Of a stretch of DNA of 64,000 nt, positions 1 to 64,000 are shown piece after piece. Below the pieces are notes generated by a model. It searched no databases. It worked only from the letters and a program-made list of their open reading frames with translations, and was not told the origin of the DNA. The stretch comes from Escherichia phage IrisVonRoten, in the sequence record MZ501075; one strand, given 5' to 3'. The position numbers were made by a program, and so were the translations under genes. Numbering within the stretch: the stretch's first letter is position 1; the number at the start of each line of letters is the position of its first letter.

Positions 1-219
1 ATGAACCGGATCAGCTTTACCACGAACAAAGCTCTCTTTGTCGCGGTTAAAACGGAGACATTCGAAAGGAGCTACGCTACCTTCTTTATTAGTCAGCCAA
101 TAGACATAACGTGGAAGAACACCAGAAACGATACGAACACGAGTGATACCGTTGTTGAACTTCAGGAATTCGATTTTATCGTTAGAACCGCCAGTAGTTT
201 CGCCCCAAGACTTAGCCAT
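1..219 (-). CDS. hypothetical protein, N-terminal part only (gene runs off left edge)
   Basis: Reverse-strand ATG at 219-217 preceded by AAAGAGGAAA SD; open frame to position 1 (MAKSWGETTGGSNDKIEF...); absent from ORF track because no stop in window. Confidence 0.5.
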   Translation of the reverse strand, partial: MAKSWGETTGGSNDKIEFLKFNNGITRVRIVSGVLPRYVYWLTNKEGSVAPFECLRFNRDKESFVRGKADPVH

Positions 220-496
220 ATTTTATTTCCTCTTTAAAGATTAATTTCGATTTGTTAATTGCGATTAGTGGGTTAGTGTCGATTACTAAACGTGGTATCC
301 ATACTGGAACATATTGTATGTCCAAACTAGGATCGTTTGTAAACTTGTATTCGGCATAATTTCGTAGACTTAAAATTCCTAGATATTCTGCCAGTTGTCT
401 ATTAGACAATTTATTTGGATTATCAACTATTGTTGATTCATTCAAAATGAATGAGGAACCGACCAATAATTGGTGAGCATCAGGCTCTGTAAGCAT
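212..496 (-). CDS. hypothetical small protein
   Basis: 94-aa ORF downstream of minus-strand T5-type promoters near 590-640; no strong SD. Confidence 0.25.
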   Translation of the reverse strand: MLTEPDAHQLLVGSSFILNESTIVDNPNKLSNRQLAEYLGILSLRNYAEYKFTNDPSLDIQYVPVWIPRLVIDTNPLIAINKSKLIFKEEIKYG

Positions 497-716
497 TCTT
501 TTGAATAACTTAATAATTAGGTCGGAATTTCCTCTAGCTAGTAAGTATAGCTTTTCATAATCGAAGAATTTAATTTTTGTTTTCTCCTCGAATTTATGTA
601 TATATTATACTAGATTTCGAGAGAATTTAGCAACTAAAATTTTTATTTTTCTGCTTCGGACTTTCTTATCAATCCGAAACTTTCTCTCTCAAATTTATGT
701 ATATATTATACATCAT

Positions 717-2069
717 TTATAAGCTGTTGCCAAATGCAATTTTAGCTAATTGAACTGCTTTCTCCGGAGTCATAGTAATAGTTTTCCATCCGTTGTTACG
801 ATATACTGCCATACGTCCAGAAGCCTGTCTTAGTCCAGTGCCACCTTTCATAATTAGATCTACAACAATAGGGTCGAGTTTACCCTCGACAATACGTTGA
901 ACACGGCCTGCAAGCTGTTCAATGAGAGATTCATTATTAATGAGGCTTCCCATTATTAAACAAGATAGCTCATTAAGGGAAATACCTTCAGAGAAGATAC
1001 TTTGAGCTGCTGCAAGTACACAAGGGGCACCTTTTGCTATATCTTTCTGAATTTTTAACCGATCATCAAGTGGGGTTGCGCCAATAATCTCATAGGTTGT
1101 GACGCCTCGCTGAGATAGTGCTTCTAGTACTGTTTGGATTAACTCTGTTCTATCACTTACAATGAGTACTTTATGTCCCATATTCACATATAAATGTGCT
1201 AGGTTTATAATAGTCTCTCGATATTCAGGATGATTATACACATCGTTAGCACGTAATGCCCACGGTACGTTTTGGTTTCCTGATAGCTCAACAGGCACGG
1301 AGTACCTATGGATTGTAGGTGCAACAGTATTATTAACCGGCGGGCTAAATATCTTATATCCAAAGAAATCTTTGAACATAACTTGCAAGCCATCCTTCCG
1401 TTTTAATGTTCCAGATAGTCCGATCTTATAGCGAGCACAGGATATTTCTAGGAAGTTAGTGAAAGTTGTAGCTACACAATGGTGAACTTCATCAACTATA
1501 ACAGTACCGAATACTTTAGAAAGATTATTCGCATGTTTATTCACTGTTTGAATATTACTGACTACAATTGGTGGATCAATATTATATTTCCCAGAACCTA
1601 TGATACCTGGTTCAAACCCAAACCATTTACGAACTTCTGCCGCCCACATTTCACGAATAGATGTGTTGGTACAAATTACCAAAGTTTTTTGGCCAAATTT
1701 ATACGCAAGTGCAAGGGCTAGGATAGTTTTACCAAATCCAGGCTTACCATTAATAATACAGGTATCATCGCATTCTTCGTATATTGGGAGCTGATCTTCT
1801 TCACGCAGTTTGAACTTAGGTTTTGGTATATCTACAGGAGCTAATGTGCGTTTATCGACTAATTCGTATTTTACTCCTTTAGCATCTAGTAAATCCAGAC
1901 GCGTGATAGGAATCCACTTAATCTCTTTAGCAACAACACCACTATTCTTATACATAATAGGGTATTTACTAGTCATTGTCTCAATGTGATAAGTGGTTTG
2001 CTTACTACAATAATCCCAAAGTTCATCATCGGGCTTGAAATAGGCTTTATTAGATATAACAACCTTCAT
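717..2069 (-). CDS. SF2 DEAD/DEAH-box helicase (T5 D10-like)
   Basis: Walker A GKPGFGKT and DEVH box in translation. Confidence 0.8.
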   Translation of the reverse strand: MKVVISNKAYFKPDDELWDYCSKQTTYHIETMTSKYPIMYKNSGVVAKEIKWIPITRLDLLDAKGVKYELVDKRTLAPVDIPKPKFKLREEDQLPIYEECDDTCIINGKPGFGKTILALALAYKFGQKTLVICTNTSIREMWAAEVRKWFGFEPGIIGSGKYNIDPPIVVSNIQTVNKHANNLSKVFGTVIVDEVHHCVATTFTNFLEISCARYKIGLSGTLKRKDGLQVMFKDFFGYKIFSPPVNNTVAPTIHRYSVPVELSGNQNVPWALRANDVYNHPEYRETIINLAHLYVNMGHKVLIVSDRTELIQTVLEALSQRGVTTYEIIGATPLDDRLKIQKDIAKGAPCVLAAAQSIFSEGISLNELSCLIMGSLINNESLIEQLAGRVQRIVEGKLDPIVVDLIMKGGTGLRQASGRMAVYRNNGWKTITMTPEKAVQLAKIAFGNSL

Positions 2070-2563
2070 AATTTTATTCTAAGTCTAGGAATTTCAGGCT
2101 CCTCTTGATGGACTTGATAAATAACAGGGCTATTATTTATCAGGATATAGCTTATATAAGCTGGAACGTAGGATAATACAAATGGATAAGGGACTTTAGC
2201 CACATAGCATTGGTATTTTCCATTATAAATTCTAGCTGAATGCAAAACTTTAGAGGTGACAACATCATAGAACGTAGTTTTCTTCCAATTAATAAGATTT
2301 CCATCAGAATCTATAAATTGGTTACGCTTTGACCCAACTAATTGAGACAACATTGATATTCTACCCCTAATAGGATAGAGCTTATAGGGTAATTCTTTCC
2401 GTTTCTCAAATAGAATAAGCCTACGTTGAGAAAACGTGCCAGGCAACTTCCTGTTATCTAGCACATATTTATTATATCTTGTTGTAATTACGGAATAATC
2501 ACCTTCTTGCTCAATTGATACAAACGCCCGTAACGCATAGACGGGCAATTTGAAATTAAGCAC
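2066..2563 (-). CDS. hypothetical protein
   Basis: 165-aa ORF, start overlaps polymerase stop. Confidence 0.45.
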   Translation of the reverse strand: MLNFKLPVYALRAFVSIEQEGDYSVITTRYNKYVLDNRKLPGTFSQRRLILFEKRKELPYKLYPIRGRISMLSQLVGSKRNQFIDSDGNLINWKKTTFYDVVTSKVLHSARIYNGKYQCYVAKVPYPFVLSYVPAYISYILINNSPVIYQVHQEEPEIPRLRIKL

Positions 2564-5123
2564 CGAGAATCCTTTTCACGTTATCCAGATCTTTACATAC
2601 AGCAATAAACTTATCATCCTTGTACTTGCTGTGGTCTGGATGCTCTTTATCCATCGCAGCTAATTTCTTATACTCGAAATCTGCATCAAGTAGCATTTCT
2701 TTAACGTAACGAGTATATTCGTCATCATCAATACAAGCGATTGATGGGTGCTGTTTCTTCATCTTACCACAAGAATAGTCACGAGAACCTCCAGCTTCAG
2801 AATCTGAATCAATACCAATCGGACAGCCAGGAATACTGATACCACGGTCTTTCTGAATATTACGAATCAGGATTTCATTGTATTGGTCGATCAAATCCTC
2901 ACGAACAATAGCAACTACGGAGTCATGAACCAGCATAACAATCTTCATCTCTTGTTCTAAACCAAGAGAAATGATTTCATTATCTGCATCTACAGCACCT
3001 AAAAGGAGACTATCAGAAGAAGCAGACTGAATGATTGCGTTAAATCCAGAACGAATTTCTTCACCCTGAACGCCACGGTCCTCGGAGTGGATATTATGTA
3101 GACGACGTTTGCGACCAAAGTGACTATAGATAAATCCATGATTCTTGATCTGATCGTGGCACTTATCAATCCAACGCTTAAGCTGTGGGAATTGACTAAA
3201 GTAAGTCTCAATGTACTCTTTAGCATCTGCAACAGTACATTCAACAAACGGTTCACCAGTTTTGGCTGCTTGTTCGAGCAATGCTTCGTTAACAGAATGT
3301 GCTACTTTAGCCGGGCCAGAACCATACAAAATACCAAAGGTAATTGCCTTAGCTGCCTGACGTAGAGCTGGGAACAGCTTCTTAACATCACGAGGTTCAC
3401 ATTGCAATTTAAATACCATGTGGGCGATGTTAGAGTGGAAGTCAGGGTATTTATCAGGTTCATTTCTCATGTTGATAAATACTTGTTGCATATTTCTATC
3501 ACCAGATAGAACAGCAGCATAATAAACTTCCGCAGTTGTTAAGTCCCATGCGATTACACGGTATCCAGGTGGTGCAACTACACAACCCTTAATGATAGAT
3601 TCATCACGGGGTAACTGTTGCAGGTTCAGTTTACCAGAAGAACTCAGACGACCAGAAGTAGTCATGTGTTCGTGGAAACCAGTACGAATGCAACCATCAG
3701 CATCAATGCTCAGAAGAATCTTCTCAACGTAAGTAGAGATCAGCTTAGTCAGCTTACGAATCTCTAGTAGAGTCTTAGCAATTGGATGCTGTGTAGACAA
3801 TTCGTTCAGAGCTTCTGCGTCTGTAGAGTCTGCTCCAGTATCCGTCAATTTACCCGTTGGAGTTAAGCCAACATAATCAAACAGAAGAACACGGAGTTGT
3901 TTAACAGAGTTTGGGTTAAACGCTTCGTTCTGATCTTTCTCTAGCTGAACGACTTCTGGATAAGTATACAGCTTTTCACGAGCTTTATTCAGATTATGGG
4001 TTAACTGGTACTGAGCTTCTTTTAAACGATCAATAGAAATAGGTACACCACGATCCTCAACACGCTGGAGAAATACACAACCAGGCATTAGGACATCATA
4101 ATACAGACTGCAAAGTTTTTCATTCTTCTCAATTTTTGGTAAGAAGAAGTTGTGCAAACGTATGGTGGCATCGGTATCTTTTGCAGCGTAAGGCCACATA
4201 ATATCAAACGGAATTAAATCATAGGTGAAATCTTCTTTCTTGATTTTATGTGCTTTGCAGTAATCATCTTTGAACTTATCTAGTTCAAAGTCATAGTCAC
4301 CCATATCTGTATACTTCATTGCTAGAGATTTCAAGCCATGAGTACCACGACGCTCATCTAGAACATAATGCTGCAACATTGTATCATGGAGTCTGCGTTC
4401 TTTATGTGCTTTATCAAAAGTAAGTCCCAGATGGTACTTATAAAAGTGCATATCAAACTTCAAGTTGTGAAAAACAATAGTGTGGTTTTCACTATCCAGA
4501 ATTTTCTGGAGATAATATACTGCAACCTCTGTGAGACAATCAGAATCGATATATACACCCTGATACTCTTGGTGAGATATAGAAACACCAAGCAGATAAC
4601 CATCTCGACAGTATAGTGCTGAGGTTTCGGAGTCGAATGCGACAGGTCCGATAACCATATTATACACCATCTTGATATATTCTTCTGCCTCATCAGGGTC
4701 AGTAATAGGGCGGTAATCACCAGCTTTTGCAATCTTCTCACGACCATTGATAATATCGTGGATATTCTCTACTGTTGCATCAAAAACTGGTTTCATTTCA
4801 GGTTTAAAGTGTAACTGGGCTGGGCTGATACTCGCAATCCAGTTAGCATATCCATTATACTCTACACGTTTACCGGTATAATCACCAATACCTTTCTTAC
4901 CTGCAAAGTACAAGAAAGGTTCGGCACCTACCAGTATAACAAAATCATAGTCACTCGGGTCAAATGGGTTTTCCGGAGTCCCGATAGTAATATGCTTTTT
5001 GAGCAAACGACCGGACAACTTCTCGTTACACATATGGAATACATCAACTTCCTCGCCGTATAGCTGGAAATGTTTATCATAACGAGTGTTGTTTAGAGCT
5101 TTATCAACTACTGCGATTTTCAA
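2556..5123 (-). CDS. DNA polymerase, family A, with 3'-5' exonuclease domain
   Basis: Exo I motif FDSETSAL, motif B RQAAKAITFGILYG, motif C LVHDS. Confidence 0.9.
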   Translation of the reverse strand: MKIAVVDKALNNTRYDKHFQLYGEEVDVFHMCNEKLSGRLLKKHITIGTPENPFDPSDYDFVILVGAEPFLYFAGKKGIGDYTGKRVEYNGYANWIASISPAQLHFKPEMKPVFDATVENIHDIINGREKIAKAGDYRPITDPDEAEEYIKMVYNMVIGPVAFDSETSALYCRDGYLLGVSISHQEYQGVYIDSDCLTEVAVYYLQKILDSENHTIVFHNLKFDMHFYKYHLGLTFDKAHKERRLHDTMLQHYVLDERRGTHGLKSLAMKYTDMGDYDFELDKFKDDYCKAHKIKKEDFTYDLIPFDIMWPYAAKDTDATIRLHNFFLPKIEKNEKLCSLYYDVLMPGCVFLQRVEDRGVPISIDRLKEAQYQLTHNLNKAREKLYTYPEVVQLEKDQNEAFNPNSVKQLRVLLFDYVGLTPTGKLTDTGADSTDAEALNELSTQHPIAKTLLEIRKLTKLISTYVEKILLSIDADGCIRTGFHEHMTTSGRLSSSGKLNLQQLPRDESIIKGCVVAPPGYRVIAWDLTTAEVYYAAVLSGDRNMQQVFINMRNEPDKYPDFHSNIAHMVFKLQCEPRDVKKLFPALRQAAKAITFGILYGSGPAKVAHSVNEALLEQAAKTGEPFVECTVADAKEYIETYFSQFPQLKRWIDKCHDQIKNHGFIYSHFGRKRRLHNIHSEDRGVQGEEIRSGFNAIIQSASSDSLLLGAVDADNEIISLGLEQEMKIVMLVHDSVVAIVREDLIDQYNEILIRNIQKDRGISIPGCPIGIDSDSEAGGSRDYSCGKMKKQHPSIACIDDDEYTRYVKEMLLDADFEYKKLAAMDKEHPDHSKYKDDKFIAVCKDLDNVKRILGA

Positions 5124-5185
5124 ATTTAATCTCCTCTTGGTAAGTAAGTATAACTTCAGTGTTTCTTCTCTAACTTACCAATATA

Positions 5186-6076
5186 TTATACCAAATCTTT
5201 AAGCGATTCAGCAACTAAAATTTCAATACGTTTTGCTAACATATCAATCTCTTCTTTATTTAAGTCCCCAGGGTCTTTACCTTCAGGCAGAAGAAAGTTA
5301 GCAACTACAGGTGTTAAACGCGTTTTTGTACGAATTAGCTTGGCCAGTGCTTGTGCAGCTTTATTACCAGAAGCATCATTATCTAGTAAGATAACAACAA
5401 CTTTTACACCGGCAATAATATAAGGACTGAACTTATCTGCAATGTTATCTGAAGTAAACTGATGTGTACCAAAGCAGCAGGAAGCATAGTCTATACCATT
5501 ATCCTCTAGGTTCAGCATATCAAAGATACCTTCAACTAGAATAAGAACTGGAGTATTATATCGTACAGGAAAAATTGGTGGTGAAACTTGTTTTGGTTTT
5601 ACTAAGTATTTAGGAGGGGCAGAACTGTTTATAGAACGACCCAAAAATAGGATATTGCGTCCAACAGCATCTGTGATTGGGAATACAATTCTGCCTTCCC
5701 AGTCTGCTTGGTGTTGGAAAGCAAAATATTTCTTCAAGGTCTTAGAACTTATACCCCGGAAATCACCTTCGAAAAGGTAAGCAGATTCAGGGATTGCAAG
5801 ATTCGTTGATCCATTCCTAATCTCTGAAATCTTTTTACGTACTTGCGATAGCCTTGGGGACTGTCGGTACTGAGTCTCATTAAAATAATGGTAAATGCTC
5901 GGTATACCTTTACCGAAGCCACAACTCAAGCAGTGCATAATACCTGTTTCAGGGTCAATACGCAAACTTGGGTGTTTATCGTCATGATCTGGATTGAGAC
6001 AACAGATGAGGATGTCCCCACCTGTGTCCTTATATTCAATGCCTTTCAGATCAAGTAGTTCTGTTATTCTACTCAT
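5186..6076 (-). CDS. DNA primase (DnaG-like zinc ribbon + TOPRIM)
   Basis: CCLNPDHDDKHPS...HCLSCGFGKG zinc-binding motif; acidic TOPRIM segment VEGIFDMLNLEDNG. Confidence 0.75.
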   Translation of the reverse strand: MSRITELLDLKGIEYKDTGGDILICCLNPDHDDKHPSLRIDPETGIMHCLSCGFGKGIPSIYHYFNETQYRQSPRLSQVRKKISEIRNGSTNLAIPESAYLFEGDFRGISSKTLKKYFAFQHQADWEGRIVFPITDAVGRNILFLGRSINSSAPPKYLVKPKQVSPPIFPVRYNTPVLILVEGIFDMLNLEDNGIDYASCCFGTHQFTSDNIADKFSPYIIAGVKVVVILLDNDASGNKAAQALAKLIRTKTRLTPVVANFLLPEGKDPGDLNKEEIDMLAKRIEILVAESLKDLV

Positions 6077-7545
6077 ATATCGCTGGCCTGTTCACCTGTT
6101 GAATTTTCAGCTTTGTCTTTCTTAGCACGTTTAGATTGAGCCGGCTTATCCTTCTCAATAGGGATAACGAACTCAGCTTCCATTTGAGATATATCTTCCA
6201 TTGCTAGGTTGGTAGTGTTATCCATCCGCAGGGTTTCCCAGTTCATTTTAGGCATAAACTTCACGCTATCAGAAGAACGGGTCTTAACGAAGTCAAACAT
6301 AATAGCACCTTGACCATTATCAGCTTTTGCAGCATTAAGATTAGCAGCCATGTCTGCGGAATCAAGAATCCCCTTTGACATACGTGTTCTACCATCTTGA
6401 TCAATCTGGTAAGGAGCTACACCAGCCACGTTATGCTTCTGGCAGATGGATTTGAAAGACGAGCTAACAACCATCTGTTCTTTCCAGTCGTACATATCAA
6501 TGGTTTTAGAATCTGGAAGTCGGGTTTGGTTAATATAGTCAAGTAAAGCTACTGTAACTTTATCCCCATATCTAGCAACTAATTTATTTAATTCTACGTC
6601 AACTGTTGTAATAGACAGCTCAGGGTCATAAACAATAATCATAGGAGTATGTAGTTCATACCCTTCTATTAGCTTACTTTCCATATCGTAGAAATCACTC
6701 ATCTTAGCCATTGTGTACTGTTTAACGAAGTTATCGAAAAGCTCTTCACCACCGTTAAACATCCTAGCTCTAGTTCTGGCTAATCTCAACAGAGCTGCAC
6801 CTTCTAGAGTATTATTACGCATTGCTAGTGCTGATACACCAGCTAACATGGCTAGATTACGTCTAAATACTTCATGTTCTTTCATCTCAATTGAGAAGTA
6901 TGGAGCAATATCCCCATTCAAATATTGCTGAACCTGTATGTTTGAACAGATAATGGATTTACCAGTACCACGCCAACCACCAAGCAGTAACGTTTCTGTG
7001 CGAGCTAAACCAATTTGAGCGTCGAACTCATTACAAATACCAAGAGCGATTAAGTTCAGTTTGGTATCTTCTTCTCTCTGGAAAATACGCATGTTATCTG
7101 CGTTGAATACTTTTCCAGTATTCGTTACTTTCTCTTCTAATTTTAAGTGAAGGGAGGCAACTCGGTTAAGAATTTCTCCCTGATCCAGCATTGTTAAATC
7201 TTGAAGCACGTCTGTTTCTAGAAGCTTCAGGAATAAATCCTGTGTATACTCGGCCTCTAGGACTTCAAGTGCCTGTTCCATGCTAACTTCTGGAATTTGA
7301 GTGTTAGCTAAAACGACTAGAGCTTGAGAAAGGCGGGCGTTCCTATTAGCCTCAAGCATCAGTGCGTCAATGGACGGCATTGTGTTATATTTTTTATAAT
7401 AATTCTGGACGGCTTGGTAAATTGAGGAGAAAGCGTCACTAAAATGATCTTTATGCAGTTTTGAGAATGTTTCCAATGCTATTTGCTTCTGTTCGGAAGC
7501 TAGAAGCATCTTCAACACTACAGCTTGCACGTTAAACAAGGTCAT
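6073..7545 (-). CDS. replicative helicase (DnaB-like, RecA-fold)
   Basis: Walker A GWRGTGKS; start placed at internal ATG (MTLFNV) preceded by AAAGGAGA SD; track ORF extends to 7596. Confidence 0.7.
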   Translation of the reverse strand: MTLFNVQAVVLKMLLASEQKQIALETFSKLHKDHFSDAFSSIYQAVQNYYKKYNTMPSIDALMLEANRNARLSQALVVLANTQIPEVSMEQALEVLEAEYTQDLFLKLLETDVLQDLTMLDQGEILNRVASLHLKLEEKVTNTGKVFNADNMRIFQREEDTKLNLIALGICNEFDAQIGLARTETLLLGGWRGTGKSIICSNIQVQQYLNGDIAPYFSIEMKEHEVFRRNLAMLAGVSALAMRNNTLEGAALLRLARTRARMFNGGEELFDNFVKQYTMAKMSDFYDMESKLIEGYELHTPMIIVYDPELSITTVDVELNKLVARYGDKVTVALLDYINQTRLPDSKTIDMYDWKEQMVVSSSFKSICQKHNVAGVAPYQIDQDGRTRMSKGILDSADMAANLNAAKADNGQGAIMFDFVKTRSSDSVKFMPKMNWETLRMDNTTNLAMEDISQMEAEFVIPIEKDKPAQSKRAKKDKAENSTGEQASDI

Positions 7546-7575
7546 TCTCCTTTGCACGCTTTCGTGCCTTCTAAA

Positions 7576-7612
7576 TGCAAAAAGGGGAAGGAGCATAGCC
7601 CCCTCCCCTTAG
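7576..7612 (-). terminator. rho-independent terminator (minus strand)
   Basis: AAGGGGA...TCCCCTT hairpin with T-tract on reverse strand. Confidence 0.55.
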
Positions 7613-7627
7613 GTTTAATTTACCAGA

Positions 7628-8395
7628 TTATTCAGCAGCCGCAGCTTTTGCATCCAGTTTAGCACGCTTAGCGGCACCATCATAGTCCTTAGCAACCAGA
7701 CCACGACGAGACAGCATAGATTTAACACCGCGCTCAGACTTACCAGTTTTCTCAGCGATCTCAGCAACAGTCATGTTAGCCAGATCCAGACCTTCTAAAA
7801 GATCTTCACGAGTTTTAGCACTTGAAGTTTCCTGTACCGGCATAGCAGCGATACGACCTTCACGAAGCAGACTCAGAGCTTTACCACGGATCTGCTTGAT
7901 ATTACGACCGAAGTGAGCAGCGATAGCTTCAATAGTAGCTCCAGCAACAACCTGATTAACAAAGTCAGTTTCTTCATCCGGAGTGAAGGAACGAACAGCA
8001 GCAGCTTTTTCGGTCGGCTTAACAGATGCGGTCATTTCCAGACTCAAGATTTTACCCTGTACCTGCTTAGCACCGAACTGACCACCAGCTACAGCAGCAG
8101 CGATTTCAGCATAAGTATACTGACCAGCATGAGCGTTCAGGAAATCAACCAGTTCAGCTTCCTGCTCAGGAGTCCATGGGGATTTCTGTACTTCGTTAGC
8201 TTTCTGTACTTCGAAACCTTCTTTACGCAGCTTAGAGCCAACAGAGCGAGCGGTAACGTCTTTGCCAGTTTCAGCAGCCAGTTCAGCAGCGATAGCAGCT
8301 ACTTGTTCTTGAGAGATTACAGCAACACCCAGAGCAGTGGCTTTTGCTTTCAGAGACTCGGTTACACCTTCTACGTTCCAGTTCAGTTTAGACAT
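7628..8395 (-). CDS. hypothetical Ala-rich protein, possible DNA-binding
   Basis: 255-aa ORF with phage-typical codon usage; function not recognisable. Confidence 0.55.
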   Translation of the reverse strand: MSKLNWNVEGVTESLKAKATALGVAVISQEQVAAIAAELAAETGKDVTARSVGSKLRKEGFEVQKANEVQKSPWTPEQEAELVDFLNAHAGQYTYAEIAAAVAGGQFGAKQVQGKILSLEMTASVKPTEKAAAVRSFTPDEETDFVNQVVAGATIEAIAAHFGRNIKQIRGKALSLLREGRIAAMPVQETSSAKTREDLLEGLDLANMTVAEIAEKTGKSERGVKSMLSRRGLVAKDYDGAAKRAKLDAKAAAAE

Positions 8396-9170
8396 TATTA
8401 TTTTTCTCCAATAGTTCTTTAATCGACAGGATTTCTATCCCATTCGTTTCGGCTTTCTTATAAGATGAGGAAGAACGCTTCGATTCATCCTCACAGATTA
8501 GGTATTTGACGTCTTTGGTAACGGATTTCTTAACCGTATATCCTAGACCTTCTAAATAGTTTGTTGCATCCGTTCTATTTGCAAAATCTTGCAAAGATCC
8601 GGTAATACATACCGTTATTCCGTTTGGTTGGGCTACTAGACCATCAGTGATGATGACCTCAGCTTTAGCACCTTTAATACCAGTTGTGAATTTCCACGGT
8701 AATTCGATAACATCCTTGCCTTGTGGGGAATTTAGCCAGGCTTTATAATTTTCTCCAGCTCTGCCATCAGCTCTCACATCTTGAAAACTGGTGCAATTTT
8801 GGGACAATTTCTTTGCTGCAACCTCTCCGATTAGAGGGATTCCTAAAGAACCGAGAACTGAACCAAAGTCAATGTCTCCGCGAACTTTATTATTTAATTC
8901 GCTAATTAACTTAGCGGCAACCTTGCTACCCACGACTCTAACCAAATCTTCTTCGGTTAGGTAAAATAGTTCTGAAATCTTCGTCAGCTCCAGCTTCTCA
9001 ATAGTTTTTGGGCCAAAGCCCTTTAACTTCATTTTTGTACAGAAGTTCTCAATTAACTTACTTGATTGCGCTGGACAGTTGGACTTATTACGACAGAATA
9101 ATTGTCCGTTGACAAGATCTAGTTTAGAACCACAAGAGGGACATTGTGTTGGAATTTCGATTTTCATCAA
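8388..9170 (-). CDS. NAD-dependent DNA ligase, C-terminal subunit (Zn finger/HhH region)
   Basis: CPSCGS...C...C zinc finger; lies directly after adenylation-domain ORF with a promoter between them. Confidence 0.65.
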   Translation of the reverse strand: MMKIEIPTQCPSCGSKLDLVNGQLFCRNKSNCPAQSSKLIENFCTKMKLKGFGPKTIEKLELTKISELFYLTEEDLVRVVGSKVAAKLISELNNKVRGDIDFGSVLGSLGIPLIGEVAAKKLSQNCTSFQDVRADGRAGENYKAWLNSPQGKDVIELPWKFTTGIKGAKAEVIITDGLVAQPNGITVCITGSLQDFANRTDATNYLEGLGYTVKKSVTKDVKYLICEDESKRSSSSYKKAETNGIEILSIKELLEKNNNV

Positions 9171-9197
9171 ATTTCTTCCTTATCAATTTATATAAAT

Positions 9198-9226
9198 ATT
9201 ATAGCAAGTATTTAAGCATTTAGCAA
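9198..9226 (-). promoter_or_regulatory. T5-type early promoter between the two ligase ORFs
   Basis: Reverse strand TTGCTA, 17-bp spacer, TATAAT. Confidence 0.6.
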
Positions 9227-9369
9227 CTACAATTTTAACTAACTTTGCTTACCCTCGCCATAACTTTCTATCCCTCAACTGAATGATAATAGTATATACC
9301 TAAGCGGCGAAAATGTCAATAACCACTTTATAATTCCGATATGGTAGATGGGTAGCAAAGGGTTGTGTA

Positions 9370-10344
9370 TTAATCGTATACTCGCTCTACTATGCACGGG
9401 ATTACACCACCAGCACGAATCACTCGAATCTGGCAACCGATCTCTAGATCAAGAGAGTTAATATAATCAACGTTATTAAGAGTCGCTTTAACAATTGTAG
9501 CATCATCAATAATTACCGGTTCGAAATAACCAACTGGAGTTACTTTACCAGAAGCCCCTACCTGCCATTCAACTTTAGTAAGAGTTGTAATCTCGCCTTC
9601 TTCATCCTCTTTAATAGCGAATGCTCCACGAGGGAATTTATTAGTCCAGCCTTCGCGGAAGAATTTGTTGTTGTCATTAATACGAACAACTTTACCGTCC
9701 GTTGGAATCCATTTAAAGAAGGAACGCACATTAACAACTGTTAAGAAGTTCTCATTCTCTAGCCAAAGCATATCTTTTAAATATGCTTCTGTAATACCCA
9801 CAGATTCAGCAGAACATTGGATACCATAAGCAACAAAGATTAAACCACCTTCCCCAATACGTTGTACGAAATCATCGCTATCTTTGAGGTTAATAGCACC
9901 AGAGGCAAAGTTACGTTTATTTTCTACTTCTTTTGTAATTAGAACTTCACCAGTGATTTGAGTAGGTACTTTTTGGGAAATCTTTTTAGGAATGTTCAGC
10001 AATCTTACGTTGCTTGTGACATCATTCCCCAGAATACCATTACCACGAGTTAGTGCTTGAACAAATTCACCGTTAATATATAACAGAGAAATTGCACAAC
10101 CATCTAACTTATCGGTTTCCACCTGACCTAAAGGATTGAAGGGTGGTTTATCACCACGGTTATAGTAAACTTTCTGTAAAGAATACATACGATATAGATG
10201 TGGAATATCACCCTTAGGCCCGATCTCTTCCTCTAACGGGAAGCGTTTTACCAGGCAATCATACTCCTCATCAGAGATTAAAGACATGCCTTGATAATAT
10301 GCTTCTTGACAACGCTTAATAAAGCCTTTTACATTATTCATCAT
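9370..10344 (-). CDS. NAD-dependent DNA ligase, adenylation-domain subunit
   Basis: KLDG adenylation motif (KxDG), OB-fold region. Confidence 0.75.
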   Translation of the reverse strand: MMNNVKGFIKRCQEAYYQGMSLISDEEYDCLVKRFPLEEEIGPKGDIPHLYRMYSLQKVYYNRGDKPPFNPLGQVETDKLDGCAISLLYINGEFVQALTRGNGILGNDVTSNVRLLNIPKKISQKVPTQITGEVLITKEVENKRNFASGAINLKDSDDFVQRIGEGGLIFVAYGIQCSAESVGITEAYLKDMLWLENENFLTVVNVRSFFKWIPTDGKVVRINDNNKFFREGWTNKFPRGAFAIKEDEEGEITTLTKVEWQVGASGKVTPVGYFEPVIIDDATIVKATLNNVDYINSLDLEIGCQIRVIRAGGVIPCIVERVYD

Positions 10345-10534
10345 CGGCGATTTCCATCTTGAGTTCTTTATTATATTGTGTAACCATATCCATCAAATCA
10401 GCAGATTCTTTCAGAAACGCATCTTTGTACACCTTTTGATTTACTGTGCCTATGTTATCCTGATAATTAATGCGTGCTGTGGAAAGTAGATTAAGTTTTG
10501 CTTGAATCTTGGGAAGTGTTACTGTCATTGCCAT
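10334..10534 (-). CDS. hypothetical small protein
   Basis: Start moved to ATG after AAGAGGA SD; the upstream ATG lies inside the conserved promoter leader. Confidence 0.5.
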   Translation of the reverse strand: MAMTVTLPKIQAKLNLLSTARINYQDNIGTVNQKVYKDAFLKESADLMDMVTQYNKELKMEIADDE

Positions 10535-10619
10535 GATTGATCCTCTTATCAATTTATATAAATATTATATAACAAAACTGAGTTGAAAGCAAATACATTT
10601 ATAAAGAAAAAGCCAAGAA

Positions 10620-10928
10620 CTAGGCATTCTTGGCTTTGAGTTCTTCAGCTCGTTTCTGTACTTCATGTAAAACCTCAGATTCGCTAAGAATCTGTGTAAA
10701 CGCATAGAAAAGCTGTGATGTTGTTTCTAGGGTGTAAGGAAAAGAGAAGCCAGATTTCGTTGGAAACCATTCATCATTAATATCAAGAAGCCAGTAACGA
10801 ATACCCATGTATAGATTCCCACGAAATTCAGATACTGTTAATCTTACTTGTTCCCCCTCCTTCTCCCAAAGTATGATGGACTGGTCATCAACGTGTCCTT
10901 CATAGTTTTGATTTACCTGTTCGCTCAT
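10620..10928 (-). CDS. hypothetical protein
   Basis: 102-aa ORF. Confidence 0.55.
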   Translation of the reverse strand: MSEQVNQNYEGHVDDQSIILWEKEGEQVRLTVSEFRGNLYMGIRYWLLDINDEWFPTKSGFSFPYTLETTSQLFYAFTQILSESEVLHEVQKRAEELKAKNA

Positions 10929-10978
10929 TTACATATCCCAAATACACAAAAAGCCCCATATAGGGGCTAATTGTTTTC

Positions 10979-11275
10979 TTATCGGCCTACTGGAGAAGCA
11001 CGATCTAACTCTGATTGGAGGCTAGTCACACGACGAACTTTCTCGACAGGAATAAAACGGAAGCTATCATTAGTACGAGAGAAGACAAGGATTTCATCAT
11101 CTTTCGCTTTACGAATACGTTCACGTTTAATACGCTCAGCCAGATATTTATCCTGGGCTGGATCAAATTCCATTGTACCCTGAAGGTACGTGGTTCCTTT
11201 CTGACGAAGTTTCTCGTAATGAAGATAAAACTCACCAAATTTTTCACACTGTGCGATAATTTCAGCTTTGGTCAT
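10979..11275 (-). CDS. hypothetical protein
   Basis: 98-aa ORF. Confidence 0.45.
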   Translation of the reverse strand: MTKAEIIAQCEKFGEFYLHYEKLRQKGTTYLQGTMEFDPAQDKYLAERIKRERIRKAKDDEILVFSRTNDSFRFIPVEKVRRVTSLQSELDRASPVGR

Positions 11276-11312
11276 AACTGTAGTTCCTTTTGTTGGTGGA
11301 TTTATCTAAATA

Positions 11313-11723
11313 TTACTTAGTGATAGCTCGGATTGCTTCTGCCAGATGAGCAGCCGCTTTACCGGTCAGTTTGTCGATAATTGCATCATCCAGAAAATCT
11401 GGTGCTAAGCCAGCATCAGAGAACGCTGAACGAAGGTCGGCATGAGCTTGGGCTTTGGAGGTGCGAGAACCACCGGAAGCTTTTTCTCCAGTAGATGCGC
11501 TAGATTTAGAAGTAGAACCAGCAGCTTTCTTAATATACAAACCTGCTTTAGTCAGCTTCATACGAAAACCGTTCGGAGTTACACCATTTTCCTGGGCAAT
11601 TTCACTAACAATTTCCATGCTAACACTCGGACGTTCATCCTCTGGGAATTGCTCCATACGAGCAACGTATTCGGAAGACATTTTTTCGAACAGTTCATCA
11701 GTCCACTGAGTTGGAGTAGTCAT
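11313..11723 (-). CDS. hypothetical protein
   Basis: 136-aa ORF with Ser/Ala-rich linker. Confidence 0.55.
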   Translation of the reverse strand: MTTPTQWTDELFEKMSSEYVARMEQFPEDERPSVSMEIVSEIAQENGVTPNGFRMKLTKAGLYIKKAAGSTSKSSASTGEKASGGSRTSKAQAHADLRSAFSDAGLAPDFLDDAIIDKLTGKAAAHLAEAIRAITK

Positions 11724-11829
11724 ATTTTATATTTCCTTAATTAAGAATTAAACAGAATAGTTCTTTCAAACTATGAGAATATTATATCAAGAATTGTAGG
11801 ATTAAGCAACTGAAATTTTTAAGTAGTTA

Positions 11830-12102
11830 CTACACCAGGCCAACAGCGAGCATATCATCAATGCTGGCAGCCTCCCAATCGTCCGCAATAGCTTCACATA
11901 CTGTTAATGAAACAACTTCGCTATACGGATAGTTACCAGCTACCCAAGTATGCTGAGTAGCTACATCCGAGTCAGCGTCTAAAGTTAGTAACACTAAGCC
12001 ATTATTGTCATTATCCCAGCTTCTACGATATAGAGTTTTTACTTCTCCATCTTTAAGTAAATCAGTTAGTTTACTCACGGCGTTTTCCTTTTTCTTTATC
12101 AA
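11830..12102 (-). CDS. hypothetical protein
   Basis: 90-aa ORF. Confidence 0.45.
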   Translation of the reverse strand: MIKKKENAVSKLTDLLKDGEVKTLYRRSWDNDNNGLVLLTLDADSDVATQHTWVAGNYPYSEVVSLTVCEAIADDWEAASIDDMLAVGLV

Positions 12103-12775
12103 GTTTCAAGGCAGCCTTAACAGCTTCGTTAATCAACGTAATAACTTCTTCACGAGTCCACTTGTACCCCAGGGATTTTACGTCAACCCCTAACTTTTCC
12201 AGATGTTTAACAGAAGCCAGCTCGTAATTCATATAATGAACGTTCTGTTGTTTGCCTTCTGATAGAAGCCATACACGGTAACAACCAACAGGATTATCCA
12301 TTGCTTTTTTGATTTCACCGATACACTGGTATCCAGGAACCCAAACAAGCTCGCCTATCTCAAATTCTTCTGCTACAGCATCGTCAGGAATAATTGGAGG
12401 ATTCAATGGGTCTACAATATCGTTCAAACGAAGTAGAGCACCATATCGTTCCAGGACAGATTTAACCATTGCTACAGAGCGATAATTACGATCAGCAATC
12501 TCTTCAAAAGAATCACCAGATAAATACTGTTCAATAACGTTAGCTAACTCGATGCCTTCAATGAGTGTACCACGTTTCTTTTTCTTCATCTCGGCAACTT
12601 GAATTTGGCGATCTTGCCATTCTTCAATCATCCTTTCCATAGTTGGATTGGATGATACGCCGAGCATTTCGCATGCTGCTTTCTTAGTACCACCGTTTTC
12701 CAGATGCTCTATAACTTTTTTAAAGACTTCATCCGGGATTTCATGGATATGTTTCTTTCTGCGAGAACCAGCCAT
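12071..12775 (-). CDS. hypothetical protein with N-terminal HTH-like segment, first gene downstream of the PN25-like promoter
   Basis: 234-aa ORF; GAGAGGAG SD of the PN25 leader directly upstream. Confidence 0.6.
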   Translation of the reverse strand: MAGSRRKKHIHEIPDEVFKKVIEHLENGGTKKAACEMLGVSSNPTMERMIEEWQDRQIQVAEMKKKKRGTLIEGIELANVIEQYLSGDSFEEIADRNYRSVAMVKSVLERYGALLRLNDIVDPLNPPIIPDDAVAEEFEIGELVWVPGYQCIGEIKKAMDNPVGCYRVWLLSEGKQQNVHYMNYELASVKHLEKLGVDVKSLGYKWTREEVITLINEAVKAALKLDKEKGKRRE

Positions 12776-12804
12776 ATTTAAACTCCTCTCTCAAATTTAT
12801 GAAT

Positions 12805-12833
12805 CTATTATACAGAAAAATTTTCCTGAAAGC
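12805..12833 (-). promoter_or_regulatory. T5 PN25-like early promoter
   Basis: Reverse strand reads AAATTTATTTGCTTTCAGGAAAATTTTTCTGTATAATAGATTCATAAATTTGAGAGAGGAG, matching the PN25 sequence as recalled. Confidence 0.7.
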
Positions 12834-12843
12834 AAATAAATTT

Positions 12844-13077
12844 TTACGATTCCTTGAGCAAAGAAGAAAGTTCAGCATATACTTTATCTAACTCAAACCC
12901 TATGCGAAGAGATACGTTAGTCCTCCGTTGTTTAAGTAACCACTCGGATATGTTAGGGATACCAGCTAATCTATGTGGTACCACTCTACATAGCTTTTCC
13001 GAAGTATCATAAACAGGAACTTTACGTTCTTTTACTGGAAACTTCCTTGTTTCCCATTTTTTATTCTTCACTGTCAT
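12844..13077 (-). CDS. hypothetical small protein
   Basis: Internal Met start chosen to limit overlap with the HNH ORF. Confidence 0.3.
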   Translation of the reverse strand: MTVKNKKWETRKFPVKERKVPVYDTSEKLCRVVPHRLAGIPNISEWLLKQRRTNVSLRIGFELDKVYAELSSLLKES

Positions 13078-13591
13078 ATCTCTCCGAGGGATTAAATTCA
13101 CCAAACAATTCTTTAACTCCCCTAAGGTATAGCTGATGGGCTTCTTCCGGGGTATCTCGTCTACCAAAAATATGCTGCTTTCCATCGCAGTAAGCGTAGG
13201 CCATATACCTATTACCTCGTTTTACAACTCCAGTGAATCCGGTAGAATTAGTAGAACACTTCTTATTCTTTCCATTTTCGGAATAGGTAGCCTTACGTAA
13301 ATTATCCCACAAGTTGTTTAAACTATCACCGTCTTTATGGTCGATAGTTTTATCTCCAGGATCTTCGCCTGTCTTTATAAACCAGATTATTCTATGGGCT
13401 AAGTAAGCTGTCCGCTCCCCATTTATCGTAAACTCTAACTGTCTCCCAGTTTTCATTTTGGAGCCCGCTACCTTTCCCTTCCTTGGGCCAGATAACCAAA
13501 TTAAGTCCCCAGTACTTTCGTCATACCTAAGCTTTTCTAGGATAAATTCCATAGGAGGCATTGGTTTATGCATCTTCATTAGTTGCTCCAA
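13061..13591 (-). CDS. HNH homing endonuclease
   Basis: IDHKDGDSLNNLWDNLR HNH core in translation. Confidence 0.65.
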   Translation of the reverse strand: MEQLMKMHKPMPPMEFILEKLRYDESTGDLIWLSGPRKGKVAGSKMKTGRQLEFTINGERTAYLAHRIIWFIKTGEDPGDKTIDHKDGDSLNNLWDNLRKATYSENGKNKKCSTNSTGFTGVVKRGNRYMAYAYCDGKQHIFGRRDTPEEAHQLYLRGVKELFGEFNPSERYDSEE

Positions 13592-16352
13592 GTTCGGACA
13601 TTACTTCTTCTGCCATAGCTTTCTCCTCCTCTGTCATGAATTTGAAAGGAATTGGCATACACTCTATTTTACAATAGGTTCTGTACCAGTCTACGATATT
13701 CTCCGTGTTCATATCTTTACCAATACCCATCATACCAAGATACATTCTAGCATATTTTGGGTTCGCACTCTGACCTGTTTTAAGGAAGAAGTCCTTCTTC
13801 TTACCTTTCAGAGCTTCTATGAATGGTTTAATGGTCACATTTGAACATTTCTTAATATCTTCCCAGAACATCTCGTGCATCTTATGGAAGAATGCAGCTC
13901 GATCATTCGGCTTATCTTTGATATATTGTTCAACATGCTCAACTGTTACATCTTTAATAGACTCAAGATGATAGTAGCGAACAAGAAGTAGTTTAGCTTC
14001 ATACGCATCCACATGACGTGGAGCACAATAATCCGGAGTTGAATGTAGAATAGCTTTGATTCGCTCTTCTGTGTACTCTTTACCAGCACCTTCAATAGTT
14101 CCCCAGCTTTCGCTGAAAATATCAATAGTTGCACCCTGATCAAGCAAGTAATAACGTAAGGTACTAGTATAGTTTCTAGATTCCAGCTCCCTGCGACGTG
14201 CATATAATTGCTGTGCTAACTCCAGCCAACCCTCATCAATATTATATTGTTCAGAACCTGCAGAGAATCCACTCGTAGATTTATCAATAAAATAATAGAT
14301 ATTCTGAGCACCACGGTCGCGCCTGATTGCTTGAAAACGCATGTTTGGCGCTTGATTACTAGTTCTCGTAATAACAAATACGTTATCGAAGTAGTTGAAG
14401 TCAACGCCACTCGTTACGGATGGACTACATAATAAGCAATCAATTTGTTGATCAATTAGCTCATTAGTTGTGTAATCCAGAATACGTCTAATATCCACAT
14501 CAGATGTAGAGTTTGAATGGATTTCCTTAACTAACGCACCAGTATTGCGACGTAGTGCCATACCCTTCTCATTAAGCTCATCAGGCCCACAATCAGATAC
14601 TAGAATAGATTTCTCACCCATCTCTAGAGAAGTCTGAAGTGCAACCCAAATACTGGACTCATCAGGGAACTCATAAGCATGAGCTTTTGACAGCATTTTA
14701 CGGTGATGATTGTAAAATGCTACTGGTTTATCGAACTCAATCAAAGAACCATATGCTTCAATTGTTTCAGCACTAATATCACCATCTGATAGTATAATGA
14801 TTTTTGCAGTTGCAAGAATATCACGAAGAACCTGAATACACTCACGACGTTGCTTAACAACCGGGGCGAATAATAGGTCATTCATTACTGCATCACATTC
14901 ATCTATAAAGATTGCATCAATTTGACCAATAAAACTCTTAAACTTATGCAAAGAGTGAATGGTTGTGGACATACGGTCAATAGCACCACGCTTGAAATTA
15001 AGCATATCTACAGACTTATCATATTGTCCTGCACTAAATTTCTTAGCATTTGAAGATACCAGTGCTCTAGTGTTGGTAATTGCTAAGAAATTACCTTTAA
15101 TAACTCCTGAATCCAGCCAACGAACAACAGCTGTTGTTTTACCCGTGCCTAGACTTGCTTTTACAAAAGTCATATAGCCTTCTGGTGGTACAGTATTTAA
15201 TTTCAAGAAGTTGTCGGTCTCTAGTGAATTAGTTTCTAGCTTTTTAAGGGGGATACCTTTTAATATTTCAGGGATCTCACGCTTAGAGTTATTCACAAAG
15301 GCTTTTAATGCCTGCTTCCGTCCGTTATTGAAATAATCCTGAATATTACGGCTATTATCTTTAGTTGCAATATATTCTGATAAAGCTGGGCGGATTTCTT
15401 TTTCTAGCCAACCAAAATCTACCCCATCCTCTAACGCTCGGTGATATAGCTTTGGAATAATACGTAAGTATACCCCATCATCAGCCTCTTCTAGCTCACT
15501 GATAGTTTCCTCTACTTTATCAGAGGCAGCTTTTTTACCTTTAATTTGATCGAGTAAAGAGTAGAATTCCTCTTTAAACTCTCCTCTAGTTGTTTCATAG
15601 TCAACTAGATTATTAGGTAAATTTACTTTTGAGCCTTTAACAAATACCAGACGTGAAGCACCCTCCGCTTTAAACGGATCAACTATACCATCAGTAAATA
15701 AAGGATCTGCAAAATAGTGGAGCTGTACGGAAGAGTAATAAGCTAAGTCGGCAATATCAAAGCCATACTTTTGTCTACTACTTTCGTTGATAGATGTAAA
15801 TAAGAACTTGATCTGACCCTGTGTAACTTTAACATTAGATTCTAGTATTAAGTGCATTCGGATACCTGGTTTTAGTCCAGCCGAAGACGATGCATGAGCA
15901 ATAAACCCTGCATCAAGAGGAAACATATCCTCACTAATACTATTCAACATCCTAATAATAAGACGCGCCATGCCAACAAGATCAAACTTGTTACAACCTC
16001 CTGTATCTACAATACCATCCACATCCATTGCGATTATATGACTTGGATTAGATACATTAAAGTTGCCCTTCTTACGTCGCACATTATTTTTGGGTGCAAG
16101 ACATCGACCTCGCACCGCAACGATATGAGGGTCAGACGTTAAACGTCTCATAAGAGGAAGCATTTCTACTAGGGTTTGAGGATCAACTTCGTCAATTACA
16201 TCAAACTTGAAGGGCATTGAAGCTGGTTTACCTTCAGGATGCTTTGAGGAAAATCTTTTAGCAAAAAGATAATCTTCTGCTTTAACTTCTCGCCAATTGC
16301 CTGTGGCTAAATCGCGATGAAATCCTGCATGACCTTGTAGGATTGAAAACAC
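13566..16352 (-). CDS. large replication-associated P-loop ATPase (putative origin-binding/helicase protein)
   Basis: Walker A GTGKTT, IFIDECD Walker B-like; start placed at GTG after AGGAG SD; track ORF extends to 16430. Confidence 0.65.
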   Translation of the reverse strand: MFSILQGHAGFHRDLATGNWREVKAEDYLFAKRFSSKHPEGKPASMPFKFDVIDEVDPQTLVEMLPLMRRLTSDPHIVAVRGRCLAPKNNVRRKKGNFNVSNPSHIIAMDVDGIVDTGGCNKFDLVGMARLIIRMLNSISEDMFPLDAGFIAHASSSAGLKPGIRMHLILESNVKVTQGQIKFLFTSINESSRQKYGFDIADLAYYSSVQLHYFADPLFTDGIVDPFKAEGASRLVFVKGSKVNLPNNLVDYETTRGEFKEEFYSLLDQIKGKKAASDKVEETISELEEADDGVYLRIIPKLYHRALEDGVDFGWLEKEIRPALSEYIATKDNSRNIQDYFNNGRKQALKAFVNNSKREIPEILKGIPLKKLETNSLETDNFLKLNTVPPEGYMTFVKASLGTGKTTAVVRWLDSGVIKGNFLAITNTRALVSSNAKKFSAGQYDKSVDMLNFKRGAIDRMSTTIHSLHKFKSFIGQIDAIFIDECDAVMNDLLFAPVVKQRRECIQVLRDILATAKIIILSDGDISAETIEAYGSLIEFDKPVAFYNHHRKMLSKAHAYEFPDESSIWVALQTSLEMGEKSILVSDCGPDELNEKGMALRRNTGALVKEIHSNSTSDVDIRRILDYTTNELIDQQIDCLLCSPSVTSGVDFNYFDNVFVITRTSNQAPNMRFQAIRRDRGAQNIYYFIDKSTSGFSAGSEQYNIDEGWLELAQQLYARRRELESRNYTSTLRYYLLDQGATIDIFSESWGTIEGAGKEYTEERIKAILHSTPDYCAPRHVDAYEAKLLLVRYYHLESIKDVTVEHVEQYIKDKPNDRAAFFHKMHEMFWEDIKKCSNVTIKPFIEALKGKKKDFFLKTGQSANPKYARMYLGMMGIGKDMNTENIVDWYRTYCKIECMPIPFKFMTEEEKAMAEEVMSELGATNEDA

Positions 16353-16852
16353 AACAATACTCCTGTGTTGGAAATGAAATAAGTTTTCTTTAGGACTATT
16401 CAGAAAGAATAGAACAACTGTTACTGTCAATTTCTCAACAAATTAATTGCAAATACTGAAGTGGGGTGGCAACTTCCACTTTCACGCTGCGCTGCTGCCT
16501 CATTATATCGCACAAATCCTTGAGGATGGCCGCTAAGCCAGATTTGCTCACCTAATGCTTCATATACTAGCTCATACTAGATGCAATATAACTTACAGAA
16601 TCACGTCTCGGTAGTTTTTCACTCCTCCCATCTCACTTCACAACCACCTCATACTAGGTTGCTTCGAGGCCTTACCAGGGTTCCTATGGGACGCAGATCG
16701 CTAAGTATTCTATTAACTATTTGTTTAAAAACTAACACGTAACAGTTAAAACAACCCTTAATGGGGCAGCCTAACTGTTCCGTATCGCGGATTGTAAACA
16801 AGAAAAATTAGTAAAACCAATTTTTACTAATGTCTCTCAATTCAATATAAAT

Positions 16853-16881
16853 ATTATATCAAGATTTTGAGTATCATGCAA
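16853..16881 (-). promoter_or_regulatory. promoter upstream of long leader of the 954-aa ORF
   Basis: Reverse strand TTGCAT, 17-bp spacer, TATAAT. Confidence 0.5.
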
Positions 16882-16921
16882 GTAAAATTTTCCGGATGGT
16901 GCTATCAGTGTCTTTGAGTAC

Positions 16922-16950
16922 AGAGAAAACCGAGCCAAAATGACTCGGTT
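16922..16950 (-). terminator. rho-independent terminator (minus strand)
   Basis: AACCGAG...CTCGGTT hairpin followed by TTTTCTCTG on reverse strand. Confidence 0.55.
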
Positions 16951-16957
16951 ATACGGA

Positions 16958-17152
16958 TTAATCATAAAAAAGACCACGAATAGTATTAGCAAATTTAAGT
17001 ATAATAGCGCGGTTTGAGCTACTTAACTTTTTAATATCGAAAGTGGGATCAGTCAAATATCTCGCCATAAATTTTACTTGTTTAGCGGAAAGTTGACCCT
17101 TATTCCACTTTTTAATTTTACCATAACATACCCAATATTCTTTATTCATCAT
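16958..17152 (-). CDS. hypothetical small protein
   Basis: 64-aa ORF. Confidence 0.4.
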   Translation of the reverse strand: MMNKEYWVCYGKIKKWNKGQLSAKQVKFMARYLTDPTFDIKKLSSSNRAIILKFANTIRGLFYD

Positions 17153-17534
17153 TTAGTCCCGGAACATAGATTCCAACACGATTTAATTGTTCTTTAGCTT
17201 CTTTGAGAATACCTGGAGTGTACTCCCAAATATCATCTTCCACCTGTAAAAGATGGGGCGAACAACCGTCACCAGGCACACGACATATGGCCAAACCACG
17301 TGGATGGAACAAAGAGAAATTTAGTGCAACAATTAAACCCATAGCAGACAATTCATTCCAATCCAATTCCCATTCCCTAGCGTAGCCTGATAGGAAAACA
17401 CCAACACAGGGATCATCTATTTGCTGCTCTGGAAAAGTGAAGGAGGCTTGTCTTACCCCCAACCAACGTTGTAGCAGCTTCTCCGCACGCTTCACCAAAC
17501 TAGGATCAATCTGACGCCAATATACTTGTTTCAT
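17142..17534 (-). CDS. hypothetical protein, paralogue of 17543-17971
   Basis: Shares G..E..L.EMGL..ALN..LF.P and C-terminal ..VPGL motifs with the adjacent ORF. Confidence 0.55.
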   Translation of the reverse strand: MKQVYWRQIDPSLVKRAEKLLQRWLGVRQASFTFPEQQIDDPCVGVFLSGYAREWELDWNELSAMGLIVALNFSLFHPRGLAICRVPGDGCSPHLLQVEDDIWEYTPGILKEAKEQLNRVGIYVPGLNDE

Positions 17535-17542
17535 TGTGCCCC

Positions 17543-17971
17543 TTAGGCAGTTAAACCCGGAATTTGATAACCAAAACGACGAAGTTTTTGGATACCATCA
17601 TTTACTTCTTCCGGTGAGTAAGACCAACCGTAATGTTCATTAATTTGAAAGCCTGGAGATTCACTGGTTTTATAATTAACAACAATACGGTGTTTATTGG
17701 GCATAAATAGCTTATAGTTTAATGCAAAAACCAAGCCCATTTCATCTAACTCTTTCCAGCCGACAATCTCTTCAAGACCATCCTCTACCTGCACAATTAA
17801 ACCAATACAGGGAGCTTCTTCAATCTCACCTTTAAAAGCAAAGGAGATTTCATTATTCTCACACCATATTTTCAGAGCATTAATAGCCTCATTGTACAGG
17901 TTGTCTGGAAGAGTACGCCAAAAATTAACCAATATTGGGTTAGCTTCTTTAGAGAATACATTATTGAACAT
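17543..17971 (-). CDS. hypothetical protein, paralogue of 17142-17534
   Basis: Tandem duplicate of neighbouring ORF. Confidence 0.55.
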   Translation of the reverse strand: MFNNVFSKEANPILVNFWRTLPDNLYNEAINALKIWCENNEISFAFKGEIEEAPCIGLIVQVEDGLEEIVGWKELDEMGLVFALNYKLFMPNKHRIVVNYKTSESPGFQINEHYGWSYSPEEVNDGIQKLRRFGYQIPGLTA

Positions 17972-17973
17972 AT

Positions 17974-18480
17974 TTACACCTTAAATTGTTGTAGGGCTTT
18001 ACACATTTCAAGATCTGGACTAAATTCTAACATATAGCTAACAGCTTTTAAATCTTGAAGATTTATTCCAGTTCTACCGTTGACTATAACCGTTGGATAC
18101 TGGTACATCATAGCACCAGCGTCATCCAGCACACACCAATGTTTGAGCTTATGCTTTTCAACAAAGCGAAGAACAGAATTACCCCTAGATAGCCCACCAC
18201 CAGTAAAATCCGTTGTACCAAGAAAACGATCGATAAGATCTAATCCGGTCATAATCTGAACGTTCTCCATCTCATTCCTAACAGAGAACCATGAAGATAC
18301 CCCAACAATCATTATTGGAGAAGGACTAATAAAGTCCTGAAAAGCCTTGAGAAGCGGTTTAAAAACCCAGTCACTTCCAAAGAAAATCTTTTCATCATCA
18401 GGTGCATGGTGATGGGAGATGCTCGAGTTGAGCACCCCATCAATATCTAGAAAAATAATTGGAGTATTACTTATTTCCAT
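17974..18480 (-). CDS. HAD-superfamily phosphatase
   Basis: N-terminal FLDIDGVL (DxDG motif I). Confidence 0.6.
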   Translation of the reverse strand: MEISNTPIIFLDIDGVLNSSISHHHAPDDEKIFFGSDWVFKPLLKAFQDFISPSPIMIVGVSSWFSVRNEMENVQIMTGLDLIDRFLGTTDFTGGGLSRGNSVLRFVEKHKLKHWCVLDDAGAMMYQYPTVIVNGRTGINLQDLKAVSYMLEFSPDLEMCKALQQFKV

Positions 18481-18649
18481 TTTTGTTCCTTTCTAAGAAC
18501 GTATCATACTCAACTGTATCAACATATATGACACCATAGTCATCGGATTTATAGTCCATTTCCCATAGCTCACATCGATAGCACCAACTACCATCCGCCC
18601 ATACAAATATATCATCGGGATGTGTATATACAGATTTAACTATGGACAT
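18467..18649 (-). CDS. hypothetical small protein
   Basis: 60-aa ORF. Confidence 0.35.
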   Translation of the reverse strand: MSIVKSVYTHPDDIFVWADGSWCYRCELWEMDYKSDDYGVIYVDTVEYDTFLERNKNGNK

Positions 18650-19464
18650 ATCTGTTTCCCCGGCATATAAGGTCTACCCTCTAGATGAGCTTCCACACGA
18701 GCAATAAAACCAGGGTCACTGAAAGCATCTACCGCACCTTTACTCCAGTAAGGAATACCACGATCTTCCAGTTGGTACATATCACTACGAGTCATACCTT
18801 GATAGCCTGGTTCCGCCGCTAAGGCACTATCGTAGTAGTTAACTACCATAAGTTTCGCAGCAGTCCGATTAAGAACAGGGAATAATTCCCAGTAGAAGTT
18901 AATTACTTGGTTAGAGCAACCAACCACCACAATCATATCTTGACTGGTAATACCATCAAAAACATTGTACATCTCAGCGTATGCTGGAGCACACTCCCCA
19001 AAGAAGATTACATTAGGTTTAACCCATTTATAATCATCAGGGTCAATAGAGCTATACCCAACATCAATAACTCGTTTATTACTACTATTGTAGCTATCAG
19101 CTACAACAACCTCTTTTAAATACCCGTGAATGTGCAGAATGTCACTATGTGGAACGCCAGCACGCTCAATAAGGTCATCAACGTTGGTAGTTAAGTTTAC
19201 TACTTGACCCGGATATTTCTTATACCATTCACCAATACGCAGGTGTGCAAGATTGGGCTCAACAGTTTCTAACTCTTCACGACGTTTGTTGTAAAACATG
19301 TGGGTTTTATGATAAAAGTTACCACGAAAGGCATGAATATTACATACCTCTTCTAAGTCATAATCATCCCACAATGCTTTACCACTAGCAGTATCAGTAC
19401 GAAAAGCTCGTACACCACTTTCAACACTCAAACCCGCACCGCTAATAATAATTAATCTACGCAC
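18640..19464 (-). CDS. Sir2-family (sirtuin-like) NAD-dependent protein
   Basis: GAGLSVESGVRAFR, TTNVDDL and IHG motifs match the sirtuin core. Confidence 0.65.
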   Translation of the reverse strand: MRRLIIISGAGLSVESGVRAFRTDTASGKALWDDYDLEEVCNIHAFRGNFYHKTHMFYNKRREELETVEPNLAHLRIGEWYKKYPGQVVNLTTNVDDLIERAGVPHSDILHIHGYLKEVVVADSYNSSNKRVIDVGYSSIDPDDYKWVKPNVIFFGECAPAYAEMYNVFDGITSQDMIVVVGCSNQVINFYWELFPVLNRTAAKLMVVNYYDSALAAEPGYQGMTRSDMYQLEDRGIPYWSKGAVDAFSDPGFIARVEAHLEGRPYMPGKQICP

Positions 19465-19658
19465 TATACGATTCCTTGCTTAAATCCTTCGATAATATTT
19501 CGGAGTAAAATTGCTTCCTCCGGGCGTACCTTTTCTTGTTTAATAAGCATATCCAATCTAGCAATACAAGTAGCTACACCAGCATTATAACCAAAGTTCC
19601 ACTGCTCAATAAGCATGTTTTCTGGATTACTTTTTAGATTCTGATTCAAGAAGTCCAT
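19464..19658 (-). CDS. hypothetical small protein
   Basis: 64-aa ORF. Confidence 0.4.
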   Translation of the reverse strand: MDFLNQNLKSNPENMLIEQWNFGYNAGVATCIARLDMLIKQEKVRPEEAILLRNIIEGFKQGIV

Positions 19659-19830
19659 AAAGTTTCTCCTCTAGTTCCATAACACGATTTTCATAAGAAG
19701 CACGCAACTTTTCAATTGCCAGTGCACGCACTGTAACCTCATTAGAATTAATAGCTAGTTGGGCCAGATCTTCTGTTTCCATACGTCCGTTGTAAATTAA
19801 GCGATATTTAAGATGTTTTACGTTTTTCAT
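19627..19830 (-). CDS. hypothetical small protein
   Basis: 67-aa ORF. Confidence 0.4.
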   Translation of the reverse strand: MKNVKHLKYRLIYNGRMETEDLAQLAINSNEVTVRALAIEKLRASYENRVMELEEKLYGLLESESKK

Positions 19831-19895
19831 TCTTGTTCCTCAAACATTTCAATTTCTGCATTAGCAATAGAAAGGGCGGGCTCAGATAAGCACAA

Positions 19896-20039
19896 TCACG
19901 CCCTAAGATCAATCTTCTCTTCGTCCATCCAAGTATTTACTAAACATAATTTAGTTATACCCTCACGGAGAATGGAACCATATGCCCCAGAATCCATAAT
20001 AAAATAGATACGTTCTTTATCTACCTTGTGAACTCTCAT
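19896..20039 (-). CDS. hypothetical small protein (47 aa)
   Basis: ATG preceded by GAGGAG SD within a T5-type promoter leader; below ORF-track size cutoff. Confidence 0.4.
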   Translation of the reverse strand: MRVHKVDKERIYFIMDSGAYGSILREGITKLCLVNTWMDEEKIDLRA

Positions 20040-20138
20040 ATCTTTCTCCTCTCAAATTTATAAATCTATTATATATAAATTTTTGGCTGAAAGCAAATAA
20101 AATAAAAGCCAGGTCGACTAGCAACCCGGCTGATTAGC

Positions 20139-22013
20139 TTATTTAGCTCGAATATCCTGATGTTTCACCCTGCCCATAACCTCGTGCTGTTTGCCGGGGT
20201 TAAATGGACGAGCACCTGGATTTCCAAGATACCCACAAACTCGACGAGTTACTTCAAGAGTTTCGGGGTCATGATTACCACAGATAGGGCACTTAAACCC
20301 ATCTTCGGATGCTACTGTTTCACCTAAGAATCCACATTTACCGCAAGAATCCACTGGAGTATTAATACCGAAGTAATGAACTTTACTAGCAGCATAATTA
20401 ATAACCCATTCCAGTGCATCTGGGAATCGTTTCATATCTGGTAGTTCTACATAGGAAATACACCCACCAGAAGCAATAGGAGTAAAGTTAGATTCATAAT
20501 CAAATTTCACGTTAGGAGCAACTTTACGTTCCACATCAAGGTGGTGAGAGTTGGTGTAGTATCCTTTGGACAGAATATCTTCATGCTCCGGGAAATATTC
20601 ACGGTCTAGACGACAAAAGCGATCACATAGGGACTCTGATGGTGTAGCATACAGGCTATAACCTAACTTAGTCTCTTCCTTCTTCTGATCGACCCTATCC
20701 CGCATGTACTGCAATACACGCTGAACAAACTTGATGCAGGTCTCAGACATTGTATCTACATCTTTGCCAAACATGAACTGTAGCATTTCATGGCAACCAA
20801 TATACCCCAGAGATACAGAAGCACGGTTATAGAAATGATCGAATACATATTCATCCGGCCCTAAGCGTAGTCCAAAGGCTCCTGACATATAGAGGATGGG
20901 TGCGGCTTTAGCTTGAATGTACTTTAAGCGATCAACTCTCCACTCCAATGCTTTTAACGCTGTATCCACACGTAGCTCGAGCAAATCAAAGAATAGATCA
21001 ATATTCCCTTCAGCTTCGATAGCAATTCTAGGCAGGTTTACAGAAACAACACCTAAGTTATTACGACCTGCAGTTTCACCATCTTCTGTAGCAGCCAGGA
21101 ATGAACGGCAGCCCATAGAAACTTTATAGTCACCAGTAACTTCCACAACCTTATCGTAGCTGATATAGTCGGGATACATACGTTCAGCAGTACATTTCAT
21201 AGCTAACTTCTTGACGTCATAATTAACATCTCCTGGCTTCATATTTACGCCATCACGCAGAACAAACACCAGTTTCGGGAAGATAGCTGTACGTTTATTG
21301 ATACCTAAACCATCCATGCGTACTTTCAGTATTGCTTTCTGTACTAGACGTGCTTCCCAAGAAGTTCCTAGACCAAAACCAAAGGTAATAAATGGACTCT
21401 GACCATTAGAGTTGAACATGGTATTGATTTCATATTCTAAACCCTGACAAGCGTCATAGACTTCTTTTTCAGTCATCTCCGTAGCCATTACGGATGCTTT
21501 GGCTTCATCCTTAGTCCAACGTTTTGCAAACGCATGATTTTTGTCATAGGATTTACGAACATAAGGGGCTAATACTTCATCAAGGCGATCTACAGAAGTA
21601 CCACCATACTGATGGGAGCTAACCTGAGTGATAATCTGAGCAGTAATAGCCGCCGCAGTAGTGATAGAGTTTGGAGTGCTAATTTCAGCATTACCAACCT
21701 TCATACCATTCTTCAACATATCTTCCAAAGCTACCAGACAACAGTTAGTCATACCTAATGCAGCATAATCAGCATCATGGAAATGAATATCTCCAATCAT
21801 ATGAGCATTTCGAATCTGAATTGGCATTTCTTCTAGAATCAGATATTTACTTAACTCCCCTGCAAGCATATCCCTTTGTGTAGGGAAACGCTCAGAGGGT
21901 TTATTCGCATTATTAAAGAGAAGCTCTTCATCAGCAGAACCCTCAATAATTTCTTTGCAGTTTCTAATCAAGGACTGCATTTCCTTGTATTTTAGTTCAT
22001 CATTGCGATTCAT
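20139..22013 (-). CDS. nrdD: anaerobic ribonucleoside-triphosphate reductase (class III)
   Basis: C-terminal glycyl-radical motif RVCGYLG and Cys-rich zinc ribbon. Confidence 0.9.
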   Translation of the reverse strand: MNRNDELKYKEMQSLIRNCKEIIEGSADEELLFNNANKPSERFPTQRDMLAGELSKYLILEEMPIQIRNAHMIGDIHFHDADYAALGMTNCCLVALEDMLKNGMKVGNAEISTPNSITTAAAITAQIITQVSSHQYGGTSVDRLDEVLAPYVRKSYDKNHAFAKRWTKDEAKASVMATEMTEKEVYDACQGLEYEINTMFNSNGQSPFITFGFGLGTSWEARLVQKAILKVRMDGLGINKRTAIFPKLVFVLRDGVNMKPGDVNYDVKKLAMKCTAERMYPDYISYDKVVEVTGDYKVSMGCRSFLAATEDGETAGRNNLGVVSVNLPRIAIEAEGNIDLFFDLLELRVDTALKALEWRVDRLKYIQAKAAPILYMSGAFGLRLGPDEYVFDHFYNRASVSLGYIGCHEMLQFMFGKDVDTMSETCIKFVQRVLQYMRDRVDQKKEETKLGYSLYATPSESLCDRFCRLDREYFPEHEDILSKGYYTNSHHLDVERKVAPNVKFDYESNFTPIASGGCISYVELPDMKRFPDALEWVINYAASKVHYFGINTPVDSCGKCGFLGETVASEDGFKCPICGNHDPETLEVTRRVCGYLGNPGARPFNPGKQHEVMGRVKHQDIRAK

Positions 22014-22042
22014 TATACTCTCCTTCTCTAACTAAGACTACT

Positions 22043-22071
22043 ATTATAGCTTATTCAAGGGCAAATGTCAA
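22043..22071 (-). promoter_or_regulatory. consensus sigma70 promoter for nrdD
   Basis: Reverse strand TTGACA, 17-bp spacer, TATAAT just upstream of nrdD. Confidence 0.65.
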
Positions 22072-22140
22072 TATAATTTTTCTCTTAGATATTGTATTTT
22101 GATCTGTGCTAAAAGGTTAGCAAATTGTTAAAAAATTTAT

Positions 22141-22169
22141 TTGCTATTTTGTACTTAAAATAGTATAAT
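22141..22169 (+). promoter_or_regulatory. T5-type early promoter (divergent from nrdD promoter)
   Basis: TTGCTA, 17-bp spacer, TATAAT. Confidence 0.6.
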
Positions 22170-22281
22170 CACGCGCCTATGTACGCGGTATAAAATGATT
22201 ATCTAATACCATACATTTCCCATTAAAAGCAAGCAAATTTTTTATTTAAATGCAATATCATAGGCTTATTTAAAATTGTAG

Positions 22282-22310
22282 TTGCTTTTTACTGTATATA
22301 CTGGTATAAT
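22282..22310 (+). promoter_or_regulatory. T5-type early promoter upstream of phoH
   Basis: TTGCTT, 17-bp spacer, TATAAT. Confidence 0.65.
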
Positions 22311-22383
22311 ATATTTGTAAGTTGATAAACAAGATCTTTTTGTTGATCCTCTGTTAGCGAAGTACACTATAGGAGTGTTATTT

Positions 22384-23136
22384 ATGGGAAAAGCACGTCA
22401 AAAAAGAGAGAACCGCAATGGTTCAAGAAAGCGTGGCAACAAATATGAGAATAACGTAATTCAGGCTGATTTTTCTAATGATTACGCTAACCCAGTTGCT
22501 AAATCCCTAGTAGGTAAAAACCGAGAGCAAAAATCATATATCAATATGATCAAGAACAACACAGTGACTGTGGGTATCGGTGAGCCAGGTACTGGTAAAA
22601 CCTTTATCCCGTCTGTTCTTGCAGCTCAGGAACTCGTAGACATTCACTCAGATATTGAGCAAGTGATCCTCGTACGTCCTAACGAACCTCTAGGTAAGTC
22701 TCTTGGTATGCTTCCTGGTGACCTAGCAGAAAAGCTAGAGCCTTGGTTAGAGCCAATAGCTGATGGTATGAAATGGGCCATCGGTGATCATGCCTATAAG
22801 GGATATGTCGAACGTCAGAAAATTAAATTTTTGGCTATAGAACATGCTCGTGGCAGAACTTTCAACAACTCCTATGTAATTGTCGATGAAGCTCAGAATA
22901 TTTCCGTTGAGGCAATGGTTTGTCTCCTAACTCGTGTAGGACAAGACTGCCGTTTAATTATCTGCGGGGATATAGCTCAAAAAGACATTAAAGGTGACTC
23001 AGGTCTAGCACTTCTTATGGAAGTTTATGAGAAATATGAAAATGCTCCATTCTCAATGATCGAATTAATTGATAACGTTCGTTCTGCTGAGTCTAAAGCA
23101 TTCTACGATATTTTTAAAGACATGGGGAAGGTGTAA
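22384..23136 (+). CDS. phoH: PhoH-like ATPase
   Basis: Walker A GEPGTGKT; ATG after AGGAG SD. Confidence 0.85.
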   Translation: MGKARQKRENRNGSRKRGNKYENNVIQADFSNDYANPVAKSLVGKNREQKSYINMIKNNTVTVGIGEPGTGKTFIPSVLAAQELVDIHSDIEQVILVRPNEPLGKSLGMLPGDLAEKLEPWLEPIADGMKWAIGDHAYKGYVERQKIKFLAIEHARGRTFNNSYVIVDEAQNISVEAMVCLLTRVGQDCRLIICGDIAQKDIKGDSGLALLMEVYEKYENAPFSMIELIDNVRSAESKAFYDIFKDMGKV

Positions 23137-23137
23137 T

Positions 23138-23335
23138 ATGGGAGACGTTGTACATCTACACCGAAAAACTAAAATACATCGTACTTCACTGAGTGCTGCT
23201 AATATGATTACACGTAAGGAAGGGGAAGAAAGTCCTAAGACTACCCTAGCGTGGAAAATTGTAACCTCAAATCCAAATCGGCCCTTCAATTATAATGAAC
23301 TAAGTACCTCAATAGATATTCTGCTGAGAACTTAA
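23138..23335 (+). CDS. hypothetical small protein
   Basis: ATG after GGAAGGTG SD immediately after the phoH stop. Confidence 0.4.
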   Translation: MGDVVHLHRKTKIHRTSLSAANMITRKEGEESPKTTLAWKIVTSNPNRPFNYNELSTSIDILLRT

Positions 23336-23479
23336 GTGGCCAAAAACTAGACTGACAACACAGAAGGCCTGGGTATGAAAATACTCGGGCCTTTTCTATC
23401 AGAAAATTTTATTTGCCAAATGACTGAGAATAAAGTAGAATATTCCTTAAATCCTGATAACTATAAAAAGGAAAACCAA

Positions 23480-25810
23480 ATGAGCCATCGCATTGAAAAA
23501 GTAATTAAACGTGACGGTACTGTAGAAGACTTTGCTCCTGAAAAACTCAATGGTTGGGCAGAGTATGGTTGCAAAACAGTTGATGTAAGTTGGTCAGCCA
23601 TTACTATGGCTGCTCAAAAAACTCTGCCTAAAGGGGTTGTAGATTCCGACACTCTGATGGATGCTTTAATTAAGGCTGCTGAAAGTCTTATCAAAGATAA
23701 TCCAGCATACGACGTGCCAGCAAAGGAATTACGTCTTGCGCAAATGCGTAAACGCCTTTATGATTCCTTCGAACCACCTTCTCTGCGCTTTTTCCACGAT
23801 CATATGGTTAGTGTAGGTGCATGGGAAGACATGAGTGCATGGATTACCAATGAGCAATTTGAAGCTCTGAATCAGGTTATCGACCATGATCGCGACCGTC
23901 TTTTCACTAGCGGAGGATTGAAACAATTCTTTGATAAGTATTCTCGTCGTAATATCGCAACTGGCGAAATTTACGAAACCCCGCAATTTGCCTATATGGG
24001 TATGGCAATGGCGATGTTATCTCAACCTAATTGGACAATTCTAGATGCAATCGACCTCTACAACGCAATGTCGCTACACAAAATCAACGTTCCTACGCCG
24101 CCATTGGTTGGCTTGCGCTCTAGTGACCGTGGATTTGCTAGTTGCTGCCTCGTGGATTCCACTGACACGTTGGATTCAATCGACACAGCCGAGCACATCG
24201 TCTTCAAAATGGTCGCAGCCAGAGCGGGAATCGGGTATCATCTTGAAAGCCGATCAATTGCTGATCCGGTGCGAAATGGGGCATTCCCGCATTCCGGAAA
24301 ACTGCCATATTATCGACACATTGACCGATCAGTAAAGGCTAATACTCAGCAAACTCGTGGCGGTTCTGCTACAGTGTCTTATCCTTACTTTGACCCTGAA
24401 ATCATTCAGTTGATGCAGGTTAAGCAACAACGTGCTACAGATGAGAATAAAATCGATAAGATGGATTATTCTCTGAGCTTCAACAATCTTTTGTTAAAAC
24501 GTTATCTGAAAAATGAAGATATTACGCTAATGTCATACTTCTATGCTCCAGAAGTTCATGAAGCGTTTTATAGTGATGACGAGGCTAAATTTGAAGAAAT
24601 CTATGTGGCAGCGGAGAAACGTGTGGCATCTCTTACAAAGATCGACCACGAAGGAAAAACAGTTCCAGCAGCTCCTAAAGTCTCTGCAAAAGAAATCCTA
24701 GATACTTGGCTACGTATCCGAATGGAAACAGGACGTATGTATGCTCACCACATCGGGGAATCTAATCGTCATGGTAACTTCCTTGATCCGATCCGTATGA
24801 CAAACCTTTGTGTTGAAATTACTCAGCCTACACGCCCATTCCACCACATTACAGAGCTGTATAAAACAAAAGAACAACTTGATCAAATGAAGCCGGAGGA
24901 TATTGGGGAAGTATCTCTGTGTAACTTAGGTGGTGTTGTACTAGGACGCATGGAATCTCTGGCTGAGTGGGAAAAGACTTGCTATATTCTTCTGAAATTC
25001 GTTGATACCATCATTGAAATTCAGGACTATCCGTTCCCAACTATGGAATATACAGCTAAGAAACGTCGTAACGTTGGTATTGGCCTTATGAACGCAGCAG
25101 GTGCAATGGCAGCAGAAGGTCTGGCTTATGAAGGCGTTGAAGCACGTAACTGGATCCATCGTGAAGCTGAAAAACTGTCCTACTTCCTGCATAAAGCTTC
25201 TGTACGTCTGGCTAAAGAACAAGGTGCATGTGAATGGTTTAATCGTACTAAACCATCTAAAGGAACTCTGGTAATCGATACGTATAAGAAAACTGTTGAT
25301 GAGCTGGTATCAGTAGGCCTAGAAATGGATTGGGAATCTCTGCGTGCAGATATTCTGAAATACGGTATGCGTAACTCTGTTCTGACGGCACAGATGCCGG
25401 GAGAAAGTTCTTCCGTTCTGTTAGGGGTTACTAACTCTATTGAACCACCTCGTAAGATTGTATCTATCAAGGGTAGTGCAGTGAATAAAGTAATTGCAAT
25501 TGCTCCCGGTGCAACCGATTGGGAAACTTTAATGAGCTATAAACTGGCTTATGATGTGGATCGTATTGAATGGATCAAATGGGTAGCAACTATGCAGAAA
25601 TTCTTCAGCCAGTCTATCAGTACTAATATGTACTACGACTACACCAAGTTTGAGAATGAAATCATTCCTGGCCCAGTAGTAGTTCGTGATTTCATGACTG
25701 CTGTTAAATATGGTTGGAAGACTTGGTACTACGCAAACTTCAACACTGCGAATGGTGGAGGAGCGGGTGAAGAAGCAGCGGGTTGTGCTTCTGGTGGTTG
25801 CCAGTTGTAA
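23480..25810 (+). CDS. nrdA: ribonucleoside-diphosphate reductase alpha subunit (class I)
   Basis: ATP-cone start IEKVIKRDGTVEDF; C-terminal Cys pair; start at ATG after AAGGAAAA. Confidence 0.9.
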   Translation: MSHRIEKVIKRDGTVEDFAPEKLNGWAEYGCKTVDVSWSAITMAAQKTLPKGVVDSDTLMDALIKAAESLIKDNPAYDVPAKELRLAQMRKRLYDSFEPPSLRFFHDHMVSVGAWEDMSAWITNEQFEALNQVIDHDRDRLFTSGGLKQFFDKYSRRNIATGEIYETPQFAYMGMAMAMLSQPNWTILDAIDLYNAMSLHKINVPTPPLVGLRSSDRGFASCCLVDSTDTLDSIDTAEHIVFKMVAARAGIGYHLESRSIADPVRNGAFPHSGKLPYYRHIDRSVKANTQQTRGGSATVSYPYFDPEIIQLMQVKQQRATDENKIDKMDYSLSFNNLLLKRYLKNEDITLMSYFYAPEVHEAFYSDDEAKFEEIYVAAEKRVASLTKIDHEGKTVPAAPKVSAKEILDTWLRIRMETGRMYAHHIGESNRHGNFLDPIRMTNLCVEITQPTRPFHHITELYKTKEQLDQMKPEDIGEVSLCNLGGVVLGRMESLAEWEKTCYILLKFVDTIIEIQDYPFPTMEYTAKKRRNVGIGLMNAAGAMAAEGLAYEGVEARNWIHREAEKLSYFLHKASVRLAKEQGACEWFNRTKPSKGTLVIDTYKKTVDELVSVGLEMDWESLRADILKYGMRNSVLTAQMPGESSSVLLGVTNSIEPPRKIVSIKGSAVNKVIAIAPGATDWETLMSYKLAYDVDRIEWIKWVATMQKFFSQSISTNMYYDYTKFENEIIPGPVVVRDFMTAVKYGWKTWYYANFNTANGGGAGEEAAGCASGGCQL

Positions 25811-25819
25811 TAAAAGACA

Positions 25820-25847
25820 AGGAGATCTTCGGGTCTCCTTTTTCTTT
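25820..25847 (+). terminator. rho-independent terminator after nrdA
   Basis: GGAGATC-TTCG-GGTCTCC hairpin + TTTTTCTTT. Confidence 0.7.
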
Positions 25848-25857
25848 GAAATTTTAC

Positions 25858-25886
25858 TTGCTAATCGCTACCTGATTTGCTATAAT
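25858..25886 (+). promoter_or_regulatory. T5-type early promoter upstream of nrdB
   Basis: TTGCTA, 17-bp spacer, TATAAT. Confidence 0.65.
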
Positions 25887-25917
25887 ATTCCTGAAATAGT
25901 GAGAAAGAGGAAAATCA

Positions 25918-27063
25918 ATGACTACTTTACTAAACCTGAATTGGGATCATACTAACGCTGATCTTTTCCTGGGCGATTCTCTAGGTATCGCAGATTATGT
26001 ACGTGTAGCACATCCAGAACTAGAACGTCTGGCACTTCTGCAACGCTCTCAATTTTGGACTGAGACAGAAATCAGTTTAGAAGCTGATAAGAAACAATGG
26101 CCTAACCTCCCACGTGAAATTCAGGAAATTACACTTCTGAATTTAGCATGGCAGACTCAAACTGATTCCTTTATCAGTCGAGCGCCTGAAGCAGCTATTA
26201 TGCCACTTGTAAGTCGTCCAGAACTAGAGGGTATGCTCAAGCAGTGGAGCTACTTTGAAGACCTGCATAGTCGTGCTTATAGTAATATTATTCGTAATGT
26301 GCTGACTGATCCAGCAGAATTTATTGATTCTGTAACTAAAAACCAAGAAGCATTTGCACGTATTGCAGATTCTGTTGAACTGTTCGATGAACTGTACCAG
26401 TTAGGTCAGTATTTCATCGCAGTACGTGATCATCGTGGTGACAATACATATCCAGAAACTGAGTTCCCTGAAGTTAAGCGTGAAACTCAGGCTAAACTGT
26501 TAGATGCTTATTTTGCAATCTACGGTCTGGAAGCAATGCAGTTCTACGCATCCTTTGCGTGTACTTTTGCTCTAGCAGAGAACGATATTCTGCAGGGTAT
26601 TGCTAAAAATCTGCAATTAATCGCTAAAGATGAGGCTCTGCACACCCAGATGTCTAAAGCAATCATCCAGATTATGTTCCAGCAGTTTGACAAAGATCTG
26701 GTAGATGAAGCAGTGGCTAAAGCACCAGCACAGCTCCTGAAAACTCTGAAAACTGAAATTGAATGGGGTCATTTCATCTTCAAAGGTCGTAGTCTAATCG
26801 GTTTGAATGCAGAACTTCTAGAAGAATACTTGTACTTTGTGGGGCGTAATGCATTTATGCACATTGGTGTAGAATGGCCTAGTCACTTACCAGTAATCAC
26901 TAAAAACCCTATTCCGTGGATCATGAACTGGTTGGATACTACTTCTCTACAGCCTGCTCCACAAGAAATCCAGATTGGCGCAGCCTACCGTGTAGGTCAG
27001 GTAACTGAGACCTCTACTGATACTCTGAAAGATCTGGGCAATGAATTTGGAGATTTCCTATGA
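25918..27063 (+). CDS. nrdB: ribonucleoside-diphosphate reductase beta subunit
   Basis: Immediately follows nrdA; ferritin-like fold signature. Confidence 0.85.
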   Translation: MTTLLNLNWDHTNADLFLGDSLGIADYVRVAHPELERLALLQRSQFWTETEISLEADKKQWPNLPREIQEITLLNLAWQTQTDSFISRAPEAAIMPLVSRPELEGMLKQWSYFEDLHSRAYSNIIRNVLTDPAEFIDSVTKNQEAFARIADSVELFDELYQLGQYFIAVRDHRGDNTYPETEFPEVKRETQAKLLDAYFAIYGLEAMQFYASFACTFALAENDILQGIAKNLQLIAKDEALHTQMSKAIIQIMFQQFDKDLVDEAVAKAPAQLLKTLKTEIEWGHFIFKGRSLIGLNAELLEEYLYFVGRNAFMHIGVEWPSHLPVITKNPIPWIMNWLDTTSLQPAPQEIQIGAAYRVGQVTETSTDTLKDLGNEFGDFL

Positions 27064-27593
27064 TTACAGCAATGTATGCAGTTGGGCCGAATGGGGAGTT
27101 CGGCCTCCGAGGTAAGCTTCCCTGGGGTTCTTTTAAAGAAGAACTAGATGCTTTTTATTCACAATTAGATGTACTAAATCCTGATAATATTATTATTGGG
27201 GCGGGTACTTATTTAGCTCTTCCATATGCCGTTAGGGAACGTATGATTGGAGCTTCTGACCTATTTATTCGTGCTGATCGTCCATTGCCAGACGATATTA
27301 CACATGATATTTACACTCCCATATCAATGATAGGTGATACACTACCTACTTTTCTAAAAGATCAGCAAACAGTAGTTCTAGGTGGAGCTAATCTTCTTCT
27401 AGAAATGTACCAACATGGACATATTGAAAGTGCTTTTGTATCTACAATTTTTAGCGAGCAGAAGCTAGAGGCAGATACACACCTAGATAGTATGATACTG
27501 GATTATAACTATGAATCCACTCGATTAGTCTATGCAGTTGGCGCAAACAGTGATAACAGCCTGCGATTTGTACAGGAATTGGTTACTTATTAA
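27060..27593 (+). CDS. dihydrofolate reductase
   Basis: N-terminal AVGPNGEFGLRGKLPW. Confidence 0.8.
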   Translation: MITAMYAVGPNGEFGLRGKLPWGSFKEELDAFYSQLDVLNPDNIIIGAGTYLALPYAVRERMIGASDLFIRADRPLPDDITHDIYTPISMIGDTLPTFLKDQQTVVLGGANLLLEMYQHGHIESAFVSTIFSEQKLEADTHLDSMILDYNYESTRLVYAVGANSDNSLRFVQELVTY

Positions 27594-28432
27594 TGCAACA
27601 ATACTTAAAAATTTTGACAGATGTAATTTTACTAGGTGAACCCCGTAATGACCGTACAGGAACAGGCACAGTTTCAATTTTTGATTCCTATGCTAAGTTT
27701 GACCTACGTGAAGGGTTCCCGGCTGTAACTACTAAACGCCTGGCCTGGAAATCAGTAGTAGGAGAACTTTTATGGTTCTTGTCTGGCTCCACAAATCTTC
27801 ATGATCTACGTGTATTCACATTTGGGCGTGACGAAGGACAGTGGACCATCTGGACTCCAAATTATGAAGACCAAGCTATAAGTATGGGGTATGATAAGGG
27901 TAATCTAGGACCAGTATATGGTAAACAGTGGCGTAACTTTGGTGGGCGAGATCAGATTCTAGAACTTATTGAAGGACTCAAGAATAATCCTCATGGCCGC
28001 AGACATCTAGTTTCTGCGTGGAACGTAGCTGAACTTGATAAAATGGCATTACCACCTTGTCACTACGGCTTCCAGTGTTATGTAAGTAACGATGGATACC
28101 TAGATCTTAAATGGACACAACGCTCTGTGGATTGTTTCCTCGGTTTACCTTTCAATATTGCTAGTTATGCTTTATTAACGCATATATTAGCAAAACTGAC
28201 AGGATTAAAACCTCGTTATCTTATCTTTAGTGGCGGTGATACTCATATCTATAATGACCACATGGAACAGGTAGAAGAACAGGTAAAACGCAAGCCACGC
28301 CCTCTACCAACTCTAGTAATGCCAGAGTTTGTAGATCTTTACGATTTATTAGAAAACAATACAGCAGCTTGGTCATTCCATTTAGAGGGGTACGATCCTC
28401 ATCCAGCTCTTAAAGCTAAAATGTCCTCTTAA
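27593..28432 (+). CDS. thyA: thymidylate synthase
   Basis: Active-site PPCHYGFQCYV. Confidence 0.9.
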   Translation: MQQYLKILTDVILLGEPRNDRTGTGTVSIFDSYAKFDLREGFPAVTTKRLAWKSVVGELLWFLSGSTNLHDLRVFTFGRDEGQWTIWTPNYEDQAISMGYDKGNLGPVYGKQWRNFGGRDQILELIEGLKNNPHGRRHLVSAWNVAELDKMALPPCHYGFQCYVSNDGYLDLKWTQRSVDCFLGLPFNIASYALLTHILAKLTGLKPRYLIFSGGDTHIYNDHMEQVEEQVKRKPRPLPTLVMPEFVDLYDLLENNTAAWSFHLEGYDPHPALKAKMSS

Positions 28433-28447
28433 CTTAAATAGCCCTTC

Positions 28448-28475
28448 GGGGCTATTATATTTAAATTTCATTTGC
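28448..28475 (+). terminator. terminator hairpin after thyA
   Basis: ATAGCCC-TTCG-GGGCTAT hairpin followed by T-rich tract. Confidence 0.6.
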
Positions 28476-28500
28476 TTATTTAGTGAAATTTAAATATAAT
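28472..28500 (+). promoter_or_regulatory. T5-type early promoter
   Basis: TTGCTT, 17-bp spacer, TATAAT. Confidence 0.65.
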
Positions 28501-28525
28501 ATATTTTATAAATTGGAGGTATACA

Positions 28526-28807
28526 ATGATTTCAGCCAAAGAAGCCCAAGAACTTGCAGGATTAACAGAAGTACCTGCATTTCTAAAGTTTATAGAAGAA
28601 AAGATTGTAGAAGCTGCTAAGTCTGGAAATACAGAAGTAATTATTCGAGATAATCCTTACGCTAGGTGGCTATATAATCCTAGAGAAATGCCAGGAGCCG
28701 CTAAATCGGTACTAAAAACCTTATCGGATAAGGGGTATCATCTCTCACAATACTACCGAGAAGCCACCTTTGTAGACATGGGTCTTAAAATTAGTTGGGA
28801 GGTATAA
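28526..28807 (+). CDS. hypothetical protein
   Basis: 93-aa ORF after T5-type promoter. Confidence 0.55.
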   Translation: MISAKEAQELAGLTEVPAFLKFIEEKIVEAAKSGNTEVIIRDNPYARWLYNPREMPGAAKSVLKTLSDKGYHLSQYYREATFVDMGLKISWEV

Positions 28808-29283
28808 TGTCGGTTTTCCACATTTATACAGATGGTGCTTGTAAGTCTAACCCAGGTCCAGGCGCTTGGGGTTTTATTGTCTATGATGATAACGACGATC
28901 GTTTAGGTTCTAAATCTGGTTATAACCCTAAAACTACAAATAATGAGATGGAACTCACAGCTATCGTAGAAGCCCTACGTTGGTCTGTTAAAAAAGATAA
29001 TAGACCAATTGCTATCTATACTGACTCTGCTTATTGCAAAAATGGCATGGAAAGTTGGATGTTTTCTTGGCAAAGGAAAGGCTGGAAGAAAGCAGATGGT
29101 GAAGTTCCTCTTAATCTAGAACTTTGGCAGGAAGCATTTAAATTAACACAGCAGTATATCAACTTTCATAATACTAACCCTACTTTTATTAAGGTTAAAG
29201 GACATTCTGGTATTAGTGGTAATGAAGCTGTAGACGCCTTATGTAACACAGTTATTACTGAAGCTGAAATGGCTGAGATGTGA
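28807..29283 (+). CDS. ribonuclease H (RNase HI family)
   Basis: HIYTDGACKSNPGPGAWG motif. Confidence 0.8.
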   Translation: MSVFHIYTDGACKSNPGPGAWGFIVYDDNDDRLGSKSGYNPKTTNNEMELTAIVEALRWSVKKDNRPIAIYTDSAYCKNGMESWMFSWQRKGWKKADGEVPLNLELWQEAFKLTQQYINFHNTNPTFIKVKGHSGISGNEAVDALCNTVITEAEMAEM

Positions 29284-29303
29284 TAAATAAGTTAAAAATC
29301 TTC

Positions 29304-29332
29304 TTGCTTAAAGCCCTCTAATTTAGTATAAT
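29304..29332 (+). promoter_or_regulatory. T5-type early promoter
   Basis: TTGCTT, 17-bp spacer, TATAAT. Confidence 0.65.
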
Positions 29333-29359
29333 ATTCGTATTGAAAGTGAGGAGGGCTTT

Positions 29360-29644
29360 ATGCGAATTTATAACTCAAATTCATTAGGATTTAAACCGTT
29401 GAGAAAACGTGCACAATCACCTCGTCAAATAAGAAAGGCTAATATTGGTGAGCCAGAAACACGTCTTCCACCTCCTCCAGAACAACGTTTAGTTTATCTG
29501 GATGAAGAATTAGCTGAACGCGAAGGAAAAGCTCAAGAAGAGATTGAGCGTAAGAAAATGTGTACTGCTCCAGCCTACTCCAAAGGGGCTTATCAGTATA
29601 TCTATACAGCCGAAGAGGCTAAAGATGCGGGGCGTAAAAAATGA
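29360..29644 (+). CDS. hypothetical protein
   Basis: Strong GTGAGGAGG SD. Confidence 0.55.
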   Translation: MRIYNSNSLGFKPLRKRAQSPRQIRKANIGEPETRLPPPPEQRLVYLDEELAEREGKAQEEIERKKMCTAPAYSKGAYQYIYTAEEAKDAGRKK

Positions 29645-30090
29645 AGATTACTGAATTTAAAGGTGCTTATAGTTTCTTATCTAACTTTTATTTATCACCA
29701 ATTACTTTCGAATATCTAAATGAAATATGGCATGCTGATACTGTAGAACATGCTTTTCAGGCTATGAAATCCGACCAAAAAGATGATGTAGCTCATGTAC
29801 TACGCTCCCTAAATGCAGGAGTTGCTAAACGTAGAGGACGTAAATTAACTCTACGCTCTGACTGGGATAAGGTAAAAGATGATGTAATGCTAGAGCTTTT
29901 ACGGTTAAAGTTTGCAATCCCTGATTTGAGAGATAAACTGTTAGCAACAGAAAATGCAACTTTGATTGAAGGAAATACCTGGGGAGATACATATTGGGGT
30001 GTTTGCCGAGGCATCGGGGATAATACTTTAGGAGTTCTTTTGATGCAGGTAAGGTCTGAAATTAAAAGAAGCTTACAGTTAATAAATTAA
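29641..30090 (+). CDS. NADAR / YbiA-like (DUF1768) protein
   Basis: GAYSFLSNFY...HAFQAMK...NTLGVLLMQVR pattern typical of the YbiA/NADAR family. Confidence 0.65.
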   Translation: MKITEFKGAYSFLSNFYLSPITFEYLNEIWHADTVEHAFQAMKSDQKDDVAHVLRSLNAGVAKRRGRKLTLRSDWDKVKDDVMLELLRLKFAIPDLRDKLLATENATLIEGNTWGDTYWGVCRGIGDNTLGVLLMQVRSEIKRSLQLIN

Positions 30091-30098
30091 AAATTCAT

Positions 30099-30127
30099 TT
30101 GCTAAACGCTTCAAATTCTCGTATAAT
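30099..30127 (+). promoter_or_regulatory. T5-type early promoter
   Basis: TTGCTA, 17-bp spacer, TATAAT. Confidence 0.7.
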
Positions 30128-30165
30128 ATACTTCATAAATTGATAAACAAAAAGGAAAACAAATA

Positions 30166-30681
30166 ATGGCTAAGCAGAAAAACGCAAAAACTCAAGCAGC
30201 TACTACAGTTAAAACTTTCCCGCAGACTGAGGCTAACCGCAAAGCTCGTCTGGAACGCCATCTGCGCAAGCACCCTACTGATGCTCAAGCTGCACAGGCA
30301 CTGAATCGTCCGGCTCCGATTCGTCAAAAGCCGAAGGCTAAGAATGCTACTCGTTCTGTAGCCCGCCTTGTGACCTATGTACAGGGTTATGGCCACAAAT
30401 CTGTTCCAGTAACACTGAGTTTCAATGCTGGAGCTGAATTGTTCTCTCGTAATGGCATGGCCATGAAAGATTATGAGAAAGCAGTTAACCAGAAGCGTAA
30501 ACCAACGGCAGATGTACTGCGTGATACTCGCGGACAGTTCGGTTCTGTTAAACCAAATATCTTTGGTGTAGAATATAGCAAAGATAACGTTCGTGCTCTG
30601 TGTTATGGTGTGGGGATTAAATTCACAGGCGATTCTGCTCGTAAATCTGCTAAACCAGCTCGCAAGCGTAAAGCGAAGTAA
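30166..30681 (+). CDS. highly basic protein, possible nucleic-acid binding
   Basis: Lys/Arg-rich 171-aa ORF with preferred codons; own promoter and GNRA hairpin after stop. Confidence 0.6.
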   Translation: MAKQKNAKTQAATTVKTFPQTEANRKARLERHLRKHPTDAQAAQALNRPAPIRQKPKAKNATRSVARLVTYVQGYGHKSVPVTLSFNAGAELFSRNGMAMKDYEKAVNQKRKPTADVLRDTRGQFGSVKPNIFGVEYSKDNVRALCYGVGIKFTGDSARKSAKPARKRKAK

Positions 30682-30687
30682 TAGATA

Positions 30688-30701
30688 GGGGCGAAAGCCC
30701 C
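30688..30701 (+). repeat. GGGGCGAAAGCCCC GNRA-tetraloop hairpin (copy 1)
   Basis: Same hairpin recurs at 30966-30980 after the next gene. Confidence 0.6.
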
Positions 30702-30740
30702 TACAGTCAACTAATTCTCTAACCAATCCAGGATATTTTT

Positions 30741-30956
30741 ATGTTCTCTAAGAAACCACGTTCCGTTACTGAAATCGTTGCTTCCTTTACTACTATTACT
30801 GATGAACTTCAAGCTCGTATTGAGGCTGATCAGAAAATTGCTGCTGATATTCAGAAACAGCAGGAAGAACTCGCTCTGAAGTTGGCTGAAACCAACAAGA
30901 GCGAAAAATCTGCCCAAACTATTATGGAAAATATCCTTAAACTGCTTGGCAAGTAA
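30741..30956 (+). CDS. hypothetical coiled-coil protein
   Basis: 71-aa ORF. Confidence 0.5.
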   Translation: MFSKKPRSVTEIVASFTTITDELQARIEADQKIAADIQKQQEELALKLAETNKSEKSAQTIMENILKLLGK

Positions 30957-30965
30957 TTTAAATCA

Positions 30966-30986
30966 GGGGGCGAAAGCCCCTCTTAT
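30966..30986 (+). terminator. GGGGGCGAAAGCCCC hairpin + T-rich tract (copy 2)
   Basis: Hairpin followed by TCTTATTT. Confidence 0.6.
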
Positions 30987-30997
30987 TTGGAGAAATT

Positions 30998-31234
30998 ATG
31001 CGTAATTTTGTAGCAAAGAATGATTTTAACCGTGCTAGCACTCATAAGTCCGCTAGAGATTATACACGACTTTCTAGTCATGAGGTAATGGATACCTGTT
31101 ATGAAGAGCTGGAAGGTAGTTGGAATGAATGGCCTGACTTCTCTATGGAAGAGAACTGGGATGTCAGTGAGGATATGCTTCCTGGTTTCAAAGACCCCAA
31201 GAAGTGGGAGTCTATTAAAGAGACAGCTCTTTAA
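30998..31234 (+). CDS. hypothetical acidic protein
   Basis: 78-aa ORF. Confidence 0.5.
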   Translation: MRNFVAKNDFNRASTHKSARDYTRLSSHEVMDTCYEELEGSWNEWPDFSMEENWDVSEDMLPGFKDPKKWESIKETAL

Positions 31235-31262
31235 TAGTTTTCTACACAATAAAGGATAAGTT

Positions 31263-31964
31263 ATGAAAGTAAAACCATTTGGTATGCTAGATATTGAATC
31301 TCTAGGAACTCCAGGAGATTGTGGTACTACTCATATCGCAATGCCTTCTTTCGCTTTTGTGGCTATGCACGGAATTGATAAAGACCCTGATCTAGTGTTT
31401 GTTACTTTGGATGTACAAGATCAGCTTAACTCTGGAGCTAAAGTTACGGCATCTACTCTAGCATTCTGGATGGATCAAGCTAAGAATAGCCCATCAGCTC
31501 TACATATTATGGAAGCTATGAAGGAATGCAATCCAAAGCTGATTGCTTTTCAAGATGGTAAACATCACTGTACTAATAAGCTAGGCTCTAACTATGCAGC
31601 TTATTCTATGGCTAAAAACATTATGGAGTTGGCTCTAGGTGAGAATGCTTTGTATTATGGCAATGGCCCAGAGTTTGATATGACTATCTACTCTGCAAAC
31701 ACTTTCCATGCTGGAACCAATGAAGAAATAGTTCCGTGGAAATTCTGGAACTTAGGCAATGTTCGATCTCTCCGCAATCTCTGGATGCAGGCTGGTTATA
31801 GTTACAAAGACCTAGAAGCAGAGGGAATTAGCTGGGCAAAAGCTAAGATGGAGAAGATGGACACTATTCGTTATGGGATCTATCCGGTTAAGCATGATCC
31901 AGCATTCGATGCCTTAGTTGAGAGCTATTGTGTTGCAGCTATGGTCGAAAAAATCAAAATTTGA
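31263..31964 (+). CDS. DEDDh-family 3'-5' exonuclease (DnaQ-like)
   Basis: Exo I MLDIESLG and Exo III HDPAFDA motifs. Confidence 0.6.
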   Translation: MKVKPFGMLDIESLGTPGDCGTTHIAMPSFAFVAMHGIDKDPDLVFVTLDVQDQLNSGAKVTASTLAFWMDQAKNSPSALHIMEAMKECNPKLIAFQDGKHHCTNKLGSNYAAYSMAKNIMELALGENALYYGNGPEFDMTIYSANTFHAGTNEEIVPWKFWNLGNVRSLRNLWMQAGYSYKDLEAEGISWAKAKMEKMDTIRYGIYPVKHDPAFDALVESYCVAAMVEKIKI

Positions 31965-31965
31965 T

Positions 31966-31994
31966 TTGCTTCCAGCTTCAAAATTCTGTATAAT
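31966..31994 (+). promoter_or_regulatory. T5-type early promoter
   Basis: TTGCTT, 17-bp spacer, TATAAT. Confidence 0.7.
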
Positions 31995-32034
31995 ATACTC
32001 ATAAATTTGAGAAAACAACAAAAGGAAAACAAAT

Positions 32035-32217
32035 ATGCCAGTATCTAAAAATGTTCGTAAAAATGGTAAGAAAGCTACTCGTAATCTGGGTATTCGTCGT
32101 ATGGCTGAACGTCAATCAGGTGTCCAGAAAATCTTTGATATGCTAAATCGTGCTAATCCTAAAATTGATAACAGTAAAGATACTGTTCTGCGTACCTTAC
32201 TGGCAATGGGTCTGTAA
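32035..32217 (+). CDS. hypothetical small basic protein
   Basis: 60-aa ORF after promoter and AAAAGGAAAA SD. Confidence 0.5.
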   Translation: MPVSKNVRKNGKKATRNLGIRRMAERQSGVQKIFDMLNRANPKIDNSKDTVLRTLLAMGL

Positions 32218-32269
32218 TAGACCAACTTTAAACAAATTCAAATCTTAAACTTCATATAAGGAAGAAACA

Positions 32270-32908
32270 ATGACCACTCGTATTTCTAAAACTCGTGCTC
32301 TAGCAACTATCAAATCTCTGGAAGCTAAAATCCGTAAAGCTACTGAACAGCAGCTTCTGATCGCTGTTGGTGAAGGTAAGGATAAAAACCAGGTTGTAGT
32401 TGGCGCTGCAATCGAAGTAGCTGATCTGTCTACTCGTATTAAGACTGATTTCCAGTCTCTGCTGGATATGATGTCCCAGCGTGATCGTATCAAAGCTGCT
32501 CTGATTAAGAGCAATGCGGAAACAATCGTTGAGATTGGCTCTCGTAAGATGACTGTTGCGGAAGCAATTGAAGCTAAGCGTTCTATGGAGCTTAAAGCTC
32601 AGCTGCTGGCTAACATGCGTAAGCAGTTCCATGCCGCTACGGTTAAGTTTAATACGCAGAAAGCACAGTTTGATGCTAAATATGAGCGTTTGCAGGATAG
32701 CATGGCTACCCGCGATAAGAAAACTTCCGAAGATGAAGTTAAAATGCAGCTCAACCTGCTGGAACTCAAGAATACTCCATTCTTGATTGATCCGCTGGAA
32801 CTGGAAAAGCTGATTAAGCAGCATGACGAGGAATATCAGGACTTTGCAACAAATGTTGACTTTGTTCTGTCCGAGTCTAACGCCTCTACCTTCATTGAAG
32901 TAGAGTAA
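32270..32908 (+). CDS. hypothetical coiled-coil protein
   Basis: 212-aa ORF. Confidence 0.6.
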   Translation: MTTRISKTRALATIKSLEAKIRKATEQQLLIAVGEGKDKNQVVVGAAIEVADLSTRIKTDFQSLLDMMSQRDRIKAALIKSNAETIVEIGSRKMTVAEAIEAKRSMELKAQLLANMRKQFHAATVKFNTQKAQFDAKYERLQDSMATRDKKTSEDEVKMQLNLLELKNTPFLIDPLELEKLIKQHDEEYQDFATNVDFVLSESNASTFIEVE

Positions 32909-33291
32909 TAATTTAAAAGCTAGTAAATCGGTAGACGAAAGCCCAAGCATCTTACCTCGCAGCAGCGGTTGAAATACGAGGTTAAATAAGACCGCTGACC
33001 ATACTATAAAGTATAATCTATTGGAGATTATGTTTATTACATCAGACATTTAATCTGACACGTAAAAACAAAGCGTCGTTGATATTACCGACACAACTTC
33101 AAAGATCAACATTTAAGTATGAAAGCTGAAAAGTTTAAAGAACTCAAACTTCTAAACTTCTAAAGCTAAAAGATGCAAAGTATTCGTTGATGATTCAAAC
33201 CCTAGATCAAAGGTACATGGCTCATAAGATATGGCCTGTGGCGCCTCTAGGCTGTTTATCGGTTTACTAGTTTCACAATTTAAAAATGTAT

Positions 33292-33320
33292 TTGCTAATT
33301 TATTAAGTTATCTGTATAAT
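33292..33320 (+). promoter_or_regulatory. T5-type early promoter
   Basis: TTGCTA, 17-bp spacer, TATAAT. Confidence 0.7.
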
Positions 33321-33350
33321 ATATTTTTAAATTGATGAAACGAGGCTATT

Positions 33351-33668
33351 ATGACTTTTCATATTTTGATTGATGATGTGCGTAATCTTCACGGAATGGA
33401 CATTATCATTCGAACCCCAGAAGCCGCTGTAGAGTTTCTGAATAAAACTGATACCACAGGCCACTTCGTTTATATGGATAATGACTTGGCTGTAGATGGT
33501 ATGGAAGGTTATCAAATTCTTCGTTTACTCTTAGAATTTGGGCAGAGACCAAAGAAAGTGGTACTAGTAACCTCGAACCCAGTAGCTAAGCAAAATATGC
33601 GTAATGATTTGCTTGACTTAGGGTATAAAGAAAATCCCAATCGTGTTGAATATGATTGGCAGGAGTAA
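33351..33668 (+). CDS. hypothetical protein
   Basis: 105-aa ORF after promoter. Confidence 0.55.
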   Translation: MTFHILIDDVRNLHGMDIIIRTPEAAVEFLNKTDTTGHFVYMDNDLAVDGMEGYQILRLLLEFGQRPKKVVLVTSNPVAKQNMRNDLLDLGYKENPNRVEYDWQE

Positions 33669-33673
33669 AAAGA

Positions 33674-34123
33674 ATGAAGGCAGCGTTGCTTTTAGTAGCT
33701 GCCCTTACCTTCAGCTTTAGTAGTCAGGCATCGCACGATGCAAAAGAAATAGATTGCATTGCTAAAAATATCTATTTCGAAAGTCGTGGTGAGGGCATAA
33801 AGGGAATGACGGCGATTGCACATGTTACTAAAAACCGTGTAAACTCCGGTAAATTCCCAGATTCCTACTGTAAAGTAGTATATCAGTCTAACCAGTTCTC
33901 TTGGGTATCTAAGAGACCAAAAGTTGATAAAACTGATGAGGCTTGGCAAACCGCTAAGAATTTAGCTAGAGTGATATACTACGTTGATTTACCACAAGAT
34001 CCTACATATGGAGCACTTTACTTCCATAGTGGTAAAGATAAACCTTACTGGACAAAGAAGTTTAAGAAAACAACTAAGATTAAGGGACATACGTTTTATA
34101 AACCTGTTGTCACTAAAACTTAA
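33674..34123 (+). CDS. secreted SleB-like cell-wall hydrolase
   Basis: Signal peptide MKAALLLVAALTFSFSSQA; IAKNIYFESRGEG...AHV.KNRV core; ATG after AGGAG SD. Confidence 0.6.
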   Translation: MKAALLLVAALTFSFSSQASHDAKEIDCIAKNIYFESRGEGIKGMTAIAHVTKNRVNSGKFPDSYCKVVYQSNQFSWVSKRPKVDKTDEAWQTAKNLARVIYYVDLPQDPTYGALYFHSGKDKPYWTKKFKKTTKIKGHTFYKPVVTKT

Positions 34124-34131
34124 AAATTTAC

Positions 34132-34160
34132 TTGCTTAAATACTTAAACTTCTGTATAAT
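34132..34160 (+). promoter_or_regulatory. T5-type early promoter
   Basis: TTGCTT, 17-bp spacer, TATAAT. Confidence 0.7.
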
Positions 34161-34191
34161 ACTTTCATAAATTAATGAGAGGAAGCGAAAT

Positions 34192-34356
34192 ATGAAATCA
34201 GTTGTAATTATTGGTGTTAATACTCGCGGTATTCGTACTACGAAAACTGTTAAAACTTCCAACGTTGCTGAGATCACTACGAACCCTAAAAAGTTTGATT
34301 TCGCCAAAGTCTCAGCAGTTATGACAGAACAATCTTTTAACCAAGCGTTAGGAATG
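34192..34356 (+). CDS. hypothetical small protein (54 aa)
   Basis: ATG after GAGAGGAAG SD; below track cutoff. Confidence 0.4.
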
Positions 34357-34361
34357 AAATA

Positions 34362-34805
34362 ATGGAAGAGAATATTTTAGATGTTTTGCGTAGAGCTTTG
34401 CAGGATTCTAAGTTTAATGGTTCTGATAAAGAAGTCGCTAAAAGCTACCAGACCATAATCGGGGATCTTCAGCGTATTGATAAAGATTTCATCACTTCTG
34501 AACAATTTGTGTCTTATCTCAAAGCTCAACTAAAAAGCATTAACCAGATGAAAGCTAAACTTCATGGTCAAGATCTTGATAGTTATAGCTTGCAGTCCGC
34601 TCAGTATGAATACATTCTAAATAAGTGGTTGCAGGAGTATCTGCCTCCTCAGTTATCTGATACTGAGATTCGTAAATACTTTGCAGAATTAGTTAAGCTA
34701 AACCCTGGAATTACAAAAGGTATGCTGATGAAAGCGATTAAGGAAGAATTTCCTGGGCGTTATGATGGTGGTACTGCTGCTCAGATTGCTGGCGAATTTA
34801 ATTAA
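34362..34805 (+). CDS. GatB/YqeY-domain protein
   Basis: C-terminal NPGITKGMLMKAIKEEFPGRYDG pattern. Confidence 0.6.
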   Translation: MEENILDVLRRALQDSKFNGSDKEVAKSYQTIIGDLQRIDKDFITSEQFVSYLKAQLKSINQMKAKLHGQDLDSYSLQSAQYEYILNKWLQEYLPPQLSDTEIRKYFAELVKLNPGITKGMLMKAIKEEFPGRYDGGTAAQIAGEFN

Positions 34806-34813
34806 AAATTTAT

Positions 34814-34842
34814 TTGCTAAATGCCTATAAATTCTGTATAAT
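34814..34842 (+). promoter_or_regulatory. T5-type early promoter driving the ~900-nt untranslated region upstream of the SPFH gene
   Basis: TTGCTA, 17-bp spacer, TATAAT. Confidence 0.7.
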
Positions 34843-35065
34843 ATATTCATAAATTAGAGAACAGCGAGCCGATTACGCTGAGTGCAGAATCCCAACCGGA
34901 GCGCATTGAATAGAGTCGGTGGGTTAGTTGGAAAACTAGTACACAGGGGGCGGCAATCCCGGTTAGTGGCTAGAACGTGTAAAATGGGGCGTCTGAAACC
35001 TCTCCCCTAAACTCTTCTTTAATTTACTGATAGTGGGGTGTGGAAATCACTTATGTAGTAACACT

Positions 35066-35138
35066 GCCGATCTAGTATAAAACGGTATTATCAAGCCGTA
35101 ACTGGTGGAAGATGTAGGTTCGAATCCTACGGTCGGTA
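35066..35138 (+). ncRNA. tRNA-like element (acceptor stem + canonical T-arm, no canonical anticodon arm)
   Basis: GTAGG-TTCGAAT-CCTAC T-arm; 7-bp acceptor pairing GCCGATC/GGTCGGT; no 5-bp/7-nt anticodon stem-loop found. Confidence 0.3.
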
Positions 35139-35640
35139 AGAACTGGATAACTGGTGCTTTTAATGTAAAAGCTTCCGAGGTTAGTTGCGCACTGCCTAAA
35201 CCACGCGGTAGTTGGTTCCAGACTAACCAACCAGTCTGCTGAATAGTTTTATTACGATTTAACTATGTCCAGGCTAAAGAAGAACTTTAGAAGGTATTCT
35301 AGGATAGTGAAGTTCTTTCTCCATATCGGAGTAGTTTTTCAAACTATCCACAAAGTGGGAAATGCTGGCATGAGAGATGCCACTAATGGTGCACAATAGC
35401 ACAGGTAATTCGCGATAACTCCTGTTGAGTAGCAGCAAAAAGGTGGGGAGTCATGACCCTAACCTAACCGAGTCCTCAGTATACCGCAGGACATAACCAC
35501 TAAGTCACCTTGACTTAAACTGGAAAATAATAGACGTTACTGTATTTTGTCTTGAAATACTTAATGAGTGAGACTTATGACTCTCCCGGTATCGTCTGTA
35601 TTTTTAAGAGTTTTTACGAGAGTTCTTAAAAATACTTAAA

Positions 35641-35715
35641 CGGGGTGTAGTCTAAGGGAGAGGCAGGAGTCTTCTAAATTCCTTTATGCAGGTTCGAATC
35701 CTGTCACCTCGGCCA
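35641..35715 (+). tRNA. tRNA-Arg (anticodon UCU)
   Basis: Cloverleaf folded by hand: acceptor CGGGGTG/CACCTCG, anticodon loop CTTCTAA, T-loop TTCGAAT, encoded CCA. Confidence 0.7.
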
Positions 35716-35749
35716 ATTTTATTAACTGTAACTAAAACAAAGGAAATAT

Positions 35750-36697
35750 ATGTCTAATACTAAAAATATGAAAGAACTGACTTCTGAGCAAAAAGTAATT
35801 CGCACTATTAAACGTTGGAGTATTGGTGCTGTAGTTGGTTTAGCAGGTTTAATCCTAGCTTTTAATTCATATACTATTGTTTCTGATGGTACGGTTAAAA
35901 CCCAAACATTTCTAGGTAAAGTAGATCCTAACCCAGTATTACCTGGTTTCCATCTTGTAAACCCATTTGCATCTTTCGATACTTTTAGTACAAAAGATAT
36001 TGCTGTAAAATTAGATAAACTTCAGGTTCCTAGCCAGGATAAGTTTAAATCCACTGTTGACCTGACTGTTATGTTGCAGTTTGATGGTTCTAAGGCACCG
36101 ATCAACCGTATTAATGCGGGTACTCAAGATCAGGCTCTAGATAAGTATGTAACTGAAAAATTACTGTCTACTATTCGTGAGTTTGGTAAGTCTGTACCTA
36201 AAGCACAAGATTTGTTTGATGCTAAAATTCAAGCACAATTGCAAACTGCAATTCAACAGGAAGTTGAAGAGTATGCACGCCCCTATGGTTACACAGTTAA
36301 GCAAGTGTTCCTTCAGGATATTACATTGCCACCGGTAATTATGGAACAGGTACAGAATACCAAAGTTCGCGAAGAACAAGTTAATGCTGCGAAAGCTGAA
36401 TTAGCTCGCGTTGAACAAGAAGCACAGCAGAAGGTTAAACAAGCAGAAGCAGATCGTGAAGCTCGTAACAACCAAGCTATTGCAAACGAACGTGATGCAG
36501 ATGCTAAACTGTATGCAGCTAAGAAAGAAGCTGAAGCTAACGCTGCTCTGCAACGTACCATTACTCCTGAGATGATTCGCTGGAAGCAACTAGAAGTTGA
36601 AATGATTCGTGCTCAGAAGTATCAAGGTGGTGTACCGCAGACTGTGGTTGGCACTGGTTATGATGGCCAGATGATTATGGATATGCGTAACAAGTAA
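35750..36697 (+). CDS. SPFH/band-7 (prohibitin/HflKC-like) membrane protein
   Basis: N-terminal TM helix, SPFH-like core, Ala/Gln-rich coiled-coil C-terminus. Confidence 0.7.
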   Translation: MSNTKNMKELTSEQKVIRTIKRWSIGAVVGLAGLILAFNSYTIVSDGTVKTQTFLGKVDPNPVLPGFHLVNPFASFDTFSTKDIAVKLDKLQVPSQDKFKSTVDLTVMLQFDGSKAPINRINAGTQDQALDKYVTEKLLSTIREFGKSVPKAQDLFDAKIQAQLQTAIQQEVEEYARPYGYTVKQVFLQDITLPPVIMEQVQNTKVREEQVNAAKAELARVEQEAQQKVKQAEADREARNNQAIANERDADAKLYAAKKEAEANAALQRTITPEMIRWKQLEVEMIRAQKYQGGVPQTVVGTGYDGQMIMDMRNK

Positions 36698-36721
36698 TAC
36701 CCACACGTAATATTCGAAGTA

Positions 36722-36757
36722 AGCCCTGCGTTCCCTGGAGAGCGCAGGGCTTTTCTG
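36722..36757 (+). terminator. rho-independent terminator after SPFH gene
   Basis: AGCCCTGCG...CGCAGGGCT hairpin followed by TTTTCT. Confidence 0.7.
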
Positions 36758-36772
36758 TATTTAAGATAAGAG

Positions 36773-36806
36773 AAAAGCCCCTAAGTCTTTCGACTAGGGG
36801 CTTTTT
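36773..36806. terminator. bidirectional terminator hairpin
   Basis: GCCCCTAAG...CTAGGGGC hairpin flanked by A-tract upstream and T-tract downstream. Confidence 0.6.
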
Positions 36807-36818
36807 ATTATTGGTTCT

Positions 36819-37013
36819 TTAGAACCATATACTCTTGTTACAGCAACCACCCATACGGGAGGCCAATCTTGACTGAAAATCTACTCTAGGGGGCAGGATA
36901 AGAGTAGGCTTAAAGGCAAAGGGATTGAACGCCGGTATTTGTGTAAACATTGCTGGAGAGCAACAACGTGCTACAGGCATTGGGCAGCACGAAACAGATT
37001 TTCTGCAACACAT
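36819..37013 (-). CDS. Cys-pair-rich small protein (64 aa)
   Basis: ATG after TAAGGAGGA SD; four CC dipeptides (MCCRK, SCCP, RCCS, GGCCN). Confidence 0.45.
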   Translation of the reverse strand: MCCRKSVSCCPMPVARCCSPAMFTQIPAFNPFAFKPTLILPPRVDFQSRLASRMGGCCNKSIWF

Positions 37014-37022
37014 AATTCCTCC

Positions 37023-37439
37023 TTAGGAGTTATTACCACCATTTTGAGCTTTTGCAACTTGGCTTTGGCAGAAGCTATTAAACTTACCCATAAGTGATAC
37101 AAGCTGCTTCCCATCCTCTGTCTTTGCGAAGTCTTCGAAAAGGGCTAGTACTGCTTGTCCTTCCGTAGAAACCTGCGGTTGTTGGGTTTGCTGCTGAACT
37201 TGCTGCTGAGGCACCTGTTGCTGCATTTGTTGAGGCATTTGCGACTGCCCGCTCATTTGCTGCATCATTTGCATAGGACTCACACTTCCAGGGTTTTGCT
37301 GGAAGTGTTGCTGCATCTGTTGCGCTTCTGCTAAACGCTGTTGCAACTGTTGTAGGTAAGGATTATCCAGACCCGGAACGGGCTGCTGGGAGCCCATTGG
37401 TTGATTAAATCCGTTGTTTACAAAACCATATTTACTCAT
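37023..37439 (-). CDS. Gln/Met-rich low-complexity protein
   Basis: ATG after GGGGAGGAG SD; long PQQ/MQQ tract. Confidence 0.6.
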   Translation of the reverse strand: MSKYGFVNNGFNQPMGSQQPVPGLDNPYLQQLQQRLAEAQQMQQHFQQNPGSVSPMQMMQQMSGQSQMPQQMQQQVPQQQVQQQTQQPQVSTEGQAVLALFEDFAKTEDGKQLVSLMGKFNSFCQSQVAKAQNGGNNS

Positions 37440-37460
37440 AATGGGCTCCTCCCCTTAATT

Positions 37461-38441
37461 TTAAGCCGGCAGTTTAGCCTGCAGACCAGCCAGAGTCTGA
37501 GTGATAGCACCAAGACTTACAGCGATTTGATTAATTACCTGACCGTTAGCACCACTACCTGCAGCGATTGCTTCGCGCAGACGGCATTCATTCAGTTCGT
37601 CCTGGATACGTGCAGTAGTTACACCAGCGATTGCAGTCTGAAGCTCACAGCAACATTCAGCAAGCTGACGTTCGATAGCGTTCTGGTTAGCACACATCTG
37701 AGCCTGAACAGCGGCAAACTGGTTGTTGGTCTGAATAGACTGCTGGAAAGCAATCTGAGCAGAGTCAAACTTATCTTGAGCACGTGCGATCTGGTTAGCA
37801 GCGAAAGATTGATCCATCTGACGAGAAAGATCGAATTGACCCTGAATAACGTTACGAGTTTCAGCACAGATCTGGTTTGACAGATTAGCACCTGTACCAT
37901 AGATAGTAGTCAGAACTTGCTGAGTGCTAGCAGCTTGAGCAGCTCCCACACCGTTTACTGCGCTTAGAACAGCCCCAGTGCCCTGGTTAGCTTCTGTACG
38001 AGTAGTATTGATTGCAGCTAGAATACTTGCAGTATCTTGGTTAGAAAGGATCGCGTCCACAGCAGTCCCTTCAGCGGCAACGCCAGCACCACGGCCAAAA
38101 CCACCAAAACCACCAAATCCGCCCGTTAATAGAGCACCGATTAGGATAGCTCCGAATAGACCCATACCTTCTCCACCGAAAGCACTTGCGTTAGCTGGGA
38201 ATGCACCCATGCCAGGGAAGCCGTTAGTAAATACGTTTACTGGTTCTTGCATTTTATGTTTTCCATATTTATGACAATGTTCATCATAGTCATCTTCTTC
38301 ATCTTTATCATCGTGTTCACGATGTTCTTCTTCGTAGGCTTTGACTTTCTCCCACTTTTTCTTATCTGATTCCTCGTGACGGTGCAGTTCTGCTGCTACG
38401 CTAGCGACGGTTTCAGGACTCTTAGCTACTTCTTCTGTCAT
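37461..38441 (-). CDS. glycine-zipper membrane-associated protein with acidic His-rich N-terminus
   Basis: Start at ATG (MTEEVAK) after AGGAGGTG SD; GLFGAILIGALLTGGFGGFGGFG segment; Ala/Gln/Asn-rich C-terminus with CCC. Confidence 0.6.
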   Translation of the reverse strand: MTEEVAKSPETVASVAAELHRHEESDKKKWEKVKAYEEEHREHDDKDEEDDYDEHCHKYGKHKMQEPVNVFTNGFPGMGAFPANASAFGGEGMGLFGAILIGALLTGGFGGFGGFGRGAGVAAEGTAVDAILSNQDTASILAAINTTRTEANQGTGAVLSAVNGVGAAQAASTQQVLTTIYGTGANLSNQICAETRNVIQGQFDLSRQMDQSFAANQIARAQDKFDSAQIAFQQSIQTNNQFAAVQAQMCANQNAIERQLAECCCELQTAIAGVTTARIQDELNECRLREAIAAGSGANGQVINQIAVSLGAITQTLAGLQAKLPA

Positions 38442-38503
38442 TTTTTGACACCTCCTAGTATATAGAAAATGTGTGTCTCTTTGATCACTCATCCATAACA
38501 TAT

Positions 38504-38532
38504 ACTTTACACTACCCTGGCAAAAATGTCAA
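38504..38532 (-). promoter_or_regulatory. sigma70-like promoter for the opposite-strand cassette
   Basis: TTGACA, 17-bp spacer, TAAAGT about 55 nt upstream of the 37461-38441 start; differs from the T5 early type. Confidence 0.4.
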
Positions 38533-38648
38533 GGGGTCTTTAAAAATTGCCCCCAGATTTTTAGTGGGGTCACAAATTTCGGTCCTGACCACTTACCTGC
38601 TACCCTTAAGCACCCTGTGATTTTCCTCTAAAAAGTTAAAAAATTCAA

Positions 38649-38677
38649 TTGCTTGAATGCTAAATTCTCTGTATAAT
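38649..38677 (+). promoter_or_regulatory. T5-type early promoter
   Basis: TTGCTT, 17-bp spacer, TATAAT, then ATATATTTATAAATTTGAGAGAGG leader. Confidence 0.7.
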
Positions 38678-38707
38678 ATATTTATAAATTTGAGAGAGGA
38701 ATCTAGT

Positions 38708-39226
38708 ATGACTGTTGATGAACTAACAGAACACCTCTTATCTAGAGGGTTTGATGCAGATAAATATCATTGCTGGTTAAGCCCGGAAGGATGGCTAACA
38801 GTACCATTGTATGACTTCTCTGGGATGTTGAGAGGCTATCAGACGTATAATCCTTCTGCTCCAAAAGGTCATGGTAAATCTCCTTTTGAAGCTAAGTATT
38901 TTACTTATTCTACTACACAGTGTGTATGGGGGCTGGAAACTCTCAATGGGGATGAAAAAGTAGTATTGGTTGCGGAATCTGTATTTAAGGCTGTAGCATT
39001 ACATAACGCTGGTTATCCAGCCCTGGCAATGTTGGGTTCTTCTCCAGGAAAAGCGTTGTTAAAGCAATTGAAATTACTACCTTTTAAATTGGTAGCTGTT
39101 GGGGATAATGATCCTGCTGGTGAAAAATTTGCTAGACAATTAAATGGATTTGTTTCTCCTGTAGATGTGGATGAGATGTCTACCGAAAACTTGAAAAATT
39201 TTCTTGCTATGAAGCTAAATTTCTAA
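38708..39226 (+). CDS. small TOPRIM-like domain protein
   Basis: VLVAESVFKAV...VAVGDNDPAGEKFA resembles TOPRIM E...DxD; start placed after GAGAGAGGA SD. Confidence 0.5.
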   Translation: MTVDELTEHLLSRGFDADKYHCWLSPEGWLTVPLYDFSGMLRGYQTYNPSAPKGHGKSPFEAKYFTYSTTQCVWGLETLNGDEKVVLVAESVFKAVALHNAGYPALAMLGSSPGKALLKQLKLLPFKLVAVGDNDPAGEKFARQLNGFVSPVDVDEMSTENLKNFLAMKLNF

Positions 39227-39247
39227 TATAATATATCTTATAAATTC

Positions 39248-39336
39248 GGAAGAATAGCATAACGGTATTGCAGCAGATTGCTAATCTGTCGGTTTGAAAT
39301 ATAGCCTTGTGGGTTCGATTCCCACTTCTTCCGCCA
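39248..39336 (+). tRNA. tRNA-Ser (anticodon GCU)
   Basis: Acceptor GGAAGAA/TTCTTCC, anticodon loop TTGCTAA, long variable arm, T-loop TTCGATT, CCA encoded. Confidence 0.75.
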
Positions 39337-39342
39337 AATTCT

Positions 39343-39420
39343 GGTTCTCAAGCTCATATGGTATGAGCACCCGGCTCATAACCGGAAGGTACGTAGGTTC
39401 GAATCCTCGGGGAGCCACCA
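39343..39420 (+). tRNA. tRNA-Met (anticodon CAU; elongator or Ile2-type)
   Basis: Acceptor GGTTCTC/GGGAGCC, D-stem GCTC/GAGC, anticodon loop CTCATAA, weak T-stem. Confidence 0.6.
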
Positions 39421-39441
39421 TCTTGATTAGAGAGGTTACAA

Positions 39442-39630
39442 GTGGAACTATACCTAGTTTGTGTTGTGTTTATTCCAGATAGGGAATACCCGGATGAATA
39501 TAAAAAAGGATATAGGTTAGCTAGGGCTACCTCTGAAGCTCAGGCTATGGATAAAGTGGCAGATTATATGATTACGGTAGAAAACGTACACTATATCGAC
39601 TCCCTTGAAGCCTCAAAAGTAATTGAATAA
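39442..39630 (+). CDS. hypothetical small protein
   Basis: GTG start after AGAGG. Confidence 0.4.
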   Translation: MELYLVCVVFIPDREYPDEYKKGYRLARATSEAQAMDKVADYMITVENVHYIDSLEASKVIE

Positions 39631-39639
39631 GGAAACTAT

Positions 39640-39825
39640 ATGTCTAAGTTTCAAGAACTCAAGCAAGAGCTAGAAGAATGTGCCTGCCCTGAATGTCGGG
39701 GGATTGGAGAAAGTTCTGATGCAGAAGCAGGGGATACTTTTTGCAATATCTGGGTTTGCCCTACATGCAAAGGCACAGGCATTAATCCTACCTGTGGTAT
39801 TTCTCTAGATATTGAACGAGGTTGA
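39640..39825 (+). CDS. small zinc-ribbon protein
   Basis: CxxC...CxxC pairs (CACPECRG, CPTCKG). Confidence 0.5.
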   Translation: MSKFQELKQELEECACPECRGIGESSDAEAGDTFCNIWVCPTCKGTGINPTCGISLDIERG

Positions 39826-39927
39826 TACCCGTGAAACTAAAAGATTATTATATTGGTTGGTTTGTAGGATTAGTAGTAGGGTTTTCTCTAGGCTATAATA
39901 TGTATCAACTAATAAACTGATTACATG

Positions 39928-40004
39928 GGGGGTGTAATCGAATTGGCATAGGTACTGGACTTAAAATTCAGGTTTTGTGGGTTCGAATCCCACCACCCCT
40001 ACCA
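39928..40004 (+). tRNA. tRNA, probable Leu (anticodon UAA) with short variable loop
   Basis: Acceptor GGGGGTG/CACCCCT, anticodon stem CTGGA/TTCAG with loop CTTAAAA, T-arm GTGGG-TTCGAAT-CCCAC; D-arm irregular. Confidence 0.5.
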
Positions 40005-40019
40005 ACTTAAGGAAATAAG

Positions 40020-40187
40020 ATGTATAGACATCCACCTCCGCCAACACGTCGTTCTAGGGAAGTCATCCTCATGGAATTGACGAAAAACTTCAAGGCGACC
40101 CTTGAGGATAGAGACTTAGGCACAGATGAAGACGTTGATTTCATCTGTAAACTATTAAAAATGAAACTGGAGAAACAACATGGCTAA
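40020..40187 (+). CDS. hypothetical small protein (55 aa)
   Basis: ATG after AAGGAAA SD directly after the tRNA. Confidence 0.4.
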   Translation: MYRHPPPPTRRSREVILMELTKNFKATLEDRDLGTDEDVDFICKLLKMKLEKQHG

Positions 40188-40386
40188 TCCTGAAATTACC
40201 ATGCAACGATTCATGGCTAAAGGCATGATAGCCGAGGCAGGCATTGAACAAGAAGTAAAAAGTTATTACGAACAGATTAAGGATATTATAGACTCTGCTA
40301 AAAACACCGGAGAAAAAGAACACGGTGCGGCAATTATGGCTATAACTCTTATTAGTCTAGACTTGGCCGAAGAATCCGGAGTTTAG
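40180..40386 (+). CDS. hypothetical small protein
   Basis: 68-aa ORF. Confidence 0.45.
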   Translation: MANPEITMQRFMAKGMIAEAGIEQEVKSYYEQIKDIIDSAKNTGEKEHGAAIMAITLISLDLAEESGV

Positions 40387-40476
40387 CTCCTCCAAACAGA
40401 ATTTTTAAAAATGTACTTGCCTTTTGCTTTAAATCTCTGATATAATAGTTATATAAATTGATGAAGGAGTTAACTA

Positions 40477-40752
40477 ATGCAAAATCGTGTTGTAGCAACT
40501 GGTATTGAAAGTGCAATCTGTAAATCCTGGGAAGACTGGGAAGGTGAGATTGAGTGGCTCTATCTCTATAACGTAGAACTCCTGCCGGAAGTTAAAGCTA
40601 AATGTGTTGAAGCTGGCATGGCTCCAGATGCAAAAGCTGATATTGATATTTCAATGCCTGAACTTAAAGGTCGTGTAGTTACCGTTAGTAATGAGGGCGA
40701 AGAAGTTTTTGAACTTCCGTTCTCCTTAACTGTCACTCCTAAGTTCGACTAA
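40477..40752 (+). CDS. hypothetical protein
   Basis: ATG after GAAGGAG SD and promoter. Confidence 0.6.
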   Translation: MQNRVVATGIESAICKSWEDWEGEIEWLYLYNVELLPEVKAKCVEAGMAPDAKADIDISMPELKGRVVTVSNEGEEVFELPFSLTVTPKFD

Positions 40753-40880
40753 CTAATACAGCACTGAGCAAGTTCTTCAAAATCTGACTTGCTCAGTGCC
40801 TTAAAACTTGATATAATAGTTATCTAATTTGGAAACATATTTAAAAGTGTTTAAACAAGTATTTGAATGCTTCTAAATAT

Positions 40881-40968
40881 GGGCGTTTATTCCGTAAGTG
40901 GTAGCGGAGGGGATTGTAAATCCCCGGTCATTGCGACTCGAGTGGTTCGACTCCATTAACGCCCACCA
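40881..40968 (+). tRNA. tRNA-Tyr (anticodon GUA)
   Basis: Acceptor GGGCGTT/AACGCCC, anticodon loop TTGTAAA, long variable arm, T-loop TTCGACT. Confidence 0.7.
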
Positions 40969-40976
40969 AATTTAAT

Positions 40977-41051
40977 ACACCTATCGTCTAAAGGCTAGGA
41001 CATCAGGATTTCAATCTGAGAATCGGAGTTCAATTCTCCGTGGGTGTACCA
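40977..41051 (+). tRNA. tRNA-Glu (anticodon UUC)
   Basis: Acceptor ACACCTA/TGGGTGT, D-stem GTCT/GGAC, anticodon loop ATTTCAA, T-loop TTCAATT. Confidence 0.7.
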
Positions 41052-41059
41052 ATTTCTGC

Positions 41060-41136
41060 ATTCCTAGAGTGTTACTGGACAGCATGTCGGTCTCCAAAAC
41101 CGTACGGTCTAGGTTCGAGTCCTAGTAGGTTTGCCA
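41060..41136 (+). tRNA. tRNA-Trp (anticodon CCA)
   Basis: Anticodon loop CTCCAAA, T-arm CTAGG-TTCGAGT-CCTAG; acceptor stem has mismatches. Confidence 0.5.
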
Positions 41137-41142
41137 AAATTT

Positions 41143-41217
41143 GCACCTTTAGCTGAGATGGATTAGCGCTTGCCTGAAGAGCTTGAGAGGTTCGTTCGAT
41201 ACGAACAGGGTGCACCA
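41143..41217 (+). tRNA. tRNA-Phe (anticodon GAA)
   Basis: Acceptor GCACCTT/AGGGTGC, anticodon loop CTGAAGA, T-loop TTCGATA; anticodon stem has two U-U mismatches. Confidence 0.55.
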
Positions 41218-41234
41218 AATTGAAGGAGATGCTG

Positions 41235-41498
41235 ATGCATCCTGAAAACTTCTTTATTTACTGCGCGGATAAGTCGCTGAAACGTAGAATTAACAAAGTC
41301 TATCATTATCGTGCTAGTCAACAGCCTTATGTATACGCTTTTGACGGCGATCACATTCCACTAGAACAATTATCCTGTGATTACATGATATTGAAGAACT
41401 TTGACGAGACAAAGATCTCAAGCGTTTATAATCGACAAAATCCATTAACGTGGAAATATAAGAAGAAAAAGAAAGGCATCAAATCCTTAAAAATGTAG
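41235..41498 (+). CDS. hypothetical protein
   Basis: ATG after AAGGAG SD. Confidence 0.5.
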   Translation: MHPENFFIYCADKSLKRRINKVYHYRASQQPYVYAFDGDHIPLEQLSCDYMILKNFDETKISSVYNRQNPLTWKYKKKKKGIKSLKM

Positions 41499-41527
41499 TT
41501 GCTTAGTTTCCAAAAGTTCTATATAAT
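41499..41527 (+). promoter_or_regulatory. T5-type early promoter
   Basis: TTGCTT, 17-bp spacer, TATAAT. Confidence 0.65.
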
Positions 41528-41575
41528 AATTACATAAATTGAACTGGAGAAGCAACATGACAGAACAAGATAAAC

Positions 41576-41651
41576 CGACCGTTGGCTGAATGGCTTAGGC
41601 GAAGGATTGCAAATCCTTTTTATGTGAGTTCAAATCTCATGCGGTCGTCCA
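41576..41651 (+). tRNA. tRNA-Cys (anticodon GCA)
   Basis: Acceptor CGACCGT/GCGGTCG, anticodon stem AAGGA/TCCTT loop TTGCAAA, T-loop TTCAAAT. Confidence 0.75.
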
Positions 41652-41653
41652 AT

Positions 41654-41795
41654 TTGCTGAAAGAATTGTTAAATCAATTCAGGCACGCGTAGGAACACTG
41701 TCTCCGTAATTGAAAGATGAGGCACGGTTTGGAGAGGTATGCCGCTACACGCTACGGTGCTAACTCCGTCTAGGTGAAAATCCTAGTCAGCAATA
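41654..41795 (+). ncRNA. long tRNA-like structured RNA (~140 nt)
   Basis: 7-bp terminal pairing TTGCTGA/TCAGCAA, internal hairpin CTAGG-TGAAAAT-CCTAG with non-canonical loop. Confidence 0.3.
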
Positions 41796-41803
41796 TAAAT
41801 TTA

Positions 41804-41886
41804 GGGTCGTTAGCCAAGCGGTTTGGCGGCGGATTGTTAATCCGTGTCGAAAGACAACGTAGGTTCGAATCCTACACGGCCCGCCA
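41804..41886 (+). tRNA. tRNA-Asn (anticodon GUU) with 13-nt variable region
   Basis: Acceptor GGGTCGT/ACGGCCC, anticodon stem GCGGA/TCCGT loop TTGTTAA, T-arm GTAGG-TTCGAAT-CCTAC. Confidence 0.6.
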
Positions 41887-41988
41887 AATTCTGTGTAGAG
41901 TTAAGTAAACCGGTAGCCAACCAGCTATCATTGCTGACATCGAATTCAGCCACAGATACCATTTTCATTAATAACTGAGGAAACAAGC

Positions 41989-42174
41989 ATGTCCAAGAAT
42001 GTGATTGCGCAGCTAGAAGTTCATCGTGATAGTACTATCAACAATATTGAAGTTGAGAAGAAATACATCGAAGAACTTAAACATGATATACTAGTAAGTC
42101 TCAATCGTCTTAATGTACGAAAAGAGTTTCTTAAAGAACTTAATGCAGCTATTGAAAAACTCAAAGCTGAGTAA
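41989..42174 (+). CDS. hypothetical coiled-coil small protein
   Basis: 61-aa ORF with SD. Confidence 0.5.
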   Translation: MSKNVIAQLEVHRDSTINNIEVEKKYIEELKHDILVSLNRLNVRKEFLKELNAAIEKLKAE

Positions 42175-42183
42175 ATAAATTAT

Positions 42184-42260
42184 GCGACCGGGGCTGGCTT
42201 GGTAATGGTACTCCCCTGTCACGGGAGGGAATGTGGGTTCAAATCCCATCGGTCGCGCCA
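42184..42260 (+). tRNA. tRNA-Asp (anticodon GUC)
   Basis: Acceptor GCGACCG/CGGTCGC, anticodon stem CTCCC/GGGAG loop CTGTCAC, T-loop TTCAAAT. Confidence 0.75.
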
Positions 42261-42277
42261 AATAAGGTAGGTTAGCT

Positions 42278-42436
42278 ATGGAACGTAGGGAGTTTACTCC
42301 AGAAGAGATAGAGCAGATAAAAGAATCTGCTATGAAAAATGCTAGAATATCTCTGTCACTGGAAGGTATCATTATTAGTGATGTAAACTTTGAAAAAATC
42401 AAAGCCATAGCTGATGAACTGGAAAAAGTAATTTAA
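42278..42436 (+). CDS. FicA/VbhA-like antitoxin homologue (52 aa)
   Basis: ATG after AAGGTAGG SD; NARISLSLEGI matches the S-x-x-x-E-G inhibitory helix motif recalled for VbhA/YhfG antitoxins; below track cutoff. Confidence 0.5.
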   Translation: MERREFTPEEIEQIKESAMKNARISLSLEGIIISDVNFEKIKAIADELEKVI

Positions 42437-42437
42437 T

Positions 42438-42513
42438 ACATCCATAGCTCAATGGTTAGAGCTACCGCCTCTTAAGCGGAGGGTTCTAGGTTCAAGTCCT
42501 AGTGGGTGTACCA
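42438..42513 (+). tRNA. tRNA-Lys (anticodon CUU)
   Basis: Acceptor ACATCCA/TGGGTGT, D-stem GCTC/GAGC, anticodon loop CTCTTAA, T-loop TTCAAGT. Confidence 0.75.
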
Positions 42514-42539
42514 AATTAAACTAGCACGAGAAATATGCT

Positions 42540-42887
42540 ATGATTAATGCTAAAGAAGAGTTGTTACTTGCCCTAAAGAATACTAAGTCTGAAGTTAAGT
42601 GTATTAAGATAGAATTCGGTTATTATGGGGACAAAGAAGTTTGGGTATTACCAGTAGGTTATACAGAAAAAGATATTGAAGATTTTCTAAATAACCTAGA
42701 CTTTAAATATGATTCTGGTTTTGGTGGACAATTGCTTTATGGTAACGTATGGTTTACTGATGGAACTTGGTTAGAACGTGGTGAATATGATGGTTCTGAA
42801 TGGTGGGAGTATAAGACTACGCCAGCAATCCCAGAAGAATGCCGAACAATTAATGGTGAAGTAGATAATACTTTACGGTTAAACTAA
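42540..42887 (+). CDS. hypothetical protein
   Basis: 115-aa ORF. Confidence 0.6.
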   Translation: MINAKEELLLALKNTKSEVKCIKIEFGYYGDKEVWVLPVGYTEKDIEDFLNNLDFKYDSGFGGQLLYGNVWFTDGTWLERGEYDGSEWWEYKTTPAIPEECRTINGEVDNTLRLN

Positions 42888-42894
42888 TAAAATT

Positions 42895-42999
42895 TCAGTG
42901 CAGAACACGGAGCTAGCAATTCGGAAGTGCTGACTCATGATAAGCTGCCTATGTACTTGCTAAGCGGTCGTGTCCAAGACTCGGACTCTTGCACTGAAA
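42895..42999 (+). ncRNA. structured RNA domain closed by 10-bp long-range helix
   Basis: TTTCAGTGCA at 42895 pairs with TGCACTGAAA at 42990; no ORF. Confidence 0.3.
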
Positions 43000-43009
43000 A
43001 CAATCAAAC

Positions 43010-43130
43010 ATTCTAGCGTGGTTGATGGGGAAACCAGCTTGGCGAGGGCAGAAGCTCGTTCGATTCGAGTGAAAGAATGGTTCTCGTAAGTCCGCACAAG
43101 TGATAACAGGTTCGAGTCCTGTCTAGAATG
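43010..43130 (+). ncRNA. long tRNA-like RNA (~121 nt) with duplicated T-arm
   Basis: Perfect 7-bp acceptor ATTCTAG/CTAGAAT; D-arm TGGT/ACCA; two T-arm hairpins (TTCGATT and TTCGAGT loops); no canonical anticodon arm. Confidence 0.35.
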
Positions 43131-43145
43131 ACACTATAAAGTTTA

Positions 43146-43257
43146 CTTATTATGTAGGTTCCGATAGATCGGCGGGTCTATTCTGGCATTTAAGAGAGGT
43201 CTCGCAAACTTCTTTGTCAGCCGTGGGGTTGGTAGCCTCCAGGTGGCCTACACAATA
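43146..43257 (+). ncRNA. structured RNA domain closed by ~12-bp long-range helix
   Basis: CTTATTATGTAGG pairs with CCTACACAATAAG; internal hairpins; no ORF. Confidence 0.3.
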
Positions 43258-43279
43258 AGTAAATTTATTAAAAATTCAT

Positions 43280-43308
43280 TTGCTATTTTGCTTAATTCTC
43301 TGTATAAT
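43280..43308 (+). promoter_or_regulatory. T5-type early promoter
   Basis: TTGCTA, 17-bp spacer, TATAAT. Confidence 0.7.
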
Positions 43309-43340
43309 ATATCTTATAAAGTGAAGAGAAGGAAAGCTAA

Positions 43341-43499
43341 ATGAAGTATAAAATTGCATCAGTATTCATGTGTACTTGGGTTATTCCTATAGTAATAGTA
43401 GGGTTTAACATAGATAACTTTTCTATCATAGAAAAGTTATTAGGACTAAGTACAGGCTTTACAATGCTAGGATTAAGCATGTTGTGGCTGAAGAAATAA
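43341..43499 (+). CDS. small hydrophobic membrane peptide (52 aa)
   Basis: ATG after GAAGAGAAGGAAAG SD; two predicted TM segments. Confidence 0.5.
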   Translation: MKYKIASVFMCTWVIPIVIVGFNIDNFSIIEKLLGLSTGFTMLGLSMLWLKK

Positions 43500-43503
43500 T
43501 TTT

Positions 43504-43580
43504 CTCCGATTAGCTCAATTGGCTAGAGTACACCGTTTGGGGCGGTGGGGTTGAAGGTTCGAGTCCTTCATTGGAGACCA
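43504..43580 (+). tRNA. tRNA-Pro (anticodon UGG)
   Basis: Acceptor CTCCGAT/ATTGGAG, D-stem GCTC/GAGT, anticodon stem CACCG/CGGTG loop TTTGGGG, T-loop TTCGAGT. Confidence 0.8.
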
Positions 43581-43587
43581 AACAATT

Positions 43588-43662
43588 GCGGGTGGGAGGC
43601 ATAGAGTTCTTCTTAGTCTCATAAGCTAAGTAAGTCCAGGGCAGTACTGGAACCCGCTACCA
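43588..43662 (+). ncRNA. possible tRNA-like hairpin RNA
   Basis: GCGGGTG/ACCCGC terminal pairing with ACCA tail, but no canonical T-loop. Confidence 0.2.
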
Positions 43663-43682
43663 TTTTAATAGGGGATTTCGAA

Positions 43683-43847
43683 ATGAAAGTATTTCGATTA
43701 GTAGTAAGTGATCGACGTTCTAGCAAAGATCGTTCGAAGTATACCTTAGCCCATTATGGTAAAGATGAAAATGAAGTAATGGCTGAATTTGGTATTAACC
43801 ATCCTTACTTAAAAGTCTACTCTATTAAGGAAGTTTATGCTTATTAA
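43683..43847 (+). CDS. hypothetical small protein (54 aa)
   Basis: ATG after AGGGGA. Confidence 0.35.
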   Translation: MKVFRLVVSDRRSSKDRSKYTLAHYGKDENEVMAEFGINHPYLKVYSIKEVYAY

Positions 43848-44310
43848 CAGGGTACTTCAAGCCCTGGATCTTCCAAGGCACTTTACTATTACTGACTCCT
43901 TAATACGTAGGTATATGGAGAAGTATAACGAAATATCTGGTAAAGAAGGTAAACTAAAGTCCTCGGAGTTTAAGTTCTGTTATAGAATGGCAGCGTTAAA
44001 CCTGCTGAAGTATAAAAGGGAGCATAAAATCCCTATAACAGAAGGGTTTGTATATGTAATAGGTAATCCAGCATGGCCTGGACTCTATAAGATAGGTATG
44101 ACAGTAGACGTAAATGAAAGACTGTCTAGTTATCAAACATATTCTCCCTATCGTGATTACAAGTTATACCATTTTAGATTCTCCTCGGACAAGAGAAGAA
44201 CTGAAAAAGCATTACATAGTCTTCTGAAAGACTACAAAGTATCAGGAGAATGGTTTGAAGTACCTCTGTTAGACGCTTTCAAACTATTAGTAGAGAATTT
44301 GGATTGCTAG
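43837..44310 (+). CDS. T5orf172-domain (GIY-YIG-like) protein, putative homing endonuclease
   Basis: GFVYVIGN...LYKIGMT motif; 3' end overlaps start of tRNA-Lys. Confidence 0.6.
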   Translation: MLINRVLQALDLPRHFTITDSLIRRYMEKYNEISGKEGKLKSSEFKFCYRMAALNLLKYKREHKIPITEGFVYVIGNPAWPGLYKIGMTVDVNERLSSYQTYSPYRDYKLYHFRFSSDKRRTEKALHSLLKDYKVSGEWFEVPLLDAFKLLVENLDC

Positions 44311-44378
44311 CTCAACTGGATAAGAGTAGCGGACCTTTAATCCGTCAGTTCTGGGTTCGAATCCCAGGCAATCCACCA
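44301..44378 (+). tRNA. tRNA-Lys (anticodon UUU), C33 in anticodon loop
   Basis: Acceptor GGATTGC/GCAATCC, anticodon stem GCGGA/TCCGT loop CCTTTAA, T-arm CTGGG-TTCGAAT-CCCAG. Confidence 0.6.
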
Positions 44379-44385
44379 AATTTTT

Positions 44386-44459
44386 GCTCGGTTAGTTTAA
44401 TGGGAGAACCCCGTCTTTACACGGCGGTTGCGATAGTTCGATTCTATCACCGAGTACCA
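44386..44459 (+). tRNA. tRNA-Val (anticodon UAC)
   Basis: Acceptor GCTCGGT/ACCGAGT, D-stem GTTT/GAAC, anticodon loop TTTACAC, T-loop TTCGATT. Confidence 0.75.
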
Positions 44460-44484
44460 AGTACAAGAAATTTCAAAAACTCAT

Positions 44485-44513
44485 TTGCTTAATGCTTAAT
44501 TTCTTGTTATAAT
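44485..44513 (+). promoter_or_regulatory. T5-type early promoter driving a ~600-nt ORF-free RNA region
   Basis: TTGCTT, 17-bp spacer, TATAAT. Confidence 0.65.
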
Positions 44514-44551
44514 ATTTATATAAATTGATGAGGAGAAATCCTCATCATAGT

Positions 44552-44738
44552 TCACTAAGGTATTAGCTCGACCTAGGACTGGCTGCCAAAAAGCACGATC
44601 CCTACGATTTGGGAGAAGTTCTAGATTAGTCCACTAGATTCAGCGGCAACTGAATAGTGTATCGGGTTTGCGAGATGACGTAGTTCCTTCCGCTCGAAGC
44701 GAAGGTGCTGTAGTTACGCCGAGCTAATAGCCTTAGTA
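44552..44738 (+). ncRNA. structured RNA domain (~190 nt) closed by long-range helix
   Basis: CTAAGGTATTAGCTCG pairs with CGAGCTAATAGCCTTAG; internal hairpins; no ORF. Confidence 0.3.
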
Positions 44739-44751
44739 AACTAAAGAATTT

Positions 44752-44830
44752 GGGGAATGGGTCTGCATGGAGTGGACACCTCGCTTGCACCGAGGACATC
44801 AGAACGGTTCGATTCCGTTATTCTCCACCA
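44752..44830 (+). tRNA. tRNA-Ala (anticodon UGC)
   Basis: Acceptor GGGGAAT/ATTCTCC with G3-U70 pair, anticodon stem CCTCG/CGAGG loop CTTGCAC, T-loop TTCGATT. Confidence 0.75.
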
Positions 44831-44835
44831 AATAC

Positions 44836-44912
44836 GCGTGATTGATGGAATGGGCATACATACCGTCCTTAGAAGTCGGGTTTTGAGGGTTCGAATCCCT
44901 TGTCACGCACCA
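44836..44912 (+). tRNA. tRNA, probable Leu (anticodon UAG) with short variable loop
   Basis: Acceptor GCGTGAT/GTCACGC, anticodon loop CTTAGAA, T-arm GAGGG-TTCGAAT-CCCTT. Confidence 0.5.
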
Positions 44913-44945
44913 AATTTGATGGTCAGAGTAAATTAAACCTACTAT

Positions 44946-44984
44946 CTCGGTTGAGCTGTTTTAATGGGTTCGAATCCCAGCGAG
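44946..44984 (+). ncRNA. tRNA fragment-like mini-helix
   Basis: CTCG...CGAG stem enclosing TGGG-TTCGAAT-CCCA; no full cloverleaf. Confidence 0.2.
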
Positions 44985-45024
44985 GCGTAACTGCCTGGTG
45001 TGATAGAGGCATCATCTTATTATT

Positions 45025-45115
45025 GGAAGAGCAAATCGAATTGGCGACGAAAACCGCTTGGAAAGCGGCTGACTGGTAAAACGGCTTGAGAGTTCAAATC
45101 TCTCCTCTTCCGCCA
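45025..45115 (+). tRNA. tRNA-Ser (anticodon GGA)
   Basis: Acceptor GGAAGAG/CTCTTCC, anticodon loop TTGGAAA, long variable arm, T-loop TTCAAAT. Confidence 0.75.
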
Positions 45116-45134
45116 AACAATTGAGGTAATAATA

Positions 45135-45482
45135 ATGCTAGCAAAAGATAAAGCTCTAGAGTTTTTAGCATCTTTAGATGAAGATAAGATTATAGATGCA
45201 GCTGAAAAAGCTGGAATGCCTGATTTAACATATCTGGAACGTGCTATTATTGCTCGTGATAAACTACAGAAAGAATTTGCTATTGCTCAGGAGGAGTTTT
45301 ATACTCGCTATAACGCTCTTACTAAGCAAATTGAAAATGAGTGTTCTCATACTTGGGGAGTAACAGAAAACCTAGGTAATGATCACGATGGCTGGTCTAA
45401 AGTAAAAATTACCTATTATCATCGTAGGACTTGTAAAATCTGTGGAAAAGTAGAAAACTTCACTAGTACGAGTGACTATTAG
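45135..45482 (+). CDS. hypothetical protein with C-terminal Cys/His cluster
   Basis: 115-aa ORF. Confidence 0.55.
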   Translation: MLAKDKALEFLASLDEDKIIDAAEKAGMPDLTYLERAIIARDKLQKEFAIAQEEFYTRYNALTKQIENECSHTWGVTENLGNDHDGWSKVKITYYHRRTCKICGKVENFTSTSDY

Positions 45483-45495
45483 TATAATAAATACT

Positions 45496-45585
45496 AGAAG
45501 ATAGGACGTAGTGGTACGTAACTGGTCTTGAAAACCAGCCCGCTGTAGTGATACGGTGATGGTTCGACTCCATTATCTTCTGCCA
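45496..45585 (+). tRNA. tRNA-Ser (anticodon UGA)
   Basis: Acceptor AGAAGAT/ATCTTCT, anticodon stem CTGGT/ACCAG loop CTTGAAA, long variable arm, T-loop TTCGACT. Confidence 0.75.
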
Positions 45586-45601
45586 ACTTATAGGGTAATA
45601 T

Positions 45602-45784
45602 ATGTCTTTAACGAAAACTGTGAAGGTTACACTAACTGATGGCACAGAGTTTAGTGCACAAATAACCTTACTAGAAGACGGTTATTGGGAAGTATATCTT
45701 CCACACGTTAATTCTACTGGTAGAGGATGGACTCAACAACAGGCTATTGTTGATGCTTTAAATGAGGCTTCCGCTGGTTTATAA
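45602..45784 (+). CDS. hypothetical small protein
   Basis: 60-aa ORF. Confidence 0.45.
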   Translation: MSLTKTVKVTLTDGTEFSAQITLLEDGYWEVYLPHVNSTGRGWTQQQAIVDALNEASAGL

Positions 45785-45791
45785 AAATTCT

Positions 45792-45921
45792 TGGAATATG
45801 CCGGAATTGGTAGACGGGACTGCCCAATAGGTTTACTAGGAACATCCACTCCTAGAAATATACCTTAAAAGCGGTTGAGTTAAATGGTCTAACTCATGAA
45901 GGTTCAAGTCCTTCTATTCCT
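45792..45921 (+). ncRNA. long tRNA-like RNA (~128 nt)
   Basis: GGAATA/TATTCC terminal pairing, T-arm GAAGG-TTCAAGT-CCTTC, D-arm-like hairpin with GG loop. Confidence 0.3.
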
Positions 45922-46036
45922 TGATACATCAATGGCTCAAAGTGTAACGGTGCTATTTGATGCGCTTGGAAAGACTTTCCCGACATGCGTTCGGGGGTAA
46001 GCTTCTGAGGCTAGAATAGAAGAGTTTCTGAGAGCC

Positions 46037-46156
46037 GCCACAATTGAAAATTCGTACTCGTCTTGAGCTGCGTGCAATAGGAGATAACTTGATTAGTATT
46101 CTAGAACATGCTAATTGAGGATGGTTTCGCTAACCCTGCGAGTTTTCAATTGTGGC
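46037..46156 (+). repeat. 14-bp perfect inverted repeat pair flanking ~90 nt
   Basis: GCCACAATTGAAAA at 46037-46050 and TTTTCAATTGTGGC at 46143-46156; second arm overlaps the 5' end of tRNA-His. Confidence 0.6.
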
Positions 46157-46228
46157 TATATCATAATTGGTTAATGATCCTGATTGTGAATCAGGCCTAT
46201 GTGGATTCGAATTCCACTAGCCACCCCA
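46152..46228 (+). tRNA. tRNA-His (anticodon GUG)
   Basis: Acceptor GTGGCTA/TAGCCAC, D-stem TCAT/ATGA, anticodon stem CCTGA/TCAGG loop TTGTGAA, T-loop TTCGAAT. Confidence 0.8.
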
Positions 46229-46253
46229 AATTAACTTAAATAGGAAATAAAAT

Positions 46254-46454
46254 ATGGCTGATTTCTGCAAACAATGCTCCATTGATATGTGGGGCAGAGA
46301 TACTGGTGACTTAGCTGGTCTGATTACAGAAGCCGAAGTCAAAGAAGGTTATGGTGCAGTTGTGGTTTGCGAAGGATGCGGAGTCATTCGAGTAGACCAT
46401 GAAGGTAAGCGCCTTGAAGAACCTGAGCCAATCGCAACGGTTCCTGTAGAGTGA
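46254..46454 (+). CDS. small Cys-rich (zinc-ribbon-like) protein
   Basis: CKQC...CEGC pairs. Confidence 0.5.
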   Translation: MADFCKQCSIDMWGRDTGDLAGLITEAEVKEGYGAVVVCEGCGVIRVDHEGKRLEEPEPIATVPVE

Positions 46455-46455
46455 A

Positions 46456-47037
46456 ATGAAATTAGAGAATTTTAAAGTAATCCCAGAATATCCAGAATAC
46501 TTAATCTCTCCATACGGAGAGGTTTACTCTACCAAGAGTAATAAATTACTTACACATCATTTAGGCAGTGCAGGATACCCGTTTGTAACGTTCTATGAAC
46601 AGGGTAAAAATGTTTCTGTTGTACTGCATAGATTATTGGCTAGAGTATTTAAAGATTTACCTTCGCTAGAATCTGAACTAGAGGTGGATCACAAAGATAG
46701 GAATAAATTGAACTTTGCCCTGGATAATCTAGTTGTCATGACCAAGGAAGATCACAGAGTAAAAACTACACTTGAAAGAGGACATATAATAGGTGGTAAC
46801 AAGTGCCCTTATTGTAGTAAACAAATAAATTCTTCAGCTAAAACTTGTTTTAATTGTAAACCTAAGAGTAACCCTGCTATTACAGCAGAGCAAATAGAAT
46901 ATTGGGTAATAAATTATTCGTGGGTTAAAGCATCAAAAGAGCTGGGACTATCTGATAATGGTCTACGTAAACGTTATAAATCCTTAACAGGTAAAGATCC
47001 AAAAAGTATTAAGAAGAAGGTTAGCCAAGTCGGTTAA
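46456..47037 (+). CDS. HNH homing endonuclease
   Basis: LEVDHKDRNKLNFALDNL HNH core; C-terminal zinc ribbon; 3' end overlaps tRNA-Gln. Confidence 0.7.
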   Translation: MKLENFKVIPEYPEYLISPYGEVYSTKSNKLLTHHLGSAGYPFVTFYEQGKNVSVVLHRLLARVFKDLPSLESELEVDHKDRNKLNFALDNLVVMTKEDHRVKTTLERGHIIGGNKCPYCSKQINSSAKTCFNCKPKSNPAITAEQIEYWVINYSWVKASKELGLSDNGLRKRYKSLTGKDPKSIKKKVSQVG

Positions 47038-47090
47038 GGCTGGGGTCTCTGAAATCCTGATCAGTGGTTCAAATCCACTACCTTCTGCCA
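47015..47090 (+). tRNA. tRNA-Gln (anticodon CUG)
   Basis: Acceptor AGAAGGT/ACCTTCT, anticodon loop CTCTGAA, T-loop TTCAAAT. Confidence 0.7.
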
Positions 47091-47096
47091 AACAAT

Positions 47097-47174
47097 TGGG
47101 GATTAGCTTAGCTTGGCCTAAAGCTTCGGCCTTTGAAGTCGAGATCATTGGTTCAAATCCAATATCCCCTGCCA
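47097..47174 (+). tRNA. tRNA-Gln (anticodon UUG)
   Basis: D-stem GCTT/AAGC, anticodon loop CTTTGAA, T-arm ATTGG-TTCAAAT-CCAAT; U1-U72 mismatch. Confidence 0.6.
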
Positions 47175-47185
47175 GCCAAATTAAT

Positions 47186-47260
47186 GCGTGATTAGTTCAG
47201 TGGCTAGAATAACTGGCTTCCAACCAGTAGACACGAGTTCGACTCTCGTATCCCGCACCA
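47186..47260 (+). tRNA. tRNA-Gly (anticodon UCC)
   Basis: Acceptor GCGTGAT/ATCCCGC, anticodon stem ACTGG/CCAGT loop CTTCCAA, T-loop TTCGACT. Confidence 0.75.
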
Positions 47261-47274
47261 AATAAGGAATCTCT

Positions 47275-47526
47275 ATGCACGTTTTTGAGTTTCGTAATAA
47301 AAGTACCGATAAACGAGTTATCATTATTGGGGAAACATACCGAGCTTATGAACAAACTGACGGCTCTGTTATCTTGAATGATGAAAAAGGAGGTTTTAGC
47401 TTTTATCCAGAAGAACCTTACGAAGAGTTTCGAAAACAATTTAACCTAGACTGGAGAAAGCATTTAAACACTGTTGCTTCATCTGTAGTATTGCCAACTA
47501 CCAGTACTGTACTCTCTAATGGCTGA
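47275..47526 (+). CDS. hypothetical protein
   Basis: 83-aa ORF after AAGGAAT SD. Confidence 0.5.
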   Translation: MHVFEFRNKSTDKRVIIIGETYRAYEQTDGSVILNDEKGGFSFYPEEPYEEFRKQFNLDWRKHLNTVASSVVLPTTSTVLSNG

Positions 47527-47683
47527 CAACCTAAAAGTAAAGATTGATAAACAAAAGAAACGTGTAGAAGTAGAGATTGGTGAAGAACGTGTTGCCTTTA
47601 CTTTTGAATTTCTACAGCAAATGGCAATGACAGTTATGACTGATAAGTCCCCTGTTATTGAAAAAGAAATCCCGTTGAAATAA
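47519..47683 (+). CDS. hypothetical small protein (54 aa)
   Basis: ATG overlapping previous stop; followed by hairpin. Confidence 0.3.
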   Translation: MADNLKVKIDKQKKRVEVEIGEERVAFTFEFLQQMAMTVMTDKSPVIEKEIPLK

Positions 47684-47693
47684 CGGGATTATC

Positions 47694-47768
47694 GCTCCTA
47701 AAGCATTGCTGGCGATGCAGTTGCCTTGTAAGCATCTGAACCGGGTTCGATTCCTGGTGGGAGCACCA
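47694..47768 (+). tRNA. tRNA-Thr (anticodon UGU)
   Basis: Acceptor GCTCCTA/TGGGAGC, D-stem GCAT/ATGC, anticodon loop CTTGTAA, T-loop TTCGATT. Confidence 0.7.
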
Positions 47769-47783
47769 AATTTAAAAATTCAT

Positions 47784-47812
47784 TTGCTTTCTCTCTTATT
47801 TATCGCTATAAT
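47784..47812 (+). promoter_or_regulatory. T5-type early promoter
   Basis: TTGCTT, 17-bp spacer, TATAAT. Confidence 0.7.
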
Positions 47813-47842
47813 ATTTATATAAATTAATGAGAGGGAAACCAA

Positions 47843-48136
47843 ATGAAACGTTATCTTTCTGTAGTATTCCAAACTGGTGGCCAAAGATACACCTATGAAT
47901 TTCCATCTTCTTGGAAAATCAAAGAGGGTGATCAAGTAGTAGTGCTAACACCGCGTGAAGAGTATAAAGTAGTAACGGTTAAACAAGTATTTCCAAAAGA
48001 TCATGAACCAGCTAAAGGCATCCGCTATAAGATGATTCATGGTGTGGTTCGTCAAGTACCACGAACTGAGGTAGAAGTAGATAAGACTGGAGAAGCTAAA
48101 TTTCATTATACTTCTTACCTAAACGAGAGGCGATAA
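47843..48136 (+). CDS. hypothetical protein
   Basis: 97-aa ORF. Confidence 0.6.
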   Translation: MKRYLSVVFQTGGQRYTYEFPSSWKIKEGDQVVVLTPREEYKVVTVKQVFPKDHEPAKGIRYKMIHGVVRQVPRTEVEVDKTGEAKFHYTSYLNERR

Positions 48137-48342
48137 TGAGAATTTCTTTTACAGAAAAGATCATGAGTAATGGTGTTATGATCATTACCGCGTGGGATGG
48201 TAATCAGTGGTGCAGTATTTCAGGTATTAAGCCTGCAGATCAAACACCTGAAAACATCCGTAAAGTAAAACGAAAGATGGCGGAATGTGCCCGACTTCCC
48301 GGTGCGCCTAGAAATGGTAAACGTTCTACAATTAAATGTTAA
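48136..48342 (+). CDS. hypothetical small protein
   Basis: 68-aa ORF, ATGA overlap with upstream gene. Confidence 0.5.
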   Translation: MRISFTEKIMSNGVMIITAWDGNQWCSISGIKPADQTPENIRKVKRKMAECARLPGAPRNGKRSTIKC

Positions 48343-48343
48343 T

Positions 48344-48420
48344 GCTTCGGTAGCTTAGCGATCTAAAGCACTCGGCCGATAACCGAGAGATCGGGGGTTT
48401 AAATCCCTCCCGGAGTACCA
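48344..48420 (+). tRNA. tRNA-Ile (anticodon GAU), C33 in anticodon loop
   Basis: Acceptor GCTTCGG/CCGGAGT, anticodon stem CTCGG/CCGAG loop CCGATAA, T-arm GGGGG-TTTAAAT-CCCTC. Confidence 0.65.
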
Positions 48421-48516
48421 AATTTAGGAATTAAGACTATGCGTCCAGGAAAGTTTAAAAAAGCTAATTGGTCTATAGAGTATAAAGAATACTTACTTAG
48501 TCTAATAAAACATAAT

Positions 48517-48592
48517 AGTTAGTTGGCAGAGTGGTTATGCACCTCCTTCATACGGAGCGACTACAGTGGTTCAAATCCACTACTAACTACCA
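48517..48592 (+). tRNA. tRNA-Met (anticodon CAU), second copy
   Basis: Acceptor AGTTAGT/ACTAACT, anticodon loop TTCATAC, T-loop TTCAAAT. Confidence 0.65.
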
Positions 48593-48629
48593 TTAACAGA
48601 GCTAGAGATAGCTAAATATAGGAGCAATT

Positions 48630-48824
48630 ATGTTAACAGTTAAAATAATGTCCACTGATGGTGGTGAGCAGATTCATGTTGGTAAAAGCGTAGGGTTTAA
48701 TCCCAGAAATAAAAGCATAGCTATTTCTGGAATAGATCAAGCAATCTTCTTAAAAGAAGATGAAGTAGCATACGTTATGAACCAAACTGGTAAGACAGTT
48801 TCTGTATATCGTGGTAAACTATAA
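48630..48824 (+). CDS. hypothetical small protein
   Basis: 64-aa ORF after AGGAG SD. Confidence 0.5.
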   Translation: MLTVKIMSTDGGEQIHVGKSVGFNPRNKSIAISGIDQAIFLKEDEVAYVMNQTGKTVSVYRGKL

Positions 48825-48866
48825 AGAATAAAGAGCTGAGCCAATTTCTAACATCGGGGAGAGCTA

Positions 48867-49235
48867 ATGAAAGCATATCAAAATCTTAAGTCTGGCGTAA
48901 TTAATCTTGTTCATGATAATCAGATTATTCAACTATACTCTAAAGATGGTGAACTTAAACAAAAAGTTCTGGTTGAGGATCTAGAAGGTATCACACCACA
49001 TTTTGACCCCGAATCCTTCCGTGAAGTCAAGGTGGAAGTAGTTCCTCAAATCGAGGGAGGTCAGCACCTAAATGTCAATGTGTTAAGTCGTGATCAGCTT
49101 TTGGATGCACAGAAACATCCTGAAAAATACCCTCAATTAACTATCCGTGTTTCAGGGTATGCTGTACGTTTTAACTCACTGACGCGTGAACAGCAGAACG
49201 ACGTTATTAGTCGTACATTTACTCAGGCGATGTAA
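48867..49235 (+). CDS. hypothetical protein
   Basis: 122-aa ORF. Confidence 0.6.
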
Positions 49236-49316
49236 TGGGGCTTGGATACGGTTTCTACGAACTACGTAAGGTAGTCGAGCAAACTCCATTTATCTCCCAA
49301 GTTTTAGGAGAAATGT

Positions 49317-49631
49317 GTGGATCGAGCATTAAGACGTCATCACCGGCAACGTGTAAAGAATAACCGCAAGAAGTATTGGACAGTCTTCCCACATGAAGAA
49401 AGCCCTAAACGGTTAGGTATTATCACTACTACTCCTTGTATCTGTTCTTGTTGGATGTGCGGGAATCCTCGCAAACACTTTAAGAATAGTAAAGCAGGGA
49501 TGAAAACCTCGGAGATTAGGAAAATGGAAGCAATGATTACGGATATTTCAAATGATGAATTTGATGGCTTCGTAGGATTCGGAGAAGGAATTAGCTCAGG
49601 CTGTTTCGAAGATGACCACCCCGATCTGTAA
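49317..49631 (+). CDS. hypothetical basic Cys-rich protein
   Basis: 104-aa ORF followed by rho-independent terminator. Confidence 0.5.
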   Translation: MDRALRRHHRQRVKNNRKKYWTVFPHEESPKRLGIITTTPCICSCWMCGNPRKHFKNSKAGMKTSEIRKMEAMITDISNDEFDGFVGFGEGISSGCFEDDHPDL

Positions 49632-49640
49632 TTAATAACA

Positions 49641-49686
49641 AACCCCAGCTATTGAATAAGTAGTCTGGGGTTTTTCTATATACAGG
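49641..49686 (+). terminator. rho-independent terminator
   Basis: AACCCCAG...CTGGGGTT hairpin + TTTTTCT. Confidence 0.7.
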
Positions 49687-49752
49687 TAAATAATTTATGT
49701 ATAATAAAATTCATCCACATTAGGTTAATTTAAAAGACTTAATGGAGGTAAT

Positions 49753-50100
49753 ATGAGCCGTACTTATCGTAAACAATCTGGTGATCAGTGGTGGAAGTCT
49801 AAAGAACAATTCTCTCAAGAATATTCTTTCCTCAAAGAAAATGGCTACTGGATTCGTGTTACTTATGCTAAATCCTGGGACGACATCAAAAAAGAAATGA
49901 AGGAAGCAACCATTCGTAATGAGAAAAAGGATGGTTATAGCTGGAATTCTGTTAGTAAGAATGTTAAGTGGCATTCTAATAAAATGGTTCGTCAAGGAAA
50001 TCGTCAAGAACTCCACCGCGTGATGAAAGATCCAGAAAATTACGACTATAATCGCGATCATGACATGCGTAAGCGTGGATTATGGTGGTGCTATGACTAA
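49753..50100 (+). CDS. hypothetical protein
   Basis: 115-aa ORF. Confidence 0.6.
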   Translation: MSRTYRKQSGDQWWKSKEQFSQEYSFLKENGYWIRVTYAKSWDDIKKEMKEATIRNEKKDGYSWNSVSKNVKWHSNKMVRQGNRQELHRVMKDPENYDYNRDHDMRKRGLWWCYD

Positions 50101-50117
50101 ATTCTGAAATAATTCAT

Positions 50118-50146
50118 TTGCTAAACCTCTCTTTTCTTGCTATAAT
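50118..50146 (+). promoter_or_regulatory. T5-type early promoter
   Basis: TTGCTA, 17-bp spacer, TATAAT. Confidence 0.7.
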
Positions 50147-50176
50147 ATATTTATAAATTGATGAGAGAGGTTTGAA

Positions 50177-50458
50177 ATGAAAACTCGTCTAGACTGTGCC
50201 ATTCATGTTCTTGAACATGATGTTGCGGGAACCTGTATGTCTTACCACGAAGCAGGTCGTTTAATTAAAGAACGTGTGGCAGATGTGTGCGGATTGAAGA
50301 TTACTGCTGAGGAAGCTGATGATCTTTTAGGTCAAGCACTGGAGAAAACCGAAATGTTTCTCTGCGATTCTTGTTCTTGGTGGTGTGAAGCTCACGAACA
50401 TTCTTTCAACGATTATGATGTATGTCGTGATTGTAGTGGGGAGGATGAAGATGAATAA
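50177..50458 (+). CDS. Cys-rich small protein (putative zinc binding)
   Basis: CDSCSWWC and CRDCSG motifs. Confidence 0.5.
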   Translation: MKTRLDCAIHVLEHDVAGTCMSYHEAGRLIKERVADVCGLKITAEEADDLLGQALEKTEMFLCDSCSWWCEAHEHSFNDYDVCRDCSGEDEDE

Positions 50459-50747
50459 GTTTATTATTGCACTGATGATCTCCGCAGTTAGTTTCGGTTC
50501 TCTGGCATCTACCAAAGTTTCTATGAAAAATGGTAATGTTAAAGTCCAACAGAACGGCATTATTACCGAGTATGGTAAAGTTCGTGATGTTAAAGAACGT
50601 AATGGTAAAGTAGAGGTATACACTAACAAAAATTTCTCTACACCAGCAGTAACTATTCACCGTAATGGTAATATTACTACCCAGCGTTCGAACAATTCAG
50701 ACTCCTTCACTTGCCGTTACGACTGTGATATTGAGATGGAAGAATGA
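50451..50747 (+). CDS. secreted small protein with signal peptide
   Basis: MNKFIIALMISAVSFGSLAS signal peptide; ATG after GAGGATGAAG. Confidence 0.5.
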   Translation: MNKFIIALMISAVSFGSLASTKVSMKNGNVKVQQNGIITEYGKVRDVKERNGKVEVYTNKNFSTPAVTIHRNGNITTQRSNNSDSFTCRYDCDIEMEE

Positions 50748-51253
50748 TTACACAAGAAAGGTTAAAAGAACTGCTGATATATGATCCAGAAACAGGATTA
50801 TTTTCTAGACGTCTAAAAAGTGGTAGAATAAAACCTATAAATAATAAGCCTAATAACTATGGGTATATTCAGATTAGAGTTGGAGATGGACACAGGGAAC
50901 TAGCGCATAGATTAGCCTTCTTGTTTATGGAAGGGTATATTCCTGAATTTGTTGATCATATCAATAGAATTAGGGATGATAATAGGTGGAGTAATCTCAG
51001 AGATAGTTCTAGGCAGGAAAATAATAGAAATAGGACTGCTACTAGCAATTCGGGATACTTAGGAGTATCTTGGGATACTCATCTCCAGAAAGGGAGAGTT
51101 TATACTAATAATAACGAAGGTATTAGAGTTTACGGTGGTCTATTCGATTATGAAGACTTAGAATCTGCAGTATACAAAGCTAATGGATTACGATTAGAAT
51201 TGCACGGAACTCTAGCAGTCATCGAAGAGTTTAATGGGTTTCCTAAAGAATAA
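50744..51253 (+). CDS. HNH homing endonuclease, paralogue 1 of 3
   Basis: N-terminal ITQERLKELL shared with 58152 and 62102 ORFs; HRLAFLFMEGYIPEFVDHINRIRDDNRWSNL core. Confidence 0.7.
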   Translation: MITQERLKELLIYDPETGLFSRRLKSGRIKPINNKPNNYGYIQIRVGDGHRELAHRLAFLFMEGYIPEFVDHINRIRDDNRWSNLRDSSRQENNRNRTATSNSGYLGVSWDTHLQKGRVYTNNNEGIRVYGGLFDYEDLESAVYKANGLRLELHGTLAVIEEFNGFPKE

Positions 51254-51563
51254 CAGAGAGAAGAACGTGAAAAGACTAAACATCAATAGCACAGTGCAGA
51301 TTCCAGCAACTAAGGATGTTTTAACATTCCTACGTAGTGAAAACGCTCAGTTTTGGCATGACTATATTCAGGAAAATAAAAATAATCCAGGTGTAGTTGC
51401 CTTTGCCAAAAAACGTATCGAAGAATATAAAGATCCAGAGATTAAAGATGGGATGATTACTATGCAATTGTGGGTAGCCATGAATACGTTTGGACCCACT
51501 ATGAGTCTAGGAGTTACTCCACTGTTTACTAATATTCTAATTAATGAAAAGGATCTGAAATGA
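51234..51563 (+). CDS. hypothetical protein
   Basis: 109-aa ORF; start uncertain. Confidence 0.45.
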   Translation: MGFLKNNREKNVKRLNINSTVQIPATKDVLTFLRSENAQFWHDYIQENKNNPGVVAFAKKRIEEYKDPEIKDGMITMQLWVAMNTFGPTMSLGVTPLFTNILINEKDLK

Positions 51564-51844
51564 TTATTTCTCCGTTTGCTCTTTGGTTCGTCATTGGCTC
51601 TGTGGTTGCTATTTACAGCTGTGTTGACGATGTGTTCTTCTCGAAAAACAAGGCTGTATTATTAGAGCATCTGTGGCGAACTTCCCCAGATACTTTAATC
51701 TTCTTTGGTGCGGAAAAGGGATACAAGATCGCCCTAGTGATGTTTATTATAATTGACACATTATTAGGGCCAGTAGCTCTCTACGGATTCTATCGTAAAA
51801 CCCGCAAGATGAAACAACTCGAAGCTAAATACTTTGGGAAGTAA
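51560..51844 (+). CDS. hypothetical membrane protein
   Basis: Two hydrophobic segments. Confidence 0.5.
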   Translation: MIISPFALWFVIGSVVAIYSCVDDVFFSKNKAVLLEHLWRTSPDTLIFFGAEKGYKIALVMFIIIDTLLGPVALYGFYRKTRKMKQLEAKYFGK

Positions 51845-51954
51845 AGAACTCGCGTAGGACCGAGTTGCGTCACCTGCAACTGTTACGGATAAGGGAGTCG
51901 TGCCCCTTAGTGCGGTAAGTGGTGAGGTTGCTGCTAGCACTAACTGGAGATAAT

Positions 51955-52299
51955 ATGAGCTTTATTTTATTCATTGTAGCAGCATGGTTTATTATTGGTT
52001 TAGGCTATGCTATTGCAGTTATTCGTCATCTGGATGAATATTCTGCTGAATGGTTTATTAAGTACCTACGTTTAGACGATCAAGAATACGAGTTCGACAG
52101 TGATGAGGAAAGGCAGGCTGTCCAGTCAATGACTCCCAAAGAATGCTTGCTCTACATGCGTGTAATTGGTTTCTTTGGACTGTTGGTAGCAGGACCGCTA
52201 GGTCTTACTATTGCTCCTTACAAAGAAGTTATTGACGACATTAAACTATGGAGAACCGCTGGATCGCTACGCAAAGCTAGAGAAACTAATATTACATAA
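51955..52299 (+). CDS. hypothetical membrane protein
   Basis: Start moved to ATG after GGAGA SD; followed by terminator hairpin. Confidence 0.5.
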   Translation: MSFILFIVAAWFIIGLGYAIAVIRHLDEYSAEWFIKYLRLDDQEYEFDSDEERQAVQSMTPKECLLYMRVIGFFGLLVAGPLGLTIAPYKEVIDDIKLWRTAGSLRKARETNIT

Positions 52300-52392
52300 G
52301 ATTGACACTAAGTCAACTTACTAGCAAAAGCAAATAATGACAAAGCCCAGCCTGCACTTTTGCGACTGGGCTATTTTTATAATAAAATTTTA

Positions 52393-52421
52393 GTTGCTTA
52401 GATGCCCAAACTTTTGTATAA
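52393..52421 (+). promoter_or_regulatory. T5-type early promoter
   Basis: TTGCTT, 17-bp spacer, TATAAT. Confidence 0.7.
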
Positions 52422-52453
52422 TATGTTTATAGATTGAGGCAAGAGGATTAAAT

Positions 52454-53152
52454 ATGAGGATTATTTCTAAGTTCTCCGATGTGTATGATTTGCAGAACAG
52501 TTTGTTTGACCCCGATCGTGTTTGGGAGCGTAAAACTGAAGAGTTACTGGTTAAGGTAACTGATGATGCAGAAAAGAACATTGTGCATACTCGCCAAGTA
52601 TTTCGTGAAGGTTCACTATCTTTCCGTGGCGACTTCGAATACTTTGTAAACCCACTGTTTGTTGCAGGTGAAGTTTACTGGTTACACGAGTTGTACTGCT
52701 GGCATCCAGCGTTTAGCTTTAAAACGTTCGACCTCGACACTATGTTCGATAAAATGAAAGAGATGGGATTGCATGCTCGCTCTTACTTAATGGATAAGAG
52801 TCGCGGAGATGTTCGTGAAACAATGCGTGATCTGCTAGCTGAAGCAAAACCTAAAGCAGAACGTATCTTATCCGAACTACGTGTACCGATTGCATATGTG
52901 AAAGGTATTAAGAAGAACGATAACGATGATGTTCGTAACTTCGTGATTCAGACTAACATTCGTTTTCATCAGTCAGGTATTCCGTGGCAGGAAATTGAAA
53001 GTAACTTATACCGTTTACACCAGATGATCGAGCAATATATCTGGGGCGTGTTAGGAACCGGTGAACCAAATACCATTACGATTTCCGATAAGGATCGCTT
53101 AGCTGCACATGGATTTGATACTGTTACTTCTTTTAGGAATATGAAAAGATGA
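52454..53152 (+). CDS. hypothetical protein
   Basis: 232-aa ORF. Confidence 0.6.
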   Translation: MRIISKFSDVYDLQNSLFDPDRVWERKTEELLVKVTDDAEKNIVHTRQVFREGSLSFRGDFEYFVNPLFVAGEVYWLHELYCWHPAFSFKTFDLDTMFDKMKEMGLHARSYLMDKSRGDVRETMRDLLAEAKPKAERILSELRVPIAYVKGIKKNDNDDVRNFVIQTNIRFHQSGIPWQEIESNLYRLHQMIEQYIWGVLGTGEPNTITISDKDRLAAHGFDTVTSFRNMKR

Positions 53153-53574
53153 TAAAAAACTTTATTAGTTCTCTATGGCAAGGTAAATGGTATATCCTGG
53201 GAGCAGGTCTAGCGATAGGCATCGGGTTCGGTGCTTATCACTTAGTAAATAAAGTGGAGACTTTGGCGGGAGATCTTGCGGTAGCTACTAAAAAGATTTC
53301 TTCTCTAGAGACTTCCCTTAATAAGGTGAAAGCTGAAAGCGAGCTTCGTGAGACTAGAATGAATCAGTATTTCACTATGAATAATATTTCGCAAGCAGAT
53401 CTAGACAAAAAGATTAAGCAGTTAGATAAAGCTCTTAGTCGACAAGATATTATAGCTGCAAAGCCTGGATTGGTAACATTAATTGCTAAAAAGCAGAGTA
53501 AAGAGTTCGAGGAAAGATTAGCATGTCTTTCTGGTAGCCTGGAATACTGTGGGAATGAGCATAAAAATAAATAA
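53149..53574 (+). CDS. hypothetical membrane-anchored coiled-coil protein
   Basis: N-terminal TM segment then coiled coil. Confidence 0.5.
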   Translation: MIKNFISSLWQGKWYILGAGLAIGIGFGAYHLVNKVETLAGDLAVATKKISSLETSLNKVKAESELRETRMNQYFTMNNISQADLDKKIKQLDKALSRQDIIAAKPGLVTLIAKKQSKEFEERLACLSGSLEYCGNEHKNK

Positions 53575-54253
53575 AGAAATCTTTAATAATGATTTAGAAG
53601 CTCAGGGCAGAACAGTAAGATTAGTTGGAGAGTATAAGCATAATAAGACAAAAGCACAATTTAAGTGCCTTATATGTTCTAATATATGGTTAACAGCCCC
53701 TACAAATGTTAGGAATAAGGGTAGAGGGTGTCCAAAGTGTGCTGGCAATGAAAAATTAACCAAAGATAAGATTAACTTACTTCTTAGTCCTAGAAAAATC
53801 ACATTACTAAGTGAATATACTAATTCTGCTTCTAAGTTAAAATTTTTATGTAATACGTGCTCCCATCAATGGGAGACAACTACCAACCATGTTTTACATG
53901 GTAGTGGTTGCCCAAATTGTGCTAAAACAGCTTGGGATACTCAAGGATTTTTATACATATTTATATCTGATAAAGGTATAAAAATAGGAATAAGTAAGAA
54001 TGTACAAAAGAGACTTTTAGAAGTTAGGTCTTGCAGTGGATTTAAAGACTTGAGAATACTATCTTACTATCTTTGTGGTAATGGTTCAAAAGAAGAAACA
54101 GCTAAAATAGAAGCTGACCTACATAGTATCTATAAAGCTAAAAGATGCAATTATACAGGGTTTAGTGGTAGTACAGAGTTTTTCAATGTTCCCCCAAAAG
54201 AAGTAGAACAGTATATAGAAGCACATTATGAGGTGCGTAAATGCGCAAAATAA
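53549..54253 (+). CDS. T5orf172-domain (GIY-YIG-like) protein with zinc ribbons
   Basis: CPKCAG and CPNCAK ribbons; GFLYIFISDKGIKIGIS motif. Confidence 0.55.
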   Translation: MGMSIKINKEIFNNDLEAQGRTVRLVGEYKHNKTKAQFKCLICSNIWLTAPTNVRNKGRGCPKCAGNEKLTKDKINLLLSPRKITLLSEYTNSASKLKFLCNTCSHQWETTTNHVLHGSGCPNCAKTAWDTQGFLYIFISDKGIKIGISKNVQKRLLEVRSCSGFKDLRILSYYLCGNGSKEETAKIEADLHSIYKAKRCNYTGFSGSTEFFNVPPKEVEQYIEAHYEVRKCAK

Positions 54254-54594
54254 AACTTGGAATACTGCTCGCAGCCGCAATCACAATCACAGGCTGTGCA
54301 CAAGAAATAAAGCCAGAACCTACACATGAGCTACCAACAGCCCATGTGGATTGGCCTAAAGGACTTCAGCCTTGTAGCTTTGATTTCAAATTCGAAAAGA
54401 AATTAGCTACAAATGGCGAAGATGGCGTAGTAGTTGTTGTACCATATAAAGATTGGAATATGTTGGCAAAATGCCGGGAGGCAGAATATTCATATATCTC
54501 ACGATTGACTAGTATGGTTTGCTTCTATCGCCAAGATTTACAAGAAAAACGTTGCTTAGTTTACTATCCACCCATTAACAATAGGAAAGATTAA
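54241..54594 (+). CDS. lipoprotein
   Basis: Signal peptide with lipobox ITGC. Confidence 0.55.
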   Translation: MRKIKLGILLAAAITITGCAQEIKPEPTHELPTAHVDWPKGLQPCSFDFKFEKKLATNGEDGVVVVVPYKDWNMLAKCREAEYSYISRLTSMVCFYRQDLQEKRCLVYYPPINNRKD

Positions 54595-55346
54595 TGTCAG
54601 TATTAGTAGGTCTGCATGGTGAAGCTGGTTCGGGAAAAGATACCGTTGCAAAATTAATTATCGATTGGTGTAATTACACGTATCCAACGTGTTTACCCCG
54701 TCGTTATAGTTTTGCTAAGCCCGTTTATGAACTTGCATCCGTAATCCTCGGTGTAACTCCAGAGTTTCTAGGAGAGCGCAGGGGAAAAGAGATTAACCAA
54801 TGGTTTACGGTCACACAATCTCAATTGGAGCGAGCTAGAGACGTATGGTTTAAATACGGTATCGATAAGTTTGAAGACTTCTCGTACGTTTGGCCAATTT
54901 TTGAGGAAAAATATCTTAATCCTCAACAACTTATCTCAGAGAATAAAGAAGACGGACTTTATAGTTTATTTATTTCTACGAGAAAAATGTTACAGCTCGT
55001 AGGAACAGAGCTAGGAAGGCAGCTGGTACATGAACGCATTTGGCTCATAATTCTGGAGCAATCCATCGCTAAAGACGACCCAGATGTCGCCGTAATAACA
55101 GATGTGAGATTCCCCAATGAAGGAGAGTTACTCAGAGAAACGAACCATTTAGATATGGATTCTTTACTAGTAAATGTAGTGCCCGCTGAGCAGAAGTTCA
55201 CTATTAAATCAGATCATCCATCTGAAAGTGGTATTCCTGCAAAATATATCACTCACGAATTAGTTAATAAATTCGATGGTATCAATAACCTTAAACTAGA
55301 AGTGTATAACTTCTGTGACTTAGAGCTAGAACCACTAGTTGGATAA
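54594..55346 (+). CDS. deoxynucleoside monophosphate kinase
   Basis: Walker A GEAGSGKDT near N-terminus. Confidence 0.7.
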   Translation: MSVLVGLHGEAGSGKDTVAKLIIDWCNYTYPTCLPRRYSFAKPVYELASVILGVTPEFLGERRGKEINQWFTVTQSQLERARDVWFKYGIDKFEDFSYVWPIFEEKYLNPQQLISENKEDGLYSLFISTRKMLQLVGTELGRQLVHERIWLIILEQSIAKDDPDVAVITDVRFPNEGELLRETNHLDMDSLLVNVVPAEQKFTIKSDHPSESGIPAKYITHELVNKFDGINNLKLEVYNFCDLELEPLVG

Positions 55347-55358
55347 TCAAGGATCGCT

Positions 55359-55958
55359 ATGACTAATAAAAAAGAAGAAAAGACTAACCTGTTCCACTCC
55401 ATTCGCCAATCTAATGAGTATACCTTCTTCTTTGATGAAGAACTTGGTCCGCCGGATGAATACCGTGATTTATCAATGGTACTTATGCAGGCAAATGAGG
55501 ACGATGAAATTAATCTGATGATTAATGGCCCTGGTGGTTATGTTGATACTGCTGCACAGTTATCTAACTTAATTGCTAATTGCCGTGGAACAGTTATAGG
55601 ACACCTGATTGGCCCTAGTGCTTCTGCTTACTGCACAATTTTTCTATCTTGTCATGGATGGGTAGTACATCCACATGCTACGCTAATGGGACACACGTTC
55701 TCTGGCGGGTTCTGTGAGAAAGGTCAAGAAATCAAGAAAGCCTATGAATCTTACAACAAGTTCGTAGAAGATATGATGCTAGATGTCTACTATCCGTTCT
55801 TCTCAATAGATGAAATCGACGAGATGGTAAAAGACAACAAAAATATCTATCTAGATAGCAAGGAAATCCATAAGCGTATTGAAATCTTGGCAAAATATCG
55901 ATCTGAGCAATATAATAAAGCCCAGTTACCTCAATCCGAGGAGCATAACGAAGAGTAA
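55359..55958 (+). CDS. ClpP-like serine peptidase family protein (tentative)
   Basis: INGPGGYV...GPSASAYC resembles the ClpP core; assignment tentative. Confidence 0.45.
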   Translation: MTNKKEEKTNLFHSIRQSNEYTFFFDEELGPPDEYRDLSMVLMQANEDDEINLMINGPGGYVDTAAQLSNLIANCRGTVIGHLIGPSASAYCTIFLSCHGWVVHPHATLMGHTFSGGFCEKGQEIKKAYESYNKFVEDMMLDVYYPFFSIDEIDEMVKDNKNIYLDSKEIHKRIEILAKYRSEQYNKAQLPQSEEHNEE

Positions 55959-55967
55959 GTAATTTTA

Positions 55968-55998
55968 AGCCAGGGTTAAGTACCCTGGCTTTTCTTTT
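55968..55998 (+). terminator. rho-independent terminator
   Basis: GCCAGGGT...ACCCTGGC hairpin + TTTTCTTTT. Confidence 0.7.
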
Positions 55999-56060
55999 AT
56001 CTAAAATTCTTCTTGACAACGACAAAATTTTGTGCTCCAAAGAAAATCTTTAAAAACACA

Positions 56061-56089
56061 TTGTAATTTTCCTCCAAAATTAGTATAAT
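56061..56089 (+). promoter_or_regulatory. sigma70-type promoter upstream of lysis genes
   Basis: TTGTAA, 17-bp spacer, TATAAT. Confidence 0.55.
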
Positions 56090-56771
56090 GGTACTGGTTA
56101 GAGGAGGTTACAAATTGGAAAAGTTCTTACAATTATTAACAGTACTGCTCCAAGAAGCGAAAGACCCAGCATCGCTTCTTAAACGTCTGCTAACTATCTT
56201 AGTTGCTGTCATTATTTTCTTATTTGTTAGTAATACTAGTGAAGTGATGTCATTCTTAAAGACTTTTTCCACGTCTGCAGTTTTACAAGATTTACAAACC
56301 CAGAGGATAGATAACTTCCCTAATGTGGCGAGGGAAAAGAGCATGGTTCTCTTCTCTCAGACGGGTGCAGATGCTGTTTTTGTAGTCAAGTATAAACCAG
56401 ATGCTATCAATGATTATTCCAATATTATTGCATGGGAAAGTAATGCGCAATTAGATAGGGCTGACTTGGCCGATAAAGCGGTAAATAAAACGTCTGAATT
56501 ATACAGACGTCATTTAGAGGGCTTTAACTACGCATCGGATTTAAGTGTAAGAGTAAATAAATATATGGGGTTAAATATACCTGCGTTTAAGAACGTTACT
56601 TTTAATTACATATACACTTGTCCGTACTTCAATCTAAACAATATCTATGCTGGATATATTGGTATTGCTTGGAAAGATAATCCTGTAGATGCAGCCGATT
56701 CTGAGAAATTTAACGAGTATTTAACAAAGCTCTGTTCCCCACAACAGAGATCTTTAGGTAGATCAATATGA
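56088..56771 (+). CDS. putative holin / lysis membrane protein
   Basis: N-terminal TM helix; stop overlaps endolysin start (ATGA). Confidence 0.5.
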   Translation: MVLVRGGYKLEKFLQLLTVLLQEAKDPASLLKRLLTILVAVIIFLFVSNTSEVMSFLKTFSTSAVLQDLQTQRIDNFPNVAREKSMVLFSQTGADAVFVVKYKPDAINDYSNIIAWESNAQLDRADLADKAVNKTSELYRRHLEGFNYASDLSVRVNKYMGLNIPAFKNVTFNYIYTCPYFNLNNIYAGYIGIAWKDNPVDAADSEKFNEYLTKLCSPQQRSLGRSI

Positions 56772-57181
56772 GTTTTAAATTTGGTAAAAATAGCGAAAAA
56801 CAATTAGCTACCGTTAAGCCAGAGCTACAAAAAGTAGCTCGTAGAGCTTTAGAATTATCTCCTTATGATTTCACGATCGTACAGGGTATTCGTACAGTAG
56901 CACAAAGTGCCCAGAATATTGCTAATGGTACTTCATTCTTAAAAGATCCTAGTAAAAGCAAGCATATTACTGGGGATGCTCTTGATTTTGCTCCATACAT
57001 TAATGGTAAGATTGATTGGAATGATTTAGAAGCATTTTGGGCAGTTAAAAAGGCTTTTGAACAAGCAGGTAAAGAACTAGGCATTAAACTTCGTTTTGGT
57101 GCTGATTGGAATGCTTCGGGAGATTATCACGATGAAATAAAACGTGGTACCTATGATGGCGGTCATGTCGAACTAGTTTAA
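56768..57181 (+). CDS. endolysin, L-alanyl-D-glutamate peptidase (M15 family)
   Basis: SKHITGDALD and GGHVELV zinc-ligand motifs; 137 aa. Confidence 0.8.
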   Translation: MSFKFGKNSEKQLATVKPELQKVARRALELSPYDFTIVQGIRTVAQSAQNIANGTSFLKDPSKSKHITGDALDFAPYINGKIDWNDLEAFWAVKKAFEQAGKELGIKLRFGADWNASGDYHDEIKRGTYDGGHVELV

Positions 57182-57258
57182 TTAATAACTTAGGCGGGAA
57201 TATTCCCGCCTTTTTAGGCAAAGGGGGCTTTAATAACTTTTGAAGATAGGAGAAAGCC

Positions 57259-57675
57259 ATGTTTGCAGAACTATTCACTATGATGCTACTAGGTATCTGG
57301 AAAATAAGTCTAGTAGTATTCGTTTTAATGATAGTCTTTACTATCGTTGCATTAACTACCCGAAATAGCTTATTAATAAAGGTTATTCACGGACTAGAGT
57401 ATATAATTATGGGTTCATTCGGCGTTTGTAAATGCAATTGCCATAGAGATACGAAATATTGTTGGTTATGGATGGAACTAGAGAATCCTATATCCATAGC
57501 TTTGGCTGTTTCATTCGGTATGATTCTTATGGCCCTTACTCTAGCATTAATACCTTTGATGTTAGCTGGGGGAGTTACAGCGTATTTCACCCTTTTCTCC
57601 CCGATACTTATGTACTCAATTTATCCAATAACTATGTATCTAGTTAGGAAAAGATTTATACATGCAGTAGATTAA
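57259..57675 (+). CDS. hypothetical membrane protein (possible lysis accessory)
   Basis: Multiple TM segments; adjacent to endolysin. Confidence 0.5.
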   Translation: MFAELFTMMLLGIWKISLVVFVLMIVFTIVALTTRNSLLIKVIHGLEYIIMGSFGVCKCNCHRDTKYCWLWMELENPISIALAVSFGMILMALTLALIPLMLAGGVTAYFTLFSPILMYSIYPITMYLVRKRFIHAVD

Positions 57676-57688
57676 GATAAAAAAGTAG

Positions 57689-57717
57689 TTGACTTTTAGC
57701 CCTAGTTATTATATAAT
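57689..57717 (+). promoter_or_regulatory. sigma70-type promoter
   Basis: TTGACT, 17-bp spacer, TATAAT. Confidence 0.6.
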
Positions 57718-57750
57718 ATATACATAAATTAGTTAAGAAAGGTATATATT

Positions 57751-58155
57751 ATGTCTGATCGTTTCTACACTCAAATGGCGGAACATTATAACATGGCCCC
57801 ATATGAGTTGAACATCGCATTACGTGACCTCAATTCACCAGAGCGTAAAAAACTTGAGAAGAGGGCAGGAACTACTATGTCTAAAGGCAAGAAACTTACT
57901 CGTATTGATCTTAATAACATGCTGACCGAAATGCTTGGTGTGAATATTGAGGGTGCGAAGTTGCCTCTCAATGTTCTTGAAGCTATGTTGGATAAAGTAA
58001 AGAATAAAACCTACAAAAAGGTAGAAGTCCCTGAAGGGCGTTTAAAAGCGCCTTACCAGGCAGCATTAACAGAATGTTTAGGAACTACTCTAGATCTCAG
58101 CACTGCAACTGTTAGGTGCATGAAAAACTTCTTGGAGGCCATTAATAAATTGTGA
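57751..58155 (+). CDS. hypothetical protein
   Basis: 134-aa ORF. Confidence 0.6.
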   Translation: MSDRFYTQMAEHYNMAPYELNIALRDLNSPERKKLEKRAGTTMSKGKKLTRIDLNNMLTEMLGVNIEGAKLPLNVLEAMLDKVKNKTYKKVEVPEGRLKAPYQAALTECLGTTLDLSTATVRCMKNFLEAINKL

Positions 58156-58691
58156 TAACACAAGAAAGATTAAAGGAATTACTAGATTATAACCCGGAAA
58201 CGGGTGTGTTTACCCGGTTAATAAGTGTTGGAGGCCAAAAAGTAGGTAGTATTGCTGGTACTCTAAGGAAAGATGGATATATACAAATCCGAGTTGATAG
58301 AAATCGTTATTATGCCCATCAGCTAGCTTTTCTTTTTATGGAAGGTTATTTACCAGAAATAGTAGATCATATAAATCGTATACGAAATGATAATAGGTGG
58401 GTCAATCTTAGGGAATCCAATAGTCAGAAGAACAACAGAAATAGGAACACTAAAAGTAAATCTGGCTACTTGGGGGTCTTCTGGGATACCCAAAAACAAA
58501 AGTGGAGAATAACTATTAGAGATTCTACAGGTAAAAATATTCATGGTGGTTATTTTAACTACTTAGACCTAAGATTAGCAGTCCAAAGAGCTAACGAACT
58601 CAGATTAAAATTACACGGACCCGATGCTATTCTAGAAACTTTCAACCCTACCAAGCTATTACCAACTTTAGAGGATTTAAATAATGAGTAA
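58152..58691 (+). CDS. HNH homing endonuclease, paralogue 2 of 3
   Basis: ITQERLKELL N-terminus; HQLAFLFMEGYLPEIVDHINRIRNDNRWVNL. Confidence 0.7.
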   Translation: MITQERLKELLDYNPETGVFTRLISVGGQKVGSIAGTLRKDGYIQIRVDRNRYYAHQLAFLFMEGYLPEIVDHINRIRNDNRWVNLRESNSQKNNRNRNTKSKSGYLGVFWDTQKQKWRITIRDSTGKNIHGGYFNYLDLRLAVQRANELRLKLHGPDAILETFNPTKLLPTLEDLNNE

Positions 58692-58977
58692 TAAATTAGT
58701 CTATCTATTAAAAGGTTCCACGTGTCGTCCTTGTGCTCTTTTTGAGCCAGTATTTGATAAAGTAGTCAATGAATATAATTTGGAAGTCCATAAAGAGACT
58801 GATAATACAGAATTAATGCAGAAGTTCGGAGTAAGAGCTGTTCCTGTAGTAGTTCTGGCGGATCGCTTACCTAATGGTCGAGTAGAAGCTAATCATATTT
58901 TGATTGGACGTCAGCTTCGTAAAGAAACTATGCACGAAGCTATTAAAAATTTCCTGGACGATAATCCAGAGGATTAA
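58684..58977 (+). CDS. thioredoxin/glutaredoxin-like protein
   Basis: CRPC redox motif near N-terminus. Confidence 0.55.
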   Translation: MSNKLVYLLKGSTCRPCALFEPVFDKVVNEYNLEVHKETDNTELMQKFGVRAVPVVVLADRLPNGRVEANHILIGRQLRKETMHEAIKNFLDDNPED

Positions 58978-58983
58978 TAAACC

Positions 58984-59016
58984 AAGCCTGATCTTAGCGG
59001 ATCAGGCTTTTATTTT
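58984..59016 (+). terminator. rho-independent terminator
   Basis: AAGCCTGATC...GATCAGGCTT hairpin + TTTATTTT. Confidence 0.7.
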
Positions 59017-59018
59017 AC

Positions 59019-59047
59019 TTGCTTTTTGCTAAAAATTTTGGTACAAT
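59019..59047 (+). promoter_or_regulatory. T5-type early promoter
   Basis: TTGCTT, 17-bp spacer, TACAAT. Confidence 0.6.
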
Positions 59048-59137
59048 ACTTATATAAATTGATGAGAAGGCTATCTTCGTATGGGTTCTAGTCATACTAA
59101 GGGCTATCTACGCACTACAAGAAATAGGAGTATTCCA

Positions 59138-59515
59138 ATGAACTATGCATATCTTATTATTAATAATAACGTAGTTTGTGGTACTCGCGCTGTTGAGATG
59201 GGTATTACAGAAGAAAAGTATAAGTCACTTCCAGAAAAGGAACAACAATATTATGTTGAAGAAGCTGCTTGGGAGTATGCTGAGGTTTATCCCGAAGAAC
59301 GTGAAGATCGTCTTACTCTTGTTGTGTCTCTGGGTTTGGTTGGCTATGATACCGAAGTTGATACAGACCTAGAGACTTTGGAGGAGTGGGAAGAGTTAGA
59401 TATCTCAGCTAAAAACTCCTTAATCCGTGAAGCCTTTTGGGAAGCTGTAGATTGCCACGTAGTATTTGAGCCTAATGATGAAGAGGCTGAAAAACATACC
59501 AACCATTGGAGATAA
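59138..59515 (+). CDS. hypothetical acidic protein
   Basis: Start moved to ATG after AGGAG SD. Confidence 0.55.
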   Translation: MNYAYLIINNNVVCGTRAVEMGITEEKYKSLPEKEQQYYVEEAAWEYAEVYPEEREDRLTLVVSLGLVGYDTEVDTDLETLEEWEELDISAKNSLIREAFWEAVDCHVVFEPNDEEAEKHTNHWR

Positions 59516-59519
59516 TTAA

Positions 59520-59765
59520 ATGTTAGCAGAGCAAGCAAAACATTTAGCTAGGGTTAATAGAGCTGCTCTTCTCAAGAGCAGAAAGAAACCGTATAGATAC
59601 GTTAAAAGACGGATTATATCTTCTGTAGAATGTGGTGGTTCTTATGTGCAGTTTAACCGTGATGAAATTAGTTATGAGGCCATAAAAGCCATTTATAAAG
59701 AGGGTTATACTCTCAAACTATCTAATAACTATGGTACAACTATTTTAAATGTTATTTGGGAATAA
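59520..59765 (+). CDS. hypothetical small protein
   Basis: 81-aa ORF. Confidence 0.5.
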   Translation: MLAEQAKHLARVNRAALLKSRKKPYRYVKRRIISSVECGGSYVQFNRDEISYEAIKAIYKEGYTLKLSNNYGTTILNVIWE

Positions 59766-59767
59766 TT

Positions 59768-60631
59768 ATGAAAAAAGAATTTAATGTGCATAAAACACTA
59801 GTAGTACCTGATGATGTTAACTTATTTTTTGTTGGTGATATTCATGGATGTAACGATTTACTAGAAGATGCACTACAATTAGCTGGCTATAACGGCAAGA
59901 AAGATTGCGTTGTATGCGTGGGAGATTTAATTGATCGAGGCACGCAGAACCTACAAGTTCTAGCTAAATTCTTATATAATCCACGTTTCTGTAGTGTTCG
60001 TGGAAATCATGACCAGTTTATGATTGTAGGAGATTGGGCTAACTGGATGTATAATGGTGGTATGTGGGCTATGAATGAGCTGGACGCAGATACCATTAAA
60101 AATATTGCCGAAGACATGGCTGAAAAACTTCCAGTATTTCTGACTGTGCTGCATCGTGGCAAGAAGTATGGTGTTGTTCATGGTGGTGTACCTTTTACAT
60201 ACAAAGAATGTGGTAACGAAGTAGAAACTCCAGTATGGGATAACCTTATTGCACAAGTAGAAGCAGCTAAGGAAGACCCACATGACCATCCTGGATACCA
60301 TGTTGAACCATATTTATGGGATCGAGATGTAATACAAGAAATAGGCTTCCATTTGTCCAAAAATGGTGAGGAACACCCCTACTTCCAGCGTTATGCAGGA
60401 TTTAAAGAAAAATACATGGTAGAAGTACCTTCAGTTAGTGGGGTAGACTTTGTGTTTCATGGACATACTGGAGTACCTTACCCTATTTTACACCAAAATC
60501 GTGTTTACCTAGATACTGGCGGTGTCTTCAACGGGCAGTTGACGGTTGCGCAAGTTAATGATGAAACTGGGAAAATCACAACATTTACCACGCTTCGAGA
60601 AGATAGCTGTGGCATACAGAGGATTCTTTAA
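59768..60631 (+). CDS. Ser/Thr protein phosphatase (PPP family, lambda-PPase-like)
   Basis: GDIHGC, GDLIDRG and RGNHD motifs. Confidence 0.8.
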   Translation: MKKEFNVHKTLVVPDDVNLFFVGDIHGCNDLLEDALQLAGYNGKKDCVVCVGDLIDRGTQNLQVLAKFLYNPRFCSVRGNHDQFMIVGDWANWMYNGGMWAMNELDADTIKNIAEDMAEKLPVFLTVLHRGKKYGVVHGGVPFTYKECGNEVETPVWDNLIAQVEAAKEDPHDHPGYHVEPYLWDRDVIQEIGFHLSKNGEEHPYFQRYAGFKEKYMVEVPSVSGVDFVFHGHTGVPYPILHQNRVYLDTGGVFNGQLTVAQVNDETGKITTFTTLREDSCGIQRIL

Positions 60632-61152
60632 TGAAAGTCTGCTTTTGGAGTGATCTACACTTAGGACATGCAAATATTACTAAATTCAGGCCAATCTTTT
60701 CTAGTATGGAAGAGCATGACGAATTTATTATGGATACCATTACATCCATGAAGGATAAGCGTACAGTATTCTATATTTTAGGGGATGCATTTGTATCTAG
60801 AGATGGTTTGGAGAAGTTTGGGAAACTCTTCAGCAATGTTAGAACTACATTAGTTTTGGGGAACCACGACTTAGAACGAGAGGGGTTATCTTTCAAAGAC
60901 TTAGTAGGAGTAGTAGATAGTGTACAATCCCTAGTTAAGTATAAAAACTTTTGGCTTTCCCATGCTCCAGTACATCCAGAAGAGTTAAGAGGCAAGAAGA
61001 ACTTACACGGACATACTCACTTTGAGTTAATGGGAGACCCTCGTTATATTAACGTTTGTGTAGAGTATGCAAAATCACCGGTACGCCTGGAAGACATCAT
61101 GAATGGTAAGTACACTTCTCATGATAAAACTAGCTGGATGTTAAATGTCTAA
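60631..61152 (+). CDS. calcineurin-like metallophosphoesterase
   Basis: SDLHLGH, LGDAF and GNHD motifs. Confidence 0.7.
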   Translation: MKVCFWSDLHLGHANITKFRPIFSSMEEHDEFIMDTITSMKDKRTVFYILGDAFVSRDGLEKFGKLFSNVRTTLVLGNHDLEREGLSFKDLVGVVDSVQSLVKYKNFWLSHAPVHPEELRGKKNLHGHTHFELMGDPRYINVCVEYAKSPVRLEDIMNGKYTSHDKTSWMLNV

Positions 61153-61260
61153 GTATATAGCTGAGGCTATCATTAAACGAGTCATACAAGCAGTAGCAAT
61201 ACTTATAATCATTTGTATTGCTATTGGTACAGGATTAGGCATTTTAATTAAAAGTTTTAT

Positions 61261-61289
61261 TTGCTAAAATGCTTAAGTTTCTGTATAAT
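61261..61289 (+). promoter_or_regulatory. T5-type early promoter
   Basis: TTGCTA, 17-bp spacer, TATAAT. Confidence 0.7.
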
Positions 61290-61319
61290 TACTTTATAAA
61301 TTGATGAGAAGGAAACAAA

Positions 61320-61751
61320 ATGAACAAAGTTGATAAAGCTCTAGTTTTCGCAGCAGCAGATAAGTTTGAACAAGTTAAGGCAACTTTCCGAACCTTGTTT
61401 CAGTCTTACGTTCAGGATAAGTCTAACCCTATCTCTGAACGATTAATGGTCTGGGAATGTCATGCTTGCAATGCCCTGCTAATTGCTGATTACCGTAGTG
61501 ATATAGATAAAGATCTTTGTGAAATCCTTATCCCCGAGGAAGCAGAACGTTATCAGCTAATCTCTTTCCAAGATTTGGCAGAGCAGATCATCCCTGATGA
61601 TCTTTGGGACAAATATTACGGTGATCCTGAAGACGAAGGAATGGCTCCAGAAGCATGTATTGAGTTAATCTGTAAAGATTATCCTGAAATTGCGGAAAAA
61701 TTTGAAAAAGTTTTTGCTTCTGAGTTCTCTGGTGTTGTTAACGATTGGTAA
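61320..61751 (+). CDS. hypothetical acidic protein
   Basis: 143-aa ORF. Confidence 0.6.
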   Translation: MNKVDKALVFAAADKFEQVKATFRTLFQSYVQDKSNPISERLMVWECHACNALLIADYRSDIDKDLCEILIPEEAERYQLISFQDLAEQIIPDDLWDKYYGDPEDEGMAPEACIELICKDYPEIAEKFEKVFASEFSGVVNDW

Positions 61752-61768
61752 GTAATTAAAAAATTCAG

Positions 61769-61797
61769 TTGCTTTAAGCCTTAAAATTCTGTATAAT
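61769..61797 (+). promoter_or_regulatory. T5-type early promoter
   Basis: TTGCTT, 17-bp spacer, TATAAT. Confidence 0.7.
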
Positions 61798-61829
61798 AAG
61801 TTCATAAATTAATGAGAGAGGAAATTCTA

Positions 61830-62108
61830 ATGGAAAACATGACTAAAGACTTCGACGCCTCTAACCTTACCAAGACTGAAATGGCCAATGTATTAGCAAT
61901 TCTCCTCGACATGCAAGGATTTGAGGGGCAACTGATGAAAATGTCTATTCCGGCGATGAAGAAGATGTACGATTCTCTTAACAAGAACGCTATGGCCTTT
62001 AATTTAGCAAAACAAGAGGCACGCTTTGCTAAGGAGCATCAAGCAGTGGCAGAACGCCGAGCAGCTAGCTTTGAGCGTGAAGTCAAGCAATTAAAGAAAA
62101 AATGTTAA
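61830..62108 (+). CDS. hypothetical protein
   Basis: Start placed after GAGAGAGGAAA SD. Confidence 0.55.
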   Translation: MENMTKDFDASNLTKTEMANVLAILLDMQGFEGQLMKMSIPAMKKMYDSLNKNAMAFNLAKQEARFAKEHQAVAERRAASFEREVKQLKKKC

Positions 62109-62638
62109 CACAAGAAAGATTAAAAGAGTTATTTGAATACCGCCCGGAAACGGGCGAGTTTATTAGATTAGTAAGTATAGGTAATCAAAAAGCTGGTAGT
62201 ATTGCTGGCTGTCTAAGAAAGACTGGGTATATAGAAATAAGAGTAGATAAAGTAGGCTACAAAGCACATCGACTAGCCTTCCTCTATATGGAAGGTTATA
62301 TTCCCAAAGTAATAGACCACGTAAATCGTATACGGAGTGATAATAGGTGGTCTAACCTTAGAGAATCTAATAACCAAGAAAATTCTAGAAATAGAACAGC
62401 AAGAAGCAAATCAGGGTATTTGGGAATCTTTTGGCATAAACAAAAGCAAAAATGGGAAGTAAGGGTTGTAGATTCATACAAAAAGTTAGTACATGGCGGG
62501 TATTTTGATTTCCTAGATCTAGAATTAGCGGTTCAAAGAGCTAATGAACTACGTTTAGAACTACAGGGGGCTAACGCTGTTATAGAAACTTTTGACCATA
62601 CAAAACCCTTACCTACTTTAGAGGAATTAAATAAATGA
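62102..62638 (+). CDS. HNH homing endonuclease, paralogue 3 of 3
   Basis: LTQERLKELF N-terminus; HRLAFLYMEGYIPKVIDHVNRIRSDNRWSNL. Confidence 0.7.
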   Translation: MLTQERLKELFEYRPETGEFIRLVSIGNQKAGSIAGCLRKTGYIEIRVDKVGYKAHRLAFLYMEGYIPKVIDHVNRIRSDNRWSNLRESNNQENSRNRTARSKSGYLGIFWHKQKQKWEVRVVDSYKKLVHGGYFDFLDLELAVQRANELRLELQGANAVIETFDHTKPLPTLEELNK

Positions 62639-62916
62639 TTACAGAAATTCTTATTGGGTTACTAATTCTTACTACGCTAGTAGCGATTGGTGGAATTATT
62701 GGGATTGTAAACGCGCGAAAAAACATGGAAAGTATGCTTATTACTAATGATGGACTACACCACCGTTTGCTAGAGCAAGAGCAAGATATTGAAATAGCCC
62801 AAAGACGCTCGGATATTCTTAAGGAAAAACTAAGTAATATAGAAGCAATAGTTGGGAATAATAAATTACCTGCTAAAGTAATGCGTACACAGATAATCAT
62901 GGAGATTAAAAAATGA
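62635..62916 (+). CDS. hypothetical membrane protein
   Basis: N-terminal TM helix. Confidence 0.5.
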   Translation: MITEILIGLLILTTLVAIGGIIGIVNARKNMESMLITNDGLHHRLLEQEQDIEIAQRRSDILKEKLSNIEAIVGNNKLPAKVMRTQIIMEIKK

Positions 62917-63158
62917 TGATGTTTATTCTAGCATTTTATTTGGTTGTGGTAGGGGTTCTAGTTACTAAGTACCATACATGGGCACCAAAGAATATAGCTA
63001 AGGTAGCATTATTTGTTATTCCAGTCCCACTTATTATACTTTCTATGTTACTGGTGATGTTAATCGGTAAAGTGACGAAGACCGATACTAAGCGCATTGC
63101 TGACGAATTGCAACAGTCCTGTGATATGATTGAGGATATTCTTAAAGATGAAACTTAA
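62913..63158 (+). CDS. hypothetical membrane protein
   Basis: Two TM segments. Confidence 0.5.
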   Translation: MMMFILAFYLVVVGVLVTKYHTWAPKNIAKVALFVIPVPLIILSMLLVMLIGKVTKTDTKRIADELQQSCDMIEDILKDET

Positions 63159-63474
63159 TTTTAACGAATTAAATACTTTGCATGAGCTGTTACAGTTTGT
63201 AAATAATAATATTAGTATTCCAGATGACACACTAGAAGTTCTCATGGTAATCGAGAAAAAGGTAGGAATTGCAATTGAGGACTCTTGGAAACCGCTCTCT
63301 GAACTGACACCTCTCAAAATGAAGGTGGTTGTTAAAAATATTGAAACTGGAGAAGAACGTGAGATGGTTCGTACAGAACTGGCGAATAGTTACTCTCCAA
63401 CGTCTGTAGTAATGCAACATGATGATGTTTCCGAAGTTCTACAGACAGCTAATTACGTATGGCGTCTCCCATGA
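63130..63474 (+). CDS. hypothetical protein
   Basis: 114-aa ORF. Confidence 0.5.
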   Translation: MRIFLKMKLNFNELNTLHELLQFVNNNISIPDDTLEVLMVIEKKVGIAIEDSWKPLSELTPLKMKVVVKNIETGEEREMVRTELANSYSPTSVVMQHDDVSEVLQTANYVWRLP

Positions 63475-63573
63475 TTGATTTAGTACCAATTACTGCAGGG
63501 CTAATAGCACTATTAGTGCTCGCAGTTTTCATTATTGTGGAGCAGGCCAAAGTAATAAGGAGACTTAAAAACA

Positions 63574-63774
63574 ATGATAAAACGTCTTGTTTATCAGGCA
63601 CCAAAGATTGTAACTGAGTATTTTGTATTACTTCCCCAGATTGTATTTCTAACAGCATTATTTAATATACTTTTTCGACATCTAGGAATAACGGAAAATA
63701 TATTCTACACTTCTGGGTTACTTCCTTTTATGTACGAAGGCATCATTATGGCAATTAACGGGGTTCGTAAATGA
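63574..63774 (+). CDS. hypothetical small membrane protein
   Basis: ATG after AATAAGGAGA SD. Confidence 0.5.
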   Translation: MIKRLVYQAPKIVTEYFVLLPQIVFLTALFNILFRHLGITENIFYTSGLLPFMYEGIIMAINGVRK

Positions 63775-64000
63775 CAGCACTACAACAACTACAGAATTAT
63801 TGGTTTGATAACCAATTTAACGATCTCTTCATCCAGTTATTTGTCGAAACGAATGGACGCTTCAATTACCGATTCTTTAATAAGTTTCATGAAACAAAGT
63901 TCTCACATACAGAAATTAATGCAGCGATTCAAGACCTAACTGGTTCTAAAGTAATTCAATATCGCGAAGTAGACTTTACACCAGATTGTTTTGGATTTGA
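63771..64000 (+). CDS. hypothetical protein, 5' part only (runs off right edge)
   Basis: ATG overlapping previous stop (ATGA); open to end of window. Confidence 0.45.
   Translation, partial: MTALQQLQNYWFDNQFNDLFIQLFVETNGRFNYRFFNKFHETKFSHTEINAAIQDLTGSKVIQYREVDFTPDCFGF

What the first reader, a model, noticed from the sequence alone, without database searches (positions are those of the whole stretch)
36810..38535. Opposite-strand, GC-richer three-gene cassette inside the plus-strand early block
Three minus-strand genes with strong Shine-Dalgarno sites sit between plus-strand genes. They encode a 326-aa protein with an acidic His-rich N-terminus, a glycine-zipper hydrophobic segment and an Ala/Gln/Asn-rich tail; a 138-aa Gln/Met-rich low-complexity protein; and a 64-aa peptide with four Cys-Cys dipeptides. 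The cassette has a sigma70-like promoter (TTGACA, 17 bp, TAAAGT) unlike the surrounding T5-type promoters. It is bracketed by terminator hairpins and looks visibly more GC-rich than neighbouring phage DNA. This fits a horizontally acquired moron. Function is unknown; a membrane-active or bacteriocin-like protein, a superinfection-exclusion factor or a metal-binding peptide are speculative options.
Basis: partly seen in the sequence, partly recalled or inferred. Interest (0 to 1): 0.8.

Follow-up and report, generated by a model that had tools for sequence, protein, structure and literature searches.

The report
Conserved three-gene phage membrane cassette
This is a real, self-contained three-gene operon of T5-like phages (T5.077-T5.079) encoding a membrane-anchored coiled-coil protein with an invariant triple cysteine and two small partner proteins; some close relatives lack it, unrelated phages carry it as a unit, and its function is unknown.

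Summary
Three minus-strand genes (326, 138 and 64 aa) lie at 36819-38441, each with a strong Shine-Dalgarno site. They have a TTGACA-17-TAAAGT promoter and a strong terminator.

They are not new ORFs. They match T5.077, T5.078 and T5.079 ("ORF 326aa/138aa/64aa" in BF23), with the annotated promoter P12 and a bidirectional terminator.

The "moron" reading is partly right.
- **For:** the unit is autonomous and sits in a variable slot. DaisyDussoix lacks it cleanly, between 7-bp repeats. Chee130_1 has NadR/PnuC there without it. The same trio is an opposite-strand island in a distant 114-kb contig, an N4-like contig and Pseudomonas phage KPP23.
- **Against:** about 80% of T5-like records carry it under purifying selection. 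The GC excess mostly reflects amino-acid composition, and P12 is an ordinary T5 early promoter.

The 326-aa protein belongs to a large, unnamed, phage-only family. Its members share a Gly-zipper hydrophobic segment, a roughly 155-residue helix and a near-invariant CCC motif. Shorter relatives lie near peptidoglycan hydrolase genes in 6 of 15 loci.

Function is unknown. My best guess (about 0.35) is an envelope-acting complex linked to lysis or envelope control.

The parts
38504..38532 (-). Sigma70-type promoter TTGACA-17-TAAAGT, equivalent to T5/BF23 promoter P12
   Evidence: Consensus scan, 10/12 matches. Annotated as P12 in T5 and BF23. Identical hexamers occur in the distant relative L014. 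The adjacent stretch 38450-38509 is nearly invariant in 20 T5-like sequences (pi = 0.003).
38442..38503 (-). 5' UTR with Shine-Dalgarno AGGAGG (38451-38456)
   Evidence: Read from the sequence. A ribosome-binding site is annotated in BF23.
37461..38441 (-). Gene 1, 326 aa (T5.077 ortholog). It has an acidic His-rich N-terminal domain with a confident helix at 12-41, a Gly-zipper hydrophobic segment at about 93-113, a long helix at 169-323, and an invariant CCC at residues 263-265.
   Evidence: ORF; phrog_8119, E = 6e-197; homolog alignments; AF2 model; hydropathy; dN/dS 0.04-0.23.
37023..37439 (-). Gene 2, 138 aa (T5.078 ortholog). It has a conserved N-terminal helix (LQQLQQRLAEAQQMQQ), a variable P/Q/M-rich linker, and a conserved C-terminal domain (LFEDFAKTEDGKQLV..GKFNSFCQS).
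   Evidence: ORF; phrog_7894; alignment across four phage lineages; dN/dS 0.05-0.34. No kinase domain was found despite the legacy name 'kapc'.
36819..37013 (-). Gene 3, 64 aa (T5.079 ortholog). It is a basic (+7), Pro-rich peptide that starts MCC, carries four CC pairs and has an NPF motif.
   Evidence: ORF. It is intact at >=80% aa identity in 220 phage records, most of which leave it unannotated. Counterparts starting MCC, with at least one further CC, sit in the same position in L014, L015 and KPP23; an NPF motif is seen in L014 and L015 only. Third-codon-position diversity is 2.4 times that of positions 1 and 2.
36773..36805 (-). Rho-independent terminator of the operon (hairpin followed by UUUUCUCUU), equivalent to the T5 'efficient bidirectional terminator' and BF23 ter1
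   Evidence: Fold of -21.3 kcal/mol, z = -5.6. Annotated in T5 and BF23.
36721..36752 (+). Convergent terminator hairpin of the SPFH gene. It carries the T5 major-nick consensus (Pu|GCGC, about 36741-36746). It is retained in cassette-less phages, so it belongs to the backbone and not to the cassette.
   Evidence: Fold of -25 kcal/mol, z = -4.6; terminator scan; nick annotation in T5 and BF23; present in DaisyDussoix.
36754..38674 (.). The segment that is present or absent among T5-like phages. About 1,914 bp are bounded by the 7-bp direct repeat TCTGTAT (36754-36760 and 38668-38674).
   Evidence: Junction comparison between the window and DaisyDussoix.

Best explanation
**What it is (shown)**
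- The window comes from a Tequintavirus, 98.3% identical to chee24 and 96.2% to T5 over this region.
- The cassette is the T5.077-T5.078-T5.079 operon.
- It is an autonomous, non-universal early transcription unit with promoter P12, three translationally coupled genes and a strong terminator.
- It sits between the SPFH gene and the Toprim gene.
- All three genes are under purifying selection.
- The trio moves as a unit between unrelated virulent phages.

**What gene 1 is (shown)**
- It belongs to a large, unnamed family seen only in phage records and phage-sized contigs.
- Defining features are a Gly-zipper hydrophobic segment with no positive charge before it, about 200-220 further residues that are largely helical, and a near-invariant Cys-Cys-Cys.

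**How it most likely works (inferred, about 0.35)**
- Host RNA polymerase transcribes the operon early.
- The 326-aa protein inserts its Gly-zipper segment into the inner membrane.
- It oligomerises through a roughly 155-residue coiled coil about 23 nm long, which is on the order of the periplasm's width.
- The Cys triplet staples the oligomer, either by disulfides or by a metal-thiolate cluster.
- Its extra acidic His-rich N-terminal helix domain co-occurs strictly with the 138-aa and MCC proteins. That domain probably docks them on the cytoplasmic side.
- The complex acts on the cell envelope of the infected cell. It may work as an accessory to lysis or envelope control, in the manner of spanins, viral fusion proteins or the phiX174 H pilot protein. 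It is not a toxin or a lysogenic-conversion factor.
For: **Identity and annotation:**

**Regulatory elements:** promoter and terminator. The promoter/5'UTR is nearly invariant (pi = 0.003). The same hexamers occur in L014.

**Coding status and selection**
- dN/dS is 0.04-0.34.
- Diversity by codon position is 0.054/0.032/0.172, 0.033/0.014/0.078 and 0.019/0.021/0.048 for the three genes.

**Accessory status**
- About 220 cassette-positive records against about 270 with the neighbouring Toprim gene at >=80% identity.
- DaisyDussoix lacks it cleanly; chee130_1 has NadR/PnuC there without it.

**Mobility as a unit:** KPP23, L014 and N4-like L015, and the related four-gene island in PY100.

**Family**
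- 357 cluster representatives at E<=1e-3.
- CCC is invariant in the closer sets and present in 72 of 83 members overall.
- The hydrophobic segment averages KD17 = 1.71 in 83 members.

**Structure:** AF2 with 83 sequences gives helix 12-41 at pLDDT >90 and helix 169-323 at pLDDT about 70-87.

**Envelope or lysis link**
- Pfam-level peptidoglycan hydrolases lie within +/-3 kb of the CCC gene in 6 of 15 distinct short-family loci. Five pass the Pfam threshold and the GH19 in L018 is a weak hit.
- Binomial p is about 0.01-0.03.
- In a crAss-like contig the gene directly follows that GH19 enzyme and a small hydrophobic, holin-like ORF.
- A family profile weakly matches the influenza HA2 fusion peptide plus coiled coil (E = 0.003, 20 bits).

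**Phage-only distribution:** no relatives in 100,044 bacterial and archaeal genomes by motif scan.
Against: - No homology to any characterised family. Negative searches: Pfam, NCBIfam, PADLOC, PDB sequences and Foldseek.
- hhalign finds no relation to phiX174 H (probability 0.5%). It finds none to the phage's own i-spanin-like protein (0.1%).
- The window already encodes holin, endolysin, an i-spanin-like protein and a lipoprotein that could be its o-spanin. A canonical lysis role would therefore be redundant.
- In T5-likes the cassette is about 16-18 kb from the holin/endolysin genes.
- Topology is unresolved. N-terminal tails of the short family carry no Lys/Arg and an Arg usually follows the hydrophobic segment. 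By the positive-inside rule, this would put the coiled coil in the cytoplasm.
- The 138- and 64-aa proteins have no signal peptides.
- The HA2 match is marginal and may be driven by composition.
- The endolysin proximity is modest statistically. It could simply reflect a position at the end of structural modules.
- I found no expression or phenotype data in the literature I could search.
Confidence: 0.35

Rival explanations
1. Superinfection exclusion or inter-phage competition. The early-made membrane complex blocks DNA entry or envelope penetration by other phages, as T4 Imm/Sp or T5 Llp do by other means.
For: - It has an early sigma70 promoter and is an autonomous unit.
- It is an accessory gene set in a variable slot that also hosts other optional cargo such as NadR/PnuC.
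- It has a hydrophobic membrane segment.
- In T1-like, 9g-like and Seuratvirus phages the related module lies next to tail-fibre genes and a cor-like lipoprotein gene. Exclusion genes typically sit there.
Against: - No homology to any known exclusion protein, and no PADLOC hit.
- A 3-5 gene module conserved across at least six phage groups with an invariant CCC is more elaborate than known exclusion factors.
- The cassette is nearly identical in T5 and BF23. From general knowledge these phages use different receptors, so any exclusion would have to be independent of the receptor.
Confidence: 0.2
2. Metal or thiol chemistry. The Cys- and His-rich proteins bind Zn, Ni, Cu or an Fe-S cluster, or sense redox state, as their primary function (sequestration, delivery or sensing). 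The membrane anchor would be secondary.
For: - CCC is near-invariant.
- The 64-aa peptide has four CC pairs, a pattern known from metallothioneins (general knowledge).
- The N-terminal domain is His-rich, reaching HHYHHHHHEHY in Epseptimavirus relatives.
- Family members end in GCCGC, GCGCGCN, GFGCGCGN or CHHHEE.
- A neighbouring gene in L006 gives a weak ferritin-like hit, E = 6e-4, below the Pfam cut-off.
Against: - Across lineages the small peptide keeps only MCC plus one CC.
- Met and His richness is not conserved outside T5-likes.
- The peptide is rich in aromatic residues (6 Phe, 1 Trp), unlike metallothioneins.
- No metal-binding family was detected.
- No metal transporter or enzyme lies in the cassette.
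Confidence: 0.12
3. Virion-delivered ejection or pilot protein. The family forms a coiled-coil conduit or membrane-inserting device that is released from the particle at infection, like phiX174 H or the T7/P22 ejection proteins.
For: - The architecture matches H (328 aa): an uncharged N-terminal Gly-rich hydrophobic peptide followed by a long Q/N-rich helix.
- The N/Q/S/T/A-rich, low-charge helix composition resembles extracellular fibrous proteins.
- Short-family genes lie at the end of tail modules or before head-tail connector genes.
Against: - No homology to H.
- In T5 the operon lies in the early region behind a promoter with a full -35 element.
- KPP23 labels ORF080 as a 'virion protein' but ORF072-074 only as hypothetical.
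- The SHIN8 fusion lacks the family's N-terminal half, yet the phage was isolated as viable.
Confidence: 0.08
4. Recently acquired foreign moron encoding a toxin or bacteriocin-like membrane-damaging protein.
For: - GC is 0.46-0.48 against 0.39 for the window.
- It lies on the opposite strand.
- It has a Gly-zipper segment of the kind also seen in class II microcins (general knowledge).
Against: - The GC excess is explained by amino-acid composition. GC3 of gene 1 is 0.337. Its codon choice is the phage's own (GCT 36 of 52 Ala, GGT 20 of 33 Gly).
- The cassette is old in the lineage.
- It has no leader peptide and no export or immunity gene.
- No homologs were found in bacterial genomes.
Confidence: 0.05

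Closest known systems
Phage 'morons' (autonomous accessory transcription units, as defined in lambdoid phages)
   Same: It has its own promoter and terminator. It is inserted between backbone genes on the opposite strand. It is present or absent among close relatives and is shared with unrelated phages.
   Different: The phage is virulent, and no prophage or bacterial copies were found. Codon composition is not foreign. The unit holds three co-evolving genes rather than one. It is ancient and retained by most of the lineage.
Two-component spanins (lambda Rz/Rz1 type)
   Same: A membrane-anchored protein has a long helical, Cys-containing domain roughly as long as the periplasm is wide. A small Pro-rich, Cys-containing gene lies in the same operon. 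Relatives often lie next to endolysin and holin genes.
   Different: No sequence homology. The N-terminal tail has no positive charge. The small protein has no signal peptide or lipobox. The phage already encodes an i-spanin-like protein and a lipoprotein elsewhere.
Microviridae DNA pilot protein H (phiX174)
   Same: Almost the same length (328 vs 326 aa). Both have an uncharged N-terminal Gly-rich hydrophobic peptide (MFGAIAGGIASALAGG vs GLFGAILIGALLTGG) followed by a long Q/N-rich helix.
   Different: hhalign probability is 0.5%. H has no CCC motif. H is a virion protein of an ssDNA phage, whereas this gene is an early gene of a tailed phage.
Class I viral fusion proteins (influenza HA2)
   Same: A Gly-rich hydrophobic 'GLFGAI...' peptide is directly followed by an N/Q/I-rich coiled coil. 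The family profile matches HA2 residues 3-149 weakly (E = 0.003).
   Different: The score is marginal (20 bits) and likely convergent or compositional. There is no C-terminal membrane anchor and no receptor-binding subunit.
Metallothionein-like and SlyD/HypB-type Cys/His metal-binding tails
   Same: CC doublets, an N-terminal MCC, C-terminal GCCGC/GCGCGC tails and His runs.
   Different: Cys density is lower. The peptide is rich in aromatic residues. Only part of the Cys pattern is conserved across lineages. No family match was found.

Membership tests
Moron (autonomous phage accessory unit) | Own promoter and own terminator | tested here: met
   Promoter with 10/12 consensus matches, annotated as P12. 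Terminator folds at -21.3 kcal/mol, z = -5.6.
Moron (autonomous phage accessory unit) | Present or absent between otherwise collinear relatives | tested here: met
   DaisyDussoix lacks it at a 7-bp repeat junction. Chee130_1 lacks it. About 220 of roughly 270 T5-like records carry it.
Moron (autonomous phage accessory unit) | Nucleotide composition foreign to the host phage | tested here: not met
   The GC excess is explained by amino-acid composition (expected 0.440-0.453). The residual is z = 1.3-1.7. GC3 of gene 1 is z = 0.57.
Moron (autonomous phage accessory unit) | Expressed from a prophage or benefits a lysogen | tested here: not met
   All carriers are lytic-type phage genomes. A motif scan of 100,044 bacterial genomes found no relative.
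Two-component spanin | Sequence relation to known i-spanins | tested here: not met
   hhalign against the window's own i-spanin-like protein gives probability 0.1%. The only PHROG hit is family 8119, which has unknown function.
Two-component spanin | Partner outer-membrane lipoprotein with signal peptide and lipobox, encoded adjacent or embedded | tested here: not met
   The 64-aa and 138-aa proteins have no hydrophobic leader or lipobox. The only lipobox ORF in the window is 54241-54594.
Two-component spanin | N-terminal membrane anchor followed by a periplasmic coiled coil | tested here: inconclusive
   The hydrophobic segment and a 155-residue helix are predicted. The charge distribution does not favour an N-in orientation.
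Two-component spanin | Located in the lysis cassette | tested here: not met
   In the window the holin and endolysin genes lie about 16-18 kb away. In short-family relatives, 6 of 15 loci have a peptidoglycan hydrolase within 3 kb.
phiX174 H-type DNA pilot protein | Sequence homology to H | tested here: not met
   hhalign probability 0.5%.
phiX174 H-type DNA pilot protein | Virion component ejected with the DNA | not testable with these tools
   No proteome data were accessible. KPP23 labels ORF080, but not the homologs ORF072-074, as a virion protein.
Metallothionein-like peptide (64-aa product) | High density of conserved Cys in CC/CxC clusters with few aromatic residues | tested here: not met
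   Cys make up 12.5% in four CC pairs, but the peptide has 6 Phe and 1 Trp. Only MCC plus one CC is conserved across lineages.
cAMP-dependent protein kinase ('kapc', the legacy name of the 138-aa gene) | Protein kinase catalytic domain | tested here: not met
   No Pkinase hit in Pfam at E<=1. The protein is a Q-rich low-complexity sequence.
Known anti-phage defence or exclusion proteins | Match to a PADLOC model | tested here: not met
   No hits for any of the three proteins.

The most novel reading that the evidence does not exclude
The T5 cassette is one form of a previously unrecognised gene module carried widely by virulent phages: Demerecviridae, N4-like, T1-like, Queuovirinae, PY100-like, crAss-like and other metagenomic phages. 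Its core is a Gly-zipper membrane peptide on a long coiled-coil rod carrying a near-invariant triple cysteine. It would perform an envelope step not covered by the holin/endolysin/spanin/disruptin scheme. Examples would be membrane fusion or rupture, or control of lysis timing in phages such as T5 whose lysis genes lie in the early region.
Probability: 0.2. Interest if true: 0.75.

Novelty: new variant of a known kind. Interest (0 to 1): 0.5.

Why it matters
- **Model phage gap.** T5 is a classical model phage, yet this well-expressed-looking operon has stayed "hypothetical" for about 20 years.
- **Scale of the family.** This analysis ties it to a family with hundreds of cluster representatives across very different phage groups. 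The family has a strikingly conserved CCC motif and recurrent partner genes, but no Pfam entry and no known function.
- **If the envelope or lysis link is right,** it would add a new component class to phage lysis and envelope biology. It might also help explain how T5-like phages control lysis timing.
- **If the exclusion or metal-binding readings are right,** it would be a new accessory system relevant to phage competition and to phage engineering.
- **Practical corrections.**
  - The 64-aa gene is missing from most GenBank records.
  - It is annotated in the wrong frame in KPP23.
  - The "cAMP-dependent protein kinase" label on the 138-aa gene is spurious and has spread to other records.

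Tried and rejected
**Family and structure searches that found nothing**
- Pfam, NCBIfam and PADLOC scans of all three proteins: nothing above threshold.
- PHROGs: only families of unknown function (8119, 7894, 9288, 16490).
- PDB sequence searches with single proteins: nothing meaningful.
- The first AF2 model, from 17 sequences, was too poor to use (pLDDT 48.5).
- The second, from 83 sequences, gave a long single helix. Foldseek against BFVD and PDB returned only insignificant coiled-coil hits such as vimentin.
- Rfam scan of the cassette: only sub-threshold chance hits.

**Specific homology tests that failed**
- hhalign against phiX174 H.
- hhalign against the window's own i-spanin-like protein.

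**Collection scans**
- The genome-contig scan failed with the divergent alignment.
- With the short-family alignment it found no relatives.
- The viral-contig scan for the T5-type protein returned only T5-like isolates.

**Literature**
- Searches for T5.077-079, accession numbers, T5 transcriptomes, and glycine-zipper or Cys-rich phage proteins found nothing relevant.
- The Mahata et al. T5 toxicity screen does not mention these genes.
- The Zivanovic et al. T5 virion proteome paper is not held.

**Ideas rejected**
- Met-rich Cu(I) binding by the 138-aa protein. The Met richness is not conserved outside T5-likes.
- A MazG-like or His-rich partner in T1-like modules as an analogue of the fused His-rich domain. 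No family support was found.
Full report
**1. What is there**

The window is a T5-like phage genome. The region 36500-38900 is 98.3% identical to Escherichia phage chee24 and 96.2% identical to T5. Three minus-strand ORFs lie at the stated place:
- 37461-38441 (326 aa)
- 37023-37439 (138 aa)
- 36819-37013 (64 aa)

Each has a strong Shine-Dalgarno site. The third SD overlaps the stop codon of the second gene.

These are the orthologs of T5.077, T5.078 and T5.079. The BF23 record calls them "ORF 326aa", "ORF 138aa" and "ORF 64aa". It annotates ribosome-binding sites, promoter P12 and the bidirectional terminator ter1. The existence of the unit has therefore been on record since about 2004. Its function has not. 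All names are "hypothetical", except a spurious "cAMP-dependent protein kinase (kapc)" label on the 138-aa gene. Pfam does not support that label.

**2.

| Claim | Result |
|---|---|
| Sigma70-like promoter | TTGACA-17-TAAAGT at 38532-38504 |
| Terminator after the 64-aa gene | Strong hairpin at 36773-36805, -21.3 kcal/mol, z = -5.6 |
| Second hairpin | 36721-36752, terminator of the convergent SPFH gene; contains the T5 major-nick consensus |
| Hairpin upstream of the promoter | None; folds like shuffled sequence |
| Promoter differs from T5 promoters | Not supported; annotated among the T5 promoters |

"Bracketed by terminators" is therefore only half true.

On GC content, the three genes have 0.464-0.475 GC, against 0.387 +/- 0.032 for 89 other ORFs. 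Recoding their amino acids with the phage's own codon usage already predicts 0.440-0.453. The residual is z = 1.3-1.7. GC3 of the largest gene is 0.337, against 0.309 for the background. Its Ala and Gly codons are the phage's preferred GCT and GGT. The GC richness reflects Ala, Gly, Gln, Cys and Pro content, not foreign origin.

**3. Real genes under selection**

Among seven T5-like sequences, dN/dS is 0.04-0.23 for the 326-aa gene and 0.05-0.34 for the 138-aa gene.

Across 20 T5-like sequences, nucleotide diversity by codon position was:

| Gene | Position 1 | Position 2 | Position 3 |
|---|---|---|---|
| 326 aa | 0.054 | 0.032 | 0.172 |
| 138 aa | 0.033 | 0.014 | 0.078 |
| 64 aa | 0.019 | 0.021 | 0.048 |

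The 64-aa ORF is intact at >=80% amino-acid identity in 220 phage records. Most of those records do not annotate it. The promoter and 5'UTR (38450-38509) are almost invariant, with pi = 0.003, while the terminators vary more.

**4. Optional and mobile**

About 270 phage records carry the neighbouring Toprim gene at >=80% identity. About 220 carry the cassette proteins.

- In Tequintavirus DaisyDussoix the SPFH gene is followed directly by the Toprim gene. The junction is TTCTGTATA. In the window, TCTGTAT occurs at 36754-36760 and again at 38668-38674. The 1.9-kb segment is therefore bounded by a 7-bp direct repeat. This fits either a microhomology deletion or an insertion.
- Epseptimavirus chee130_1 has NadR/PnuC in the slot and no cassette.
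- Stitch, EscoHU1 and GSW6 have both.

The same trio, in the same order, is an opposite-strand island in three other settings:
- a distant 114-kb contig (L014), which has the identical promoter hexamers and its own terminator
- an N4-like contig that carries a virion RNA polymerase gene (L015)
- the 63-kb Pseudomonas phage KPP23, where two similar hairpins flank it

In KPP23 the third gene is annotated in the wrong frame. The real product is a 60-aa peptide that starts MCC and has four CC pairs.

The cassette therefore behaves as a mobile accessory unit. It is nonetheless ancient and well adapted in T5-likes.

**5. The proteins**

*326-aa protein.* AF2 with an 83-sequence alignment predicts:
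- a confident helix at 12-41 (pLDDT >90)
- a disordered acidic, His-rich stretch
- an unmodelled Gly-zipper hydrophobic segment (KD19 = 1.72)
- one long helix at 169-323 (pLDDT about 70-87)

Cys263-265 are invariant.

*Wider family.* A profile search of 1.84 billion cluster representatives found 357 relatives at E<=1e-3.
- Most are 240-300 aa and lack the N-terminal domain.
- They keep the hydrophobic segment (mean KD17 = 1.71) and about 200-220 following residues.
- CCC is present in 72 of 83 members examined.
- None has a Pfam domain or an informative name.
- All occur on phage-sized contigs or in phage genomes. Examples are T1-like phages, Queuovirinae, PY100, eiAU, some Epseptimaviruses, and crAss-like and other metagenomic phages.
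- A motif scan of 100,044 bacterial and archaeal genomes found none.

*138-aa protein.* It has a conserved N-terminal helix, a variable P/Q(/M)-rich linker and a conserved C-terminal domain with one invariant Cys. It occurs only in the same phages as the long form of gene 1.

*64-aa peptide.* Across lineages it keeps an N-terminal MCC and a second CC; an NPF motif recurs in two of the three distant versions.

The N-terminal domain of gene 1 and these two small proteins co-occur in all four lineages. They are absent from the short family. I infer that they interact.

*Short-family partners.*
- A conserved 95-104-aa beta-rich protein lies directly downstream.
- A Q/M-rich protein often lies upstream.
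- Cys-rich small proteins and Cys/His-rich termini recur.

**6. Clues to function**

No homology to any characterised protein was found.

- *Architecture.* It resembles three classes of membrane-active coiled-coil proteins:
  - phiX174 pilot protein H, with no homology (probability 0.5%)
  - i-spanins, with no homology to the phage's own (probability 0.1%)
  - class I fusion proteins, where the family profile weakly matches the HA2 fusion peptide plus coiled coil (E = 0.003, 20 bits)
- *Context.* In 6 of 15 distinct short-family loci a Pfam-level peptidoglycan hydrolase lies within 3 kb. Five of the six pass the Pfam threshold. The sixth, the GH19 in L018, is only a weak precomputed hit. The binomial p is about 0.01-0.03. 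In a crAss-like contig the gene directly follows that GH19 enzyme and a small hydrophobic, holin-like ORF.
- *Counter-evidence.* The window has its own holin, endolysin, i-spanin-like protein (53149-53574) and lipoprotein (54241-54594). The charge distribution around the hydrophobic segment does not favour a classical N-in anchor.

**7. Verdict**

- The "horizontally acquired moron" interpretation is partly supported. The unit is autonomous, optional and mobile. Its composition is not foreign, it is not recent, and its promoter is not unusual.
- Function remains unknown.
- I commit, at about 0.35, to an early-expressed, membrane-inserted, Cys-stapled coiled-coil complex acting on the cell envelope, as an accessory to lysis or envelope control.
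- The rivals are superinfection exclusion (0.2), metal or thiol chemistry (0.12), a virion-delivered ejection protein (0.08) and a foreign toxin (0.05).
- All hosts named in phage records are Gram-negative. Hosts of the metagenomic contigs are unknown, so I do not claim that the family is restricted to diderm bacteria.

Noticed in passing
window 36721-36752 (nick consensus at about 36741-36746): The T5 'major single-chain interruption' consensus (Pu|GCGC; the 32.6% nick) lies inside the stem-loop of the SPFH-gene terminator hairpin, right next to the cassette. The hairpin and the motif are retained in cassette-less DaisyDussoix. A similar GCGC-containing hairpin follows the cassette in the distant relative L014 (5521-5549).
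   Followed up: partly
window 53149-54594: An i-spanin-like gene (141 aa, 53149-53574) and a lipobox lipoprotein gene (117 aa, 54241-54594; a likely o-spanin) are separated by a 234-aa ORF (53549-54253). That ORF has T5orf172/MUG113, CapR and zinc-finger domains and low GC3. It looks like a homing-endonuclease-type insertion that splits a spanin pair.
   Followed up: partly
L005 (KPP23, AB910392) 5969-6151: GenBank ORF072 of KPP23 is annotated in the wrong frame (5971-6165). The conserved product is the 60-aa MCC...CC...CC...CC peptide in the neighbouring frame.
   Followed up: yes
window 37023-37439; T5 record AY587007: The name 'kapc: cAMP-dependent protein kinase catalytic subunit' for the 138-aa Q-rich protein has no domain support. 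It has spread to other phage records (ESCO30/40, EH3, UTK0010).
   Followed up: yes
L025 (Salmonella phage polluks) 3249-3839; also rokbiter L026: Some Epseptimaviruses carry a second, T1-like-type member of the CCC family just downstream of the L-shaped tail-fibre gene. In polluks it is broken into a 123-aa ORF and a 67-aa ORF, and the motif has decayed to YCC. It looks like a decaying pseudogene.
   Followed up: partly
L027 (Escherichia phage SHIN8) 2614-3222: A 202-aa 'tail fiber protein' is a chimera. Residues 1-137 match the conserved tail-fibre N-terminal domain (phrog_4128 and others). Residues 122-202 match the C-terminus of the CCC family (phrog_9288). A deletion apparently fused two adjacent genes.
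   Followed up: partly
window 36819-38441: Synonymous divergence falls steeply from 5' to 3' along the operon. Against phage fp01, dS is 0.43, 0.11 and 0.05 for the three genes. The 64-aa gene is unusually conserved even at silent sites. The cause could be a recombination mosaic or an added RNA-level constraint; this is unresolved.
   Followed up: partly
L021 (EscoHU1) 3238-3768: An HNH endonuclease gene is inserted between the cassette's terminator and the SPFH gene in EscoHU1. This is another sign that the junction is a hot spot for mobile DNA.
   Followed up: no
L006 6855-7148, L018 4783-5073, L031 1377-1673, L057-L063: Short-family CCC genes are almost always followed by a conserved 95-104-aa beta-rich protein (MASPI..QN.G..Y.KK...PS.TNYDF). 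Q/M-rich proteins are often nearby, DUF7841 proteins appear twice, and one neighbour gives a weak ferritin-like hit. This wider module has no annotation anywhere.
   Followed up: partly
window 32300-33049 (minus strand): A 249-aa minus-strand ORF has GC1 = 0.43 and GC3 = 0.54, the reverse of the coding pattern elsewhere in the window. It is probably an antisense artefact of a plus-strand gene rather than a second opposite-strand gene.
   Followed up: no

What the first reader, a model, noticed from the sequence alone, without database searches (positions are those of the whole stretch)
39928..48420. tRNAs with non-canonical features
Two tRNAs carry leucine anticodons (UAA at 39928, UAG at 44836) but fold as short-variable-loop tRNAs, whereas bacterial tRNA-Leu normally has a long extra arm. 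tRNA-Asn(GUU) at 41804 has a 13-nt variable region. tRNA-Lys(UUU) and tRNA-Ile(GAU) have C instead of U at position 33. Several have mismatched acceptor or anticodon stems. These could affect aminoacylation identity or decoding, or my manual folds may be mis-registered.
Basis: seen in the sequence. Interest (0 to 1): 0.4.

Follow-up and report, generated by a model that had tools for sequence, protein, structure and literature searches.

The report
Remodelled tRNAs in a T5-like phage
The odd tRNA genes are real: this T5-like phage has leucine tRNAs that lack the usual extra arm and an asparagine tRNA that has gained one. Both designs are common in phages but I found no description of them, and their purpose (possibly dodging bacterial tRNA-cutting defences) is untested.

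Summary
All four observations hold. ARAGORN and Infernal give the same anticodons and the same odd shapes: tRNA-Leu(UAA) and tRNA-Leu(UAG) with a 5-nt variable loop, tRNA-Asn(GUU) with a 13-nt variable region (a GUC-GAAA-GAC hairpin), C33 in tRNA-Lys(UUU) and tRNA-Ile(GAU), and mismatched stems in about eight tRNAs.

The window is the tRNA array of a T5-like phage. Three features are widespread alleles, not accidents:
- Armless Leu tRNAs occur in hundreds of T5-like genomes, in more than 120 other viral contigs and in bacterial tRNA arrays. The cloverleaf shows overwhelming covariation, and A73, U48, A14, A15 and G18G19 are conserved.
- Arm-bearing Asn tRNAs occur in more than 120 viral contigs. 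The arm is a covarying stem, usually GNRA-capped, and G73 is kept.
- The C33 Lys allele is in about 85 records.
- Ile C33 is a rare variant (5 of 241 records).

Synthetase identity elements are intact, so altered identity is unlikely. The best reading is functional cognate tRNAs remodelled outside the identity elements. They are exchanged as cassettes and are plausibly shaped by host tRNA nucleases; that last step is inferred only.

Two published results cut against easy assumptions: E. coli LeuRS failed to charge a Streptomyces type I tRNALeu, and the arm-bearing Asn did not rescue Bas34 from PARIS.

The parts
39928..40004 (+). tRNA-Leu(UAA), type I (armless). It has a 3-bp D stem, an 11-nt D loop GAAUUGGCAUA, a 5-nt variable loop GUUUU (39972-39976), A73 and an encoded CCA.
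   Evidence: ARAGORN. Rfam 57.4 bits. Structural alignment to E. coli leuZ and leuW. Identical in about 290 T5-like records. T5 itself has no such gene.
44836..44912 (+). tRNA-Leu(UAG), type I (armless). Variable loop GUUUU (44880-44884), A73, one U.U in the anticodon stem, and A37 instead of the G37 of E. coli leuW.
   Evidence: ARAGORN. Infernal alignment. It sits in the slot after tRNA-Ala where T5 has an 85-nt type II Leu(UAG); the two are 65% identical. About 162 records hold it at 90% identity or more. In the anticodon-masked isotype HMM test its top hit is Leu.
41804..41886 (+). tRNA-Asn(GUU) with an extra arm. The variable region 41846-41858 is a GUC-GAAA-GAC hairpin followed by AAC. 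It has G73, a 4-bp D stem and an anticodon stem carrying the same UAAUCC motif as E. coli tRNA-Asn.
   Evidence: ARAGORN. Infernal places a 10-nt insertion. About 274 T5-like records and about 320 records of other phage families hold it. The arm covaries across the family.
44301..44378 (+). tRNA-Lys(UUU), C32-C33 allele (C33 at 44335). It has C16 and C41 like the PARIS-resistant T5 tRNA-Lys, but U39 like E. coli. A73 is kept.
   Evidence: ARAGORN, sequence check. 76 records are identical and 9 are at 95-99%; about 172 carry the T5-type allele. AriB determinants are from PMC12409363.
48344..48420 (+). tRNA-Ile(GAU) with C33 (48377). It differs from the T5 gene only by A1G and U33C.
   Evidence: All 20 IMG/VR T5-like contigs have U33. 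Only 5 of 241 records are identical to the window.
41060..41217 (+). tRNA-Trp(CCA) 41060-41136 has U2.U71, U3.U70 and one U.U in the anticodon stem. tRNA-Phe(GAA) 41143-41217 has two U.U in the anticodon stem.
   Evidence: ARAGORN. Low Rfam scores of 36.3 and 42.4 bits. Phe is 97% identical to T5; Trp is 57%. Relatives of Phe with a fully paired stem exist.
44752..44830 (+). tRNA-Ala(UGC), the most aberrant gene of the range. It has G8, an irregular D arm and a 7-nt variable loop, and it keeps G3.U70 and A73.
   Evidence: Found by ARAGORN only. Rfam misses it even at E<=1. Relatives show compensatory changes in the T and anticodon stems. It is 67% identical to T5 tRNA-Ala.
47694..47768 (+). 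tRNA-Thr(UGU) with a U.U pair in the anticodon stem. It is 96% identical to the T5 tRNA-Thr that helps neutralise PARIS.
   Evidence: PMC12409363.
43837..44310 (+). ORF with T5orf172 and MUG113 domains (which I take to be GIY-YIG-like, from my own knowledge). It abuts, and overlaps by 10 nt, the C33 tRNA-Lys(UUU).
   Evidence: Pfam PF13455 at 8e-19 and PF10544 at 2e-14.
46456..47037 (+). HNH_3/NUMOD4 homing endonuclease ORF. Its end overlaps tRNA-Gln(CUG).
   Evidence: Pfam PF13392 at 3.6e-9 and PF07463 at 2.6e-6. T5 carries hegA-hegF in the same region.
39343..39420 (+). tRNA with a CAU anticodon, the homologue of T5 tRNA-Ile2. ARAGORN missed it.
   Evidence: Rfam 40.3 bits. 97% identical to the gene that T5 annotates as tRNA-Ile2 (CAU).

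Best explanation
These are genuine, working tRNA genes of the early-region tRNA array of a T5-like (Demerecviridae) phage. They are most likely charged by the host synthetases with the amino acid their anticodon implies. They supply codons the phage uses heavily; UUA and CUA are 26% and 20% of Leu codons in the window.

Their odd shapes are changes in parts of the molecule that the relevant synthetases do not read:
- the variable arm of tRNA-Leu has been removed;
- a GNRA-capped hairpin has been added to the variable region of tRNA-Asn;
- position 33 and the anticodon-stem pairs of Lys, Thr, Phe and others have been altered.

The variants exist as alternative cassettes at fixed slots in the array, next to homing endonuclease genes, and are shared across unrelated phage families.

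Shown here: the structures, their conservation and covariation, the retained identity nucleotides, and the allelic mosaic.

Inferred: charging by host LeuRS and AsnRS, and that the remodelling is kept by selection from host tRNA-targeting immune nucleases. PARIS, PrrC and other HEPN nucleases, Schlafen and retron effectors are the known examples, rather than drift.
For: Real and constrained:
- 89 diverse type I Leu tRNAs, including both window genes, pair in 99.2% of cells of the cloverleaf.
- 19 of 20 pairs show double changes. The covariation score is 1.016, against 0.25 shuffled and 0.11-0.19 slid.
- U8, A14, A15, G18, G19, A20a, U33, A35, U48 and A73 are invariant.
- In a set not selected on Leu features, 42 of 49 short Leu tRNAs have A73 and 41 of 49 have U48.
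- In the loci fetched with the armless-Leu pattern, Ser (116 long, 2 short) and Tyr (40 long, 3 short) keep their arms, so arm loss is specific to Leu.

Why arm loss could be tolerated:
- E. coli LeuRS needs A73, A15-U48, G18G19 and A20a, but not the arm or the anticodon. Arm-less minimal tRNALeu variants stay active (PMC9976931).
- The window genes have the same 3-bp D stem and 11-nt D loop as leuW and leuZ.

Asn arm:
- Among 77 unique variable regions, 63 fold into hairpins of 3 bp or more, against 19 (maximum 29) in shuffles. 50 have GNRA loops.
- G73 is present in 91 of 92.

Allelic mosaic:
- Window tRNAs against T5 tRNAs are either 96-100% identical (13 genes) or 55-78% identical (8 genes: Tyr, Glu, Trp, Asn, Lys-UUU, Ala, Leu-UAG, Gly).
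- Endonuclease ORFs sit inside the array.

Defence link:
- T5 tRNA-Lys, Thr and Asn variants neutralise PARIS (PMC11464382 and PMC12409363).
- The window Lys carries two of the three mapped resistance substitutions, C16 and C41.
- HEPN effectors cut after U in anticodon loops, including after U33.

Against: - No charging or expression data exist for these alleles.
- E. coli LeuRS did not charge the type I tRNALeu(CAA) of S. coelicolor and is described as charging only type II (PMC6614811).
- Bas34 (SelmaRatti) carries the same arm-bearing Asn, yet needed plasmid-borne T5 tRNA-Asn to escape PARIS. The window Asn also keeps the E. coli AriB site UAAUC|C.
- No nuclease known to me or found in the library reads the variable arm of tRNA-Leu.
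- The window Lys lacks the strongest PARIS-resistance change, U39A.
- The Ile C33 is rare, so it needs no adaptive story.
- The anticodon-masked isotype HMM test was a near tie for Leu(UAA) and did not place the long-arm Asn with Asn.
Confidence: 0.55

Rival explanations
1. Neutral remodelling. The tRNAs work as ordinary cognate decoders for phage-preferred codons. The arm loss (Leu), arm gain (Asn), C33 and mismatches are tolerated drift or streamlining in short-lived phage tRNAs. They spread by hitch-hiking with homing endonucleases and have no role in immune evasion.
For: - LeuRS does not need the arm.
- Type I tRNALeu(CAA) also sits in an rRNA-linked housekeeping tRNA cluster of Tumebacillus avium and in S. 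coelicolor, where no phage-defence logic applies.
- The Ile C33 is a rare variant.
- The arm-bearing Asn did not protect Bas34 from PARIS.
- Endonuclease genes flank the divergent alleles.
- UUA and CUA are heavily used.
Against: - The Asn arm is a conserved, covarying, mostly GNRA-capped hairpin in more than 90 distinct sequences. That is hard to get by drift.
- The bimodal divergence from T5 falls on Lys(UUU), Asn, Tyr and Ala, whose host or T5 counterparts are published nuclease targets.
- 41% of Leu tRNAs in a phage set not selected on Leu are armless, whereas the literature describes bacterial tRNALeu as almost always type II.
Confidence: 0.3
2. Altered function. The Leu-anticodon tRNAs are not leucylated by the host enzyme, or are charged with something else. 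Alternatively, the remodelled tRNAs act mainly as decoys or inhibitors that soak up tRNA nucleases or other host factors rather than as decoders.
For: - E. coli LeuRS failed on a type I tRNALeu.
- Belukhina et al. raise competition or inhibition by overexpressed viral tRNAs as a possibility.
- With the anticodon masked, Leu(UAA) scores as well against the Lys and Gln profiles as against Leu.
Against: - The LeuRS determinants are all present, and A73 and U48 are conserved.
- G3.U70 is absent. There is no long arm for SerRS or TyrRS, and the UAA and UAG anticodons exclude the anticodon-reading synthetases (inference from the identity rules).
- The anticodon loops are conserved as decoding loops, with U33 and A35 invariant.
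- The codons they read are the ones the phage over-uses.
Confidence: 0.1
3. Pseudogenes or fold artefacts. The unusual genes are decaying copies, or the gene finder forced a cloverleaf onto them.
For: - Low Rfam scores for Trp (36.3 bits) and the ACU tRNA-like gene (34.5 bits).
- Rfam misses Ala altogether.
- T5 annotates tRNA-like stable RNAs and one tRNA pseudogene in this region.
Against: - Two independent programs agree on Leu, Asn, Lys and Ile.
- Sequence is identical across hundreds of isolates.
- Covariation is strong.
- Every gene has an encoded CCA.
Confidence: 0.03

Closest known systems
Type I (short variable loop) tRNALeu: S. coelicolor tRNALeu(CAA) (Fan et al. 2019, PMC6614811) and animal mitochondrial tRNALeu
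   Same: A Leu anticodon on a tRNA with a 4-5 nt variable loop. It can coexist with type II tRNALeu in one compartment. A73 and U8-A14 are present.
   Different: - The phage genes keep the type II style D arm of E. coli tRNALeu (3-bp stem, GAAUUGGYAKA loop).
- They must be charged by enterobacterial LeuRS, which failed on the Streptomyces tRNA.
- They are mobile alleles in phage tRNA arrays rather than single chromosomal genes.
- Anticodons are UAA and UAG here; UAG, UAA, CAA, AAG and CAG occur across phages.
[quoted passage not shown]
   Same: - Same phage family, same array and same slots.
- The window Thr is 96% identical to the T5 gene.
- The window Lys shares C16 and C41 with the resistant T5 Lys.
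   Different: - The window Lys and Asn are different alleles (74% and 66% identity).
- Lys has U39, not A39, plus C32-C33.
- Asn keeps the host-like cleavage motif and instead carries an extra arm.
- The same Asn allele did not suffice in Bas34.
- None of the window alleles has been tested.
Canonical E. coli type II tRNALeu (leuZ UAA, leuW UAG)
   Same: Same anticodons, D-arm architecture, A14, A15-U48, G18G19, A20a and A73. Leu(UAA) also has the A36-A37-A38 loop of leuZ.
   Different: - The 13-15 nt variable arm is replaced by GUUUU.
- Leu(UAG) has A37 where leuW has G37.
- There is no detectable sequence match to any E. coli chromosome.
Class II tRNAs (Ser, Leu, bacterial Tyr, Sec), the only tRNAs normally carrying a helical variable arm
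   Same: The Asn variable region is a helical stem-loop inserted between positions 44 and 48, with 3-4 unpaired bases on its 3' side.
   Different: - The isotype is Asn, which as far as I know is type I elsewhere.
- The D stem is 4 bp, as in type I tRNAs.
- The arm is short (3-5 bp) and usually GNRA-capped.
- AsnRS identity (anticodon plus G73) does not involve the arm.

Membership tests
Rfam RF00005 tRNA | Score at or above the gathering threshold (29 bits) with a full-length cloverleaf alignment | tested here: met
   Leu(UAA) 57.4, Leu(UAG) 47.7, Asn 58.4, Lys(UUU) 59.9 and Ile 59.9 bits. tRNA-Ala at 44752 is not met.
Bacterial type II tRNALeu | Long variable arm (more than 10 nt, helical) | tested here: not met
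   Both genes have a 5-nt variable loop GUUUU.
Bacterial type II tRNALeu | E. coli LeuRS identity set: A73, A14, A15-U48, G18G19 and A20a in a 3-bp-stem D arm | tested here: met
   Structural alignment with leuW and leuZ. These positions are invariant in 89 relatives. The rules are from PMC9976931.
Type I tRNALeu (S. coelicolor, animal mitochondria) | Leu anticodon on a cloverleaf with a short variable loop, maintained by selection | tested here: met
   ARAGORN and Infernal folds. Covariation score 1.016 against 0.25 shuffled, with 99.2% of cells paired.
Type I tRNALeu (S. coelicolor, animal mitochondria) | Leucylated by the LeuRS of the cell it works in | not testable with these tools
   There is no biochemical data. 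EcLeuRS did not charge Sco tRNALeu(CAA), but arm-less E. coli tRNALeu variants are charged.
PARIS-evading phage tRNAs (T5 Lys, Thr, Asn) | Substitutions at the mapped AriB determinants (U16C, U39A, A41C in Lys; changed bases around 40|41 in Asn) | tested here: inconclusive
   Lys has C16 and C41 but keeps U39. Asn keeps UAAUCC, identical to the E. coli motif quoted in PMC12409363.
PARIS-evading phage tRNAs (T5 Lys, Thr, Asn) | Not cleaved by AriB, and rescues infection of PARIS+ cells | not testable with these tools
   There is only indirect evidence. Bas34 carries the arm-bearing Asn allele and still needed T5 tRNA-Asn.
Class II (long-arm) tRNA architecture, applied to the Asn gene | Helical variable arm supported by covariation | tested here: met
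   63 of 77 unique variable regions form hairpins of 3 bp or more, against 19 in shuffles. Stems differ in sequence and loops are mostly GNRA.
Class II (long-arm) tRNA architecture, applied to the Asn gene | 3-bp D stem with unpaired 13 and 22, typical of class II cores | tested here: not met
   The window Asn has a 4-bp D stem, GCCA/UGGC.
tRNA-Asn (E. coli AsnRS substrate) | GUU anticodon plus G73 | tested here: met
   Window gene. G73 in 91 of 92 arm-bearing relatives. The rule is from PMC9976931.

The most novel reading that the evidence does not exclude
Phage tRNA arrays carry two systematically remodelled tRNA architectures that their enterobacterial hosts lack: armless (type I) tRNALeu and arm-bearing tRNAAsn. 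On this reading they are kept because host immune effectors or other tRNA-binding factors read the variable region or overall shape of the tRNA. It would also mean that enterobacterial LeuRS charges armless tRNALeu in vivo, contrary to the current statement that it charges only type II.
Probability: 0.3. Interest if true: 0.75.

Novelty: new variant of a known kind. Interest (0 to 1): 0.5.

Why it matters
A recent review states that tRNALeu and tRNASer carry a long arm in all organisms except animal mitochondria. The one bacterial exception described (Streptomyces) was presented as rare.

Here, armless tRNALeu makes up about 40% of Leu tRNAs in one sample of phage tRNA arrays, and a structured extra arm on tRNAAsn recurs in over a hundred viral contigs.

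If enterobacterial LeuRS charges these tRNAs, the rules for LeuRS recognition need revising, and ready-made compact Leu tRNAs become available for engineering.

If the remodelling blocks immune nucleases, the variable region joins the anticodon loop and stem as a battleground between phages and tRNA-targeting defences. The allele content of a phage's tRNA array would then become informative about which hosts it can infect, which matters for choosing therapeutic T5-like phages.

Tried and rejected
- **Host origin of the Leu genes.** No E. coli chromosome matched Leu(UAA), even at E<=10.
- **Schlafen idea.** I know from memory that human SLFN11 targets type II tRNAs. The bacterial Schlafen studied cuts the anticodon arm of Lys, Met and T5 Ala, and no role for the variable arm is reported.
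- **Retron-Kva2 HEPN.** It cuts tRNALeu after U33, which is unrelated to the arm.
- **"The Asn arm shields against PARIS".** This is weakened. Bas34 (SelmaRatti) has the same arm-bearing Asn and still needed T5 tRNA-Asn, and the AriB motif is intact.
- **Anticodon-masked isotype HMMs.** Ten controls classified correctly and Leu(UAG) came out as Leu. Leu(UAA) was a near tie (Lys 35.7, Leu 34.7). The long-arm Asn scored best against Tyr, probably because of the arm. Inconclusive for those two.
- **Promoter and terminator scan.** No enrichment over shuffles (33 against 36 expected). Only individual TTGCTA-17-TATAAT sites sit before tRNA clusters.
- **Literature searches for prior descriptions.** I found none of armless phage tRNALeu or arm-bearing tRNAAsn. 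One search was badly posed (min_terms 1), but none of its listed, top-ranked papers contains "type I tRNALeu". Much of the older literature is not in the library, including the 1980s T5 tRNA sequencing papers, so absence of evidence is weak.
- **A crude parse of discriminator bases** was mis-registered and was redone.

Full report
**What the region is.** ARAGORN finds 25 tRNA genes, all on the + strand, between 35065 and 48592. Each is followed by an encoded CCA. Rfam's tRNA model finds 23 at its gathering score, including one with a CAU anticodon at 39343-39417 that ARAGORN missed. The 8.9 kb around the finding is about 92% identical to Escherichia and Salmonella phages of the T5 group, and 641 phage records match it. 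The annotated T5 genome has the same array in the same order, interleaved with small ORFs, HNH endonuclease genes and several "stable RNAs".

**Check of the observation.** Every item holds.
- Both Leu-anticodon genes are 77 nt including CCA and have a 5-nt variable loop. Infernal aligns Leu(UAG) as a short-loop tRNA with one non-standard pair in the anticodon stem.
- The Asn gene has a 13-nt variable region, GUCGAAAGACAAC (41846-41858). Infernal treats it as a 10-nt insertion. It reads as a 3-bp stem capped by a GAAA loop.
- Lys(UUU) and Ile(GAU) have C at position 33 (44335 and 48377).
- Mismatched stems occur in Trp, Phe, Leu(UAG), Thr, Lys(CUU), Met, Gly and Gln(UUG).
Rfam misses it even at E<=1. 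It keeps G3.U70 and A73, and its stems covary in relatives.

**The armless Leu tRNAs are common and constrained.**
- T5 itself has an 85-nt type II Leu(UAG) in the slot after tRNA-Ala. The window has a 77-nt gene there that is only 65% identical, so this is a replacement and not a deletion.
- T5 lacks Leu(UAA). The window copy is identical in about 290 records.
- The armless Leu(UAG) is present at 90% identity or more in about 162 records, against about 54 for the T5-type armed allele.
- Relatives at 80-86% identity occur in FelixO1-like, PVP-SE1-like, Pectobacterium, Aeromonas, Vibrio, Proteus and Pseudomonas phages.
- A pattern scan of IMG/VR asked for a Leu-type D loop, an NAR anticodon and short-loop spacing. 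It hit its 120-locus limit. It gave 126 genes, 111 of them unique, in 64 clusters at 85% identity, with anticodons UAG, UAA, CAA, AAG and CAG.
- On 89 diverse sequences, the cloverleaf with a 3-bp D stem and a 5-nt variable loop pairs in 99.2% of cells. 19 of 20 pairs show changes on both sides. The covariation score is 1.016, against 0.25 in shuffles and 0.11-0.19 for slid partners.
- In the same loci Ser and Tyr keep their arms (116 of 118 and 40 of 43).
- In loci fetched with the Asn query, which are therefore not selected on Leu, 56 of 136 Leu tRNAs are 80 nt or shorter. Of the 49 unique ones, 42 have A73 and 41 have U48.
Most of those hits lie in dense tRNA arrays of MAG contigs (88 of 121 loci with five or more tRNAs per 8 kb). 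One lies in an rRNA-linked tRNA cluster of the complete Tumebacillus avium chromosome.

**Will they be leucylated?**
- For: the review of tRNA identity states that E. coli LeuRS relies on A73, the A15-U48 pair, G18G19 and A20a. The anticodon and the long arm are dispensable, and arm-less minimal variants remain active. Aligned by structure with leuW and leuZ fetched from MG1655, both window genes have the same 3-bp D stem, the same 11-nt loop (GAAUKGGCAUA against RAAUYGGUAGA), U48 and A73.
- For, by elimination: they lack G3.U70, lack an arm for SerRS or TyrRS, and have anticodons that no anticodon-reading synthetase should accept. This is my inference from the identity rules.
- Against: Fan et al. 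found that E. coli LeuRS did not charge the type I tRNALeu(CAA) of S. coelicolor at all, and they describe the enzyme as specific for type II.
- Charging is therefore likely but unproven.
- The codons these tRNAs read are heavily used. UUA is 26% and CUA is 20% of Leu codons in the window's long ORFs. From my own knowledge, both are rare in E. coli.

**The arm-bearing Asn.**
- The window allele is present at 95% identity or more in about 270 records, against about 134 for the T5-type short-loop allele.
- Full-length relatives at 80-90% identity occur in about 320 records of large Klebsiella, Enterobacter and Serratia phages.
The variable regions are 11-19 nt.
- Of 77 unique ones, 63 fold into hairpins of at least 3 bp, against a mean of 19 (maximum 29) after shuffling. 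50 have GNRA loops.
- Stems differ in sequence between relatives, for example GUC/GAC, GUCA/UGAC, GUUC/GGAC, GAGC/GCUC and GCUU/…GGC.
- Of 92 unique full genes, 91 have G73 and 89 have a fully paired acceptor stem. Asparagine identity in E. coli is the anticodon plus G73, so the arm should not change identity.
- Only 3 of 45 Asn genes were long in loci not selected on Asn, so this design is a minority in that sample.
- Arm-bearing Asn genes with other anticodon stems also exist.

**C33.**
- The Ile gene differs from T5's by A1G and U33C only. All 20 T5-like contigs in IMG/VR have U33, and only 5 of 241 records match the window exactly. It is a rare variant shared by a few isolates.
- The Lys(UUU) gene is a distinct allele, 74% identical to T5's. 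It is present unchanged in 76 records and near-identical in 9 more, against about 172 with the T5-type allele.
- Belukhina et al. mapped three changes that protect T5 tRNA-Lys from the PARIS nuclease AriB: U39A (complete protection), A41C (strong) and U16C (significant). The window allele has C16 and C41 but U39.
- C33 removes the uridine 5' of the wobble base. From my own knowledge PrrC cuts there. A HEPN retron effector also cuts tRNAs after U in the anticodon loop, and its tRNALeu fragment ends at U33. That C33 confers resistance is my inference and is untested.

**Mosaic structure.** Compared slot by slot with T5, 13 window tRNAs are 96-100% identical and 8 are only 55-78% identical: Tyr, Glu, Trp, Asn, Lys(UUU), Ala, Leu(UAG) and Gly. 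In several of the divergent slots, the host tRNA or the T5 allele is a published target of a defence nuclease:
- Lys and Asn by PARIS.
- Tyr by retron Eco7.
- Lys by a bacterial Schlafen, which also cuts T5 Ala.

A T5orf172/MUG113 ORF abuts the Lys gene, and an HNH/NUMOD4 ORF overlaps Gln(CUG). This fits exchange of tRNA cassettes by homing, with diversifying selection. It does not prove that selection.

**Evidence against the defence reading.**
- No nuclease is known to read the Leu arm.
- The arm-bearing Asn keeps the exact AriB motif of E. coli tRNA-Asn.
- Bas34, which I identified as phage SelmaRatti and showed to carry the same anticodon arm and the same GUCGAAAGACAAC arm, still needed T5 tRNA-Asn from a plasmid to escape PARIS.
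- Type I tRNALeu also exists in housekeeping contexts in bacteria.

**Comparison with what is known.**
- T5 tRNA arrays, and the use of variant phage tRNAs against tRNA-cleaving defences, are established.
- Type I tRNALeu is established for animal mitochondria and one Streptomyces gene.
- Public records annotate these phage genes simply as tRNA-Leu and tRNA-Asn, with occasional "tRNA-Xle" or "tRNA-OTHER".
- I found no paper that notes the missing arm in phage tRNALeu or the extra arm in phage tRNAAsn. The library lacks much of the older subscription literature, so this is a weak negative.

**Verdict.** The interest lies not in this window but in what it points to: two recurrent, selected, apparently undescribed tRNA architectures in phages. 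I file it as a new variant of a known kind, with moderate interest.

Noticed in passing
window 35065-35139 (+): A weak tRNA-like gene. ARAGORN calls it tRNA-Ser with an ACU anticodon and an 8-bp acceptor stem; Rfam gives 34.5 bits. T5 has the same element inside its annotated "RNAX, stable RNA with unknown functions".
   Followed up: partly
window 44752-44830 (+): tRNA-Ala(UGC) is so aberrant (G8, irregular D arm, 7-nt variable loop) that Rfam's tRNA model misses it at E<=1. Even so, G3.U70 and A73 are kept and relatives show compensatory stem changes. It is only 67% identical to T5 tRNA-Ala, which a bacterial Schlafen cleaves efficiently.
   Followed up: partly
window 45025-45111 and 45854-45922 (+): Sub-threshold tRNA-like matches: tRNA-Sec model 24 bits at E 0.56, and tRNA model 23.9 bits at E 0.36. 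They lie where T5 has tRNA-Ser2(GGA) and the tRNA-like stable RNAs RNA1, RNAI and RNAIII. They may be decayed or highly diverged tRNA-like genes.
   Followed up: no
window 38657-39226 (+): An ORF with a Toprim_2 domain (E 3.5e-5) lies directly upstream of the Ser(GCU)/CAU tRNA pair. Its T5 counterpart, T5.076, is noted as having a Toprim/OLD-family sub-domain. AriB, the PARIS tRNA nuclease, is also a Toprim protein.
   Followed up: no
window 35750-36697 (+): An SPFH/Band 7 family ORF (E 2e-17) lies between tRNA-Arg and the main tRNA cluster.
   Followed up: no
window 44836-44912; locus L001 9625-9709: The phage Leu(UAG) tRNAs, both the armless window allele and the armed T5 allele, have A37 where E. 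coli leuW has G37, the site of m1G37. Most armless UAG relatives also read CUUAGAA. This may affect reading-frame maintenance on CUN codons.
   Followed up: no
L125 7191-7283; L012 (tRNA-Ile tat, 91 nt): Many tRNA arrays, viral and bacterial, contain 85-93 nt tRNAs with a UAU (Ile) anticodon and a variable region of about 20 nt. There are 10-14 such genes in each set of about 120 loci. This is another isotype with an unexpected long variable region.
   Followed up: partly
L164 3188-3261, L134 3735-3808, L142 4842-4915 (Tumebacillus avium and T. lipolyticus): An armless tRNA-Leu(CAA) sits in tRNA clusters of these genomes. In L164 the cluster lies directly beside 16S, 23S and 5S rRNA genes of a complete chromosome, so this is a cellular, apparently housekeeping, type I tRNALeu outside Streptomyces.
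   Followed up: partly
E. coli plasmids, e.g. NZ_CP065971.1 116625-116647: The only E. coli matches to the phage Leu(UAA) are 23-nt T-arm matches (E about 7, possibly chance) to genes annotated "tRNA-OTHER" on 22 large plasmids. This may mean those replicons carry unusual tRNA genes of their own.
   Followed up: no
L382 17598-17681 (Escherichia phage SelmaRatti, MZ501103): The deposited annotation of tRNA-Asn (locus 17605-17681, record 72604-72680) starts 7 nt inside the gene. The extra arm probably confused the gene finder. This phage also has a third tRNA-Lys(UUU) allele, with G39.
   Followed up: partly
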